A DNA stretch of 64,000 nt. Origin: Hyaloraphidium curvatum SAG 235-1 (lineage: Eukaryota > Fungi > Monoblepharomycota). The notes beneath the pieces were generated by a model. It was not told where the DNA came from. It worked only from the letters and a program-made list of their open reading frames with translations, and did not search any database. The stretch spans positions 186,001 to 250,000 of the forward strand of contig JAIVFI010000040.1 in NCBI GenBank assembly GCA_025558095.1, given 5' to 3'. Made by a program: the position numbers and the translations under genes. Positions 1 to 64,000 of this stretch are shown one piece after another. Within the stretch, counting starts at the first letter, position 1. Each line of letters begins with the position of its first letter.

Positions 1-292
1 TGATGGGCACTTTCGCGATGAAGTACCTGAAGGAGATGCCGGCGGAGCAGCTCGCAGAGTTCGATTCGCTGCTCAAGGAGAACGACTGGGACATTTACTA
101 CGTGGGTCGCTGATCCCGGGCCGGCCAGCCGTCTCTGACCGAATGCAGTGGGCAACGGGCGCCAAGGAAGCTCCGGAGGACATTAAGGAGCTCTCCATCT
201 GGCCGCACGTGGTCGAGCACGCGAAAAACAAGGGCAAGAAGATCCTGCGGATGCCGGACCTGTCGGGAGGAAAGAGCGACCTCGATCCCTAG
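1..292 (+). CDS. SDH5: Succinate dehydrogenase assembly factor 2 (Sdh5/SDHAF2), 3' part only
   Basis: Spliced translation ...[32 protein letters not shown]|[11 protein letters not shown]...ILRMPDL matches the Sdh5 NDWDIYYW and RMPDL motifs; intron 102-148; TAG 290-292. Confidence 0.9.
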
Positions 293-696
293 CGAGGAGA
301 GCAGATTGCTTCACCGGTACATGCTAGGACACCGCGGCTCAATGTATTGCTCAAGCATTTGCTTCGACTCCGGATCAGTTGCCGCACCGGGGTTCAAGAG
401 ATGGCCACCACACGACCGCGGAATCGGAATGGCAGCAATGCAGCGCACGGTCATGATCAATTCATGTCAGATTAGAGTGTCCGAGCCTTTTCCCTCTTTT
501 CCCTCGCCACCCTCCCCTCATCCCCAGTGCGGGCGTTCAGCGCCCCTCTTCCTTGCCGCAGCCATTGGCAACGATACCCGCGTGCCAGTGCTCAAGTCCC
601 CGCCACCAGGCGACCTCCACGTCCTCCCCCACAAGAACACATCCGGACGCACCATGAGCGCCCCTGCCCTCTCCAAGGGGCATAACCCGCCGCCTC

Positions 697-1436
697 TCAC
701 GGCGACTTGGACGCCAGCGCCAGCGCGATCTGTCCCCGCAGCTGCTCCGCGTCCGAGCCGACGTACTCGTCGAACTTTTCGCCGCCGCGGTAGAACTGGA
801 ACGTGGGGGTGTACTCGACCCTGCAGCGCCATAAGGGGAGGGACGCGGTTGAGCGCGGGCAGAACTTACTCGCAGCCCTGTGCAATCTCGGAAAAGTCGT
901 CCGTGTCGACTGCCGGAACCGGTTAGATCGCGGGGCAGAGGAATAGGGAGGAGGAGATTATCAATCGGCGACCACTCGAGCTGCGCGGGCGCAAAGCGGC
1001 GCACCCTTCGCAAACAGGATGCTGGGATACATGTCCATGCAGGCCAGGAATTTGGGCTCGATGAGCTGCGGAGGTTGGCGCGTGAGCGCCTGGTCCCGAC
1101 GCGTCCGTGGGAGACGCGACGAACCCGACACGGGGGACACCACGTCGTCGAGAAATAAACCAGCACGACGCCCGGCCCGCGGATGATCCGGTTGAAATCG
1201 TCCGTCGACTCGACGACGTGCAGCCTTCGCCCGGCGGATGGCGAAGCGGGGGACACCGAAACCGCGCTCTCCTTGGGCGCGTCGGCGGACTGCGCGGGTC
1301 AGCTCGGCCGCGGAGCCGGGGTCGGGGCACGCACGTGGAACGAGTGCGAATCGGTGAACGACGTCGGGCGGTGCGGCTCCCCCGCCGAGCCGGCCCACGA
1401 GGCGATCGACGCCGACGACGCGTTCCGCGCCTCCAT
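697..1436 (-). CDS. Thioredoxin-domain protein (WCPPC active site), multi-exon
   Basis: Exons give ...VVLVYFSTTWCPPCR|LIEPKFLACMDMYPSILFAK|VDTDDFSEIAQG..|VEYTPTFQFYRGGEKFDEYVGSD; probable ATG at 1436. Confidence 0.85.
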
Positions 1437-1959
1437 CGCGGGCCTGCGCTGCCCGGGTGCCGGGCGGGGCGCGGCGCGGGATGTGACGTGGCGGCCGCCG
1501 CTTCGGGCGGGCGCCCCGCGCCGACGGACAGTGGCACGATCGCGCTGGGTCGAAAAGTGGCAGGGAGACTGACGATGCCGCGCCGCCCGAGGACCCCGAA
1601 AGACATCTCCGTCCGCCGTTCCCAGCCCATCGCCCTAGCAGCCGCGCAAATGTCGGCCCCCGCCGTGAGTTTGCGCCGCAGGCGATTTGCATCGGCCGGC
1701 GGTCGAGGGCAAGCTCACGCTCTGGTGTCCCGCACCCCGTCGCCGCCCCGCGACCCTGTCGGCCACTCGGCGCCGCCCCCCACGGCCTCTCTTTTCGCCG
1801 CCCCGTGCGGATCTCGCACATTCTACGATCCGCATCGCAGGCCAAAGTCGAAGCCGTCGTGCAGGAGACCAGCGCCCACACGGTTCGTTGGCCGGGCGAA
1901 GAACCCTGTACCGCGGTCTGATTGGAGCATCCTCGCGATCTTTTCCGCACCCTGCGGGG

Positions 1960-2246
1960 ATGATGTCCCAGGAGGAGCTCAAGAAGAAGAACGCGGACGC
2001 CCTCGCCGCCTTCACGAACGCGGGCACGGCCTCGGCGAACTCGACGACGGTCGGTGCAAAGGAGATGGAGGCACTTCACGACAAGGTAGGCTCCTGCCCC
2101 TGGGGACCGCCAGCTGGACCATGGCTGGCCCGCGGATGGCAGCGGAGGCGTACGAGCTGCGCGATCGCTGGTGATGGGCGGCGATAAGCGGTGGTGACGG
2201 GACTGATCACCTGCCGTCCCAGAACAAGCTTCTTGAGAAGAAGTAG
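1960..2246 (+). CDS. Putative ~49-aa microprotein, two exons
   Basis: MMSQEELKKKNADALAAFTNAGTASANSTTVGAKEMEALHDK|NKLLEKK*; GC3-biased codons, GTAGG donor near 2086, CTGAT..CAG acceptor at 2222. Confidence 0.45.
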
Positions 2247-2509
2247 AGCGCGGGCCTGCTGGCAGCTGGATCGCACATGCTGGCTACTGTATTATTATGA
2301 CCTAAAAGGGCGCCTCGTGCGTGATCGGGGGCAGGGAGTGGTGAGGGGGACCGCCAACCCCCGCGGACCGGTCCCTGAACCTCGCGTCGTCGGCTCCCCC
2401 CTCCCCTCCCCTCCCCGTCGGCGCGGCACCCGTCCCCGCCGCCCGCGCCCGCGTCCCCAGGCCGCCCCCGCCCGCCGCGCGCCCGGGGCCCCCGATCCCC
2501 CGCCCCGCG

Positions 2510-3932
2510 ATGCGCGCCCTCTCGTGGGCCGCGGCCGCGGCGGCCCTCCTGGCCGCCGCCGCGCCGGCCGCCGCGCAGAACTACATCCAGGCGATGCAGG
2601 CCGTGTCGTCGGGTGCGCGCCGCCCCGCCCCCCGCGCCCCGCCGTCCCTGACCCATCCCCCCGCGCACCCAGGTCAGCTCGTGCGGCCCTACAACCTGAG
2701 CACGATGCTCGGCGTGGTGCAGTCCGTGCCGTACATCAACCAGGTGCGCACGCCGCCCGGCTCCGTCGGGCCTCGCCGCACCCGCGGGGCTGACCCCGCC
2801 GCCCCGATCCCCCAGCTCGCGAGCGGCCAGGTCCCCGGCCTGACCAACATCACCATGTACGCGCCGACAAACGCCGCGTTCCAGACGCTGGCGCAGCAGA
2901 TCGCAGAGTCGGGCATCAGCCTGGACCTGACCAACGAGGCGGACCGGCAGCAGCTGCTGCTCTACCACTTCTCGCCCTACTACGTCGAGGAGGTGCAGGA
3001 CGGGGTCATCCTGCCCACCATGCTCCAAAACGGCTCCTTCACCAACGTGCGTCGCACCCATGCGCGTACCGGCCTCGCTTGACGGTTTCCTGCGCAGCTG
3101 AACCCGCAGAACCTGGTCGTGCGGTTCCGCCCGAACCAGGGCCCCGAGCTCATCCACGGTCTTCTGGCCGCCGGTGTCATCGACACCATCATCACGGCGT
3201 GCGTAGTTTTGGCGTCCGCGTCGGTGACCGCGCTGACGCCCCCGCAGCAACGGCCCCATGAACGTGCTCGACCAAGTGCTCGTGCCGCCTGTCACGCCCG
3301 TACTCACGCTCACGAACGCCGGGCTCACTGAGTTCCTGCGGGCGGCGCAGGCCACCAGCCTGATGCCCGCGCTCAACACCCTCCCCGGAGTCACCATGTG
3401 GGCAGGCCCGCCGCCCTTATCTTTGCGCCCCGCTGACCCCGTGCGTGCCGTGCAGGTTCGTCCCCAACAACGCGGCCATCACCAGCTGGATCGCCTCCCA
3501 GAACGCGACCTCGATCCAGTACCCATCGCAGATCGCCGACGTGCTGCGCTACCACGTCGTGCAGGGCGTGCTCTACTCGTACAACTTCACCGACGGCGTC
3601 GGGTACCGCACGGCGCAGGGCGACCCCGTCTTTTTCTCGGGCAGCATCGGGAACTTCTCCATCGGAAACGCCAAGATCATCGTGCAGGACCTGCTGACCA
3701 CCAACGGCGTGGTGCGTCCCGCTTCCGGCGGGACCTTCCGATCCGGCCTCACCCGTTCCCCGCGCAGATCCACGTCATCGACCAGGTCCTCGACCTGCCC
3801 TACGTCAACCCCGTGCTGCCGCCCGCCGTCGGGCCCGACGGCAAGCCCGTCACGGGCGCTGCTGGGCGCACCTCGGCGACCCTGCTCGCCGGGTTGCTGG
3901 CGCTGGTAGCGGCGTTCTTCGTGGCTGCGTAG
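2510..3932 (+). CDS. Secreted/GPI-anchored fasciclin protein with two FAS1 domains
   Basis: Signal peptide; TMYAPTNAAF...LLLYH; TMFVPNNAA...LRYHVV; IHVIDQVL; hydrophobic C-terminal tail; several introns. Confidence 0.88.
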
Positions 3933-4490
3933 GGAAGACATAGAGTGCATCGGTCTGACTATCGTCGATATGTATCGGGTTGGTATTAAGGAACCGCGTA
4001 ATGCTCTACGGCTGGTCTGCTTTCACCTCTGAGGCCTGGACGGATAGGTTATGGTCAACCCATATTTTTTGTGATTAGGGAATTCCCGCACCCGTGCAAC
4101 ACCCTCCCTCCTCCTTCCTCCCATCGCCGGCACGATGTCGTCCGTGTACGTATTTCCCCCTCCCCGACTTCCCCGGTTGCGTCAAGGCACCGCCGAACCG
4201 GCGTGCCGCGGCCGGCCGCGCGGACCCACTCCACCTGCCAACTCCTCCCGCTCCGCGGGGACCTGGGGCACAGAGGCCACCTCTCGCCCTGAAACGCATG
4301 GATGAAGGGCCTCCTCGCGGAGCCCTCCGGCTCCCGGCACCGCCGCCCCCGGGCGCGCGGCCGGGGAACTGCCGCACGGCCTTGCGGCCCGCGGTGAAAC
4401 GCATCGGATAGGCGCGCTGGCAAAGGCCGCCGCCCGTTCCCGCTGGTATCCTGCCCCGCTGGGGCGACGGGCTGCTCCCGTTCTCGACCG

Positions 4491-5637
4491 ATGTTGGCGT
4501 GGGGTGGGGCCGGACGGTGCTCACGCTATTTGTCCCGCAGCGAGAAGCCGACCGTCCCCGAGACGATCCTCAAGAAGAGGAAGACCTCCGAGAAGAACCA
4601 GGCCGAGGCGGCCGCGCAGGCGCTCGAGAAGCGCAAGGTGCGTCGCCGGCGTCGGACGGGCAGCGGGCGGACGGGCGCGGGTGATGACCTGCCAACGGCA
4701 TTCGGACGAGCCGCGAGGCGATGGAGTCGCAAACATACCATCTTTCGGGACTGAACGCGCCCGGATCGGACCGTGGGGGAGAGGACGGCGGCTAACGCTG
4801 ACGTCCCGCCGCTGCAGGAGTCGCGGAAGAAGCGCCAGGTCATCTTCAAGCGCGCCGAGCAGTATGTCAAGGAGTACCGGGCGAAGGAGCGGGAGGAGAT
4901 CCGGCTGAAGCGGCAGGCCAAGTCGATGGGCAACTTCTACATCCCGGAGGAGCCCAAGCTCGCCTTTGTCGTTCGGCTGAAGGGGTGGGTGTCGCTTTGC
5001 GCCTGTGGCATTACGGCCGGACCTAACCGGATGCCTTTCCTCGGCAACCAGTATCAACAAGATGCACCCCAAGCCCCGGAAAACGCTCCAGATCATGCGC
5101 CTGCTCCAGATCAACAACGGCGTGTTCATCAAGCTCAACAAGGCGACGCTGAAGCAGCTCGTCCTCATCGAGCCCTTCATCGCATGGGGGTGCGTTGTCT
5201 TGTCTTGACTTCATTTGGATGAGAATGGTTGCTGACCGCCGTCGTCGTGTTACCAGCTACCCGTCGGTCAAGACGGTCCGCGACCTGATCTACAAGCGCG
5301 GGTTCGCCAAGGTCGACGGCCAGCGCATTCCCATCACCTCCAACGAGGTGATCGAGCAGGCCCTCGGCAAATTCGGCATCCAGTGCATCGAGGACCTCGT
5401 GCACGAGATCGCCACCGTCGGCCCGGCCTTCAAGCAGGCGTCGAACTTCCTCTGGCCCTTCAAGCTCTCGAACCCGACCGGCGGATTCAAGGGCAAAAAA
5501 GCAGTGCATTTCGTGCAAGGAGGTGAAGGAGGTGAGGAGAGAAAGGAGAAGGAGAGAAGAAGGAGAAGCTGACCTTCCTTTTCCTCACAGGCAACCGCGA
5601 GGACAAGATCAACGCCCTCATCGCACGGATGATCTAG
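4491..5637 (+). CDS. RPL7: 60S ribosomal protein L7 (uL30), 6 exons
   Basis: [10 protein letters not shown]; [12 protein letters not shown]; [11 protein letters not shown]-like motif; LIYKRGF; [14 protein letters not shown]; [11 protein letters not shown]. Confidence 0.98.
4673..4762 (+). ncRNA. Intronic box C/D snoRNA, snR39B/SNORD2-like
   Basis: Box C GTGATGA (4681), box D CTGA (4751-4754), terminal stem GGGCGCG/CGCGCCC; guide ACCATCTTTCGGG is complementary to conserved LSU rRNA CCCGAAAGATGGT; lies in the 180-nt RPL7 intron 2 (4638-4817). Confidence 0.9.
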
Positions 5638-5945
5638 ATGTCTCTTTTGCTGTAAATAGAGACTCTGGGACCGATCTCATTTGTGTTCATCCTGTGTCCT
5701 GGAGTTCGGCGGCGGGACTGCATAAAGGTCCGGGGGCGTCGGCAACCGACCATCGATTAGTCCTTGGTTCCTCGTGTTTCGCCTCCTCTAGAGGGTCAAT
5801 GAATGCCGTGGCATTCCAAACGAAGCTGCTTTTGCCGCTGGACGGCACGGAATCGAGCACGCTGAGCAGGGGTGATCGAGGCGCGCGGTAGCGCAAGGGG
5901 AGGTGCACCTCGCGTCCCCTCCTTTCCGCCCCCGGACGGTGCGCG

Positions 5946-8286
5946 ATGAACCGCGCAGGGGACGAGACTGCGGACGCGGGCCTCCTCCATGTGTCACTGA
6001 ACGAGGTGGGCCTGCCTGTCGACGCGTATCGGTCCCCTTAGCGACGTTCCGTGTCCCCTGCTGCGACTCGACAGGACGCCTCGTGCCTGGCCCTCGGCAC
6101 GGCGCGCGGCTTCCGCGTCCTCCTCTCGGACCCGTTGCAGGAAGCATCACGGAGGGAACTGCCCCGCGGCCCCGCGGGCGTGGGACTGGCGGCCATGCTG
6201 GGTCGGACGAACATCCTGGCGCTGGTCGGCGGCGGCAGGGACCCGCGGTGGCCGCCAAACAGGGTGGTGCTTTGGGACGACGCTGCTGGCGCCGAGGTCT
6301 GCACGATAGAGTGCGGCGGAGAGGTCAAGGGGGTGAAGCTCAGGCGGGACGGGTGGGTTCCATCTTGGCGACTCTGCACGTAGCCGGCGGAGCTCATTTG
6401 CCCTCGATTCATTCAGCTTGATCATTGCTCTGGCGAGCAGAATCCTTGTCTACACCCTGTCGATGTCGCCGAAACGCCTGCATTCCCTGGAAACGGGCCC
6501 GAACCCGCGTGGCATCTTTGCGCTTTCGACGGACCCGTCGGCGGCTCTTCTGGCCTTTGCGGCACGGACAAAGGGCCAGATCCAGGTCGTTGACCTGACG
6601 CGTTCGCTGGCCGGAGCGGCTCGGGGCCAGAAGGCGCCCACGGCGCCGGCGGCATCCATCATCTCCGCACACACGTCGCGAATAAGCTGCCTGGCCCTGT
6701 CTGCTCAAGGCAACAGGTTGGCTTCGGCTTCCGAACGCGGCACGCTCATTCGGATCTACGATGCGAGGACGGGCAAGCTCACAAACGAGCTGCGGCGGGG
6801 TGTGGACCAGGCGGAGATCTTTTCCTTGGCTTTCAACCCTTCGGGCACCCGGATATGCGTTGCCTCGGACAAGGGTACCGTGCACGTGTTCAATCTCGCC
6901 GATCCGGCGCAGGCAGAAGCTGTCGCGGCGGCCGAATCTGCTAGACCCGAGGCAATCCCGGATTTCGACCCCGACGATCTCTCTGCCCCGTGGCCAACGG
7001 CGTCGGCGCCCAACGGTTCCCTTCCCCTTTCGAAAACTTTACCTGCTACGCTGCTTTCCACTCTGTCTCCGTCGCCCTCGCCGTCAGGGAACCGGCAATC
7101 GCATCTCTCGTTCCTGCCCTCCTACCTGCTGCCCAAATACTTCTCTTCGGAATGGTCCTTTGCCCGATTCTCTGTTCCTGTGGAAACTCGCTGCCTGGCC
7201 GCTTTCGTGCCTTCCTCTCCCGCTTCCCCATCGCAGCAGGAAGCCTTGGACTTGGAATCTCTCCTCATCCTGTGCGCGGACGGCGGCGCGTACAAGGTGG
7301 CTTTCGACCCCGTGCGTGGCGGAGACGGGACGGTGCAGTGGTTCCGGCGGTACTACCGCCCACCTGGCAGCCGCGGCGGCAAATGGATTGGCGTCGACGA
7401 CGAGGAGTTTTTCGAGCGGCTCGAGCCAGGTTGGGATGCTGACAAAGAAGATTGGACCGAGTCGCCGCCCGAGAAGCGGGCCGATCCGACCGAACGAATC
7501 TACCCCGAAGTGGATGCCTTGTCGGACGAGCTCAGAGCCGGAGTCACGGACTTGGGGCGGCCGACTTCGTCACGCGCAGCCGACAGGTCGCGAGAGGACC
7601 ATCGCCCGCCGGCGGAGGAATCTCCCAAACGGCTGCCCCGCGACCATCAGGCAGCACAATCGCCCGCGCGAGATATTCCGCTGCCGCAGCAGGCAGCGTC
7701 GCCTCCGCGAAAGAGGGCTGGTGAGCCTGCAGCTGAGCCCAAAGGATCTCCGGCGAGGTCGACCGAGGGATCTGCCAAGGCTGTGGCTGCTTCCGCGACT
7801 CCGGCTTCTCCAGCGCGACCTTCACCACCATCTCCACTCCCGGAAATTACGCAATCGCAGCAGCAGCAGGCTCCAAATGGCCTTCCGACCTCACAGGGAA
7901 GCCCGCCCGCTCGATCGCCGAAACACTCGACGCCGCCTCGCTCTCCCCGGCGACCTGCAGATGTTACTGCAGCCAGCACGGCAAAGCAAGCGCAGAAGCA
8001 GACGGAAGCGGCACCGGCGCCGGCGATCGAGGACCTCATGGGCGCCGCGCTGTCTGGGACCATGTCGGCGCCGTTTTTCGCACCAACTGCCCCGCCGCAG
8101 CACCGCGAGATCGCCGTTCCCAAAGCCCCTCGTCCCCGGCCGGTTGCTGCTGCGGACGGAAAGCGCGACATGGCGGCGTCGACGTCGGCTCTGAACAAGG
8201 GCAAGGCTCGCCGCCCGACAGACGAGTCGCTCTCTCGATCGATGGTCGTGCCGTCCCAGGTGGAAGATTGGGAGATGGACCTTTGA
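5946..8286 (+). CDS. HSV2: PROPPIN WD40 protein Hsv2/WDR45(B)-like with a long disordered C-terminal tail
   Basis: MLGRTNILALVGGG..P..PPNRVVLWDD; AHTSRISCLALS; ASASERGTLIRIYD; ELRRG; SDKGTVHVF; LPKYFSSEWSFARF; two 5' introns. Confidence 0.92.
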
Positions 8287-8402
8287 GGGGACTGGCTTTG
8301 CTGCGATGTATTGCACTACTGCTGATTGTGCTTGGTCATTCATGCGATGCGGAGGGGGAGCAGACTTGCCACAGGACGTCTCCCGCCGCAACTCCGCGAA
8401 CA

Positions 8403-9697
8403 ATGGCTTCCAATCCTTCCGCAGTCCTAGCGGCGACACCGGGGGCCGGTGCCGTCGTCATGCCCGTTGACGTACCGGCTTTGGAGGCGTACTGCGTGGC
8501 GAACATCCCCGGTTTCAAGGCCGGCATGCTGTCGGTTCCGCGGCCCCCGCGATGCCACTCTGCGCTCAAGTTTCCAACAGGCTCGGTCAATTCGGACTCG
8601 GACAGAGCAACCCGACCTATGTAATCATTGATGGCTCTGGCAGACACTTTATCATGCGGTCGGTAACCGTTCTGCGCGCCTCGTTCACCGCAGTACCTCT
8701 GATCTCACATTTCTGCAGCAAGAAACCGCCGGGGAAACACCTGTCTCCCACGTTGCACAACGTGGCGCGAGAATTTCGCGTGCTCGACGCGCTTGCCAGG
8801 GGCAACACGGGCTACGCTTCGCCCCGCCCGTACACCCTCTGCACGGACGAGGCCGTGATCGGCTCAGATTTCTACGTCATGGAGTACATCGGGCCGGGCC
8901 GCATTCAGACGCTGGAGATTACCCTACCGGGAGCACGGGACGCGGCGGAACGAAGGGCCATGTGGGTCGAATACCTCCGGAAGATGGCCGAGCTGCATCG
9001 GATCGACTACAAGAAGATCGGGCTCTCCGGCTTTGGGAAGGACTCTGGCTACTTCCCGAGGAACATTGCCAACTGGGCCCGGCTGTGCCGGCAGCAGGCG
9101 CAAGTTAAGAGCTTGATCGACGGGAGCGTCATCGGCGAGCCTCCGATGCTGGACGAGATCGTGAGCTGGCTGGAAAAGAACTGCATACCGGACGAGGCGA
9201 GCATTATGCACGGGGATTTCAACTTCCACAACGTCATGTTCGACCCTGCGGAGCCTCGGATAATCGCCGTGCTCGACTGGGAGCTGTGCACGATCGGCCA
9301 TCCCCTGGCGGACCTTGGGATGCCTCTGGCATCCTTCCATGCCCCCGGTTTTCGGCCGCCGCCCGGTACACCTTCACCAGAGGAGGTGATGGCCATTTAC
9401 TGTGCGGCGGCCGGGAGGAAATACCCGATTGAGGGGGTCGCTTTCATAATGGCGTTCAAGATCTTCACGCTCCTAGTCATATCTCAGGGGATCGCCGTTC
9501 GATATCACCAGAAGTGGGTCGCCGAACGGCGGTTCATTGGCAACCACACTGATTCCCCCGAATCAAACAGGCAGAACGCGTCGCCGAGGGCCAAGAACGT
9601 TGCGGAGAACTGGAAAACCTACGCCGACTTCACGCTCAAGCTGATGGGCTACAAGCACAATCTGAGCCCGGAGTTTCGGCTGGGGGCGCACCTGTGA
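8403..9697 (+). CDS. APH-family phosphotransferase (ACAD10/11 N-terminal kinase-like)
   Basis: QFGLGQSNPTY; KKPPGKHLSPTLHNVAREFRVL; FYVMEY; MHGDFNFHN; VLDWELCTIGHPLADL; probable in-frame introns. Confidence 0.9.
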
Positions 9698-9826
9698 TGG
9701 TCATGGATGCTTGGAGCCTGTAGTTTGCCAATGGAAGAGAGAATCCGGGAATGATACAGTAGTCTAACTGTTTGTCGAGGTAGAAGTGCGGAATCTCCGT
9801 CCTCAACTCGCCCGCCTCCCACCCCC

Positions 9827-11985
9827 ATGGCAGCCCGTACGCTCCCGCTGGGTGCCGCGTGCCGCGCCCTCGGAGCGCGCCCCGTGCTGCGCGGCGCGCC
9901 GCGGGGGCTCCGCGCGTCTGTTGCGGCGCCTGCGCGCCACGTCCACGCGTCGCCGCGCGCCGCCGCGTCGACCGCGCCGGCGGCCGAGGGCCCCGCGGAC
10001 TACATCGCCACCGCGCCGCGCTTCCGCGATGCGCGCTTCCCCGTCGACCCCGACGACCCCGGCACGCTGATCGAGGACACCGTCGACCGCAACACGGACC
10101 TCTTCCGCGACAACGCCGCGGCCATGGCTAAGATCACCGGCGAGCTGTCCGCAAACATCGAAAAGATCAGGCTCGGCGGCCCCGCAAAGGCCCGTGCCCT
10201 GCACATCTCGCGTGGCAAGCTGCTGCCGCGCGACAGGATCGGCGCGCTGCTCGACCCCGGCTCGCCCTTCCTGGAGCTGAGCCAGTTTGCCGGCTGGGAA
10301 CTGTACGGCGAGGACCACGTGCCCGCGGGCGGAATCATCACGGGCATCGGGCGGGTGTCGGGCATCGAGTGCATGGTGGTGGCGAACGGTGGGCTTGTCT
10401 CGCGGCATGCTTGCCTGAGGTCAAAGCTCATTTCGTTGCTCTGTCTTTGCCTGCTGGTACAGACAACACGGTCAAGGGCGGCTCCTATTACCCCATCACC
10501 GTGAAGAAGCACCTCCGCGCCCAGGAAATCGCTAAGGAGAACCACCTGCCCTGCATCTACCTTGGTGGGTTGGAGCCTCTCTCTTCTATAGTCTCAGGCC
10601 GCTGACGCGCCAATAATGATCGCAGTCGACTCTGGCGGCGCAAACCTGCCGCGCCAGGCCGACGTGTTCCCCGACCGCGATCACTTCGGCCGAATCTTCT
10701 ACAACCAGGCCACCATGTCGTCCATGGGAATCCCCCAGATCGCCGTGGTGCTCGGTAGCTGCACCGCCGGCGGCGCGTACGTCCCCGCGATGGCGGACGA
10801 GAGCATCATCGTTCGCAACCAGGGCACCATCTTCCTCGCGGGACCTCCAGTGAGTTTCTCGCCTTTTCCTCTCCACAACGTCTTTTCTGATCCTTTGCTT
10901 GCTTGCAGCTCGTCAAGGCGGCAACCGGCGAGGTCATTTCCGCCGAGAACCTCGGCGGCGGCGAGCTCCACGCCAAGACGTCCGGCGTCGTCGACCACCT
11001 CGCCACAAGCGACGCGCACGCCCTTTCCCTCGCCCGCCGCGTCGTCGCATCCCTCAACCGCCGCCGGCCTCCGCACTCTGAGCTCCTGATCCGCCAGCCC
11101 GTGGAACCACTTTACGACGCCTCGGACATTGGCGGGATCGTCGGCGACAACGTCCGCCGGGGCTTCGACGTCCGCCAGGTGATCGCGCGCATCGTCGACG
11201 GCAGCAGGTGGAACGAGTTCAAGGAATGGTACGGCCCCACCCTGCGCTGCGGCTTCGCGCGCGTGCACGGCATGCCCGTCGGCATCCTCGCCAACGACGG
11301 CATCCTCTTTTCCGAGTCGGCGCTCAAGGGCGCGCACTTCATCGAGCTGTGCTCGCAGCGCGGGATTCCGCTCGTGTTCCTGCAGAACATCACGGGCTTC
11401 ATGGTCGGGTCCGCCGCCGAGGCCGGCGGCATCGCCAAGGTGGGCACAAAGCACCTCGTTTGCCGACGCTCCGCCGCTCACCATCATCGATCAGAACGGA
11501 GCCAAGCTCGTCACGGCCGTCTCCTCCGCCCCCGTCCCCAAATTCACCTTCCTCATCGGCGGCTCCTTCGGCGCCGGCAACTACGGCATGTGCGGCCGCG
11601 CGTACCAGCCGCGGTTCCTGTGGATGTGGCCCAACGCCCGGATCTCGGTCATGGGCGGGGAGCAGGCCGCGGGGGTGATGGCGCAGATCACCAGGGACGC
11701 CAAAGAGAAGAGGGGGGAGAGCTGGGCGGCGGAAGCCGAGGAGGAGTTTAAGCGGCCGCTGAGGGAAAAGTACGAGGCCGAGGGGCACCCGTACTTCAGC
11801 AGCGCTAGGTGGGTTCTCCAAGACGTGGCTTCCCGGGAACAGCGACTCATTCTCGTAACAGGCTTTGGGATGACGGCATCATCGACCCGAAGGACACTAG
11901 GACTGTGCTGGCGTTGGGACTGAGTGCGGCGCTCAACGCTCCGATCCAGCGGACGCGCGGCGGGTTCGGCGTGTTCCGCATGTAG
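9827..11985 (+). CDS. MCCC2: Methylcrotonyl-CoA carboxylase beta subunit, mitochondrial
   Basis: Presequence; [10 protein letters not shown]; [22 protein letters not shown]; [29 protein letters not shown]; [15 protein letters not shown]; FGVFRM*. Confidence 0.97.
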
Positions 11986-12055
11986 AACGTGGCCATTTGG
12001 CAGGAAAAAGGCATACACGACAGAGCTATTCTGATGCCGATCGCCAACGAGCACA

Positions 12056-12895
12056 TCATTTCCGGGCCTTCTGGGCAGCGACCAGATCCTTCATCGTTAG
12101 CCTGACACGAGGGGTCAGCGAGATCAACCAACAAGATTCGTCGAAGGATTACCTGTAACCCCAGTGTTGCAACAACTGCCTGACGACCGGAGCAATGGTG
12201 TGGTCATCCAAGGCCTGCTGAAGCGACCTGTTCGATCCGACGCCCGCCAGCACTTTGTTTGTCATGTTGTTTCTCCACCGACCCTTGGGCCCGATGACCC
12301 CGTTTCCGCGTCCGATTTGGCGCTCGTCGTCGTCCGACCTTCTTCCCTGATAGAACCTGCAGTACCACTGAAACCACCCGTACGGGTCAATCTCCGTGAT
12401 CCAGCCGCTCGATTCCCACATCTCCAGCGATCCTCCGCACTTGACTTTGTACTTGTTGACGTCGGCAAGATAGTCCGGCGAAGCAACCTGCTTCGCGACG
12501 TTGAGGCCTTCGAGCCAGTCCGCCGGGAGCTCCTTCCACGTGTCCCGGTACGATTGCCCTGTCACGCCCGATTTGATGGGCCGGAAGTACGTCCCGCCGA
12601 AGCTGCCCATCTGTAGCACCTCCTTTGGGGTCAGGTTTGGCCGGAACTCGGGGTGGTCCGCAAACACGAGCTCGCCGTCCGCGTTGCGGGTCGGGAGAGG
12701 TGCGCGTTCGGGGTAGACGGCGATTGGAGCACGCGGGCGTTTCCGGCCTGAGGACGACGGGGCGACGTCCTTCGGCTCTTCGGCAGCATCCGCGAGAGCG
12801 TCCTCATTGTACGAAACCGGCTTCTTGGCGCGTCCCGAGCGCTTCGTCGCTTCCGGGATCTCCGTCGCTTCCTCTTGCTGCTTACGCTTCGGCAT
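12056..12895 (-). CDS. Conserved uncharacterised protein (FRPNLTP...GSFGGTYFR...DPYGWFQWYCRFY family)
   Basis: Conserved aromatic-rich motifs; basic N-terminus MPKRK; one intron after WGY; last exon LTMKDLVAAQKARK*. Confidence 0.8.
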
Positions 12896-13437
12896 CTCTT
12901 TCCGACGACGGGCAAGCACGCGCGGAAGCGAGCCGGCAATGAGGCGAGAGAGTATGGCTGGAAGCTCGAGGCAAGGAACTTTCACGGCGGGATTCGTGGG
13001 AGTTGTTGGAAGTCGGATCGTTTCCCCCCCCCGCGATCGCGATCGGACCGCGAGCTCCCGAGCTCCCGGTGCCTCCGGAGCAAAGCATGGCGAAGCCTCA
13101 TCGGAAACAAACGCTGAAGGATCAAATACAAGAGACAATCACGCTAACGAACGCAATGGGTTCGCGGTGGCTTCTGCTTGACTCCTTGGCTTACGGGTTG
13201 GCATGAGCGTTCTGACTACTAAGCCTGAGTGCGACCCTGGGATCGCGACTAGATTCAAACAGCAGCGTGACGAGCTTTCCAACCTTCGCCATATCCTCCG
13301 CGAGAGTGTTACAAGGGCGCACAAACCAGTGAGTTCGAATAGATTAACGGCTGCGGCCGCAAGTCACAGCCACACTCGCCACGCACCCGGCCCCGCCAAA
13401 AGTCCGTCATCGCTGAGCTGGCCTCGCGGCGCCAGCG

Positions 13438-14751
13438 ATGTTCCACACGACGGCTATCGTCCCCGTAGCGCTTCTTCTCCTCCTGGCCGGAGGTAGGAGC
13501 GGACTCTGTGGCCGTAAACTTTGCACCGCCCTTCATGCCGCGGGCGATCCCCCGGCTGCGTCTTGCCTCCCAGGCCCCGTTGCCGCGACCAATACCCCAC
13601 CGCCGGGTCCTCCTGCGGCGTCAACCGTGTTCCTGGAGCGGGCATGGGCGCAAGATGCCTCACCGGCCCGTGGCCACGACACGAACTGCACATGCGCACC
13701 GGACCCGATCCTGCCCGTGAGCGACGGGACTTCCGGCTTCCCGGGAGCTCTCGGTCTCAGACTCGTCGTGTTCTACAGGACCTTAGTTGCACTTTGTGCC
13801 TCTGCGGAAGCAACCGGCCATTCAGCTATGGTGGCGCAACGGTGAGCGAAGCGCCTGTGACTCGCCCACTGTGAGAAGCACGAGCTGACTTGCTTCCTCC
13901 AAGGTAAACGGCAAATGCGGTGGCCTCTCCAAAGTATGCCCGACGACCCTCCGTTATGCACAAGGCTTCAATGCAAGCTGCGTCTGCGGGCCCGACCCCT
14001 TCCTCCGCGGGCCCCGCTGGGTCATGTGCTACTGCCCAGTACCGAGCGGACCCAGACCCCCGACGCCGCGTCAGTACACCGCTTATCCCGTCGTCAACAA
14101 GACTTCCCCGCTTTTGAACGACTGGGCGCTCTGTAGGGGCCCATACGCCCTGTGCAGCGCAGCAAACTGCACACTCAACTTCGCCGGCAGAGAAAAGAGC
14201 CCGGTCCTCATGGCCGAGTGCGGATGCGTGCTCCCCAATGCGACGAACCTGCTCCCCTCTCGCAGCTACGTGAATCCTATTTACATTCTCGACGAGCGGC
14301 TTAAGAAGGAGTACCGGACCCAGTGCCCAAACTACGGCGCTTCTCCTGGCTGCAGGCTTCCGAACGTGACCAAAGTCTGTCGCGAGATCAACCAGAGGAA
14401 GATCTACGGCGGAGTGTACGACTTTATCTCGACCTATCAAGTCTCTTCTCAGTCGGGAGGATTCAATCAGCGATGTGAAGCTCCACCTGGAGTCCAGGCA
14501 ATGTACGCTCAATGCAGTGAGTGTTGCTGCGTTCGCTCATTCGTCAGGGAGATGAGCACGACTGGCTGACGTACGCGTCAGTGACGGCGGGTTGCATCAG
14601 GAAGCGAGCCTTCGATGGCTCGCCGGTCTCGTGCTATTGCCCGGTCTATCGTGACAGAGTATTCCTCGTCGGGGCACCTGCAGGTGCCGGGAGGCCTCCG
14701 TGCCGGGTGAAGCTGCCATACGTCTTGTCGGGAGTAGGGGTCGGGCAATGA
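13438..14751 (+). CDS. Secreted cysteine-rich protein, multi-exon
   Basis: Signal peptide; repeated C-x-C-x-PDP...C-x-C modules; C-terminal domain WALCRGPYALCSAANC...AECGC...YAQC..AGC...CYCPVY. Confidence 0.7.
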
Positions 14752-14806
14752 GTTTGTCCACGTTGTATCTATATCACGTCTACCAAAGAAATGAGATGGC
14801 ACTGAT

Positions 14807-16120
14807 CTAGGCTCCTTTCCAGTAGCGCACGTCATAGGCGCTCTCCACTACAGGGTAACCGCTCTTCTCCCGTCCCTCGTAGCCGAGGACCAGCATCTTC
14901 CCGCCATGTTTCTTCCCCCCTTCCACGAAACGTGCCGAATACTTGGTCGCGTCCGTTCCCAGTCCCTGCACCTTCACCTTGCCGTCAAACACTGTCGCCC
15001 GCGCCAGGTAGATTTTGGTGTCGCGAACGTGGGCCTTGTTGATCGTGAGTGCCGCCGTGGTGTGACCGACTCCGCGCTCGTCCAGCTCCGTCGTCAAGGC
15101 CTGCGCCGTGTTGAGCATGCCCTGGATCGCCACGATGGCCGCGGCGACGGCCGGAGTGACGTCGACGCCGCCCGGCGTCTTGACTCCCTTCGTAGTGAGG
15201 AACTCAAAGTTCTTCTCGCCGAGATCCCGCCGCAGACGGCGGTGCACCGGATTGTCGGGGTTGTAGGCCCCCAGGGTCCCGATGATGGCGCCGCAAGCGG
15301 CACGGGGCTCACGCCAGCGCGATTCCTGCGCGCGCCCGATGGCGATGGTCCCGTCGTCGTGGTCCATGCGGCCGCAGTGCGTCTTGAGGTCGAGCGCGAC
15401 GAGAACGTACGAGGAGGCATTGCCCCGGTAGATGGCCTTCCGGATCGGCTCGTCAAGCTGGTGGGCGACCGTGACGTGGGCAAGCGTGGCCCCATCGTCG
15501 GTTCCGCCTCCTGTCGGCGAGAAAGCCTCCAGTTTGTATTCTCCGATCTCGCTCAGGGTCGCGAACCGCGAAGCCACGAGGCGCTTGTAGACTGAGGACA
15601 GGATGTGAGTCGCTCATTCCTGCTAGGAAATCCTCGACTGTAGCTCACTGTCGGCCGTATCGCCCTGGTGAATCCGGTCTCCGCATGCCGTCGTTGCGAC
15701 CGTCGTAACAACGCTCGGCATCGTCAAGTCGGCGGCGCAGGCACTGACGTCCGTCGTGTCCCCGATGGAGAACTGGAGCTCATCGTGAAGGATTTGTGCC
15801 CCCGTGCACAAGGCGTATCTATCGGAGACAATCTCTTGCAGGTAGACATCGATCGACGTCTGCTCGCCGCCGAACTGGGCCGGCAGCTGCCAGAACTTCG
15901 CGACGTTCCTGGCGGCAGTGGTGGGGTCGAACTTGTACGGGCTGTCGGCCACGCTGGTCGCAAGGTGCCGCGTACTCCATGGAGCTCCGACCAGCACAGG
16001 GGAGCTAACATTGAAGGTTCCGGGGAGAGAGGGCGCGCGGGAGTCTCCGATGTCGCCCCAAACAGAGCGAGCGAACCTCCGCAGCGCGGGCCGCGACCCG
16101 GCCAGCCTCGCCACGGACAT
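14807..16120 (-). CDS. LCIB/theta-class carbonic anhydrase-like protein with mitochondrial-type presequence
   Basis: Ordered motifs TTACGDRI (C-x-D), KTHCG (H), RAACGAIIG (C) parallel LCIB CRDE / PHI / CACGAL; intron ~15593-15647. Confidence 0.62.
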
Positions 16121-16492
16121 GTTGCCGGGTGGCCGCCGTGGTTCTGCGCGGCGGAGCGCGTGTTACGAGGCGAGGTGACGGCGGACGGCGTTGATTGCGC
16201 GAAGTCCCCGTCAAGCCCTGTCGGGGCTCGGGAACCAGCCGGCCAGCTGGGTTCGGGGGCTTGAACGATCAACACAACCGCCTCTTCGACGGGCGCTTGG
16301 ATGCGACTTTCAGCAGTACAAAGGAGCCGATGAAGAGAAGGACGAGCGAGATGAGAGGTCAAACGAGGTGTACCTGAGTTTGTCGACCATATGTTCGGTT
16401 TACATTGTTCCCGTTGAGCCTCCGTGGCGCAGAGCAATAAACTAGCGGATTAGTGTCATGCATAAGTCAACCATAACCGATAGCGTCTGCCT

Positions 16493-18305
16493 TTAGGCCA
16501 GCATGGCGGCGGCCGCGGCCACGATCGCACCCGCGAAGCCCGCGAGCGAGAACCCGAGCTTGTCCCCGGCCGATGGCCTGCTGCTGGTCGTCGAAACCGT
16601 CGTCGGCACCGCCGTAGTGGTCACCGCCGTGCCCGTCGCCGCGGTGGTCGGCGCGACGGTGGACGTGGGCCGCAGCACCGTGGTGATCGGGTTCCCGTCT
16701 GCGCGCACGGCGATCTTGCCGACGTAGTACTGCGGGTTGCCCGTCCCGGGACGGTTCCCGAACCCGCCGTAGCCGGTGAAGTACCAGATGTCCGCGGGGC
16801 CCTCGCGCCCGCCGGAGCGCAAGATTTCCCAGTTGATGCCCTGCAGCCCCGACACGTTGAGCGGGGCCTGGGCTAGCAGCGCGCCTTGCGTCTCGGGTGT
16901 CAGACTGTAGACAAAGGCCGTGGGAACGCCGACGACGGTGCCGTTGGGAAGCGTCTCGGACGGCGTGCCCAGGAGGAGGAAGTACTCGCCAGACGGGGAA
17001 GCCGACGCCGAGCGAACGGCAAACGAGGGGAGGTCGTCGCCCGACTGCGTCTTGAGTGGTCCCGTGAAGACGGTGCCGAGGGTTGCGGCGTCGAGGATGG
17101 CCAGGGTCGCGTTGCTGCGGCCCACGGCGGTAGACGGGTCGACGATGACGCCGATGCGGGGGGGAAGGGCTGCGTACTGATACGGGAAAGCCGCCAGGGA
17201 GCGGTCCGTGAGGTTGGTGCCGAACTGCGCCTGCGCGAGCCTTTGGCCGGTGTTGCCGTCGTAGCGCAGAGCAAAGAGGTCCGTGACGCCGCCCACGGTG
17301 CTCGGGATGTCGGACGAGATGTTGAGCGGGAAGTTGCTAATGTCGACGGGGTCGCCGAGGAAGACCTGGCCGATGACAAAGACGCCCAGTTGCGTGTCGT
17401 AGAAGAACGCATTGGGGCTCAGGGTGCGCGTGTTGTTGCTGGGCGTGAGCAGCGGCAGCTGGAAGTTGGACTGCCAGATTGCCGTGTCGTTCGTGCCGGC
17501 GCCAGGGACCCGGAGGACCGCCTGGAAGCCCGGCTTGTCGGACCCGAGGTCGCCAGTTTCCTGAATGGGCCGAAGCGTCAGCGGCGACCCAACTCTTTCC
17601 CACGGGATCAATTACTCACAGGTGCGGTGGAGTAGAGCAGGAACCTGTCGGTTCCGGGGCCACTCACGACCCCGAGCAGGGTCTGGGAGTCGTACTGCGA
17701 CGTGCTCGCCAGCGTGTAGTCGTCCGTGCTCGCCAGCTTGCCGTCTTGAGAGAACCTCCCGGCGGCGGCGGACCCGTTCATGTTCCTGCCGGCGATCCAC
17801 ATCGGGGTGACGCCGTCGGCGCCGTTGCAGGCGAAGCGGTCGGCGTGCTGGGCGTTGGAGAACCACGAGGACGAGAAGTTTGCGGCCTGGGCGTCGCTCT
17901 TGGCGCGGCCGAGCTGCGCGCCGGTGGCGGGGTCGAACGGCGCGATTTCGATGCGGTACTGGAAGTTACCGGTATCCGCATCGTCTGGAGTGAGAGGGAA
18001 AGAATAGGGGGGAGGGAGAAAGGGAAAGAGAGAGGAACGGGAACGGAAGGCGGTCAGACTCCGTGCCATTCACGCCCAGCGAGACACCCACAGAAGGTCT
18101 GCGCGAACAGCGTCGATGAGCCGTTCGGCCAGCGGCACAGCACGAGGTCGGCGGACTGCGCGGCGGGCTCCTGCGGGCGCGAGACCTCGCCGGGCGTCGC
18201 CCAGACGACGCCGATGGACGGCTCGCCCACGACGCCGGGAAGAGAGCATGCAACCGCGACGGCGCCGGCGGCGTAAAGACCGCGGCGGAACCAGGCTCCA
18301 GGCAT
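16493..18305 (-). CDS. Secreted, probably GPI-anchored beta-rich protein with Thr-rich stalk
   Basis: N-terminal hydrophobic signal, N-glycosylation sites, Thr-rich region, C-terminal hydrophobic tail; at least 2 introns. Confidence 0.72.
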
Positions 18306-18459
18306 CGTCGCGGCCGCGGACGCTGGTGGTGGAAGCGAGCAAATGGCGTTGCGCGGGGCCCTGAAGACTTCTGGGACGTGGGGGCGCGATGCGGCGCAGT
18401 CATCATGGACCAGCAGAGTCGAACGCCTCAAGGCGGACGCCCGAGAGCAATCAGATCTT

Positions 18460-20696
18460 CTATGAGATGATTACCCGAGCTCCTAGAGCACGTATTCTCT
18501 CTACAGCTCTCGCCCTCTCGTCCGCAGATCGGAAAAATGCAGCCTCACAGTGCAGCGTCGTTCTGCCCGCCGATCTGACCATATCGTCCATGTCGCCGCC
18601 CCAAAGAAACTCGATCGCCGGTAGATTCTCAATGACGAGCTCGGGGATCCCTTCGGGAAGGGCGTTTGGTCCGGTGACCACGACCCTCTGGAGTGATTGG
18701 GCGACTTGGGGCGGGATGGACCGCCGCAGGTCCGCGCCGTACCCGCTGATCCGGATCTCGCGAGGGGCAAAATCGCGCCCAAGGCCCCAGATTCGGGTAC
18801 CGGAAGCCTCATGAGCGGTGAGTTCCACGACGTCGAGTTTGGAGGCCAGCCCGGGCAGCTCGCGTAGGAACACGGCCCCGTCCAGCTTCCAGAGGAACCG
18901 CGCTTCCCAGCTGCGCAGAGTGTTTGACCGTGCCAGGGTGCCCAGGACGGAATGCCAGGTCGGAAACCTGTAGTTCTCGAACGGGATTACCGAGCGCACA
19001 ACCACATGTTCGACCGAGGCAGGCAACTCCACGCTGGACCAGTCCCCCGACATGGTCACAGCATCCAGTTTCAGCACCCGCAGCGTGGTTGCGGTCGAAA
19101 GCAGGTCCGCAAAGTAGCGCAGGTGCTTTGCCCGCCGAGCTGATTGGTCTCTGCTCCTCCACTCCATCCTCAAGACATGGGGCGTGCAGAAGGCCACGCA
19201 CGAACGAATCAGGATCAGACACGCGTCGTCAACGTCCTCGAACGTGAACCATACGGAGCGGACGAGCTGGGCGCCGCCAGACTTTAGCACACTCAGGAGG
19301 CGGGCGAGCGCACGGGCGCGTGGAGCTCCGCCGGCCGGAATCCGCAGGTGCCGGAGGAGGAGGGGCGAGCAGAGCGAATGGCACGTCCGGTTCGCGCGCC
19401 TCGCTGGCACCGCTGTGACTCTACACCGGTGCGCGAACGGACAGTGACTCTAAATTGCGCTGCGGAAGTCTGATCCGCGTCCCCGGCGCTGGCTCCCTTG
19501 CTAGCTTTGCCGCGGAGCGGCCCCGCGAGCGCCAGCGAGCCCCGCGTCAGCGGGCACGTTGCCCGCCGCAGGCCCGTTCCCCCGCCGCTATCCTCCCTTG
19601 CTAGCTTCGCGCGGAGCGCGCCGCGGAGCGGCAATCGAGCGGCAGCGAGGCTCACCGGGCGGTGCGGACGTCGGCGGGAAGTGCGGGAGGCGGGCCGGTG
19701 GGCAACGGCGGGGGGGGCGGGGCCGGGACGGGAATGGTAGCTCGGGGTTTCGGACATCGCCCATTTCTCGGCCGCAACGCATCGTACGGGCCCGGACGAC
19801 CCCGGAACGTGACCGCAAGGCTGGCAAGCGCAAGCGCGATGAGGGGTCCGCGTCGGAAGAGGCGGGGTCGGAAGGCGAGGAGGGCAAGCAGGACGGGGCC
19901 GGCGGCGGCAAGAAGGGCAAGTCTCGCAATGGCAAGGGGTCCCGCGGCCGCCGTGGCGACGGCCATGGCCACCAGCACGGCCACCAGCACGGCCTCAGGA
20001 AGCAGGAGTACGCTTTCCGCGGGGCGTGCGCCTGGATCATGCCGCCTGACACGCCGTTTCCTTTCCGCAGGCACCGGAAGTGTCCTGGCAAGTGCTACAA
20101 GCGCCCGGACGGCAAGTGCGTCTGCGACGTGGCATGTGTCTGCAACTGCGAGGAGTGCGACCACCGCTCCGGTGCGTGGCATCGATTCCGCGGCATCGCG
20201 GGCTTTTGCTGACCATGTTGCCGCTGCCCACCCATCCCTTCCGATGCGCCTACTTTGCCCGCGCCACCGGCATGCTGCGACCCATCTGCTTCGACCTCGC
20301 AACCCGCAGAGCTCGAGGTCTTCCCCACTGAGGATCCCAGCTTCCACGGGTTCGACCCGAACGGTCCCTGGCCGGATCCTCCGCCGGGCGGACAGCCCGT
20401 TGCTCCCCGCAACGGCCCTGCTCCCGCTCCTTCGGCGCGCGCCTCTCGCCAGGACCGTTCCCCTTCGCCGGTTTCCGAGCGCGCCGTGACGCCTCGTGCC
20501 GCTCCCCGGGTGCCTCCCCTCCCCGCTGCCGACCCATTCGCTCTTCGCTCGAAGGAGCACCCGGGAAGGTTCAAGCGCTTGCTAGGCACGTTGTCGGCAG
20601 GTGTTCGAGAATTGCGGCGACGATTTCAGGAGGCAGTCCAAGCAGCTCCTGGCCGTCGGCGGTTGGGTCCGGAGGCGGGTCATCGAGGAATGGCAT
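18460..20696 (-). pseudogene. F-box/LRR-like gene interrupted by a 1170-bp insertion (19405-20574)
   Basis: 5' part MPFLDD...LLGLPPEIVAAILEHLPTTCLAS joins in frame to ARRANRTCHSLCSPLLLRHL... when the insert and one copy of the flanking GC are removed. Confidence 0.8.
19493..19620. repeat. Direct repeat CTCCCTTGCTAGCTT..GCGGAGCG, two copies 100 bp apart
   Basis: Copies start at 19493 and 19593. Confidence 0.7.
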
Positions 20697-20698
20697 AA
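19734..20698 (+). CDS. His/Cys-rich, NLS-bearing gene fragment carried in the insertion; reads through into the antisense F-box sequence
   Basis: M|AGKRKRDE...HGHQHGHQHG...|HRKCPGKCYKRPDGKCVCDVACVCNCEECDH..|ELEVFPTEDP...; canonical introns 20008-20070 and 20172-20309. Confidence 0.55.
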
Positions 20699-21026
20699 GA
20701 GGATATCCAGAGCCGCGCGAGCAGCGCCCCTTCTGCCGCGGGGAGCAAGAGGTGTGACGGCGGATGAAATGATCGGACCGCGGCCTCGAGCCCAGGCGTC
20801 TTGGTTTGAGGTGCCGCCCCCATCCGGGCCTTCCCATGCCATCCAACTTTGCTGCGGCGTGATTTTGCTTTGCGAAAGCGCGGGGATAGAGTGCGAGCTC
20901 GAGTCCGTCGTCCCGTGATCTGGTTCGGTTCCCCCTCCCACATCTTACGTTACAGTTTCAGTCTAACTGATCCACTTTCTCTTTCCGTCCGTCCCTTCGC
21001 ATAGAATCATACAGATTGCCTCTGAG

Positions 21027-22223
21027 TCATACGAAAAGCACGTTGCCCTGCGTCTGCCAGAACTTGAGTTCCGGGTACGCGACCGAACCCTTTGGGACCG
21101 GCTTCTGCTTCTCCACGGCGGGATCGCGCACGATCCTGAACTCGCGCACGAGCTTGGCCTCCTCGACGAACTCGGCGATCTTCTCCTCGTTCCCGATGTC
21201 GCAGAAGCACGACCTCAGGATCACGGAGTCGAGCACCTGCGACGCTGCGCCGAGGCCCCGGAGCCACGACGTCCCGATCTTGCGGATCTCGACGGCGGTG
21301 ACGGTCTTGAGGGCGGCGATCGCGTGCCAAAGGGCCGGGTCGGGATCGGCCAGCCCGAAGGATCCGTCGAGGACGATCGAGCGCAGATCCGGGCAGGTCT
21401 CGAGCAGCAGGTGCATGGCCGAGGCGTGCTCCACGGGAACATTGAGGGTGCGGAGGCACGAAGCCAGGCGCGGGAACTTGATCAGCTCCTCGAACGCTGG
21501 CGTGCGCTTGAAGAGGTGCAGCTCATCGAGCCCCGTGAACGCGCGATCGATTCTCTTGAGGACGTGCAATCCGACTTCCTTGGCGCAGTCGAGGATCAGA
21601 TCGAGGCGGCGAACGCCGGTAAAGAGGCCGCGGCGAGGGTGGGCAAAGAAGGTGGACGAACCGCCGATCACGGTCAACGTGACGGCCTTGAGCGACGGCG
21701 AGGCGGTGGCGAGAGCCTTCCACACGGCCGCGGCGAACGCATAATCCCGGATGGTGGCATCGAGCTTGGTGAGGTGCGGGGCGCTCTTGAGCAGGAAAGG
21801 CAGAGGATCCTTGCCGCGCGCGTTCTGGCCGAGAGAGGCGTCGATCGTGAGCAGACGCACGGACCTGCAGCGTTCGGACGTCATGAAATGGGTGATGAAG
21901 CGGCCGGCCGAGTAGCCTTCGTTCGCGTCGGCCTGAGGCACGATGATGATTCCGCCCTTCTGGAACTCGAGGTGCAGATTTCCGACGAGAAGGGGCAGGC
22001 CGAGCTCGAAGAACAAACGGGACGCGAGCATGGTTCTCAGGAGCGTCTTTTTGCAGCCGACCTCGGAGAGTTTCCTCTGTATCTCGAGAATGAGCTCGGG
22101 GAGGAGCGGCGGGACGGGCGTCGGGCGCGCAGGATCGAGCGGCGCGTCCGGCGCGGGCGGCAGCTCCGCGGGCGAAGGCCGGCAGACGATAGGGCTGAGG
22201 GCGGGAGCACTGGCGTCGCTCAT
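21027..22223 (-). CDS. F-box-like/LRR-like lineage-specific protein
   Basis: PPLLPELILEI...TLLRTMLASRLFFELGLPLL followed by LxxLxL-type repeats; long open frame. Confidence 0.75.
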   Translation of the reverse strand: MSDASAPALSPIVCRPSPAELPPAPDAPLDPARPTPVPPLLPELILEIQRKLSEVGCKKTLLRTMLASRLFFELGLPLLVGNLHLEFQKGGIIIVPQADANEGYSAGRFITHFMTSERCRSVRLLTIDASLGQNARGKDPLPFLLKSAPHLTKLDATIRDYAFAAAVWKALATASPSLKAVTLTVIGGSSTFFAHPRRGLFTGVRRLDLILDCAKEVGLHVLKRIDRAFTGLDELHLFKRTPAFEELIKFPRLASCLRTLNVPVEHASAMHLLLETCPDLRSIVLDGSFGLADPDPALWHAIAALKTVTAVEIRKIGTSWLRGLGAASQVLDSVILRSCFCDIGNEEKIAEFVEEAKLVREFRIVRDPAVEKQKPVPKGSVAYPELKFWQTQGNVLFV

Positions 22224-22421
22224 GGTGGTGCGAGGCGCGAGAGGGCCGGGAGGCGGGGAAGGAGAAAATGACCGATGACTCCATCGATCGATTCCACTGG
22301 CTCTTCTACCCCCGAGCGAACTGAACACAATTGCTTCGCAATCTTAAACGGCTATTCGTCATTTTCTCTGACGGACTTGGTCGCACATGGGTGCTTTCGG
22401 GAAGAAGGGGAGGCGGGCCCT

Positions 22422-24304
22422 TCACGCCTTGACCTCCCGCAGAGTCACCATGACCTGCGACGGTTTCGTCGTTCCGGTGTATCTAAAGTCCCTGTCAAAA
22501 CCTGTCCCTCGCGACACAGGACGTGGCACTCACTGCTCGAAAAAGTTGCACGGGACGTGCTGGATGTCGTACTTGCGCACGATCGAAGCGATGCAGAGTC
22601 GTGCCTCTGCCAGCGCGAGCCGTTCACCGAGGCAGCGGCGCGCGCCGTTCCCGAACGGCGCTGAGGGCCCGTCAGCAATGCCGATCCCAACGGCGGCCGA
22701 CGCAATCCCACCGTAGGCAAAGAGGCCGGCCTTCGTGTCGCCGCTCGTCGAGTCCTCGTAGAACCTCTCGGGCAACCATTGCATCGGATTCCGCACCCTG
22801 GGCAAATCAGTCAGGTTCGTCCAGGGGACCTGACGAACGGTTCTCACCAGTAGGCGGGATTGTTCTGGATTCCCCAAAGATACGTGCTGACTTGATCTCC
22901 CTTGCGGAACTTGATAAGCCGCTCCTGGCCGTCGATCCCAGTGTACTTGAAGTCGAAATCCTCGAAAACGTACCGCCCCGCGCCGATCGGCGCCGACGGG
23001 TACCGCCGCAGGGTCTCCTTGATGCACGCGTTGAGCACCTTGCATTTTTCCAGCACTTCCAGGTTGGACAGCTCGCCGGGGCAGACCTCGTTGACCTCGG
23101 CGCGGATCTGGGCCTGCAGGTCGGGCCGCTGCGAGAGCTCGTAGGTCATGAATCCCAGCAGCGCGGCCGTCGTGTCGTGGCTGGAACGCAGGTGAGCAAA
23201 CCATGGAAGCGACGGGCTTGCGAAGAGGCCCACCCGGCGAAGAGGATGCTCATCAGCGCGCTCCGCATGCTCTGCTCCGTGATGAGCGGCGACACCTTCT
23301 CGGACTTGAAAATCGCCACGGCGTCGTCCATGATCGCCGACCTGACCTCCCCCCTGTCCACCCGCTCGCGCTCGCGCTGCACCAGGCCCCACATCACGTT
23401 GCCGTCCTCCCTCCACTTGGACACCACCCCGGGGATCAGCTTCCAAGTCCACTTGCCGAAGAAGGCCTTGAGGAAGCCCATGATGGTCGCCTGCACGAGC
23501 CAGCTATCGAAGTGGGACGAGTACTTTGCGCCCTCCTCGGTCGTCTGCGCGCCGATCTCGGAGCCAAAGACGAGGCGGGTGATGGTGTCGAAGGTGAAGC
23601 GGTGGAAGAAGGGGTAGATGTCGAAGCCGTCCGGGTGGGCCGCGGCGGCCTTGCCGAGCTGGTCCACGAGCACGGAGCGGAGGTCCAGCAGGATCGGGGT
23701 GTACTTGCGCACGTTGACCGTGCTGAAGGTGCGGTCGAACATGGCCCTGTGGTCGTGCCAGCTCTGGTCGTTCTGGGCCAGGATGATGCCCTCGGCGTAC
23801 TGGGAAACGTATGGAGCAGTTCAGCACGCAAGCACGCAGGAGCGACCTCGGAACGCCCACGGGAAGCGCCGGCTCCGCGTTCGGCCCCGCCCTGCCCCAT
23901 TTCTTCCACGACGTGCCCACGTAGATCTCCTTCAACAGCAAGGGATCGCCGACGACGATCTCCCTCATGGACGGCCGGATCAGGTTCACGCTCCGGAACA
24001 CGGGCCCGCGCTGCTTGATCCCCTCCATCGCCAGCGTGTGCGCGCTCGCCAGCTTCTCCCGCGGGGTCGTCAGGAACGGGACAAAGGTAACGGTGGGGAT
24101 GTCGTCCGATACGTCGATGAAGAGTTTGCTGGGGCGGGAGGGCGGGCGTCGGAAAGGCGCGGAGGCAGGAACGGGGAGGCGAGAACGGGTCAGGGCGGTG
24201 CCGGGGCGGCGGCAGCGGCGTAGACCGCACAAGTACAGGAGCTTCAGAAGATAGAGCGCGGCGGCCACCGCCGCCGCGGAGAACAGCGCCGACGTCAGGT
24301 CCAT
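22422..24304 (-). CDS. Cytochrome P450
   Basis: N-terminal TM anchor; I-helix FAG|HDTT; K-helix KETLR; PERF; heme motif PFGNGARRCLG; about 5 introns. Confidence 0.96.
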
Positions 24305-24541
24305 TTCGATGTTGGGAGACGCCCGGTGCGGCGGAAGAACGCGGGCGGTGAGGCTAAAGTCGATCGATCACCTCCTTTCGCTCGCCGAAACTCGGTCTCT
24401 CCAGGACGGCAGGACCGACGCCTTCCACGTCGGTCCGTTTAGCTCGATGAGCAGGGCGAGCGGATCCTATTGCATCTGACGCGGCCCGTCACACCCTTCC
24501 AAGATCGCGACGCCTCCCGATCGGCCACCCAGAAGCATCTC

Positions 24542-26989
24542 CTAGTCATAGAACCCCTCCTCCTCCCTCTCCCACCTGTGCCCCTCGTCCCCCACCGCAA
24601 ACAGCACCTTGTCCCACCCCCCCGGCGCCCCCACCAACGCACCGAGCGCCAGCGTCCCCCCCACGCTGTCGACGACCATCTGCCTCCCCGTCGCCCCGCC
24701 GCGCTTGGCGACCGCCAAAGGAAGCCACGGCCCCGCGGCACGGGTGGCGGCGAGCAGCCGGAGGAGGCGGGCGAGGTCCCGCGAGGCGGGGGGGCGCAGC
24801 AGGGGCCGGAGGAGCTGCGGGAAGCCGAGGATGGTGTGCGCCACGTGGCGCGTGGGGAGGTCGAGCCCCGCGACGTCGGCGGCGGGGGTGAGCGCGAGGG
24901 AGGGCACGATCCACTGCATCGACCGCAGCAGCGCGTCCGAGCGGAGGTCGGGGTGGAGCTCCCACGTCGCCGAGAGGAGCACGGCGGCGAGGCACGCGGC
25001 GGCGGGGTTGCCCCGCCAGGCGTCGCACAGGGCGATGCGCTGCCCCATGGCGGGGGTCACCCCGGGCGGTAGGGAGAGCGGGGTGCCGCGTGCGGGGGCG
25101 GGAGCGCGCGGGTCGGCGGGGGTGTGGCGGAGGAGCTCGTCGAGGAGGAGGTGGAATGCGCCGTCCGGTGTCGGGTGGCCCGGCAGCGGGCCGAGGAGGA
25201 GGCCCACGGCGACGGCGGCCCACCCGTCGGCGTCGGCGAACGCGCCGCGCCAGCCGTCGTCCTCGTCCAGCGCGGCCTCGAGGAGGGAGAGCGCGGCGGG
25301 GGGGAAGTCGCCGGTGCGGAAGAGGGCGCACGCGGCGGCGCACCACGGGCCGCGCATGTCGGTGGCTTCCTCCTCGTCGACGAGGAAGGACGCCAGCGAT
25401 TCGACGGCGGCGCGCACGACGGGGCCACCGAGGGCACCGCGGCGGCCGGCGCGGTGGGCGTCGGTCCGCTCGGCGAGGAAGGCGGCCACGGCAAGGTACG
25501 CCTCCGAAAGGGTCCGGCGGAGGGGGAGGAGCATGTCGGGTTCCATTTCGAGGGTGAAGAGGGGGGCGATCAGGAGGGGGAGAAGGTGCAGGAGGCCCGG
25601 CAGCTCCGGATCCGAAGTGTCGGGCCCGGGCGGTGAGGCTTCTACGCCGGCTTCGAAGGCGCCTCCGTTGGCCTCCCTCCCAGGCGCCCCCTCGCCGCCC
25701 GGCGGTCCTCCCGACGGTCCGCCGTCCACTTCCCCTCCCTTCTCCGAGTCCAACTCCATCCTCTCCACGCCCTCGATCCCCTCCTCCAGCTCCAACCCGA
25801 CCCTGATCTCGGCCCCGACGACGCCCAGCGCCACCGCCAGCGCCTTCGGCCCGCTCGGCACCCCCTCCCCCGCCTCCCCCTCCTTCCACTCCCAGAACTC
25901 CGCGCCGTACACCTCGCACGCGACGGCCAGCACCCTCCACGTGGCCGTCGACTCGTCGCCCCCCGCTCTGCGCCGCCGCGAGCGGAGCAAAAGACGGGCG
26001 GCGAGCTCCCGCAGGGCCGGGAGCAGCGCGGGGTGCGGCGCGCGGAGGAAGGTGAGGAGGGCGGGGACGACGGGGAGGAGGGGGGCGGGGGAGGGCGTGC
26101 GGAGGAGGGAGGCGAGCGGGGGCAGGAGGGCGAGGAGGATGGGCACGGCGGGGTCCTCACCGAGGGGAGCGGGGGAACGAACGGCAGCACCCGGTTCCGA
26201 TGTCCGGTGGGAGGCGAGGAGCAGCGCGCGGACGAGCAGGTCCGCGGCTGCGAGGGCCGGGCGCGCGTCTCGCCGGGGCAGCGCGGCTGCGGCTGCGAGC
26301 GCCGGCGCGGAGGCCAGCACGGCGTCCAGCGCGGCGGGAACCGCGGGCAGCATGTCTGCAAGCGCGGCGGCGGCCATCTGCGCGGTCGTTTCGCCGTCGG
26401 CGGGCGCGAGACCGGGGTCGGCGGCGGTGCCGTTGGCCGCGGCGGGCCTGCTGGCCCCCTGTTCTGCCTCCTCGTCGTCCGAATCGCCCTCCGGCCCGTC
26501 CTTTCCCTCCTGCGGAACCTCCCTGCCCTTCCCCTTGGCGTCCGCCTCGGGCCCCTTTGGCAGATCACGACCGTCTCCCGCCGCGCCGTCCAGCGCCCCG
26601 CGCAGCAGCCCCACCAGCGGCCTCGCCAGCGCGGCGAAGCCGTCCGGCGCGTCTGCCGCGAGCGGTGCCAGCTGCCGCGCCACCGCGGCGCCCACGCTCG
26701 CCAGCTCCGCGGGGGGCGGCCCATCGTGGGGCGCAGACCGCGCCGCGCCCGCAGACACGAGCCGCCGCAGGAACGCAAAGTCCATCGCCCTCAGCGTCCG
26801 CCGCAGTCCGTCGGCGTCGTCCGGCGACAGCAGCCGCGGCAGCAGCAGCAGCGCGGCGAACTTGGCCTCGTCCGTCGGCGCACCCAGGAGCGCCAGCGCG
26901 CGCCCCAGGCCGTCCGCTGCCGGGCTGCCGCGCCCGCCCTCGCGCGGGCCGCTATCGGGGGCAGCAGATCCGCCGGATATTGCTGGCAT
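24542..26989 (-). CDS. Neurochondrin-family (ARM-like) protein
   Basis: N-terminal LLGAPTDEAKFAALLLLPRLL...MDFAFLRRL; AEIRVGLE; LRRTLSEAYLAVAAFL; 815-aa open frame. Confidence 0.75.
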   Translation of the reverse strand: MPAISGGSAAPDSGPREGGRGSPAADGLGRALALLGAPTDEAKFAALLLLPRLLSPDDADGLRRTLRAMDFAFLRRLVSAGAARSAPHDGPPPAELASVGAAVARQLAPLAADAPDGFAALARPLVGLLRGALDGAAGDGRDLPKGPEADAKGKGREVPQEGKDGPEGDSDDEEAEQGASRPAAANGTAADPGLAPADGETTAQMAAAALADMLPAVPAALDAVLASAPALAAAAALPRRDARPALAAADLLVRALLLASHRTSEPGAAVRSPAPLGEDPAVPILLALLPPLASLLRTPSPAPLLPVVPALLTFLRAPHPALLPALRELAARLLLRSRRRRAGGDESTATWRVLAVACEVYGAEFWEWKEGEAGEGVPSGPKALAVALGVVGAEIRVGLELEEGIEGVERMELDSEKGGEVDGGPSGGPPGGEGAPGREANGGAFEAGVEASPPGPDTSDPELPGLLHLLPLLIAPLFTLEMEPDMLLPLRRTLSEAYLAVAAFLAERTDAHRAGRRGALGGPVVRAAVESLASFLVDEEEATDMRGPWCAAACALFRTGDFPPAALSLLEAALDEDDGWRGAFADADGWAAVAVGLLLGPLPGHPTPDGAFHLLLDELLRHTPADPRAPAPARGTPLSLPPGVTPAMGQRIALCDAWRGNPAAACLAAVLLSATWELHPDLRSDALLRSMQWIVPSLALTPAADVAGLDLPTRHVAHTILGFPQLLRPLLRPPASRDLARLLRLLAATRAAGPWLPLAVAKRGGATGRQMVVDSVGGTLALGALVGAPGGWDKVLFAVGDEGHRWEREEEGFYD

Positions 26990-27225
26990 CGGGGCTTGCG
27001 GGGGAAGGGGGATTCGAAGGGCTCGGCGTTTCCGGCCGCTCCGTCGATCACCGACCGCGGATCGTCGGCACTCGATCTCCGGCGTGGCGGAGGAGCAAAG
27101 CCCGGAGATCCCACTGATGGTACGCCTTGCGGCGACGTTCGATTATGCATAGAGCTACAGCGACCGGCTCCGACCGAAGGCGAACACATGTCTAATCCGC
27201 GACCAGCACTTGGTGCCCCTCAAAG

Positions 27226-28366
27226 CTACGCCCCGATCCGGTCCAACCAATCTCCGATCACCTCCGCCGTCCTCTCCTCCTGGTCGAGGTACGTGAACGC
27301 GTACGAATCCGCCATCTCGACGATCTCGGCCTCGCTCTTCCCGTCCCTCTCGAACTCGGCCTTGAGCCTGTCGACGAATTTCCGCGGGAACACCGACGTG
27401 TCCTCGGGCGCCGTGACCAGCAGCACCGGCCTCCCGAACCCCGGAAAAGTCTTTGCCGCGGCGATCGTGTACTCCTTGAACGCCTTGGGCGGCGAGATGG
27501 CCTTCTTCAGGTCGCGCGCGATCGCGGGGTCGTCGCAGGGCACCGTGAGCAGCTTTTCCGCGACCTGGGGGCGCTTGGAGAGCCAGCCGAGCATCGCGGG
27601 CGAGCGCTGGAACCACGGGCGGCGGCCGAGGGAGAGGACGGCGCGGAGGTGCCATGTGCCGGGGGTGGCGGCGAGGAGGGAGATGAGGGGGTTGAAGAGC
27701 GGGGGGAAGAAGTCTGGAGGGGGTGCAGATGAGCGATGCGAGTGATGGATGAGCTGCCAGGCAGGGAAGACCCACTCTCGAAGGAGTCGCAGGGGAGCAG
27801 CACGAGCCCCTTGAGCATCTCCTTGTTCTTCGAAGCAAAGACTTGCGCGATCGCGCCGCCGGTGTCGCTTCCCACCTGCCAGCGCCCGAACACAAGCAAT
27901 TTAGCTCCCTCCAGTCCTTCGGGACGGAGCAGCTCGACCCACCAGGACGAACTCCTCCCCCTGCAGCGCCTCCCCCGCGATGCCCCTGACGATGTCCGCC
28001 ACCCCCTCGGGATCCAGCCTGGCGTCCGGGTCAAGCGGCGCCCTGTGCCGTCCGAACGGCAGATCGGCGAGCACGCAGCGGTGACCGCGCTCGGCCAGCC
28101 GCGAGGCCAGCGGGACGAACAGGTCGGCGTTGGTCAGGATGGGCTGCCAATCGGAGTCAGCGCGCGTGCGACGGGGACACGCCGGGACGGCGTACGTGGA
28201 TGAAGAGGAGCGGGGTGCGCGGCGCACTGGCGCCAGAGGCCGGGATGTCGATGAAGCTCGCGGGCCCGGAACCGGGGAGGCGGAAGGTGCGGAGGGCCGG
28301 GGCGGGGGGCATCGCGGGGCGGGCGCGCGCGGCGGTGGAGAAGAGGCGCGGAGAGAGGCGGAGCAT
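27226..28366 (-). CDS. Alpha/beta hydrolase with Asp nucleophile (epoxide hydrolase/dehalogenase-like) and mitochondrial-type presequence
   Basis: LFIH|PILTNADLF; DLPFGRHRAPLDPDARL; VGSDTGGAIAQ; LVLLPCDSFE; C-terminal DSYAFTYLDQ. Confidence 0.85.
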
Positions 28367-28835
28367 CCGTCGGTGCGGGTCGGCATGGCGGGGAGGTGGC
28401 CTTTTGTGCGGCGGGAGGACGGCGGCGGAACGGGATTTGTGGCGGGTTACTCCGCTCGGCGATGGAGTAACCGCCGAAGCCTGCGATCCGCGGCGCCATG
28501 GCCCGATAAATGCCCGAGCATAGCGCCATGATGCAAACGAGGTGCGCCAGTGATAGCGCGGCTGCGGATTCGCTGAGGAGGGGGAAGCGGCAGCGCGCTC
28601 CACGTCCACCCGCGCCCAGCCACCAACTCCGCAGCGCGGTCGAGTTATGCTGCGGCTCGATCACGACTTGAGAGCTTGTAGACGGATATGGAGATCTATG
28701 CTCATGGCGACTACACAGTGTCCGACTATCCCGGGCTGCAGCCTGTGGCGAGTTGAGCGAGTGCGCCCCGTCGACGGCCGGCACGCTCCGTCGACTACGT
28801 CGCGTCGTCCCCCAACACGATTGTCGCGCGTTATC

Positions 28836-30413
28836 ATGGCGAACGAACGTCGTAGCAGCCTTCCGATGGCGGAAGAACGATTTCCCACCTTGCCTCCGTC
28901 GTTTGACGCGGAGCTTAGCTCTCTGGGACGCCGCAGAACACGGCCGGTTTCCTCGGACGGGGAGACGGCCCTCGACTTCCTCCCTGAAGAATGGCTCGCA
29001 CTTTTTCCGGCACCGACGCCGCCCATGTTGTACTTTGCGGACGACGAGGAGGAGCGACCCGATGACGCGTCACACGCGGCGGACCCGCTGACGCCGGACA
29101 GCATTCTGCGGGACTTCAGCGGTATCGGAAAGGTGGCAATCTGGCCCGCCCTTCGCCTTCGCTATACGTTGCCGGGCTCGACGATCGCGTGGTTGTCCGG
29201 GATCACTGGCATTGCCACCGTCGGCCTCCTTGGCTTGGCAGTCAACCCTGCCGGAAGTCAGTTCGATGCCAAAGATGTCGCACTGGGAATCACCGCGGCT
29301 GCCGTCGTGTCCTTCTTCTTTGCGGGCCTATGGGCTCTCGCGGCACCCGGGATGGGGTTGAACTACCTGCGGAAAGGCTTGCTCGAGTACTCTGGAGCAG
29401 GCGCACTTTGCCGATGGCTTCGGCTCACGCGGGCCTGCGAAGCAACCGTGAATCCCGTGGCTGGAGCTCTCGTGCAGCATAAGGCTGGAGACGGCTCGTG
29501 CCCATGCCCCTCGTGCTGCGAGCAAACACAGACCACGTGGGGCCTGCTGTCTCTTCTTGATCTGGTGGTCAATCTGCTCATCACATATGGTTGCACTGTT
29601 TTCCAAGTCTACACGCCTCTTGTGACGTACGGGCCCGTAATCTGGTCCCTGTGGTACGGTGCTTTTCTTGGGGCGGTGTGGACACTCGGCTTTGTCTGGT
29701 ACACAGACGTCGCATTCCCGCGACCCTTTCAGATAAGGAACATCGCCCTTTCAGCTTTAGAAAGGCGGCTGCACTGTCGTGCGATCAAGCTGGCCAGCGA
29801 CGACCTCCTCACCCAGTTCCGCCGGGCAGCCTCCGATGAAGCTCCACTCCACAGGCGCATTCCTGGCTTTACGTCAGGCTCCATTACCGTTTTGCGGCCA
29901 TGTGCCAGTTTCGTCAGATGCAGGATTCGGCATTCATCTCTCGCCTGTATGCGTTGGTGGGTGCTCCCATCCTGATCCTGTTTACCGCACTCTTTGCGGT
30001 GAGTTGAGTCGTTGCAAGGATGCGGAAAAAGCTAACCGTGAGAACCGTGCAGTTGGTCGGCCGGTGCATTGCTGCATGGCAGCTGTTCCTCTTGGCCCAC
30101 ATGGCCGTTTACTTCGTCGTCAATGCCGTGAACCTCGCCTCTCGAAACGACCTCATCGATGCCGTTTCTGCTATCTACCGCGAGGCGCAGCGAGAAATCC
30201 GCGCTTGCGGATGAATTCGTGCTGCACGACAGAACTGTGGCATCCTTTCTCGATATCTCGCACTACCGTGCCAAGCTTTTCGGATTTGTTGTGACCTTTG
30301 GCACAGTGCGGACGATGTTGGTGACAGGCTTGACTGTCGGCGTTGCTCTCTGGACGGTGCTGCGCGCCTTCGGAGTGATGGTGACACCGGAGAGCTTCTG
30401 CCCAGCTGTCTGA
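28836..30413 (+). pseudogene. Multi-pass membrane protein with two frameshifts (~29845 and ~30200)
   Basis: About 7 hydrophobic segments spread over changing frames; only one real intron (29999-30052); C-terminus YRAKLFGFVVTFGTVRTMLVTGLTVGVALWTVL. Confidence 0.65.
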
Positions 30414-30995
30414 GGAACTCCGCCTGAGGACAGCTTCACATTGTGTGACGTCAATCTGAGGTCTCCAAGCGTGTGAATATCTGCCGGCTCTTAACGCTGC
30501 TGTCTATGCTACCGAGATGTGGGGAGCACCCCGGACGCCGACCTTCGACCGCATTCCCAGGCCTTCGAATGCCAAAGTCGCCCCCTCCATTGGTCGTTCC
30601 GAGCCCCAAGCTCGGGCGCCAAAGGCGCTTCGAAAGCCGAACAAGTCCGGGCGGGAGCTGTACGCCTCGGCGGTCTCGGAGCTCCTGACAATTGGCAGCC
30701 CGCCTCGCGCTGGCACGCGGACTTGATCCGCGCCTTTGTGGCCGAGGACCTGAGGGGCAAGTGGATGGAATTCGTCCTCGACTATGCGATCGTAAGGACG
30801 GTGGCCGGCACGCTCTTTAAGATCGTAATGGCCCGTACTCCATCTTCAGGGGAATTGGCGTCCTGAGCACGGTGTGCCCCGGGTGAGGTAGACCTAGGAT
30901 ACGGTCTGGGTGCATGTAGCCGACATATTCAAGAATGCATTCACACTGGCATCACACACGGCTGTAAAGTACAGCACGACTTTTTCCACCCGGCT

Positions 30996-31875
30996 TCACG
31001 CCGCCACCCCCACCTCCTCCCCTCCTTTCTCCACCTTCGACGCCTTTCCCTTCCCCCCCTTCTTGGACCCCTTGAGCGCCCTCTCCAGCCCCGCGACGGT
31101 GTGCGGCATCTCCTTCTTCCCCGCGCGGGCAAACTCGAGCCTCAGCAGGGCCTCCTTACGGAGCAGGTTGGCCCTGTTGGACGCGTCGGGCGGGCCGGCG
31201 TAGCCGCCCATGTGGCTTGCAGCAACGACCCTGTGCGAAGATGGGGGTGGTAAGCGTGGTCGACGCCAGGCAACGGGGCGAGGTGTTACCGGTGGCAAGG
31301 GACGACGATGGCGACCGGGTTGCGGTTGTTGGCCTGCCCGACCTGCGGACGAATCAGATGCCGGCCCACTTCCGGCGGAGGCGGAGACCCACGGATCGCG
31401 CGGCGGCCCTCCCGCACAGGCCCAGCTTCTCGGCGAGCTGGCCGTACGTCCACGCCTCGCCCTCGGGGATGGTGCAGAGGCCCCGCCACACCTGGGCACG
31501 AGACACACGTTAGATGGTCTAAAAGCGTCCAACAAGTGGACTGAAGACCTTCTTGTCGGTCTCCGAGCCGTGCAGGTCGAGCTCGACGGCGTCGGACAGC
31601 TCCCCCTTCCGCGGGGCGGCGGGGTCGAAGAACTCGCCCAGCGCCCGCTCCAGCGCGTCGAGGTGCGCGCCGGCGGGCGAGCCGGAGCCCTTTGCGGGCG
31701 CCGGGGCCGGCATCCCGTGCTTCTTTGCGAACTTCTCCAGTGCGGCAGCGGACGCCGGCGCGTCGCCGAAGCGGAGGAACGCGATGCCCGCCGGAGTGGC
31801 CGCCGCGAGCACCGGGCCGACGGCCTTGGCGGCCGACGAGGGGGCGTCGATCGTGAGGGTGCGGAAGACGAGCAT
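30996..31875 (-). CDS. MGT1: O6-methylguanine-DNA methyltransferase
   Basis: VWRGLCTIPEGEAWTYGQLA; VGQANNRNPVAIVVPCHR|VV; MGGY; KEALLRLE; 3 introns. Confidence 0.93.
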
Positions 31876-32600
31876 CGTGGCGGGGGAGACTTTGGAAGAT
31901 GCAATGGGACGGACGACCCAGGTTCACTCGCGAGGTTCTTCCGCTTTCAAACAGGGATCGATGAACGAATCCGCAATAGGCCGAGAGCGACGATGGTTGA
32001 TCAAAAGGGGTGAAAGGAAGCTGTGATTGCAATCCACGTTGTGGATTTGCGCTGCCCCTCGCTACTGATGGCCCGAGCGAAGTGCAGCCTTCTGTTTGCA
32101 CCGAGGAACGGACGACGCCAGATCCAATAGGTCGCACTGCAGTGGCCATATCTGTCTGCTATGAAGCTACAAGGTGAGACGTTTCCAAGTTAGTGCAGCG
32201 GGCGGCATTCGATTGATGTCGCGACGACCCGAAGAATCCCAGAAGATTCTGCGCAGGACCCTGGGAGACAGACGTCACCCGCGCCAGGCATGCCGCAAAA
32301 CCGGACGCATCTGCAGCACGGGAGAACAGCAGAGAGCCCGCGAAGCCGAAAAGATGGGAGTGGAAGCTCCTGGGGAGGCTCTCGCGACGTCAGCGTGCCG
32401 TTGCGCATGACACCATCTGCCTTACGTGGCGCGAAGGAAGCTCTGGAAAGTCGCGTCATACGCAGTAATGGAATCTTCCTTGGAACACTCCCGACCGCCT
32501 ATAAGGCGGCCGCTGCCTCCCTCCGAGCCATCGCTCACGTCGTCCGACTCGCTTCTACCGCCCCGCCATCGCTACTGCCGCCGCACCGCCCGCCGCAAAG

Positions 32601-33680
32601 ATGCCCGTCACGGAGCAGCAGCTGATCAAGCAGACCGACGACTGGCTTGCCGACGTCAACGCCCATCTCGGGAAGCCCAGCACTGGGCAAGACTTCTCGT
32701 GGTGCGTGGCGTCCGCCCGAATCAAGCCCTCAGGCCTGACGCTCTTCTGCCTTGTGGTCGCAGGGCCTGGAAGTGGGTCTCCGACCCCTCCACGTTTGTC
32801 TACGTCGTCAACTACGGCGGCTCCTTCATCGGGAAGGAAGAGGTTGAAGCAGCTGTGGAGCGGAGCGCCGCTGTCGGCCAGACGAGCACGCTCAAGACGC
32901 GCAAGGCCCACATCGGGGTGCTTCCGGGCCTCAACATCGTCAGCACGACCGGCACGATTGAGTTCGGCAGCGAGCTCGTCCCCGGGCTCGGTAAGACGGT
33001 GGATGTCTTCTCGTACCTGTGAGCCGATGGCCGCTTGCTGCTCTGCTTCCCTGGGCGTAACTGATGGGCCACATCGGCAGGTACTTCGACGACGACCTCA
33101 AGCTCCAGCGGGTGTCCGCCTTTGCCCCGCGGGACGTTGCGTACAGGTACCTCGAGGCCACCACCAAGGCGCACGGCGGGACGGTGTCCGACCCCAAGAC
33201 CGAGGAGGTCGCCCGCAAGACTCTGGAAGCAATCGGCAAGCCCGACGCCGTCGAAGTGCTCTTGGCGGGCCAGACCGAGGACGCGCAGTGGATCGAGAAC
33301 GCGCGCCTGATCGTGGGCAAGGACAACATCCGCCAAGCCCTACAGGGCTGGATCTCCGCCGGCCTCGACTCGGCCAAGCCCACCAACCTCTGGAGCGCTT
33401 CCGTGGGCCCGTCCGGCAAGCACAGTGTCGCATGGAGCACGAACCACTACAAGCTCGGCAAGGCACCCCAGGGCTTCCCCATCACGGGTAGGAGCCTCGT
33501 CTGCGCCAGTACTGCACGCCCTGACACAGCTCCTCAACCCCAGAGGTCCAAGGCGAATGGGCCCTTAGGGTGGATGCCCAAGGCAAGATCGCACGCGTCC
33601 TCGGCGTGGCTGGCACCCCCGAGCAGCTCGAGCAGTCGATCCAGATCTGGAAGGCGTTCACGGCCGCTCAGGCCGCCTGA
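32601..33680 (+). CDS. Uncharacterised protein, probably two tandem NTF2/SnoaL-like domains
   Basis: Two halves with FIGKEEVEAA / IVGKDNIRQA and terminal FDDDLKLQRV / VDAQGKIARV strands; strong codon bias; 3 introns. Confidence 0.6.
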
Positions 33681-34078
33681 GGAGGGGAAACGATGTAGGG
33701 TACCTTTGGGTTCTGATGTGGGTAGTTGAGGCGTCAAGAGAATGTGCAGTCATCGAGCCTTCACCGAATCGCGACCACCGACCCTCGGAGTCCTTCTCTC
33801 TTCTCTCGATGACGTGCAGTCACCGAGATCGGGCAACAGTTCACAGAATCGCGACCGCGGACCCCCGGAACCACATCCTTCCTTCTCGAAAATGAGTTTC
33901 CTGGCCACAGCGCGGTCATGCTGTGTTCGAGCGGCCGAGTGTGGCCGGTGGGTGAATCCCGGGAGTGAATCGGCGCCGCTCCCGCTCCCGCTCCGCACTC
34001 AATCTCCCGCCGCTCCATAAGAGGGGACACGACCGTCTCCGCTCTTTAGACACCCGCTCCGCGCTCTCCTGTCCTGCA

Positions 34079-35185
34079 ATGTCCTCGGGCCGGCTGTATC
34101 CGCTGCTCGCCGCCGCCGCGGCCGTTGGCGCCGCCGCCGCCTTCTACGCGCTCCGCCCTCGCAAGGCGCGCCGGTTCCGCGTCGCCGGCATCCATATCTA
34201 TCCCGTCAAGAGCATGAAAGGAATCGAGCTCGCCGCCGCGCGCACCGACAAGTACGGCTTCGAGCTGGACCGGAACTGGATCGTCGTCGACGCCGAGACG
34301 GGCAAGTTCCTCACCGCTCGCGAGCTCCCCCGGATGGTCCTCGTCGAGACCTCGATCGAGCCCGACCACCCGGCCGGCGAGGACGACCCGATGCGCACGT
34401 ACGACCGCGGCGGCTACCTCGTCCTGCGCGCCCCGGGCGCCGACGCCCCCTGCCGCGTGCGCTTCCCGCGGGACTTTTCCGCCTCGGACCCCGCCGTCGT
34501 GGACGTGTGGTCCAAGCCCACCCTCGGCTGCGACGAAGGCGACGAAGTCGCAGCGTACCTCTCCGCCTTCCTCGGCCGGCAGGTGCGCCTCCTCGTCAAG
34601 GACCCGCGGCACGAGCGCTCCCCGAACAAGGCGCACCTCCCCGCCGACGCGGCCTTCGACCACGTCCCGCAGACGGCGTTCGCGGACGGGTACCCGTACC
34701 TCCTCGCCACCGACGCCTCCCTCGCCGACGTCTCCTCGCGGCTGCAGGCGCGCGAGCCCGGCCACCGGCCCCTGGAGATGTCCCGCTTCCGCCCCAACAT
34801 CGTCGTCGCGTGCCCCGAGCCTTTCGCCGAGGACCGGTGGACCCGCATGCTTCTCGGGGGCCACGAGTTCCGCGGGGTGAAGAAATGCGGGAGGTGTACA
34901 GTTCCGAGCGTGGACCCGGCGACGGGCGTTCAGGGCAGCGAGCCGACCAAGCTGATCATGTCGTACCGCCGCGTTGACAAGGGAAACAGGTTCGAGGGCA
35001 TCTTCGGGATGAACTGCGTCTCGGTGCGGACGGGGTGCTGGGTCAGGGTGGGGGACGAGGTCGAGGTGCTGGAGGAGAGGGACATTGCGGCCAAGTCCAA
35101 GGAGGAGACGCTGCGGTTCGAGGGCGGGCCGAGGCCGGTGCCCACGCTGCCGGTGGCCTCGACCACGCTGGTGCCCTCCCAGTGA
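34079..35185 (+). CDS. MOSC-domain protein (mARC-like)
   Basis: N-terminal TM; IYPVKS; DRNWIVVD; FADGYPYLL; RFRPNIVV; KKCGRC; FGMN. Confidence 0.95.
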   Translation: MSSGRLYPLLAAAAAVGAAAAFYALRPRKARRFRVAGIHIYPVKSMKGIELAAARTDKYGFELDRNWIVVDAETGKFLTARELPRMVLVETSIEPDHPAGEDDPMRTYDRGGYLVLRAPGADAPCRVRFPRDFSASDPAVVDVWSKPTLGCDEGDEVAAYLSAFLGRQVRLLVKDPRHERSPNKAHLPADAAFDHVPQTAFADGYPYLLATDASLADVSSRLQAREPGHRPLEMSRFRPNIVVACPEPFAEDRWTRMLLGGHEFRGVKKCGRCTVPSVDPATGVQGSEPTKLIMSYRRVDKGNRFEGIFGMNCVSVRTGCWVRVGDEVEVLEERDIAAKSKEETLRFEGGPRPVPTLPVASTTLVPSQ

Positions 35186-35361
35186 GCGCGGTCGCCGGGC
35201 CTGACGGCGGAGCAACCAAGGCGAGGACCTGCCAGGTCGTGCGGACTATCGACATGCGAGGATCAGATCGGCCAGATAAAAATGAGATTGTGATAATGTA
35301 CATGGTGGCGATAGATATCTTTTTCACGACCGCACTTTTGTCTCCGCAGTCCGCCGACGCC

Positions 35362-37014
35362 TCAGGGCGCGATGCACGTCCCGTTGCTCAGGCATGCCGT
35401 GTCCGAGTAGGGCTTCCAACCCTTGGGATCCTGCTTGTTGACGCACTCGTCCACCAGGGCGAAGCGGTACCCCGCGGTGCGGGCCATGTCGATCACGGCC
35501 TGGGTGAGGTTGTAGACGGTGGTGGGGAGCACGTCGTGGGAGAGGGAGAGGACGCCGCCCCTGGAACGGAAGGGTGCGAGGTGAGCTCGGGAGCGGGGAG
35601 CGGGGGGGGGAAGGCTCACTTCTTGGCGCCGTTGCCGTACTCGAAGTAGGATTTGTAGTACCCGATGGTGTCGTCGTAGGACTGCACACCCTCTTGCGTG
35701 GCGTAATCGTTGGGATCTAATTCGTACATGACTATGTGAAAGCTGTTTTGGAGCGCGTGAGCACCGCTGGAGCGGTTTCGGGCTGCCGGAGGACCTACCC
35801 GAGCTTGCCGAGCACTCCCCGCACCCGGTCCTCGTTCCAGCCCGCGCCAAACGGCGGCCGCATCAGCGTCGGGTATGCCCCGATGATGTCCTTGATCTTG
35901 TAAGACAGTAGGTTCATCTCGCGGACGATGCCCGGCTCGTCCAGGTTGGCGAGTGAGGTGTGGGACCAGGTGTGGGAGCCGATGATGTGGCCCTCGGCCA
36001 CGGCACGGCGGACCACGTTGATGTGGTCGTCGATGCGGCCCTTGTTGTTGCCGTTCTAGAGAAAGAGGTTGGATGCCAAAGGTACGGCACAGGAGACAGA
36101 TATCAACAGCCAGGATGGGCGGCAACAACAAGGCAGGATCAGCGACATCCCAACAAGCCCAGAGGGGAGCCACCCACGATGAAGAACGTCGCCTTGACGT
36201 CGTTCTTCTTGAGAATGTCGAGCAGATCGTTGGTGTACATCCACGGCCCGTCGTCAAAGGTGAGGGCAAAGGCGCCGTCCGGGCACGCGGTCCAGAGGTA
36301 GTTGGGCGCCAGGTCGGCGTACGGCCGCGGCCCCGTGGGCAGGATCGGGATGGTCGCCACCGGCCCCGGATCGGCATTGCCCAGCGGCGGCGGTGCGTCG
36401 AGCCAGGCGCCCTGGCCGGGGATGCTGCCGCCCTCGCCCCTGCCGCAGCCATCTTCGCGGCCGACGAGGGTCAGCTCCTGCATCTGGAAGACGGTCTTTG
36501 GCGGGAAGCCCTGCCACGCGATCCAGCGCAGGTTGACGCTCGACTGGCCGGGGAAGAGCTGGGACAGCGGGATGATGACCTCGGTGGGGGCGCCCCCGGA
36601 CGCCGACGTGAACTGCAGCGGCAGGTACCACTGCTGCTGCGGCTCTGCGGTCTTGCAGCCGCCGGTCATTGCGCCGATGCCGTACACGGCCGAGGGTCCC
36701 GAGAGCACGAAGCGCACGGCGTCGTAGCGCGAGAGGTTCGCGCACGAGAAGTCCGAGAGCAGCCACGACTCGCCGCCCGCCGGCGCGAACTCGAGCGCGC
36801 CGCCCGCCGCCGTGCGGACGATGCGCGGCGGCGACGCCATCGTGCCGCCGTCGGTCCACGCGCGGTCGTACGCGTTGAGCCCGAGCGCGGTCCCCGGCGC
36901 TCGCTCGAAGGCGTCGACGGTCAGGTTGGCGCACCCGCGCCGCACGAGCGGGGCGGCAGACGCCGGCACCGCCAGCGCGGCAAGCACCGCGGCGCAGATC
37001 GCGGCGGCGCGCAT
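35362..37014 (-). CDS. Secreted CE4 polysaccharide (chitin) deacetylase with an N-terminal CBM-like domain
   Basis: Signal peptide; ALTFDDGP; ATFFI; GHIIGSHTWSH; MRPPFG; LSLSHD; 3 introns. Confidence 0.93.
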
Positions 37015-37311
37015 CGTGCGTGGAGTCCCTGGGAAACCGCCGGCGGAAGGTGAAGGGGCTTAGCTCCCCGAATGCCCCAAATGGGATGATTGATCCCTCG
37101 AAGCTCGAAAGACCACACACTGGCGGTCGGAAGCCGTACAGCGATTGCTGCACGATGGAGCATTTCTTTAGTGATCGAGCTGTTTACATGCGCCGGCAGT
37201 CGCCTTTGTGTGCGAGCCATTGGTGGAACCAGGGGCAAGCTGTTCATCCGTTCACCTGACCCATATTCAGCAACCGAAATAACGTACAGCTACACACAGT
37301 GACCAAAGGGT

Positions 37312-38439
37312 TCAAAGCCGTGCAGCGGCAAACGGGCTGGCCCTCTTGTCGCCCGTCGTGGGCGACATTGGCACGACCTGCTGCCGCTCCCCCGGTGCAA
37401 ACTGCAGCGCCTCCCAGATCCCCAGCTCCCGCAGCGTCGCCTCCAGATCCGGTGCCCCAGCCTCGACGGCTTCCGCGAGCGCAAGCCTAGTCCAGTTCCA
37501 GCACTTGAGCTTGTACGGCACGGCTACGGCGGCAACGGGAAACCCGGCCAGTTCGACCTCGACCTTCCTTTTGCCCGCCAGCAAGGCTGCGGCGTTGGCT
37601 TTCATGAGCGGGACGTACGTTTTGGCGACGAGATCCAGCAGCGCCCGCGTGCCCTGTCCAAGGGGCTCGCCCGGATTCCTCCAGGAACCATCCATGCCCG
37701 AAAGGTCGTCCACATCCTGGACCCACTGGAACGCACGCACGTGCTTGTACTTGAGCACGTCCGACGCGGTCGGGTCGATGGCCAGCTGGCTCAGCATCCC
37801 GTACAGCCCAATGTCGGCTACCGAGGGGCGGGATCCGAACAGGAAGCGCGATTGGTTGAGCTGCAGCTCGATGGCTTCGAGCACCGTGACGAACATGTGC
37901 CGGCAGAAGGGACGGTTTAGGTCCGCGTCCCCGAGGCGCGCGAGGATGTTGGTCTGCCTCCCGCGGAACTGAGCGACGGCCTTGTCGAAGGCCTCGGCGG
38001 GGATAGCGCCGAGCCAGCCGGCCATCTGTCTACGTGAGCACCAAGCCTGGTCGCGCTCCAGGTGCCAACGGTAGTCGAACATGGCGTAGACCAGCACCTC
38101 GTCGGCAAAATCCTCGATCAGCCGCGCAAGGAAGCGGTCAACGGGGTCGTCGGGCAGCAGGCTCCGCTGGCCCGGGTACAGCCGCTCGAGCTCCTCCATG
38201 ATGGGCGTGGTGTCGCTCCAGTAAGCGCCACCGGGCACCTGCAGCACGGGGATGATCCCCTTGTCGGCCGTTTTGAGCTCACCCGACGAGGCGAGGTAGC
38301 CCTGCGGAACGGCAAAGGTGTGCGGGATGCGGCGCGCGCGGAAGGCGGCGCGGAGCTTGAGCGAGAAGGGGGAGCCGGGACCGCCGAGGATGCGGAAGAC
38401 CGACGTCGGGATGGGTGGCAGCGACGATGGAGGATCCAT
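37312..38439 (-). CDS. Glutathione S-transferase-family protein, long bacterial-like form, intronless
   Basis: GGPGSPFSLKLRA; IIPVL; WSDTTPIM; FLFGSRPSVADIGLYG. Confidence 0.88.
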   Translation of the reverse strand: MDPPSSLPPIPTSVFRILGGPGSPFSLKLRAAFRARRIPHTFAVPQGYLASSGELKTADKGIIPVLQVPGGAYWSDTTPIMEELERLYPGQRSLLPDDPVDRFLARLIEDFADEVLVYAMFDYRWHLERDQAWCSRRQMAGWLGAIPAEAFDKAVAQFRGRQTNILARLGDADLNRPFCRHMFVTVLEAIELQLNQSRFLFGSRPSVADIGLYGMLSQLAIDPTASDVLKYKHVRAFQWVQDVDDLSGMDGSWRNPGEPLGQGTRALLDLVAKTYVPLMKANAAALLAGKRKVEVELAGFPVAAVAVPYKLKCWNWTRLALAEAVEAGAPDLEATLRELGIWEALQFAPGERQQVVPMSPTTGDKRASPFAAARL

Positions 38440-38769
38440 GGCGATGGAAAGGCTTGTCGATTCGGCCGTTATCCCTTGGAGCTTCGTTGAGTTGAGCCCC
38501 ACTATAGCCCCTTGACTAGCCCCGACTTGGCTGTCGGATCGAAGGGTAGGGCCGTTTATCCGTGCACGCTCCGGAGACTACCAGTGAAGTCAGTCGACAG
38601 CTTGGAACAGTCTATTCGTCGGCCGGATCCGAAGTTAAGAGCGTCCACCATCCCGTCTACTCGCGTGTAGGCGCGCCGCCCACGACTCACAGTCAGCGCA
38701 GTAGTGTCCCCCAAACAAACCGACGCGTCGCGATTCGCTGAGCACGCGCAACCGTCCCGGCTGTTCCTC

Positions 38770-40088
38770 ATGGCCGGAACCCACGTCGACCCGGCATCGC
38801 TGCCATGGCACGGGATTCCGCCTCCGCCGTCCCCCGACGCGACCGTCTCTGTCTCCTTCCTCTTGAACGGCGTGCTCCGAACCAACAAGCGGCTGTTCGT
38901 CAACCAAGCCGCGGACGAGCAAATCGAGTGCCCCGTGTTCGGCGCGCTGATCGAGAAGAAGCTGTCGACCGGGGTTGTTGACAGGATCGTCTGGGATCCG
39001 GGGTGCCGGAAGGTTGGGAGGGGTAGATAGCTCGCCCTTGTCAGTGCTGACGCGTCTTTCCGGCGCGCAGGATGTGGAAGGCTTTCCTCCGGCCCCGAAG
39101 AAGGCAAGGGACACGTTGTCGCCGCTTTCCGGCCCGCTGACATGGCCCCAGTTCGCGCTCAAGGCGTTTGAGCCGATCCACAAGCTCGACGTCGCCGACA
39201 ATCTCGCCAAGGGCGGCCTCTCCACCGCCGACGTGGGCACCGTCGCCATCTCGCACTCGCACTTCGACCACATCGGGGACCCGCTCCTGTTCCCGTCGTC
39301 AACGGTATTCATCACCGGCGACATCGCGGTGATGGGGAAGGGGTACCCGGAAGACAAGTATTCGAGCGTGCACACCAAGGAGATCACGTCGCACCGATGG
39401 GAGCTGGCGCACGGGGGAGGGAGAGAGTGGAAGCCCGTCGGTGCGTTCGACAGGGGGATCGACTGGTACGGTGACGGAAGTTTCTGGATCCTGGACGCGC
39501 CGGGGGTGAGCTGGCGACGTTTGGCAGATGTTCCGGCACCTGATCCGTGTCTTGCAGCACATGCCAGGCCATTTGGTGGCCATGGCCCGGACAACTGCTG
39601 GGACCAAGGTCGGTATTGGCCGCGATTTGGCTGTTTACGCTCTCACGCTGTAAGCAGGACGAGCCGCCGACGTACCTGATCATGGCTGGTGACGCAGCGC
39701 ACTCGCTGTGCCTTTTCCACCCCTGGCCTTCCCCGTCTGGCGGCGACTCGAGGTGCAAGGTCGGGCACTACGGCCCGGGCTTCACGACGAGCGGTGGGCC
39801 CAACTTGTTCGCTGTTTCCTCGAATCGCTCACCCGTCGCGCAGGCCCCGACCTCTCGCAGTGTATCCATATCGATCTTCCGGAGGCGTACCGCACGATGG
39901 CGCGGCTGTCTCGGATGGATGCCGAGGCCAACGTGATGGTGACGGTGGCCCACGAGACGGAGCTCATGGACATCGTGGTTTTTTTCCCCGAGGCGACGGC
40001 GAACGGGTGGAAGGCTGGGGGGTGGAAGGAGAAGAGGGCCGAGGCGGCGAGGAAGTCCAGCAGGAAGGACGGAAAGGAGTCCTTGTGA
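38770..40088 (+). CDS. Metallo-beta-lactamase-fold hydrolase (AHL-lactonase-like)
   Basis: SHSHFDHIGD; DWYGDGSFWILDAPG|H..GH; MAGDAAH; VAHE; about 4 introns. Confidence 0.9.
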
Positions 40089-40270
40089 TGCGCCGCCATC
40101 TTTTGAATGTTCCGTAGCGTGTTGAAGAATCAGGAATGTCGCAAATGCCAGCTGGCTGCTCTGACGCCACCAAACGGGGGACGGCGTCAGCTCAAGTTTC
40201 GGGTGGCTGGCTGGAGCCGAGGACGCATGCAGTCAGACTTCGGTGGCACCCCGAATGAGTCGGGAGCGAC

Positions 40271-42138
40271 ATGCGCGCGAGGCCAGCCTTCCTCCTCGGC
40301 GCCCTCTTTCTTGCGACAGCGGCGGCCGCCACGCCGCAGCCCGATTCGTGGTCCGCGGTCTCGTCCGACGGCGGACTTCCCCCGCGTCCCTTCGTCGACG
40401 GCGATGGGCGACCACGCTACACCAACAGTTACCCCGGCTCGCCGCTCGGTGACGCCGGAGCACTCTTTGCGGCGGACGGAATCGCGGTCTCGGGATTCTC
40501 TACCCGGGCCGCGACGCTCGGGACTGGGCATTCGGGAAGATCGGGACGCGGAGGTTGATCATCTCCCAGGGGTACCAGCAGCTGGCGAACAATGGGTACG
40601 TGACCATCTTGTTCCGCACGGTGGTGTAGCCGCTGATCTTGGCCCGGCTCGGCAGGTGGTACGGAACTTCCAGCGATTGGTCTATCTGGGACTACGGCAT
40701 AAGTATGTGCCTCGTCCAGCCGGCTCGCCCTCAACACGCTGATTGGGCCAAACGCAGTCGAACTCTGGACTCCGATCGGGGACTGGACGGGGTACCTCGG
40801 CTTCGGCTACGGCACCTCGTACTCGGGCGTGATGCACACGGCCGGCTACCCCGCCGCGCCGCCCTTTGGCCAGCCCGCGTCGAGCCTGTTCCGCGCCTCG
40901 TGCAGCGAGAGCTTCAACGCGAGCGCCCCCTTTTTCCACACCTCGTGCGACATCACGGGGGGGCATTCTGGTTCCGCGTTCTACGTCTTTGCCAACAACC
41001 AATGTGAGCCGCAGGAGGCGCCGGAGCGCCTCGCCCGAGCAGAATCTGATCCGAGGGGCGCTTTTTGCCAGACATCATCATCGGGATCATCGCGTTCGAG
41101 AACGTGGGGGGCCAGTACAATGGAGGCACGACACTGACGAAGGGCGTATGGGATTTCATCCATCAGAACTACCCCGATCCGGGCTCGTTCATCCCCGATG
41201 TGTGCCCCATCTTCAACGGGGGATGCAGCCCGACCGCCACGTGCTCCATGGTGGGCGGACGGGTGAACTGCACGTGGTGAGTCGCCTCTCGTCGTGCAAG
41301 GTGGTACCACGCAGCTCTGACCAAAGCTCTGCTCAGTGGACCGAACGAAGTGGGAGATCCGTGGGGCAGCGACGGTCTAGGATGCATCCGGCTGCCGCCC
41401 CCTCCACCGCACCGTACCACGACCAAGCACCGCGGCGTGACCTTTGCTGTGCGCTCGACCACGCGCACCGCAACGTCGACGGCCCGCACGACCACCCTTA
41501 CCACGGCCTTGGAAGCTCGGACGACCGCGCCTATGGCGACGAGCACGTCGCCCCCCGCGCCGCCTCCGACCGGCTTCTCGCACCACCTGAGCTGCGGATC
41601 GGGCCGGACCTGCTGCGGGACCCCGTTCCGGACCGCAACGACCACGATCGGAGGATGCGAGGCCGCTTGCAGCGGCAATCAGCGATGCTACACGGTCAAC
41701 TACGACCCCCGCACCTCGGCCTGCAGGCTGTACGGCGCCGAGTGCGCCCGCCTCGGGGGGTTCGTCGCGGCCCCCGGCACCTTCCTCGGCGCATCATCCA
41801 TGGACCGCTGCCCCACGAGGAACAGCTGCGCCCCGCGCAAGGCCGACGTGCGGATCCGCGTGGCCAACGCCTCGGCGCGGCGCGGGGCCAAGGTCGCGCT
41901 GCGGGCCACGCTGACTCGGATGGACACCGGGCGCGCGGTGGCGGGGGTGCAGGTCGTGTTCCGGGTTGGCAGTAGGGACGCCGGGAGGGCGAGGACCAAC
42001 GCGCAGGGGGTGGCGGCGTTCGCGTACGCGGTGCCGAGGACGCTCGCGAGGGGCCGGCAGACCGTCACGGTGCGGTTTGCGGGGAACGCGGGGTTGAACG
42101 CGCGATCGGTGACGGGGACGCTGACCGTCACGGGATGA
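40271..42138 (+). pseudogene. Secreted V8/glutamyl-endopeptidase-like S1 protease with Thr linker, PAN/apple and Ig-like domains; frameshifted and lacking the His segment
   Basis: Signal peptide; YPGRD..W.FG; DYGII; TAGYP; CDITGGHSGS; no TAAHC motif; frame change near 40495 without splice signals. Confidence 0.65.
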
Positions 42139-42318
42139 CCGTGGTGCGAGCGGGACGGCGTTGGACCTTTGCCTCGTTGCTGACGTGGTGCTTGGCTTAC
42201 GGGATGATTGAGGGCCGAAGGGGCGAATAGATTCCCCGCGACGCCGCCAAGTCAACAACCACGCGAGCCTCTGCTGCCCAGCACCGCTCCTTCCGCCGCC
42301 CGGCAGCGGCACCCGGCG

Positions 42319-43503
42319 ATGCTAGCCACGATGCGCCCCGCGCGCCCCTTCCTCGCCCTCCTCCCCGCGCTGACCGCCGCGCCCGACGCGCGCCGCTCGT
42401 CGACCTCCGCGCCGCCCCGCCCGCTGACGCTCGCCACGCTCAACACGTACCTGATCCCGCCGTTCCTCTCCAAGCGCCACGCGGCGCTGCCGCCCGCGCT
42501 GCGCGCCGTCCCCCGCGCCGGGCGGCTGGCCGCGTGGCTGCCCGCCTCGGGCGCCGACCTCGCCTTCCTCCAGGAGGTCTGGGGCCCCGGCACGGACCTC
42601 CTGAACCGCGTGCCCGGCTACTCCTCCGGCCCGCCGGACGTGCGCAGCGTGGTCACGGAGGGCGGGTGGGTGCCCGCGGGCGCCGCCAGGACCGCGTGGG
42701 ACTGGTGGCGCATGTGGAACGCCGCAACGGGGGGCCTGTGGTTCGCTTCCAAGGACGGCTCGGTGCCGCCGGCGAGGTGGACCGGCAGGCACACGTACAC
42801 CGTGAGCGCGACGCCGAGCAGGAAGGGGGTGCTGGGGAGCCTGTGGGACGTGTCGGGGCACTGGGGCAAGGGGGCCAGATGGCTCTGCGTGTTCTCCACG
42901 CACCTGGACGCGTGGAACGACGGGAACAAGCGGGTGCAGCTGAAGGAGATGGCGGACTTTGTGGGCAGGTCGCTGGCGGGCCCCGTGCGGTCCGCCGTCG
43001 AGGCCGCCGAGCGGGAAGGCTGGGGCGGCAGGCCCGAGAGCTGGACAAAGGGCCCCATCGGCGCGCACCACGCCGACCCCATGGCGAGGGTCGCCGTGGT
43101 GCTGGTCGGGGACTTCAACATCGCCGCGCCCGCCTCGGCCGACGCCGCGGTCGACGGCTCCGCGTCGGGCCATTCGGCGCTGTACGCGTCTGAACTCCTC
43201 GGCATGATTCCACCGCGCAAATTGGTGGACCTTTTCGCCGCCTTCCGCGGGCAAGACGACCGCACGGCCACCTACGACAAGGTGAACAACGCTCTGGTGG
43301 AGCCCGGCCCGGGGAACCACGGGCGGATCGACCACGTGCTCGGTCTAGGCGCATTCGAGGACCCGGTGTCGGGGCGGACGGTGGAGCTGATGCCGCTCAG
43401 GTGCGTGGGGGCAGAGGTGGTGAGGCAGCAGCCGGGGTTGGAGCTGTCGGATCACTACCCGGTGGTGGTGAGGCTGGTTCCGGAGCCGAGGGCCGAGGAC
43501 TGA
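42319..43503 (+). CDS. Endonuclease/exonuclease/phosphatase-family protein (sphingomyelinase-like)
   Basis: ATLNTY; FLQEVW; RKGVL; FSTHLDA; VGDFN; RIDH; SDHYPV. Confidence 0.92.
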   Translation: MLATMRPARPFLALLPALTAAPDARRSSTSAPPRPLTLATLNTYLIPPFLSKRHAALPPALRAVPRAGRLAAWLPASGADLAFLQEVWGPGTDLLNRVPGYSSGPPDVRSVVTEGGWVPAGAARTAWDWWRMWNAATGGLWFASKDGSVPPARWTGRHTYTVSATPSRKGVLGSLWDVSGHWGKGARWLCVFSTHLDAWNDGNKRVQLKEMADFVGRSLAGPVRSAVEAAEREGWGGRPESWTKGPIGAHHADPMARVAVVLVGDFNIAAPASADAAVDGSASGHSALYASELLGMIPPRKLVDLFAAFRGQDDRTATYDKVNNALVEPGPGNHGRIDHVLGLGAFEDPVSGRTVELMPLRCVGAEVVRQQPGLELSDHYPVVVRLVPEPRAED

Positions 43504-43597
43504 GCGGCGGTTGAGGGGCAATAGAATCATTTTGACTGCGCCCTGCTTACCTCCGCTCCCTCGCCCAATCTCGTTTCCTCCGCCTTCCGGGCGCGCG

Positions 43598-44145
43598 ATG
43601 CCGACCCCCCTCCTCTCCCGCCCCGCGGACCTCGCCTTCGCCGCCTTCTTCTCCGTCCTCTTCGTGGCGGTGACCCTCGTCGACGGGCAGGTCGTCTATC
43701 CCGACGCGTTTCCCCCCTGGGCGCGCCGGCTGTACGCGAAAGCGTGGGAACGCGCGCCGCATCCCCTCCAGAAGGAGGCCCGGGCGTTCTACCGCTTCGG
43801 AATCATGGGCACGGCGGTGTTTTGCGTGGCGCCGGCGAGCGCGTGGTTGATCAGGGGGCTGTATCTCGGTGGGCCTCCCACCCTCGCAACTACTCCGACG
43901 TAGGCTGACGACGCGTTTTCGGGAAAGACTCCCCCGCGATAAACCTCCCCGGCCTCGTGGTCTCGGTGCACATCCTGACCAACATGGTCACCGGCGACGC
44001 GGACGTGCTGTTCGGCCCGCACGAGGGGTACGACACGAAAAAGAGGCTGGGGGTGGTGGGGCTGCATGCGGTGCCGTATGCGGCGGCGCTGGCGTTCGCG
44101 TATAGGTGCGGGGGGAGGTTGCTCGAGGGGCGGCGGGGAAGCTAG
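43598..44145 (+). CDS. EXPERA/TMEM97-like membrane protein
   Basis: LLSRPADLAF...TLVDGQVVYP motif; 4 hydrophobic segments; one intron near 43869-43928. Confidence 0.65.
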
Positions 44146-44327
44146 CTAGTGCGGGAGGGAGCGACGCCGGGGGTGTGGTTATCTGTTTCCGTGATCTCGC
44201 TTTCGGTGGGTGCGGTGTCCGTTCGGGGCTCGGATGTCCGGAGATCCGGGTGGGAAGTGGAGTTGATGGTTGGGGATCGCGGGCGTTTGGCGCGCCCCCG
44301 GAGTCAACAACCTCGTCGCGGATCCAC

Positions 44328-46529
44328 ATGCTCGGCGAGGGCACCGCGTCCCCGCGCGGCCGGGTTGACGCGTATCGCAGGCCACCCGTGCCGGCGCGGG
44401 GCCCCGCGGACGCGCGCGCCCCGCAGAAACGGTCGCCTCAACACCCTTTGCTGCAACTGGATTTCGAGCAGGTGGCGGTGCTCCCGCGGACGCCGTCGCA
44501 CCGCGAGGCCCGCAGTCTGTACGCGCCGGCCGCCAAGCCGTGGGGAGAGCGGGACCGCGGGTCGGACGGGCACCGTGCGGACGCGGGCGACCGGGAGCGG
44601 GACGGCGCGGGCCGGGCAAGGGAGCCCGCGCGGCCAACCGCGGACTACCTGCCGAGGAGCGACTCGGAGAGGGACTACCGGGCACGCGACGAGCCCGTTG
44701 CTGAAAGAAGGCACCGCGCGGACGCGGCGGACTACCGGCCGCGGACCCAAGCGGCGGCCCCCCGCTTGCGCACCGAATCTTCGCGCGACTACCGCCCGAG
44801 GGCCGAGCCCGCGCCCGAAACCAGGCGCAGGAGCGAGCCCGCCGCCGAGTACCGGCTGGAACGGGAACCGCTGCCCGCCGAGGAGCCCTTGAGGAACTAC
44901 CGTCACGAGCGGCCTGATCCCGACGCGGACTACCGCCGGCGCGCCGAGCCGGAAGTGGGCTACCGGCCCGCGGCGGACCCGCCCGGGGACTACCGCCCCA
45001 GGACCATCTCCCGCAGCAGCAGTCGCCACCCGGTTGACGAGGACTACCTCCCGGAACCGGCCCGGGCCGCCGCGCGCCCCCCGCCATCCCGGGAACGCCC
45101 CGCCCGCACCCCGCAGGCGGACGACTACCACCTCCGGCTCCCCGAGGAGCACCGCCGCCCCTATCCCGCGGAAACCTACCGCCCGCGGGCGGAGGCCCAG
45201 TCCGAGTACCGCGTGCCCGAGCGCGCGGACGAATCGTACCGCTCCCCGCGGCGGTACACGGACGGCGACGTGCGGGGATCGCGCGATTTCGGGGCGCTGG
45301 CTCCCCGTGCGGCGAGGGAGCCGGTGCCTGTCGCTGTGCGGGAGCCGGGCTACGCGCGGGAAGCCGCGCCTACCTCGCGGGAACGGGCCTACCGGAGGGA
45401 CCCGTCGCCCCTTTCGCGGGAGCAGGCCTACGCGAGGAACCCGCTGTCTCCTTACCGCGAACCCCCCATTGTTCGCGAACCTGCGCCCGCGCCGCGCGAG
45501 GTGCCGTACTCGCGCGAACCGGCCCCGCTGCCGCGGGAGTACGCCTACGCCCGCGAACCCCTCCCCTTGCCCCAGGATCCGCTTCCCTCCCGCGAGCCCT
45601 CCTACGCCCGCGAACCCCCGCCCCTCCCCCGCGCGCGCACGTACACCCGCGATCCGTCACCCCTGCCCCGCGACCCCTTACCCTTGCCTCGCGAACCGGC
45701 CTACGAGCGCGATCTCGCCCCGGCACCGCGCGAACACCCCCGCGCGACCGCACCCCGCGAGCGTGGCTCCGCAATCTTCTCGTGGGACGCCCCCCCGCGC
45801 GTGCCGGCCTACGCGAGGGAGCCCCCGCCGCCGTCGAGGGCGTCGGCGTCGCCGCCGTACGTGAGGCGGGATCCGTCGCCGAGGAGGGATCCTTCCCCGC
45901 GCCGGAGAGATCCGGAGCCCGTGCGCGAACCGGTGCCGGTGCAGAGGGGGTATCGGACCGCGGCGAGGGAGGTCGATGTGCCTGCGTACCGGGAACCGCG
46001 CGAGCGCGATCGGGAACGGGAGAGGGACGGGGACCGGGAGCGCGAACGGGCGTACCCACTTGACCCGCACCCCCGGCGCGACCCGCTCCTCCAGCCCTCG
46101 GCCCGCGAGCAGCCGGGGAGTAGCTCGGCGTCGTACCTCGTCGGCCCGCGCGGGCAGGTGCACGGCCGGCTTGCGGGGGAGGATTACCTGGTGCGTCGAC
46201 CTGGCTCATCCGATCGGTGGTGGGGAGTGCTGATCTCCCCTTCCGTGCACGAGCAGGACCGTCCGCAGCAATCGTACCGCGCCGACGCCTACAGGGAGAA
46301 CCTCCCTCCCTCCTCCCGCCCGTCGGAACCGACGACGGTGGCGTACCTGCGCAAGTACGGCCTCTCCTCCACATCGCCCGAGCCCGACGACCGGCCCCGC
46401 CGCGCGGTGCAGGGGTACGGGGCGGGGAAGCCGCCGAGGGAGGAGGAGTTCACGAGGGTGCTGGACGTGGAGAGGATCAGGAGGCTGCCGAAGCTGCCGG
46501 CGGTGGACGGCGGGAGGGGGTATTACTAG
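44328..46529 (+). CDS. Low-complexity R/E/P/Y-rich protein with C-terminal STAN-like and TIM-like motifs (STIL/Ana2 candidate)
   Basis: TTVAYLRKYGL and VLDVERIRRLPKL near the C-terminus; internal REP/YAREP repeats; probable in-frame intron 46191-46256. Confidence 0.6.
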   Translation: MLGEGTASPRGRVDAYRRPPVPARGPADARAPQKRSPQHPLLQLDFEQVAVLPRTPSHREARSLYAPAAKPWGERDRGSDGHRADAGDRERDGAGRAREPARPTADYLPRSDSERDYRARDEPVAERRHRADAADYRPRTQAAAPRLRTESSRDYRPRAEPAPETRRRSEPAAEYRLEREPLPAEEPLRNYRHERPDPDADYRRRAEPEVGYRPAADPPGDYRPRTISRSSSRHPVDEDYLPEPARAAARPPPSRERPARTPQADDYHLRLPEEHRRPYPAETYRPRAEAQSEYRVPERADESYRSPRRYTDGDVRGSRDFGALAPRAAREPVPVAVREPGYAREAAPTSRERAYRRDPSPLSREQAYARNPLSPYREPPIVREPAPAPREVPYSREPAPLPREYAYAREPLPLPQDPLPSREPSYAREPPPLPRARTYTRDPSPLPRDPLPLPREPAYERDLAPAPREHPRATAPRERGSAIFSWDAPPRVPAYAREPPPPSRASASPPYVRRDPSPRRDPSPRRRDPEPVREPVPVQRGYRTAAREVDVPAYREPRERDRERERDGDRERERAYPLDPHPRRDPLLQPSAREQPGSSSASYLVGPRGQVHGRLAGEDYLVRRPGSSDRWWGVLISPSVHEQDRPQQSYRADAYRENLPPSSRPSEPTTVAYLRKYGLSSTSPEPDDRPRRAVQGYGAGKPPREEEFTRVLDVERIRRLPKLPAVDGGRGYY

Positions 46530-48000
46530 CCCGCGTGGGCGGGCGGGGGCCGCGGATGCGGTGGAGGGCATGCTGGTGTTGTTGTAGCGTCGGTTTGGGG
46601 CAAGGCTAGGTGCGATTGATGTGTGATCTTGATGGGGTCGCGGACGCCTCCGCCTCCGCCTCGGCCTCGCCGAATCGACCGATTCCACGCCCGCGAACTG
46701 CAATTGCATGCACTAAAGTTGCCGAACGATAGAGGAGAGGGAATTGGGGCGTAAGCCTCGATGGGGAGGAGGCCGTGCGAGCAGCTCCAGCTCAGTCAAG
46801 TCGCGCGCCTTTGACCCCATACCACGGCCGCCGCCGGCCGATTCCGACCTCCTGCGCACCATCTCCCCGCCAATTCGTTCGATTGCCGCCGTTTCGGATG
46901 CCGTTGCGCCGGATCCGGCTCCCCAGGAGGAGCGCCTGAAGGTGGCTGATCGCGGCACCGGGTCGGTCGGGCGGTCGAGGCGCCCGGGCGTCGCCTGGCG
47001 GCCATCCGCCTCCGGGGTCCAGGGAGACAGTGGGAAAAGCTGGAGAGCAAAGAAGATCGGGGTTCCACGGCGCTGGGAGCAGTCCGCGGGGACGAAGCCG
47101 CGGAAGCCGCCTCCTTTGCCACATGTGAAGAGCGCAGGAAACTCGAAAATGGCCCCGTCGATGCTGGAACGGCGCCGATGGGCTCGTGAGGTGGGGGATC
47201 GCACGTACGGATTTTCTCGCCACCGAACGGGGGCGCCCGGGCCGCGGATCGCGCCCCCGGGGCGGGTCTCCGGTGCCGTGCGGTTCGGGAACCGTGCCGA
47301 CGACGCAACACCATGCACGCGAGGAAACGAATCAGAGCCTGTGCGAGCACGGCGGGCATGAGGGAAGAACTGTGCGGTTCCGTAGCGGCCGAATAAAGCC
47401 AGAGCGGCGTCGGCCCGTGCTCAGAAGTGCGGTCCCCGGTCGGAGCGTGCACCGGTCTCCTGGCTTTCCGTCCTTGAGGAGGGCTTCAGTTGGCCCGGCG
47501 GGTGCGAGATCGGCCTCGGACTTGCTCGACCGGTGCCGGGAGACCTTTCCTATGCGTGGGAGGCATTCCAACGGCGGCATCCCATGCGGCGGCCCGGGGC
47601 GGGAACCAGGGCCCGATCGGACGCCGCTTCGGCCGATTCCGACGCGAAAGTGCCCCAGCGCCGGCCGGGGGCGGATGCCTGATGATGCTGGCGGTCCCAG
47701 AGTGCCGAGGACGAAACTCTCCAGATCGGCAGGCCGTGACTAACGGGAAGGGACTTTGGTGGTCGGACGGTGCGTCACGGCCCGGGCTGGTGCGCTCCAA
47801 AGCCAAAAGGCGCGGGCCTGCCCCCCACTCATTCTCCTCATCACAGCTGCAACGTCGAGCAAGACCTCCGTTGGCAACTGTGACAGGGCCAAGTCGCCCC
47901 AAGAACCCCTCGCAAGTCAAGCAAGTCGTCTCCGGCGCAGTCGTCGGCAGCGTCTTCTTCGCAAGTCAAGCTTCTCGTAACCGAAGGAAAACCATCCACC

Positions 48001-50642
48001 ATGGGCTGCGGGTGAGTGGCGCCGCGCCGCCCCCGCCCGCCGCCGCCCGCGCTGCTCCCGCCGGGGCGACCGCGGGGCCGCCGGCGGCCGGGCGGGGGCG
48101 CGCCCGCGGGGGACACCCCGCCCTTCTCCGGCCGGCCGCTGATGCGTCCCGCCGCCGCCCCCCGCCAGAGACACTATCAAGGCCAAGGTCATCGCCCACT
48201 ACACCGTTGACGTGAGTTGACGGCGCCCCCGCGGCGGCCGGACAGGCCGCCGCCGCCCCGCCCGTGCACCTGTGGCTGATCCACTCCCCCCCCCTCCCCG
48301 CCCCCTCCTGCGCCGCCGTGCCCCTTCCCGCATCCAGAAAAAGCCTCGGGACCCCAAGGCTATTGAGGCGGACCGCTGGTTCGCGTTCCCGCCCTCGTAC
48401 TACATCAACGAGAAGGTGCGTGACTCATGGCTGCTGGCGTGCGTCGCGGCCGCTCCAGCTCGCTGACGGTGCATTCCCCGCATCCGCATCGCATCCTTCC
48501 AGATCAATGGCCAGGGTGGCCAGATCTGCCGCATTCCCTTCAACCGCTGGGCCCTCATGCCGGCGGCGGTGATCATCCAGATGTGTGTCGGTACCTTCTA
48601 CGCCTGGTCCGGATACAACGCGGCCATCGACACCACCATCAACGGCAGCGCCGCCGCCGGTCTTGCTCCCAACACGTTCTACAGTGAGCATCGCGGGCGG
48701 CGTCGGATCGGCGTGCCGTCGCTGATCACTCGCCCCAGTCGCCGTCGCCTGCTTCGGTCCCTGCGCTGCCGTCTTCGGTCCCTGGATGGAGCGTGTCGGG
48801 CCCCGCACCGGTGCTTTCCTCGGTCTTTCCATGTACTACATCGGCCAGCTCCTCGCCGCCGTCGCCACCGTGACGAAGCAGCTCTGGCTCCTGTACATCG
48901 GCTACGGCATCATCGGTGGTGCTGGTCTCGGTGTTGCGTACATTTCCCCCGTGTCGCCCCTTCAGAAGTGGTTCCCCGACTGGTGCGTGCTCTCTCGGCG
49001 CTTCCGGGTCGCATGTTCTGATCCGTCTCGCGCAGGCGTGGCCTGGCCTCCGGTCTCGCCGTCGCTGGCTTCGGTGCTGGGTCGATCATTGCTCCCTTCG
49101 GTCAGAACGCGCTGATCCAAGCCAACGGCGGCAACCCCTGGCTCGCCTTCGTCGTGCTCGGCTCCGTCTACTGGGTCATCTCGGTGCGTTCATTGCATCG
49201 ATGCACGCCGACCGGCCGCTGACCTTGCATCTCCAGATGACCTGCGCGCTCGTGCTCCGTATCCCTCCCCCCGGCTACACCGTCAAGGGCATGACCGTCG
49301 ACACGATCAAGGGTGCCGACGCCGCTCTCAAGTCCGACGCCACCAAGGCCGCCGACGCCGCTGCGGCCGAGGCTGCCGTTGCCGGCCCCAAGGAGGAGAC
49401 CACCACGACCCTCGTCGAAGCCGCTGCTCTTTCCAACAACGCTGCCGAGGCCGAAGTCGCTCAGGTCGCCGCCAAGGTCGACATCGAGGCGCCCGCCCCT
49501 GCGCCCGCTGCAGGCGACATCAAGGTCGAGACCAAGGCCCGCACCCCCATCGAGATCCTGCAGAGCATGTCGCTCATCGACGCCGCCACGTCGTTCGAGT
49601 ACCGCCTCATGTACATCATGCTCTTCGGCAACTTGATGCTTGGTGCGTCGCATGCCCACTCACCACCTGCATGCGTACTGATGCATCCCCCGCAGGTCTC
49701 ACGACGATCTCGAAGCTGCAGGACATGTGCAAGAACCAGTTCGGCCGCTCGCCCACCGAGGCTGCCACCATCAACTCGATCAACTCGGTGTTCAACCTCG
49801 GCGGACGTGTCGGGTTCTCGCTCCTGTCGGACAAGATTGGCCGCAAGTCCGTCTACCTGATCACTCTCGGATCGCAGGCTATTATCCTTGGGTTCCTGCC
49901 CCTGGTCTTCAACAACCTTGTGCGTCTGCCGGGCGCGGATGCGCCGCGCGGCCGCTGACCCCCCATCCCCTTCAGGTCTACTGGGCCTTCCTGCTCTGCA
50001 TCTTCATCGTCTCGGCCGCCTACGGCTCCGGCTTCGGTGTCATCCCCGCCTTCCTTGCTGACATGTTCGGCGCCAAGAACGTCGGTGCCACCCACGGCAT
50101 CATCCTCACCACCTGGTCCATCGGCGGTGTGGTCGGCGTGCTCGTCTACAACAACATCCTCAACGTGCGTGACGCTGGGGGGTGTTGCGGTGATCGGAGC
50201 TGACTTTTGCGCGTTTCCGACCCCGGACCGCCCCCGACCCCTCCCGCGACCCCCCCAACAGTGGCAGGTCAGCATCTACGGCAAGAATGCACCCAACGTT
50301 TACAACATAAACTTCTACGCGAGTGACGCCTTTAGAATTTAGTTTTGCGATTCTGACCGGCGCTCCCTGCAGTGGCTCCTGCCCATCGCCATCATCGGCT
50401 TCCTTGTCACGCTCCTCATCAGGACGAACATTCGGGACCGCATCCTCCCGCGCCAGCCCGGGGAGATTGCCCGTATCCGCGTCGGCCGCTCGCTCACCTT
50501 CTGGAAGTCGCCTTGCACTTTCGAGCGCCTGTCGAGGGATGCCGAGGACAAATTGTGGAACGACTATCTGATGTCTCAGGTGGGCCGTTGTACGCGTTGA
50601 TTCCTTCATCCCGTGCTCATTCCGCACCTCCAGGGCATGTAA
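48001..50642 (+). CDS. MFS transporter, oxalate:formate antiporter (OFA)-like, many introns
   Basis: FNRWALMPAAVIIQMCVGTFYAWS; YISPVSPLQKWFPD; FNLGGRVGFSLLSDKIGRK; YGSGFGVIPAFLADMFG; last exon GGCATGTAA. Confidence 0.95.
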
Positions 50643-50795
50643 ACGTCCGGTTTCCGTGTTCGAGAGGTCGTTTTCGGGTGTTCTGTTCAAGGGTGATGTT
50701 AAGCGGCGCCAGCCGAAGTTGATGTGTAGACAAGCTCTCGGGCTTCAAAGTTGTTTCAATCAAAGGGCGATATGGGGGATTTCGAACTAGTTGAC
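50600..50795 (+). repeat. Degenerate direct repeat, copy 1 (MFS last-intron end, last exon, 3' UTR)
   Basis: ATTCCTTCATCCCGTGCTCATTCCGCACCTCCAGGGCATGTAAA... aligns with the sequence from 54342. Confidence 0.8.
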
Positions 50796-50986
50796 TTGTC
50801 CACAGAACGGCTTGGAGGTTGGGTGGTGGTGGGACGGTTCGATGGACTCCCTTGGTGGGACCGAACCATATCCCCTCGAGCTCGTTTCCCCAGCGTGCTC
50901 GCCGCGGTCCCCGGCTGAGCATGAATTGCAACTAGTTCTAACAGCCGTCGTCGCGTCGCTGGTGTTTCATTCGGTTGCAATTCGCC

Positions 50987-53399
50987 ATGGCGGGCGAGAA
51001 GCGCGGTCCCGACGCCGAGAACTCGGGCGGCCCTGAACAAGGTCCAAAGAAGGTTCGAGGAAACGATGACGGTCGGTCCGCGCGTTCTTGGAGATCTACT
51101 TTGGTGTCGGACGCTGACTGCTCGCCCTGTGCCCGCCACATGGCCGTCTTGCTTCTCGCAGCTGTCGCGGACACCATTGCTCCCCCTCGTTTCATTGCCC
51201 TGACTTCCAAGAACGTTACGGATCTCAAGAGGCAGTTCCGAACCAGCAAGAACGTTACCGAGGCCGGCATTGGCGACATGGAGTTCGTTTTGCTCGACAA
51301 CGCCAGCGCGACCGACAGGTCATGAAGATTGAAGACGTGCGCAAGATCTGGCAGGACCACAAGGCGCTTGGCCCTCAGAACCTCTTCATCGCCATCTGGT
51401 CCCTCCTTGCAAACACGCACAACCTGATTTGGACCGGTGCAGACTTTGAGCCCCCCGAGCACCACAACCTGGAGGACTGGGCGTCGCTCCCGGAGCCCAG
51501 GGCGCTCGACCGGGCCCAGATCGAAGAGCTGGCAGAGTCCCGGAACGTGCTCAAGAGTTCGGTGCTCGAGAGCGAGGTCATCCTGCTGGATCTCTCGGCG
51601 GCCAAAGACGACGGCGTGGTCACGTACAAGTACGACATCCTCCCGCACATGCAGTCCCGCGTCACTGCGGACATGGGAGCCGGCGGCGTCACCATCCCGC
51701 TCGTACAGGCCGTATGGGAACTGATGCGCAACCAAGGTCTTCTGGTCGGCGGTTTCGATGCCGAGGGGTCGAGGAGCCGAGCCATGCGGTCGTGGAAGCG
51801 AGAGGGCCGGGAAGACACTGATCGAGGTAAGTGTGCGCGAGGGGATCGAGTTCCCGAGCTAACAACCCACGTCCTTTGCAGACGGCTTTGTTGCCGACGA
51901 CAGCTTGCGCCCCGAGCTGGTCGAGATCGCCAAGCGCCGGTATTTCCAGCCCGCGACGGTCGCGGCCGTCGAGCGCATCCTCCTAGAGACGGCCGCCAAG
52001 AACAACGGTTTCCTGGGTCGGAACGGAGCATACGCGGCGGTGGCGGATGCCAAATTGCCTGCGGACCCCACACAGCCCCTCATCCACGACGTCCTCGTGC
52101 TGCTTCGCAATGCGGACCCGCCGCTCCTGCAGAGCCCGCCTTCGGGAGGTAGTCACACGACGGTCGACTACTCTCAGTTCCCGTTTCCGATCTGGACCGA
52201 GGACAATTTCTTTACGGGACCGGATCGGACGTTCCAGTCTGAGCTCGCCCTTTCCTTCGTGGACAACATCTTTGAGCGCGTGGTGGCGGCCCCCAACGCC
52301 GAAATGGGGAAGCTGCGAAGAACTTTCGACGCCGAGAAGCTCCAGCTGCTCGAGCTGCGCATCGCTGGCACGCGCACAATCCGCCTCCATGAGTTGGACA
52401 ACGCGGATCTCTCGATCAGGAAACCCGCGCGTGCAGCGCTGCTCGAGGTCATCAAGTCCTTCATCGACCTTTGCCGCGACCTGGGCAACAGCCAGATCCT
52501 GTTCGTGCTCACGGCCAAGGGGCGCAAGGTTGCTGCTCGGCTTGTCCAGCTGAACAAGCGCATCGGCCGGCTGCGTGAGCCCGAGAACGATCGGAGGGCC
52601 GCTCTCGGCATCACGTGCGCCAAGGCGGTCGTCGCGGAGTGCGAGCGACTCCTGGCCGAGGGCCGCGTGAATCCGCCGCTCAGGCCCATGTACGCGGCCA
52701 CTCCCGGTGGCTTCACGCCGATTCAGATCTATCCTTCGGGCTTCCAAGTCGACGGCTTCTTCCAGGCGCGGATGCGCATCTCGAAAACCATGCGGCACGG
52801 CGAAGACGGCAGCCAGTACCGGTGAGGCTGGAATGCGCTGCACCAGACCCAATTGATCCTCACCCGCATCACTACAGGATCCACATTCTGGACGAGATCG
52901 AAGATTTGATCCGGTACATCTACGGCTTTTGCTCCGGCCGCCTCGAGCTTGCCTGGGCCGAGAACAAGGAGTACCACTCGTGGGACGAGGACGCGCCGCG
53001 TTTCCGCCCTTTCAAGCGAAGTTCCTTCGTCGACGGCGTCGACCGCTATGCGTTCGTCATTGCGCAGGAGCTCAAGCAGTTCATCGTGGCCGACGGTGAT
53101 CGGGCTGCCTGGCGTTCCGGTGAGGTTCTCTCTTTCATTCCTCACGGCCATACTTCTGACGCAGTTCCATGGTAGACGCCACCATGGACTCGATTGGCGC
53201 TGCGATTCTCCCTGTCTGCAGCGCGCTGCCGCAGTTCTTTGCGTCGTTGCAGAAGAAGGAGGACGTCGTCATGAGCGAGCCCGGGGACGAGATCAAGCAG
53301 GAGGCGCGTCACGTGAAGCTCGAGGACGACGGCGCGGACGACATCATCGAGATCCTGGACGACGACGAGGAGGAGGACGACGATCTCATCGAACTCTGA
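50987..53399 (+). pseudogene. Orphan ~700-aa spliced gene with three internal repeats; one frameshift near 51318 (pseudogene or sequence error)
   Basis: Canonical introns; GC3 bias; repeat E.(I/V)LL..A...(P)L...(V/I)W.LL.N three times; acidic C-terminus DIIEILDDDEEEDDDLIEL. Confidence 0.6.
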
Positions 53400-53586
53400 G
53401 GTGCGGCGGGCTTCGCTTGCTGGCAATCAGCTTCTGACGTCCTTTGGCAGCACACGACTGTTTCGCACTGTTCTATGTCACCAAGTTCGATTGCACCCAA
53501 TACTTTTCCGACGCTGATTGACGTCTATGTCTCCCGAGGATGAATGTAATGATCGTACTGCCAAACGCGCTCGCTTCGAGCCAACA

Positions 53587-54155
53587 TCAATGGCCACTGT
53601 CGTCCAGTCTACAGTCGAAACATCTACGCCTTCGGCTTCTTGACGGGGTTGTTTTGGGGGTTCTCGGGTGAGACGTGCCACCTTCAAAGAGATCGATCAG
53701 CGCTTCCCACGAACGGCACGAGCGAACCAACATCTCAACAATCCTCCCGAAAGGCCTTTTCAGCTCCGGCTCCTTGTCCTTGAGGATCTTGAGCTGTTTC
53801 TGCTGGAACCTGAACGGCATGGAGGAAGGAGAGTCGGGTCAGTCTCCATCACCGATCAGCAGATGGTGGAAAATCACGCCAAGAACGGGTGGCTATCGAC
53901 CACAATTGGAACCGATCGGGGAATAGACGACGGTCGTGACGCGGCCAGCGAGTCGTGGCAGAAGGGTGTCAGTCAGCCATCGCAGGCCTTTCCAAAGTCG
54001 GCCAGAGGAAGCTTACGAGTTTTTCTTGATCTTGACGTGGTTCTTCTTCGACGAGGTGCCTCCGAGACGCACGATTTTGTTCGGTCCGGCGTTTTCCATC
54101 GCGGAGGCGTGAGACCTCTCCAGGTGGGGTTCAGGGGCGTCCAAAGCAGGCGGCA
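53587..54155 (-). pseudogene. Degenerate spliced gene fragment with Lys-rich exons
   Basis: MPPALDAPE...KKNHVKIKKN|GTAAGC donor; CAG|FQQKQLKILKDKEPELKRP; no complete model. Confidence 0.3.
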
Positions 54156-54341
54156 TTCGGCAAAGCACTTTGAAAAGGCTCTTGCTAGCCACCAACTTGG
54201 GGCGGGTAGCGCCGCAGTGTGGTGTTTCGCGGGTGGGAGGGGGGGGGAAAGGACCGATGATTCGAAAGCACCCCAAAGCAAGTCCGGACGATCGTAAGAC
54301 TTTGATGCCTACCATGCTGTACAAGGAGCAAATCTGCAACT

Positions 54342-54520
54342 ATTCCATCATCCCGCGCTGATCTCCGCACGTTGCAGGGCATGTAAAACGGCTTCCGGAC
54401 GTCGAGTGCTTGTTTCCGGGTCGCGGTTTCCGTGAAGTGTTGTCGATAGACCAAACAGTCGGCGAGTTCGTTCGTTCGAGCCATGTAAAAGTGTGGGGGT
54501 TTCTTTCGGGGTTTGACATA
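54342..54520 (+). repeat. Degenerate direct repeat, copy 2 (duplicate MFS acceptor, GGCATGTAA exon and UTR)
   Basis: ATTCCATCATCCCGCGCTGATCTCCGCACGTTGCAGGGCATGTAAA...CGGCTTCCGGACGTCGAGTGCTTGTTTCCGGGT. Confidence 0.8.
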
Positions 54521-54866
54521 AAGCAGCGTTACACGGGGGAACCTTTGCTCGCGCCGTCCGTCCGGGTGGAGGTGGAGGAGGGAGAGGGAGGTGGTGAGGC
54601 GCCGCCCACAAGTCCAACACCGCACGCCCGCCGCCTTCCTTCCTCCTTCCTTGTCAATGTTGCCTACTGCAAGGAGAAATACGGCGAGGTGCTGCCATGG
54701 ATGGCAGATCGGACGGGATCGGATTGGGTTCTCACGGACATGTCCCACCTAAGCCGTTCGCCAATCACCATCGATTCAACCGTGCCAAAAGCTACACTCC
54801 AGCCCATCCATGCCCAAGATAGATCCGCAAAGGCCGGTCGATCCTGGCGTCGCACCACTTGAAAGG

Positions 54867-55667
54867 TCACCCCGCGGCCTCGCCCCGCAGCCCGTCCAGG
54901 AACTCGGCGATGAACCGGTCCATCCTCCTCCTCTCGTCCCCTCCCGGGCTCCTCAGCAGGTACTCCACCCCCCTCTCCACCATCCACCCCCCCATCCGCG
55001 CCAGGAACTTCCAGTCCTCCCCCGACATGCCAGACACCTCGACCCCCGGCTCGGCGAGCAGCATCCTCAGCCCGTCCGCGGCCGACGCGGCCCTCGCGCC
55101 GTACACGGCGAGGTCGGCGGGGGACAGGCGGTTCCAGTGCGCGCGGTAGAGGTACCCGAAGGCGATGCGGAGGCGGATGCCGCGGGGGAGGAGGGCGGAA
55201 CGGTGGAAGGCGAGGGTGGATTCGGTGCACGAGGGGCCGCAGTCGCCGTCCAGCTGGTGGCCCGAGGATCGGTGGCACGGTTGGTACGTCTGGTAGAGCG
55301 TGAGCACGGTGCCTGGAGGGGAACGGGCCAGGGCCGCCAGGAGAGCGGGGTCGCGGAACGCGAACTCCTCGGCGTGCGTCCGGTTGCCGGCGGCGCAGTT
55401 GGTGTACCGCCCCACAAAGTCGGGACGGCCGGGAGCGCGGAGCACGGCGACGACGGTAGCGGATTTCCTGGCACAGGGCCTGCCGGTCCGCATGCACCGC
55501 TCGCGGACGCCTGCCTCGGCCGAGGGCTCGACGTGCCAGAACGAGGCGCAAAAGTCGTCCTCGCCGTTGAGCAGCCGCTCCTTGCGGGAGACGTGCGGCT
55601 GCGGCGCGCCCCAAACGGATGGCGGCGAGCAGTCGCCGGGGCAGGAGGTGACCGAGGTGGCGGCCAT
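54867..55667 (-). CDS. AID/APOBEC-like zinc-dependent deaminase, intronless, 266 aa
   Basis: YTNC...THAEE; LTLYQTYQPCH...SC; LRIAFGYLYRAHW; DGLRMLLAEPGVEVSGMSGEDW. Confidence 0.85.
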   Translation of the reverse strand: MAATSVTSCPGDCSPPSVWGAPQPHVSRKERLLNGEDDFCASFWHVEPSAEAGVRERCMRTGRPCARKSATVVAVLRAPGRPDFVGRYTNCAAGNRTHAEEFAFRDPALLAALARSPPGTVLTLYQTYQPCHRSSGHQLDGDCGPSCTESTLAFHRSALLPRGIRLRIAFGYLYRAHWNRLSPADLAVYGARAASAADGLRMLLAEPGVEVSGMSGEDWKFLARMGGWMVERGVEYLLRSPGGDERRRMDRFIAEFLDGLRGEAAG

Positions 55668-56013
55668 TGCTCCGAGGGGAGTCGTTGGCTGCCCGCCTTC
55701 CCAAACGCAGAGGGATCCTCGCTGGCCGGGAAGAGAGACTTCCGACCACGATGAGAGCCGTCCTGTGGATCCAGGAAAGCAGGACCCGGGGGAAGAGGGA
55801 CGAGTCACCTCTGGAGGACGAGGAAGAGAAAGTGGGACGAGCGATGCGACGAACACATCGAGAACCCAAGACGCCCAGTCTCTTCGACCGACAAGCCGAC
55901 GTGAGATCTCCCATCTACCATCTCCCAGACCCTCCCCTTGCAAGGTCCAAGCGGATTCGCAATACAGTCAGCTCCCGCCGCGGCGGCGGCTTCTACATGT
56001 CCCGTTCGCCCGG

Positions 56014-57480
<1,467 letters not shown>

Positions 57481-57505
57481 TTCGGGCGCCTCGCCGCCGA
57501 CAGGC

Positions 57506-59321
57506 CTACCTCCCGCCCTTAACATCCTCCTCGACCGCCCGTGCGTAGAGCTCCTGCAGCCTCTCTGTCACCGGCCCCCTCCCCCCCTCCCACGATTCCC
57601 CCTCCCCGATCACCCGCCCGTCGATAACCCCGACGGGCGTCAGCCCCGCGAACGTGCCGGTTACAAAGGCCTCCTCGGCCGAGTACGCCTGCGCGAGCGT
57701 GATGTCCGCTTCCCGGAACGGGATCCCGTTCTCGGCGCACAGGCGGAGGACGTTGGCACGGGTGATCCCTGGCATCTGGTACTTTGCGTGCGGCGCGAGC
57801 ACCACCCCCTTCCGCACCACCATGAAGTTGGTCGAGTTGCAGGTGGCGATGAAGCCGTGCGGATCCAGCATCAGGCTCTCGTCTGCGCCCGCGCGGTTGC
57901 CCTGGATGCTGGCCGCGATGCAATTCAGCTTGCTGTGAGAGTTGAGCTGCGGGTCTTGCACGTCTGGATACCCTCGCCGCACGTGGCACGTGTGCAGCTT
58001 TATGCCCTTGGCCTTGGCCTCGGCGGGGACAAACTTCCATTCGGGGACGATGACCACGGTCGGCTTGCCCGCCGTCGCCGCCGGGTTCTGGAACAGCTTG
58101 GTCTTCAGCCCCCTCGTGACCATCACGCGGATGTGCACCCCCGACGCCCCGCGCATGCCGTTGGCGTCGGCCGTTCGGTACACCATCCCCCGGAGCTCGT
58201 CCTTGGTCATCCCCGGGCGCATGTCGAGGGCCTTCATGCCCTCCCAGAGGCGGTCGGCGTGCGCGGACCAGAAGGCCAGGGCGCCGCGGTGCAGTCGCAC
58301 GCCTTCCCAGACGCCGTCGCCTAGCACGAACCCGGCGTCGAAGACGGGGACACGGGCGAGGGGGCGGTGCACCAGGTCGAAGGCTGTAGAAGGGGCGTGT
58401 CGGCGAAATGAGAGGCGTTTTGTGAAGGAGACGAGCAAACCCACTGTCGAGCACGCCGTCGCGTGTGCCGACCATGATGTCCGCGTTCCGAGGGTCGTCC
58501 AGATAGTTGTGCGTCCCGCCCGCCTGCTTTGGCCCCGCATCCGGCGCCTCGATCCTCCCCGGCCGGAGCGCCCTCCTCCTTAGCAGCTCAAAGATGGGCC
58601 AGCACATGTCCAGGACCCCCTTGAGCTCCTGCGGTACCTCCTCCTCCCTCTCACCCTCCGGCGCTTCGAATCCCGTGCTGGCGTGCGTCCGCGCATAGAA
58701 ATAGGGCGCCCACGGCCCGTCGAACTCCTTCGGCCCCGCGGGCCACGAGAGCATCGCCGGATCGAACGGGATCCCCAGCCTCCCGCACAGCAGCCTCAGC
58801 GTCTCCTCCGGATGCGCCGCCAGATCGTCCGAAAGCACAACCGGCACGTCCTGCCCCGCCGCCTCGGCCGCCGCGAGGATTTCGAGCGCGGCGGGGAACC
58901 CGGATTCCTGCAGCGACACGGGGAGCACCTTGCCGAAGGAGCGGAGGACAGCCAAGGGGTGGCGCACGAGGAGAAAGTGCCGCACCGCGGTTCCCGAGGG
59001 GAGCTGGCCCGAGGGAGGGAACAGCAGCGCGTGGGGGGCGGCGACCTTGTGCTTGGTCATCTGCTTGGCGAACAGGATCGGTTTGCGCTTCGGGACGAGG
59101 GCGGCGGCGGCAACGGCGCCGTCGGCCGGTTGACTCGCGAGCACTGCATCGCGGTACGGCCGGTCGAACCCCGTGAGTTGGAGGAAGGAAGCGTAGAGGG
59201 GCTCGTCGGCCACTTCGCAGTCGGCGCGGCGGGAGAAGGAGTACATGAGCGCCGTGGAGAGGCAGCGGGGGGAGGACCAGCAGTGGATCGTCAAGGGAGT
59301 GGGGGCTGACGGGGATGCCAT
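57506..59321 (-). CDS. Branched-chain aminotransferase-like fusion (sulfotransferase-like domain + class IV PLP aminotransferase)
   Basis: WSSPRCLSTALMYSF...DEPLY; then DAGFVLGDGVWEG; LNSHSKLNCI; GITR; EEAFVTGTFAG; one intron near 58386-58445. Confidence 0.93.
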
Positions 59322-59582
59322 CTTCTGATCGGCAAGATAAATGGGGCTGGAGGTGCGGGGAGGCAGGAGCGGGGAACGCGTCGTGGCGGCGTCGCCGCGG
59401 TTCTGAAGACGCCTCTCGAGGGCAACCACCCCCGTGAATAAAACCTAAAGATCAATGAGCTCGTGTTCCAGGTCCGAGTCGCGTTCCCAGAGCCAGAAGA
59501 TGCCTAGGATTCCGGGGAAAACTTCGAGGAGTGATGCTTCCAAACCCTTTCCCATATTCCCCATTCGCGTGGCGGGGGAGCG

Positions 59583-62500
59583 ATGGACGCGGAGGCGGAT
59601 GCCGCCGAGCTGCCGGCGTCCGGCGCCATCGCTCGGTGGGGGAAAGGGGAATCGGACCACTTGTGGGTTTCCTGCTTGTTTTGTTTGTAGGCGCTCTGAC
59701 GCGTCGGCAGCCTCGAGGCGGTCAAGGCCGCGTTGGGCCGCGACCGGTCCCGTGGGGAGCCACTACCACGCAATGTGCGGTCGCTGCTCGAACGCGTCGT
59801 TCGCGCCGCCGTGCACGCGCAGCCCGACGGCGCGGCGATGGGCGCCGCCGCCGCCGCGGACTTCCTGAAGAAGGCGTCGCTCGCCGCGGGCCCGCCGCCC
59901 GGAGACGGCGTGGCGCCGGCGGGCGACGAGCTGGCGATCACGGCCGCCGCGGACGCCGACGCGTTCGGCTCGTTCGTGGCGGACCTGCTGTGGGTGCTGG
60001 ACGCGGAACTGGGCGACTGGGACAAGCCGCCAAAGGACCTGGCCCGCGATCCGGCGAGGGCGCTGGAGCAGGTCAAGAAGGACCTGCCGCCGCCACGGCT
60101 GCGGCTGGTCGAGCTGGTGAAGCAAATCGTGGTGAGTTGCGAAGCGGAACGCCCTCACGACAGTTTGCCAACAAAGCTCCTTCGCCGGGGTGCCAGAAAA
60201 ACGAGTGCGTCAGCGCGACCCTCCTCCGGCTCCGCCTGGAAACGGAGCTGCTGTTCTTCGCCGGCTTGCTGCCCACCGACATGGGCAACTTCGCGCGCAA
60301 GACCATCCGCAACAACACGGCGCAGCTCTACAAGCAGCAGAAGTTCAACCTCCTCCGCGAGGAGTCCGAGGGCTGGGCGCGCGTCATCGTCGAGGTCGGC
60401 GGCAACTGCGTCAACGCAGACGATCTCGCGTCGACGTACGACGCCACGCCGGCGGAGCTCGAGGCCATCATGCGGAACCGCGTCTCGACCGTGCTCCGCA
60501 ACCTGCGCGCCCTCGTGGGCTACTTCGACCTCGATCCCAACCGCGTGCTGGACGTCATCATCGACATCTTCATCGCCAACGTGCGGGACTACTACGATTT
60601 CTTCCTGCGGCTGCTGGAGGAGTCGCCGTGGGGCCGCAAGACCTCGTGGAAGGGCGACGCCTCGGCCCCAGTTGCCCCCGTGCCGACCGATACCCCCATG
60701 CGCGACGAGGACGCCAGCGACGACGAAGGCGAGGCCGGGCAGGACGACGAAGGGCCGCAGCCGATCCCGCTGCTGGCCCAGATCCTGGGCTTCCAGTACC
60801 AGTACTACGCGGCCCGCCTGGCTTCCAGCTCCGCGCCGGCGGGCTGGCCCTTCACGGACGATCTGCCTCCGCGGGACCGGCATCCAGGGGAAGTACCGAC
60901 GGACCTGCAGCTCGTGGCGGCGCTGCTGATCCGCCGCGGGCTGGTGCGGATCGAGGACCTGTGGGTGCACATGGGGAGGGGCATCGGGACGGGGAGCGAG
61001 GACGCGGACGCAGCGGATTTGGAGGCGCATTTCAAGGAGTGGCAGGATGCGCAGAGGAAGAAGGCGAGGGAGAACAGGGGGGCCAGCGCGCTGGCGGTGA
61101 GTTGCTGTTTTTGATCCCAGTGGTCATGTCCCTTATTTCGTCGTGTCAACAGGAAGCGGCACCGTTGGCCGACGAGTCGGCGCCCAGATACCCACCTCCC
61201 CCTGCGACCGCAGCCGAGGAGGGCAAGAAGCCCGAGCCGCCGCCGCCAAAGGCTTCTTTACCCTCCCGACCTGCCCCACGCCTGATCGACCAGAAGGCCA
61301 ACCTCTGCTGCGCGCTCCTGGCAGTCGGCGCCTACCACCAGGCGCTTTGGATCTTGGACCGGCTTCCCAAGCTACCGTACGTGCAGCCCGAGATCTCCGC
61401 CCTCCTCTGCCGGGCAATCCACGTGATGATCGAACCCCTCTACGCCCCTTTGCGGCCGCTGCCCAAGGTCGTCTTCACCCCTTCGAGCCTCCAAATCTCC
61501 CCCACGATTCACTGGCGGGACGTGGATGTCCCGCGCACCGCTCGCCGCGGGCAGCGTGTCTACCGCTACTTCTATTCGGAGTGGACCGAGGGCCTCCCCT
61601 CGTGGGACCGCCCGCAGGCCCTTCTCCACGGACTTTCGGGCGTGCTCCGCTATGTCACTGTGCAGGGGCTCGGCAGCGACCCGCGACTGTGGGCCAAGCT
61701 GGTCCGCATCGCCGCCGCGCACATCCGTACCTCCATCCTCCCGCGCGGACCCGTGGGCTCGGAGGAGCTCCTGCCCGAGCTCCGCCCCTGGCTTGTCATC
61801 GTTTCGCGGTACCTTCTGCCGGCGCTCAGCACGACGTACGCCAACCCGGGCCTGGCCAATGAGATGTGGAATCTCCTCTCGCAGCTCACGTGGCCCATCC
61901 GGCAGACCCTTTACCGGGACTGGGCCAAGCGGTTTGACGAGGTGCCGGAGCTCGAGTACCACAAGGAAAAGTGCACGAGGGACACGCAGTACTTCATGAA
62001 GCGCATCTCGCAGGAGACGGTGCGGCAGCTGGGCCGCGTGCTGGGCAAGGTGGTCCACGGCAACCCCGTGATCGCGTACCCGATCGTCCTGGCCACCATT
62101 GAGGAGTACTCCAACTTCATCGCGCCGATCGTCGAGTCGTCCAAGTACGTGACGCACTTCGGAATCGATGTCCTCAGCGACTCGCTGCTGGCCAAGCTCG
62201 AGGGCGACCGCGACCGGCTCAAGGCCGACGGCGTGAGCGTGGAAAAGTGGTTCATGAACATCGCGATGTTTGCCTCGGCGGCCCTCAAGAAGCACTCGGA
62301 CCGGATGGAACTCTCGGGCTTCCTCAAGCTCGTCTACGACCGCCTGACCGAGAAGGAGTCGGTGGCGGACCTCACCATCCTCGCCGAAATCATCAGCAAG
62401 ATGGCCGGCATCGAGAGCATCGAGAGCCTGTCGGACGCGCAGCTCGAGGCGCTCAGCGGCGGCGACACCCTGCGCCGCGAGGGCGTCTACGGCGCCGAGA

Positions 62501-63951
62501 TCAACCGCAACACGCGCAAGAGCAGCGTCAAGCTCCGCGACACGCTGGTCGAGAACCGGCTGGCAACGGCCATGGCGCTCGCGATCGGCCGCGAACGCGC
62601 GGTGGTGGCGCACAGCGACATTGCCGAGCACCTCAAGATGATCTCGAGCATGTACGACCAGTGCCAGGACAGCCTGGTGCAGTACGCCGAGTTCCTTGCG
62701 GGCAGCCTGGACGCCGCGGCGTACGGCGAGGTGATGCCCATGCCGGACGAGCTGGTGCTGGACTATCACCTGGAGCCGGACGTGGCCTTCCACCTGGCCA
62801 GGCCCAAGCTCAACCACGCCATTCGGGCGGCGGACGCGGCGAAAAAGGCACAGGCGGCGCTGGCCAACGCGACAAAGCCGGCTGTGGCCGCACCGGAGAA
62901 GGAAAAGCCGGCGGAAAAGAAGGAGGCCTCGGTCGAGAACGGCACGGACAAGGCGGGTTCGGCCATGGATGTCGACGAACCGGCGGTCAAGGTGGAAACG
63001 GCACCGGTGGAGCAGAAGGAGGCGGACGTGTGGCATCCGGGTCTCCTGGAGATCATCCGTCGGGTCGAACGGATCCTGCCTCAGCCGACGTGGAAGGGCA
63101 TCAGCCCCAACTTCTACGTCACCTTCTGGCAGCTCTCGCTCTACGACATCCACGTGCCCAAAGCTCGGTACCAGAGCCAGATCGATACGGAGCGGCAGAA
63201 GATGAAGGAACTCGACCCGACGGATCAGAAGTCCTTCAAGAGCGACAAGGCGGGGCAGGAGAAGCGGCGCATGTACGAGCGCTCGGCGACCCTCGTCAAG
63301 ACCTTGGAGCAGGAGCTCAGGGAGCAGCAGGAGAACCACAAGAAGGTGCTTGCGCGGCTGCAGCGCGAAAAGGACCACTGGTTTGCGGCGGACGGTGGGT
63401 CTATGAACCGTGTCCATGACGACCTTTTGCTCATGCTCCATGAACGGGATACAGGTCAACGCCATAGCGCCACGAACCTGCTATCGCAGCATTGCCTCGT
63501 CCCGCGGGGCTTCTTTTCGCACACCGACGCCGTATACTGCGCCAAGTTTGTCTTCCTCATCCACAAGATGGGAGCAGCCAACTTTTCCACCATTGCACTG
63601 TTGGATCGGGTGAGTTCTCTCTTGCGACACGCGCCGCCGTTTTTCGGCAACTTATTCAATCGGCAGAGTCTGTCCGACATCACGATCTTCGTGATCGGTG
63701 CCACGGAAAACGAGGCGAGGCATTACGGTCGCTGGCTCTCGGAGGTCCTTCACACGCTGCACCGCTGGTACCTGAGCCGGAAGCTGTTCGAGGAGGAGGG
63801 CAGGGGCCCGGGCGAGGGCTTGCCCGGCCTTGTGATGGTGTCCGGTCGTCGTGGGCCGGACGACAAGACACCTGCCCCGCTGGACTACGCAGGTTTCCAA
63901 AGGATTCACGGCAAGTGGTTCGACAGGATTCAGCTGGTGAGTCCGCCGTAA
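59583..63951 (+). CDS. THO2: THO complex subunit 2, runs off the window
   Basis: LYKQQKFNLLREESEG; GYFDLDPNRVLD; MKRIS; FYVTFWQLSLYDIHVP; CLVPR..FS..DAVYCAKF. Confidence 0.97.
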
Positions 63952-64000
63952 AGGGTCTACGGGTCACAAGAAGCTGAAGCATCTTCGCAGGCTCTGACCC

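What the first reader, a model, noticed from the sequence alone, without database searches (positions are those of the whole stretch)
46150..46529. STIL/Ana2/SAS-5-like centriole protein (STAN and TIM motifs) outside animals
Seen: TTVAYLRKYGL and, about 30 aa later, VLDVERIRRLPKL near the C-terminus of a disordered protein; after splicing, EDYL|DRPQQS lies upstream. Established (motifs recalled from memory): human STIL STAN has ALKYLNENQLS...[11 protein letters not shown], and STIL ends in the TIM motif LDVKRLRQLPKLF; the family is classically described as animal-restricted. Inference: the same motifs in the same order suggest a fungal STIL homologue and an older PLK4-STIL-SAS6 module.
Basis: partly seen in the sequence, partly recalled or inferred. 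Interest (0 to 1): 0.85.

Follow-up and report, generated by a model that had tools for sequence, protein, structure and literature searches.

The report
Second STIL-like centriole protein, fungus-type genome
A real, spliced gene encodes a floppy proline/arginine-rich protein whose tail carries two short motifs of the animal centriole-duplication factor STIL, but it is an extra, stripped-down relative: the genome's ordinary STIL gene lies on another contig and has no second motif (TIM) of its own.

Summary
TTVAYLRKYGL (46332-46364) and VLDVERIRRLPKL (46458-46496) lie in the last exon of a gene at 44328-46529 (+). A contig of a public run lacks exactly the predicted 66-nt GT..AG intron (46191-46256).

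Only three relatives exist among 1.84 billion representative proteins. They conserve these two motifs, and two of them also conserve an N-terminal motif, SPQHPLLxLDFExVAVLP.

HMMs built from two animal STIL last exons, fetched from metagenomes, score both motifs in the right order above 1994-2000 of 2000 shuffles in all four proteins. Genome-wide E-values are not significant.

- STIL and PLK4 were already reported in chytrid fungi (PMC6559791).
- This genome has a canonical STIL on contig C8, with an N-terminal domain and both STAN halves. It ends ...MSFASVEYLRRYGLDTGI* and no TIM was found in the 10-kb C8 locus.
- The window protein lacks the STIL N-domain, the first STAN half, a coiled coil and a conserved PRxxPxP.

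I read it as a lineage-restricted STAN-C/TIM paralogue, probably a SAS-6-binding cartwheel cofactor (inferred). The genome also holds SAS-6 and PLK4. The scan had already noted a STIL/SAS-5 candidate on another piece of this genome.

The parts
44328..46529 (+). Whole gene as modelled: ATG at 44328 to TAG at 46527-46529. It has two coding exons, 621 + 90 codons. The 5' end is not verified by reads.
   Evidence: ORF and translation. Contigs of run X1 cover 44864-46878 in pieces. Orthologues P0001, P0002 and P0003.
44328..46190 (+). Exon 1. It encodes a disordered Arg/Pro/Ala/Glu-rich region with reiterated DYRPR / YAREP.P.PRE-type units. No Pro-free stretch exceeds 28 aa, so no coiled coil is plausible.
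   Evidence: Composition and repeat counts; no Pfam family.
44433..44486 (+). N-terminal conserved motif SPQHPLLQLDFEQVAVLP. Its partner is unknown.
   Evidence: Near-identical in P0001 and P0003. The motif HMM finds nothing in the STIL loci L009, L012 or L013.
44502..44528 (+). Short motif REARSLYAP, resembling TREARSMIAP of P0001 and P0003 (noted by eye; MAFFT did not align it). The ALLRKVxDxVGxEE helix-like block that precedes it in those two proteins is absent here.
   Evidence: Sequences; alignment A5, where the block ALLRKV... is present in P0001/P0003 only.
46191..46256 (+). 66-nt intron, GTGCGT...CAG, with a CTGAT branch-like site. It is in frame and stop-free.
   Evidence: Joint 46189->46256 'skips 66, GT..AG' in a contig of run X1; sequence.
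46257..46529 (+). Exon 2, 90 codons plus stop. It carries both STIL-like motifs and is comparable in content and size to the last exon of an invertebrate-type STIL gene (L012 3442-3729).
   Evidence: Collinear BLASTP with the L012 exon: 29.6 bits, E 8e-7 for the single comparison.
46332..46364 (+). STAN C-half core, TTVAYLRKYGL. Family consensus is [ST]T[VLM]AY[LM]RKYGL. It aligns with ...[14 protein letters not shown] of vertebrate STIL and MSFASVEYLRRYGL of this genome's canonical STIL. A Glu sits at the position of human S1116 in 3 of 4 orthologues.
   Evidence: Only 3 genome-wide hits of a loose DNA pattern, two of them this gene and the C8 STIL. AF2 helix 26-33.
46443..46508 (+). TIM-like motif, EEFTRVLDVERIRRLPKLPAVD. 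Compare QVLDIARLKELPKLL* (L012), ILDVKQLRQLPKLF* (L013) and human FLDVKRLRQLPKLF*.
   Evidence: Fungal TIM HMM against six-frame L012: E 5.5e-4, and 0 of 300 shuffled sets reach that score. Animal TIM HMM against the six-frame window: top hit, E 0.0028. 0/2000 shuffles. Human peptide in PMC4477857. AF2 helix 71-75.

Best explanation
The locus is an expressed two-exon gene for an intrinsically disordered protein of about 711 aa. Its function probably resides in a few short linear motifs.

The last exon carries the C-terminal half of the STAN motif (core Y[LM][RK][RK]YGL) and a TIM motif (VLD..R[IL]..L.KLP). These are the two C-terminal signatures of the STIL/Ana2/SAS-5 centriole-duplication family.

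The gene is not the canonical STIL of this organism. That gene is on contig C8, and no TIM was found in or near it. The window gene is best read as a lineage-restricted STIL C-terminal paralogue, perhaps derived from duplication of the last STIL exon.

Inferred mechanism, not shown: the two motifs fold into short helices on binding SAS-6. In animals the PLK4-phosphorylated STAN binds SAS-6, and in C. elegans the SAS-5 TIM binds the SAS-6 coiled coil. The protein would thus act with the TIM-less canonical STIL in cartwheel assembly, while the N-terminal motif SPQHPLLxLDFExVAVLP engages a further, unknown partner.
For: Gene reality:
- A spliced contig exists.
- There are three orthologues with the same C-terminal motif blocks.

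Motif identity with STIL:
- A DNA pattern modelled on the C8 STIL C-terminus found only two hits in 241 million metagenome records. Both are animal-type STIL last exons, with ALKYL upstream and ...LPKL[LF]* at the end.
- One of them (L013) differs from the human peptides printed in PMC4477857 at only 4 positions.
- Window exon 2 aligns collinearly with the L012 exon.
- The TIM HMM built from the four orthologues hits the L012 exon at E 5.5e-4. This is independent of how L012 was chosen, and 0 of 300 shuffled sets reach the score.
- Animal STAN-C and TIM HMMs beat 1994-2000 of 2000 shuffles in all four orthologues, at the conserved blocks and in order.

Canonical STIL elsewhere, with no TIM found:
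-.

Context:
- SAS-6 and PLK4 PB1 are present.
- AF2 shows disorder with helices only at the two motifs.
- The role of STAN/TIM in SAS-6 binding comes from the literature (PMC4113102; abstracts).
Against: - All sequence support rests on motifs of 7-22 aa.
- Scaled to the genome, the animal TIM HMM gives E about 1.4, and the animal STAN-C HMM does not rank the 807-aa ORF at all.
- phmmer with the L012 exon gives only 8.4 bits.
- Profile-profile comparison aligns only 14 columns, with probability 22%.
- The profile search of 1.84 billion proteins returned no recognised STIL.
- Genome searches with the animal exon or its alignment found nothing, though the prefilter also missed the C8 STAN.
- The STAN N-half, coiled coil, PRxxPxP and STIL_N are absent or not conserved.
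- No binding, localisation or phenotype data exist.
- The C8 gene model has no read support, and the 10-kb locus was scanned only as open frames of 20 aa or more, so a missed terminal exon carrying a TIM cannot be fully excluded.
Confidence: 0.6

Rival explanations
1. It is the organism's STIL/Ana2 orthologue itself, of the short Ana2/SAS-5 type without the N-terminal domain.
For: STAN-C and TIM lie in the right order at the C-terminus. Ana2 and SAS-5 are described as much smaller than STIL and poorly conserved (PMC4113102; PMC4471874 abstract). The genome has SAS-6 and PLK4.
Against: A gene on contig C8 has STIL_N-type similarity, a recognisable STAN N-half (IRANLIAARYA) and a closer STAN C-half (MSFASVEYLRRYGL). 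It is the better orthologue. The window protein has no coiled coil and no conserved PRxxPxP. The family is confined to four sequences in 1.84 billion.
Confidence: 0.1
2. The resemblance is chance or convergence of short motifs in a fast-evolving, low-complexity protein whose function has nothing to do with centrioles.
For: Genome-scaled E-values are not significant. hhalign probability is 22%. No STIL appeared in the whole-library search. The protein is 37% Arg+Pro, so R/K/L/P-rich motifs are favoured. The scan covers very many windows, so multiple testing is heavy.
Against: The shuffle controls keep composition and still give 0-6 of 2000 for each motif in each of four orthologues, in the right order. 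The residues invariant in the family (Y..RKYGL; LD..R..L.KL) are those shared with the animal exons. The exact heptad YLR[RK]YGL occurs at only two of the three genome-wide matches of a looser pattern; the other is the C-terminus of the canonical STIL. Where it was looked for, the family was seen only in a genome that has SAS-6 and PLK4.
Confidence: 0.2
3. It is a decoy or regulator: a STAN-C/TIM mimic that competes with STIL for SAS-6 and limits cartwheel formation rather than promoting it.
For: It has the same motifs but lacks the domains that link STIL to PLK4 and CPAP, namely the coiled coil and PRxxPxP. In 3 of 4 orthologues an acidic residue replaces the serine aligned with human S1116, the PLK4-regulated site. 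That would make binding independent of PLK4.
Against: This is pure inference from motif content. Nothing distinguishes a positive from a negative role.
Confidence: 0.1

Closest known systems
Vertebrate STIL (human Q15468-type; last exon seen in metagenome locus L013)
   Same: C-terminal order: STAN C-half core Y[LM][KR][KR]YGL, then a TIM, LD..[RKQ]L..LPKL, near the end. Both motifs sit in a disordered tail. The partner genes SAS-6 and PLK4 are present.
   Different: The window protein has no STIL N-terminal domain, no ALKYL-type STAN N-half, no coiled coil, no conserved PRxxPxP and no KEN box. Glu stands where human S1116 is in 3 of 4 orthologues. TIM is followed by 10 more residues instead of ending the protein. 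The protein is 711 aa against 1287 aa.
Drosophila Ana2 / C. elegans SAS-5
   Same: Short, poorly conserved, largely disordered family members without the STIL N-domain, recognised mainly by STAN and TIM (PMC4113102).
   Different: Ana2 and SAS-5 have a central coiled coil that oligomerises, and in Ana2 it binds Plk4 (abstracts). They are the only family member in their genomes. Here no coiled coil is seen and a canonical STIL coexists. No Ana2 or SAS-5 sequence could be fetched for direct comparison.
Canonical STIL of the same genome (G000 contig C8, locus L009, minus strand, about 7100-4553)
   Same: It shares the heptad YLR[RK]YGL and a little upstream similarity (EQL.G.A.P in P0003). Both tails are disordered and Arg-rich.
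   Different: C8 has the N-domain, both STAN halves and the MSFAS serine. It ends 4 residues after YGL, and no TIM was found within its 10-kb locus. The window gene has a TIM but not the rest.
Batrachochytrium dendrobatidis STIL candidate EGF76849 (Ito et al. 2019, PMC6559791)
   Same: A published precedent for a STIL-family gene in a flagellated fungus, found by hmmsearch.
   Different: Its sequence could not be fetched here. It is unknown whether it resembles the C8 type or the window type, or whether it has a TIM.

Membership tests
STIL/Ana2/SAS-5 | STAN motif, C-terminal half (…[ST]xxY[LM][KR][KR]YGL, next to human S1116) | tested here: met
   TTVAYLRKYGL is invariant in pattern in 4 orthologues. 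It aligns with [14 protein letters not shown] / MSFATHQYMKRYGL of animal STIL exons. Animal STAN-C HMM: 6/2000 shuffles reach the score for window exon 2, and 0/2000 for the other three. The serine equivalent to S1116 is not conserved (Glu or Gly instead).
STIL/Ana2/SAS-5 | STAN motif, N-terminal half (A[LI]ALKYLxxxQL[ST]) | tested here: not met
It is present in L012 (NALALKYLKDEQLTEL), L013 (NAIALKYLSENQLS) and, degenerate, in C8 (ANLIAARYA). In the window family only a loose [DP]Y..RP is shared.
STIL/Ana2/SAS-5 | TIM motif at the C-terminus | tested here: met
   RVLDVERIRRLPKLP against QVLDIARLKELPKLL*, ILDVKQLRQLPKLF* and human FLDVKRLRQLPKLF*. HMM tests. Genome-scaled E is only about 1.4.
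STIL/Ana2/SAS-5 | Central coiled coil (oligomerisation, PLK4/ZYG-1 binding) | tested here: not met
   The longest Pro-free stretch in the window protein is 28 aa and rich in Gly/Asp/Arg. The short helix-like block ALLRKVxDxVGxEE of P0001 and P0003 is missing here. No dedicated coiled-coil predictor was available.
[quoted passage not shown]
   There are two matches in window exon 1 against 0.67 expected from shuffles, and none in P0001-P0003. The motif definition comes from PMC3776556.
STIL proper | STIL N-terminal domain (Pfam PF15253) | tested here: not met
   There is no Pfam hit in the window protein or its orthologues. The only hit in the genome is on contig C8.
STIL/Ana2/SAS-5 | Significant sequence-profile similarity to recognised members | tested here: inconclusive
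   The whole-library profile search found only 3 orthologues and no STIL. hhalign gave 22% probability over 14 columns. Targeted and shuffle tests are significant.
STIL/Ana2/SAS-5 | Co-occurrence with SAS-6 and PLK4 | tested here: met
   SAS-6_N at E 3.3e-22 on C14. Plk4_PB1 at E 1.9e-13 on C17. The CPAP G-box is inconclusive at E 0.028.
STIL/Ana2/SAS-5 | Binds SAS-6, is phosphorylated by PLK4, localises to the procentriole and is required for duplication | not testable with these tools

The most novel reading that the evidence does not exclude
A 'split STIL'. In this fungal-type lineage the C-terminal SAS-6-binding module of STIL (a second STAN C-half plus the only TIM found) has moved to a separate, disordered protein that works in trans with a TIM-less canonical STIL. 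Its STAN core carries Glu in place of the PLK4-regulated serine in 3 of 4 orthologues, which would make part of the STIL-SAS-6 contact independent of PLK4.
Probability: 0.3. Interest if true: 0.65.

Novelty: new variant of a known kind. Interest (0 to 1): 0.45.

Why it matters
STIL outside animals is not new, because chytrid STIL and PLK4 are already in the literature. What may be new is a second protein that keeps only the STAN C-half and the TIM, alongside a canonical STIL in which no TIM was found.

If that holds, nature has separated two parts of STIL that are always studied together. It would then be possible to ask what TIM does on its own, whether STAN and TIM can act in trans on SAS-6, and how much of the STIL-SAS-6 contact needs PLK4 phosphorylation.

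It also shows that centriole factors made of short motifs in disordered proteins escape Pfam and ordinary orthology searches. Presence/absence tables for such genes in early-diverging fungi are therefore likely incomplete.

Tried and rejected
- Pfam on both exons and on all three orthologues: nothing.
- Word-indexed homology searches: window C-terminus gave only P0001; P0001 C-terminus gave only itself; C8 STAN end gave nothing.
- Metagenome scan with the family alignment: 138 pattern matches, none confirmed.
- ESM Atlas: no usable hit for exon 2 or for the C8 N-domain exon.
- PDB sequence search with exon 2: only chance hits. The second N-domain exon of C8 and an upstream L012 ORF gave nothing.
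- Own-genome search for paralogues with exon 2 or the four-sequence profile: only the locus itself.
- Own-genome search with the animal exon or its alignment: the prefilter found no candidates. This is uninformative, because it also missed the C8 STAN.
- The N-terminal motif HMM found nothing in the STIL loci.
- Rejected: EDYL|DRPQQS as the STAN N-half, because it is not conserved.
- Rejected: PRxxPxP as a CPAP site, because it is not conserved.
- Rejected: an RE/RD-rich tract shared with C8 as evidence of paralogy, because it is low-complexity.
- Rejected: a TIM-like LLDLRRLPP string about 100 nt beyond the C8 stop. Its spacing is wrong and it lies antisense to the end of the neighbouring gene.
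- The organism's identity could not be established. Tool outputs are anonymised, and 'fungal' rests on other readers' notes.
- The exons were never joined. Exon 2 was searched alone by reference. The only full-length query was the unspliced, stop-free read-through, also by reference.
Full report
**1. What is at the coordinates**

The + strand of 44106-46529 is one open frame in DNA of about 70-75% GC. The first in-frame ATG is at 44328.

I laid the contigs of the only public run that holds this stretch (X1, guessed to be RNA) on 43900-46900. One 720-nt contig joins 46189/90 to 46256/57 and skips 66 nt with GT..AG ends. Other contigs cover 44864-46878 without differences. The intron is in frame and stop-free, so retention would add 22 residues.

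Exon 2 was used alone by reference. The only long query was the unspliced read-through, also by reference.

**2. The protein and its relatives**

Exon 1 (621 codons) is 19.5% Arg, 17.9% Pro and 12.9% Ala. It has reiterated DYRPR and YAREP-type units, and no Pro-free stretch is longer than 28 residues. Pfam finds nothing in either exon.

The family is very small:
- The word-indexed search found one relative, P0001 (573 aa).
- A profile search of 1.84 billion representative proteins found three in all: P0001 (E 4e-21), P0002 (300 aa, 4e-7) and P0003 (666 aa, 9e-6). It found no recognised STIL.
- These come from two assemblies of public runs and from environmental metagenomes, at 53-58% GC.

Between these otherwise unalignable proteins only short blocks are conserved:
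- SPQHPLL[KQ]LDF[ED].VAVLP near the N-terminus (window, P0001, P0003).
- ALLRKVxDxVGxEE, in P0001 and P0003 only.
- TREARSMIAP in P0001 and P0003, with REARSLYAP at the corresponding place in the window protein (read by eye; MAFFT did not align it).
- [ST]T[VLM]AY[LM]RKYGL (all four).
- E[ED][FY]TRVLD[LV][DE]R[LI].RL.KLP.V[DE] (all four).

AlphaFold2 on exon 2 with this alignment gives a disordered chain (mean pLDDT 60). Its only helices are residues 26-33 and 71-75, which are the two motifs. This is the anatomy of a disordered protein that works through short linear motifs.

**3. Is the genome one that needs a STIL?**

Yes. The 31.9-Mb assembly has a SAS-6 N-domain (E 3.3e-22, contig C14) and a PLK4 cryptic polo box PB1 (E 1.9e-13, contig C17). 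The CPAP G-box search was inconclusive. An earlier scan note also reports an outer-arm dynein; I did not check it.

**4. A canonical STIL lies elsewhere in the genome**

I therefore searched the genome with Pfam STIL_N and found one weak hit on contig C8 (E 0.009 genome-wide; 7.7e-4 as a single protein).

The same exon matches PDB 5OI9 at E 2.7e-4. PMC5928214 identifies 5OI9 as the Trichoplax STIL N-terminal domain.

Reading the minus strand of the C8 locus (L009) gives, in order:
- N-domain exons.
- A Pro/Gln-rich region with a hydrophobic helix (LALQQQMWMAWMAQLFARM).
- An Arg-rich tail ending ...STEQIRANLIAARYAPRH...ADMSFASVEYLRRYGLDTGI*.

That gene has the N-domain and both halves of a STAN motif, and it stops four residues after YGL. 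No TIM-like sequence occurs in the open frames (20 aa or more) of any of the six frames of the 10-kb locus, with either the fungal or the animal TIM HMM. Downstream lies a convergent gene.

**5. Getting real animal sequences**

No tool returned a named STIL, so I wrote a degenerate DNA pattern for MSFA[ST]xxY.x[RS]YGL, modelled on the C8 C-terminus. I scanned 241 million metagenome records with it and got exactly two hits.

*L012* has an upstream exon with ...NALALKYLKDEQLTEL... Its last open frame reads ...GMSFATHQYMKRYGL-(48 aa)-QVLDIARLKELPKLL*.

*L013* has one large exon with ...NAIALKYLSENQLS...[21 protein letters not shown]...VGTILDVKQLRQLPKLF*.

PMC4477857 prints the human peptides VGTFLDVKRLRQLPKLF (aa 1271-1287), DRSTVGL(pS)LISPN and SPNNM(pS)FATKK. 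This has three consequences:
- L013 is a STIL last exon.
- L013 differs from human at 4 of about 30 positions, so I take it for a non-human vertebrate and used only that exon.

The result also confirms that the C8 C-terminus is a genuine STAN C-half.

**6. Tests of the window gene against these sequences**

- Window exon 2 and the L012 last exon align collinearly from YLRKYGL/YMKRYGL to LPKL. The score is 29.6 bits, E 8e-7 for the single comparison. Scaled to a six-frame genome this is about 0.6 (my arithmetic).
- A TIM-only HMM from the four fungal-type proteins hits the L012 STIL exon at 14.2 bits, E 5.5e-4, among the 417 open frames of that locus. The next best is E 3.6. None of 300 shuffled replicas exceeds 10.0 bits. 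This test is independent of how L012 was chosen.
- An animal TIM HMM (L012 + L013) has the window gene as its top hit in the six-frame window, at 14.1 bits, E 0.0028, with the next best at 3.5 bits. That is E 1.4 if scaled to the genome.
- With composition-preserving shuffles of each orthologue's C-terminal part, the animal STAN-C HMM is reached by 6/2000 shuffles (window) and 0/2000 (the other three). The animal TIM HMM is reached by 0/2000 in all four. The best domains always sit at the conserved blocks and in STIL order.
- A loose DNA pattern for Y-[LIMF]-x-x-Y-G-L has three matches in the whole genome: the C8 STIL end, the window gene and an unrelated YIQQYGL. The reversed control also gives three, so the count itself is not remarkable. 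What matters is which genes carry the exact heptad.

Weaker or negative results:
- phmmer with the L012 exon ranks the window ORF first and the C8 exon second of 1411 frames, but at only 8.4 and 6.9 bits.
- hhalign aligns only the 14-column STAN core, at probability 22%.
- Genome searches with the animal exon or its alignment produced no candidates. This also failed for the C8 STAN, so it says little.

**7. What the gene lacks**

- No STIL N-domain.
- No conserved STAN N-half.
- No plausible coiled coil.
- No conserved CPAP-binding motif. PRxxPxP occurs twice against 0.67 expected from shuffles, and never in the orthologues.
- No KEN box.
- At the position of human S1116, the PLK4 site needed for SAS-6 binding according to the abstracts, three of the four proteins have Glu and the fourth has Gly followed by Glu. 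The following Thr is invariant.

**8. Reading**

Shown:
- A real spliced gene.
- A tiny family defined by short motifs.
- Two of these motifs match the STAN C-half and the TIM of animal STIL, in order and position, better than composition allows.
- A canonical STIL elsewhere in the genome, in which no TIM was found.
- SAS-6 and PLK4 are present.

Inferred:
- The protein is a STIL C-terminal paralogue. Its last exon has the same content as the last exon of the L012 STIL, which suggests an exon-level duplication.
- It contacts SAS-6 through the two motifs and acts with the canonical STIL.

Whether it promotes or restrains cartwheel assembly cannot be told. I put 0.6 on the paralogue/cofactor reading, 0.1 on it being the orthologue proper, 0.1 on a decoy role and 0.2 on chance or convergence.

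**9. Novelty**

The headline 'STIL outside animals' is already known:
- Ito et al. 2019 list Batrachochytrium STIL EGF76849 and PLK4 EGF81909, and state that centriole biogenesis proteins are found in chytrids.
- A 2026 survey speaks of STIL loss in Neocallimastigomycota.
- Pachinger et al. 2025 use STIL/ANA2 as a core centriolar marker in assessing which fungi have centrioles.

I found no description of a second, N-domain-less STAN-C/TIM protein beside a canonical STIL with no detectable TIM. That is a new variant of a known kind, resting for now on motif-level evidence.

Noticed in passing
G000 contig C8, locus L009 about 7100-4553 (minus strand); outside the window: Canonical STIL gene: N-domain exons (Pfam STIL_N, PDB 5OI9), a Pro/Gln-rich middle, and both STAN halves. 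It ends ...MSFASVEYLRRYGLDTGI* and no TIM motif was found anywhere in the 10-kb locus. It is probably the gene behind scan note s1-699657.
   Followed up: partly
L013 211-1065 (minus strand), metagenome contig Ga0065711_1035294: A 22.5-kb vertebrate contig (non-human by 4 differences from published human STIL peptides) sits in a metagenome. Its STIL exon has a second, internal TIM-like string (ESSIHILKDLKSKPKLF) about 60 aa before the terminal ILDVKQLRQLPKLF.
   Followed up: no
L002 7148-7609 and L011 8871-9266: In both relatives a Ras/Roc small GTPase gene lies 0.7-1.5 kb upstream of the orthologue on the same strand. No Ras gene was recognised among the ORFs next to the window gene, so local synteny seems not to be kept.
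   Followed up: partly
window 24500-27800: The GC-richest stretch of the window (72-73%) has several overlapping ORFs of 464-847 aa on both strands. It was not examined.
   Followed up: no
window 42208-43503 (+), 60190-63951 (+), 8552-9697 (+), 6418-8286 (+), 37312-38502 (-): Neighbouring genes recognised by Pfam: an endonuclease/exonuclease/phosphatase-family protein just upstream, THOC2 (Tho2, THOC2_N), an APH-type phosphotransferase, a WD40/PROPPIN protein and a GST-like protein. None is related to centrioles.
   Followed up: partly
G000:C14:400979-401332 and G000:C17:117097-117420: SAS-6 N-domain (open frame of 701 aa) and a PLK4 cryptic polo box PB1. They are candidate partners for interaction tests with the window protein.
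   Followed up: partly

Follow-up and report, generated by a model that had tools for sequence, protein, structure and literature searches.

An intact AID/APOBEC-type deaminase gene in the fungus Hyaloraphidium curvatum, with relatives in chytrids and on virus-like contigs

Results and discussion

The deaminase locus

The window analysed here comprises 64,000 nucleotides of the Hyaloraphidium curvatum SAG 235-1 assembly (contig JAIVFI010000040.1, positions 186,001 to 250,000), and coordinates given without a locus name refer to positions within this window. An uninterrupted ORF is located at 54867-55667 on the minus strand, encoding 266 amino acids followed by a stop codon. The translation contains no internal stops and the gene is intronless, as the original prediction had held. 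The open frame extends a further 100 codons upstream of the ATG, with no additional in-frame ATG in this region. The ORF has a GC3 of 0.92, and its synonymous codon use correlates with that of the neighbouring host genes (r=0.89); we therefore consider it a real, host-adapted coding sequence. No deaminase paralogues were found in the 31.9-Mb, 55-contig assembly, making this a single copy gene.

The protein contains YTN (residues 88-90), HAE (98-100), YQPCH (128-132) followed after 13 residues by SC (146-147), LRIAFGYLY (166-174), a GL pair starting at G199, GVEV (208-211), M214 and DW (218-219). All motifs listed in the original prediction are present at the spacing given there. The Hyaloraphidium gene is intact and encodes an AID/APOBEC-type enzyme.

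The assembly is fungal, as shown by its chitin synthases of class 1 and by 96 matches to Zn2Cys6. The deaminase gene is located on a contig of 476,666 bp (~477 kb) that carries six of the Zn2Cys6 matches, and there is no composition or GC break around it. An intron-containing cdc42-like gene, recognised from ORF pieces and sequence, is found at 56014-56873 on the same (minus) strand, and its stop codon precedes the deaminase ATG by 346 bp; we regard this gene as context and not as part of the system. Beyond cdc42 lie a sulfotransferase-aminotransferase pair and THO2. In the pair (57506-59429), 1.8 kb from the deaminase, Aminotran_4 comes after Sulfotransfer_5 in the same orientation, in a plant/bacterial-style fusion that is possibly the product of another transfer.

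A "rearranged accessory block" had been proposed to adjoin the deaminase. A direct duplication does exist, in the form of a single 80 bp copy pair with 76% identity (50600-50679 and 54342-54421, the latter on the plus strand; E 3e-9), detected by gapped alignment and missed by an exact-repeat search. The first copy (50600-50679) is the last-exon region of an MFS gene, and the duplication covers the end of the last intron, the terminal exon and the 3' region of this gene, brackets 3.7 kb, and is both old and small. No link between the duplicated block and the deaminase was found, the gene being located ~450 bp outside the duplication, which we treat as context only. An orphan coding region at 51322-52825 is single copy and has a high GC3; no Pfam or Atlas match was obtained for it, and a single-sequence model proved unusable.

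Profile and fold assignment

The deaminase gives a Pfam APOBEC_N match of 27.2 bits (cut-off 25), with weaker matches to APOBEC4, SNAD4 and NAD1. Within an alignment of 92 relatives, APOBEC4 is matched by 44 and APOBEC_N by 41. A PDB sequence search using the single protein as query gave no match, and a search with the family profile gave weak APOBEC matches only. An AF2 model built on the 92 relatives has a pLDDT of 90.6, and every match listed by Foldseek against the PDB is an AID/APOBEC protein. The structural scan (VIA) is led by APOBEC3H (Z 17.1, rmsd 2.8 with 182 residues aligned), AID (Z 16.8), APOBEC3G, APOBEC1 and APOBEC2, in that order, with APOBECs overall scoring Z 13-17. This comparison had been named beforehand as a check on the AID/APOBEC identity, which is borne out by the Pfam match above cut-off, the fold searches and the conservation of the motifs, and which we consider virtually certain. 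A free-nucleotide or tRNA deaminase (CDA, dCMP deaminase or Tad2/3) would have the HxE / PC..C zinc core in common with this protein, but is very improbable given that the best such structure reaches only Z 7.0 and that the deaminase possesses the loop-7 aromatic and terminal helices.

Among the Atlas predicted structures, TM values of 0.80 and 0.76 were obtained to APOBEC4/APOBEC4-like clusters (the cluster at 0.76 being mostly cnidarian), compared with 0.67 to APOBEC4 and 0.56-0.61 to APOBEC1-3-like clusters. A feature search of the Atlas adds a haptophyte-rich cluster as a neighbour, and a shorter, mostly bacterial cluster is also listed as a more distant one. The BFVD viral fold search returned distant dCMP deaminases only.

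Active site and putative metal sites

All conservation counts refer to the alignment of 92 relatives. The H98-A-E100 motif (55368-55376, minus strand) corresponds to the catalytic zinc ligand and proton-shuttle glutamate, with H98 present in 96% of relatives and E100 invariant. The catalytic zinc cysteines, C131 (98%) and C147 (100%), are part of P130-C131-H132...S146-C147 (55227-55280, minus strand) and are separated by 15 residues that form a loop-5 insert, ranging from 7 to 25 residues across the family. The complete H98/E100/C131/C147 set occurs in 88/92 relatives. N90, a predicted cytosine contact in loop 3 located 8 residues upstream of H98, is present in 91%. Strand 4 and loop 7 (55134-55172, minus strand) contain the aromatic Y174, which is predicted to select for pyrimidines, and after it R175 and W178, with conservation of 98% (Y/F), 99% (R/K) and 91% (W), respectively. 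From its motif position, we take Y174 to be the equivalent of APOBEC3A Y130. Both model and alignment place the G199 helix, strand 5 with E210 and the terminal M214, and D218-W219 at 55011-55073 (minus strand). In the AF2 model, the strand spans residues 209-213 with M214 at its end, and helices are formed by residues 216-224, 228-239 and 241-265. W228 is present in the Hyaloraphidium deaminase and is not conserved in the family.

Two N-terminal sets of metal-type residues were absent from the earlier motif list. C40, H45, C58 and C65 (55473-55550, minus strand) constitute a predicted second metal site within a loop-1 insert of the cnidaria-algae type, found in 86/92 relatives, and may bind metal. 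C9, C13 and H25 (55593-55643, minus strand) are a possible third site, with C91 (55395-55397) completing a set that would match the described APOBEC4 arrangement. The N-terminal C9/C13/H25 motif occurs in 38 relatives, all of which also have C91; this co-occurrence was not significant in a tree-corrected independent-pairs test, which is underpowered. Inspection of the first 30 residues revealed no hydrophobic stretch indicative of an N-terminal signal peptide.

Comparison with known deaminase groups

A clade linking cnidarian and algal deaminases with APOBEC4 has been described, with members in Nematostella, Micromonas and Emiliania (Iyer 2011, PMC3239186; Krishnan 2018, PMC5889660), and the Hyaloraphidium protein in all likelihood belongs to it. 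Common features are the HxEE motif (HAEE, residues 98-101), the inter-cysteine insert, the loop-1 insert of metal-binding type, the Glu in strand 5 (E210) with a Met at its end, and the D-aromatic pair of the next helix (D218-W219). The clade is also the source of the best Atlas structural neighbours. In contrast to the members listed in PMC3239186 and PMC5889660, the host here is a fungus, and members on giant-virus-like contigs are likewise absent from both. Nematostella has a tandem expansion, whereas the Hyaloraphidium deaminase is single copy. A haptophyte, Prymnesium, is a member of the family and is included in the trees.

Vertebrate APOBEC4 (PF18775) has a similar set of C, C, H and a loop-3 C, and the TM of 0.67 extends over 216 residues. 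However, the Pfam match is weak and below cut-off (19.7 vs 27.2), and the CxxxxxC of APOBEC4 helix 3 is absent, with 15 residues between the catalytic cysteines instead; the deaminase additionally possesses C40/H45/C58/C65. It was therefore not assigned to APOBEC4 proper. The fold (Z 15-17), catalytic residues, loop-3 Asn and loop-7 aromatic are held in common with AID, APOBEC1 and APOBEC3, but the identity is only 14-19% and the Hyaloraphidium protein carries an extra N-terminal insert. Membership of the core vertebrate AID/APOBEC1-3 group was rejected on the basis that there is no strand-3 Trp, no SxS before PC and no PCxxC, strand 3 reading LYQTYQPCH. The secreted SNADs and dictyosteliid AADs were set aside as no N-terminal signal peptide was seen. 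The OTT_1508-like proteins, proposed to act in defence against selfish elements and viruses (Iyer 2011, PMC3239186), are likewise fungal deaminases, but belong to a different clade that is expanded, fused to an alpha+beta domain and marked by GxxK before CxxC, none of which is seen in the Hyaloraphidium deaminase.

Relatives in chytrids, algae and on virus-like contigs

An exhaustive search yielded 287 related clusters at 50% identity. The best matches of the Hyaloraphidium protein are marine metagenome proteins (~42% identical), with the chytrid clade at 31-32%. The few named members come from Prymnesium parvum, Boothiomyces sp. JEL0866, Globomyces pollinis-pini and Globomyces sp. JEL0801. 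The Rhizophydiales chytrid proteins are KAJ3325935.1 (P0195), KAI8892828.1 (P0078) and KAJ2985044.1 (P0196), with a locus at L012:8001-8702, and in GenBank the Globomyces pollinis-pini copy has already been labelled "APOBEC-like" by automatic annotation. The gene of Boothiomyces has no introns and is flanked by VPS4 and HSP70, on a contig of 414 kb. The Boothiomyces and Globomyces copies establish that the family is present in fungi besides Hyaloraphidium. The earlier statement that this is not a standard fungal gene thus agrees with the literature, but the gene is not unique to one fungus.

Several relatives are located on contigs of 14-235 kb that are densely packed with intronless genes, are of both marine and freshwater origin (loci L019, L018, L014, L009, L016, L108, L004-L007 and L102), and have a gene complement suggestive of large DNA viruses. 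One set of genes comprises RPB2, ERV1 and an RPB1 that is strongly divergent, while another contig has an EsV-1-7 repeat protein. Others carry an RNR small subunit with eIF3g and ClpP, topo II with ClpP and UCH, PNK with dUTPase, or a protelomerase. No capsid gene was seen in the 10-20 kb stretches examined around family members, and since the designation derives from gene content, we call these contigs virus-like without further classification. Their deaminases are candidate virus-encoded APOBEC-like enzymes. Pattern scans of IMG/VR, of low sensitivity, gave no confirmed relative, and neither a prokaryotic genome scan nor a phage tblastn, also of low sensitivity, revealed bacterial or phage members. 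A search of the Hyaloraphidium genome for an NCLDV capsid, run without a positive control, gave no match. One virus-like contig has two copies of the deaminase together with its neighbours, inverted relative to each other (L007:9120-17327); this may be a genuine inverted repeat or an artefact of long reads. The same contig has an ATG9 autophagy gene adjoining an aspartic protease (L007:1136-2596).

Origin of the fungal copies

Three trees were computed, of which the 71-row tree is a quick tree; sequences that were partial or nearly identical to others had been removed, and the outgroup was called animal-like from a weak Pfam match and its appearance. Boothiomyces, Globomyces and four environmental sequences form a six-member clade (support 100/98) that joins Prymnesium and marine sequences (97/92), rather than the Hyaloraphidium protein or the outgroup. 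The Hyaloraphidium protein itself has a long branch and a sister without support, and virus-like sequences occupy at least two places in the tree. When all fungal copies are constrained to a single clade, the log-likelihood drops by 8.6 units; the AU test does not reject this arrangement (p=0.33).

Transfer is favoured by the way in which algae, viruses and fungi are intermixed in the trees, and we consider it probable that the deaminase was acquired horizontally rather than inherited from an opisthokont ancestor. The original suggestion of a possible horizontal acquisition is thus plausible, but with fungal monophyly at p=0.33 it stops short of proof: two transfers, one transfer or ancient inheritance of the fungal copies are each plausible. 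Vertical descent from an ancestor early in the opisthokonts or in the fungi, followed by loss in most fungi, appears less likely yet merits serious consideration. The family occurs in at least two zoosporic lineages, a single fungal clade passes the AU test, codon use is fully host-like, and an opisthokont-amoebozoan origin with fungal loss is an option put forward by Krishnan 2018 (PMC5889660). This is opposed by the siding of the six-member chytrid clade with Prymnesium and marine sequences, by the higher identity of the Hyaloraphidium protein to marine metagenome sequences than to those of chytrids, and by the lack of introns in both fungal loci examined. That the gene is a contaminant or misassembled algal fragment, a notion its intronless state might encourage, is extremely improbable given its long contig with six Zn2Cys6 genes, cdc42 only 346 bp away, the absence of a GC break, host codon use and independent chytrid homologues.

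Proposed mechanism and role

In deaminases of this type, a zinc-activated water attacks C4 of a flipped-out cytosine. By analogy, H98, C131 and C147 of the Hyaloraphidium protein would hold the zinc ion that activates the water, with E100 shuttling the proton, while N90 and the loop-7 aromatic Y174 would hold the flipped-out cytosine of a single-stranded DNA or RNA during C-to-U conversion. The one or two extra metal sites may shape loop 1, thought to set the target context. A loop-7 aromatic restricts the pocket to pyrimidines (PMC5889660). C-to-U deamination of single-stranded nucleic acid, whether DNA or RNA, is the likely reaction, and the enzyme is probably active on polynucleotide cytosine. 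In E. coli, invertebrate AID/APOBEC relatives belonging to other clades act as mutators (PMC5956068).

The deaminase may have an antiviral role. Zoosporic fungi host giant viruses (PMC13533422) and the family is present on virus-like DNA, and large DNA viruses are for these reasons the best remaining candidate target. We tentatively propose that the enzyme is a mutator acting against invading DNA, most plausibly that of large DNA viruses, and that the family has been passed among aquatic eukaryotes and giant viruses. The fold, the intact catalytic residues and the family membership are established. Taken as a whole, this reading of the gene is more likely than not, with the specific role as a mutator of invading DNA rated somewhat below even odds.

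A somewhat unlikely alternative accepts the same family assignment, with the protein acting as a conserved cellular editor, or as a non-mutagenic APOBEC2/APOBEC4-like binder, at a specific host RNA or DNA site. Single copy without expansion goes with conserved functions rather than arms races (Krishnan 2018, PMC5889660), and APOBEC4, the closest characterised relative, shows no activity when assayed as a mutator in E. coli (PMC5956068); together with the single Hyaloraphidium copy, this keeps a conserved or non-mutagenic role in play. Housekeeping neighbours both here and in Boothiomyces, a core that is very conserved across distant hosts, and the lack of a retroelement footprint (see below) point the same way. 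However, the patchy spread of the family and the presence of virus-like contigs in several places in the tree fit a conflict gene better.

Retroelement editing

The original prediction had included anti-transposon editing, and the genome is rich in young retroelements, with Gypsy, copia and other RT copies that are almost identical to one another (loci L021-L100), most with open RT frames. Pairwise comparison of private changes in 78 retroelement copies from five clusters revealed no strand-biased G-to-A editing, with 204 G-to-A vs 224 C-to-T changes (p=0.36). There are no G-to-A runs either, the longest being 6, the same as for A-to-G. Private transitions are enriched at CpG on both strands. 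This symmetric, CpG-concentrated pattern resembles methyl-cytosine decay rather than APOBEC editing, and suggests CpG methylation in the genome without RIP-like or APOBEC-like editing of retroelements. A single copia copy has 14 G-to-A vs 3 C-to-T private changes (p=0.013 uncorrected), which, along with the abundance of young elements, might favour an anti-retrotransposon mutator akin to APOBEC3 on endogenous retroelements. With the symmetric counts and mostly open RT frames, such a role is improbable, and for the sampled families it is largely refuted.

Implications

Animals use the AID/APOBEC family to mutate viral DNA. Krishnan 2018 (PMC5889660) places the family in animals, slime moulds and some algae, with fungi drawn as having lost it and the algal copies explained by transfer from cnidarians. 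In the searchable literature, mostly non-subscription, we found no prior report linking APOBEC with chytrids, early-diverging fungi, giant viruses or mirusviruses. The cnidaria-algae-APOBEC4 clade itself is known; new relative to the literature searched is that it extends to fungi and to giant-virus-like contigs. The occurrence of the family in no fewer than two zoosporic lineages of fungi, as well as on several contigs of giant-virus-like type, would redraw its map and offer viruses as a carrier. A more speculative extension is that zoosporic fungi possess a working APOBEC-type mutator against large DNA viruses, and that giant viruses shuttle the family between algae, animals and fungi. If true, symbioses with cnidarians would not be the source of the algal copies, and viruses would themselves employ an APOBEC-like enzyme. 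These implications are tempered by the clade being known, by one chytrid copy having been labelled "APOBEC-like" already, and by the function being a prediction. As chytrids are culturable and their giant viruses are now known (PMC13533422), deaminase-based antiviral defence becomes testable in fungi.

As a compact enzyme from an uncharacterised APOBEC4-related clade, the Hyaloraphidium deaminase is a possible handle on APOBEC4 function and a base-editor candidate. Relatives of ~550 aa (P0191, P0192 and P0088) have a pair of deaminase domains in tandem. The second domain of P0191 is without the HxE histidine and the PC cysteine, resembling the active/inactive pair of APOBEC3G.
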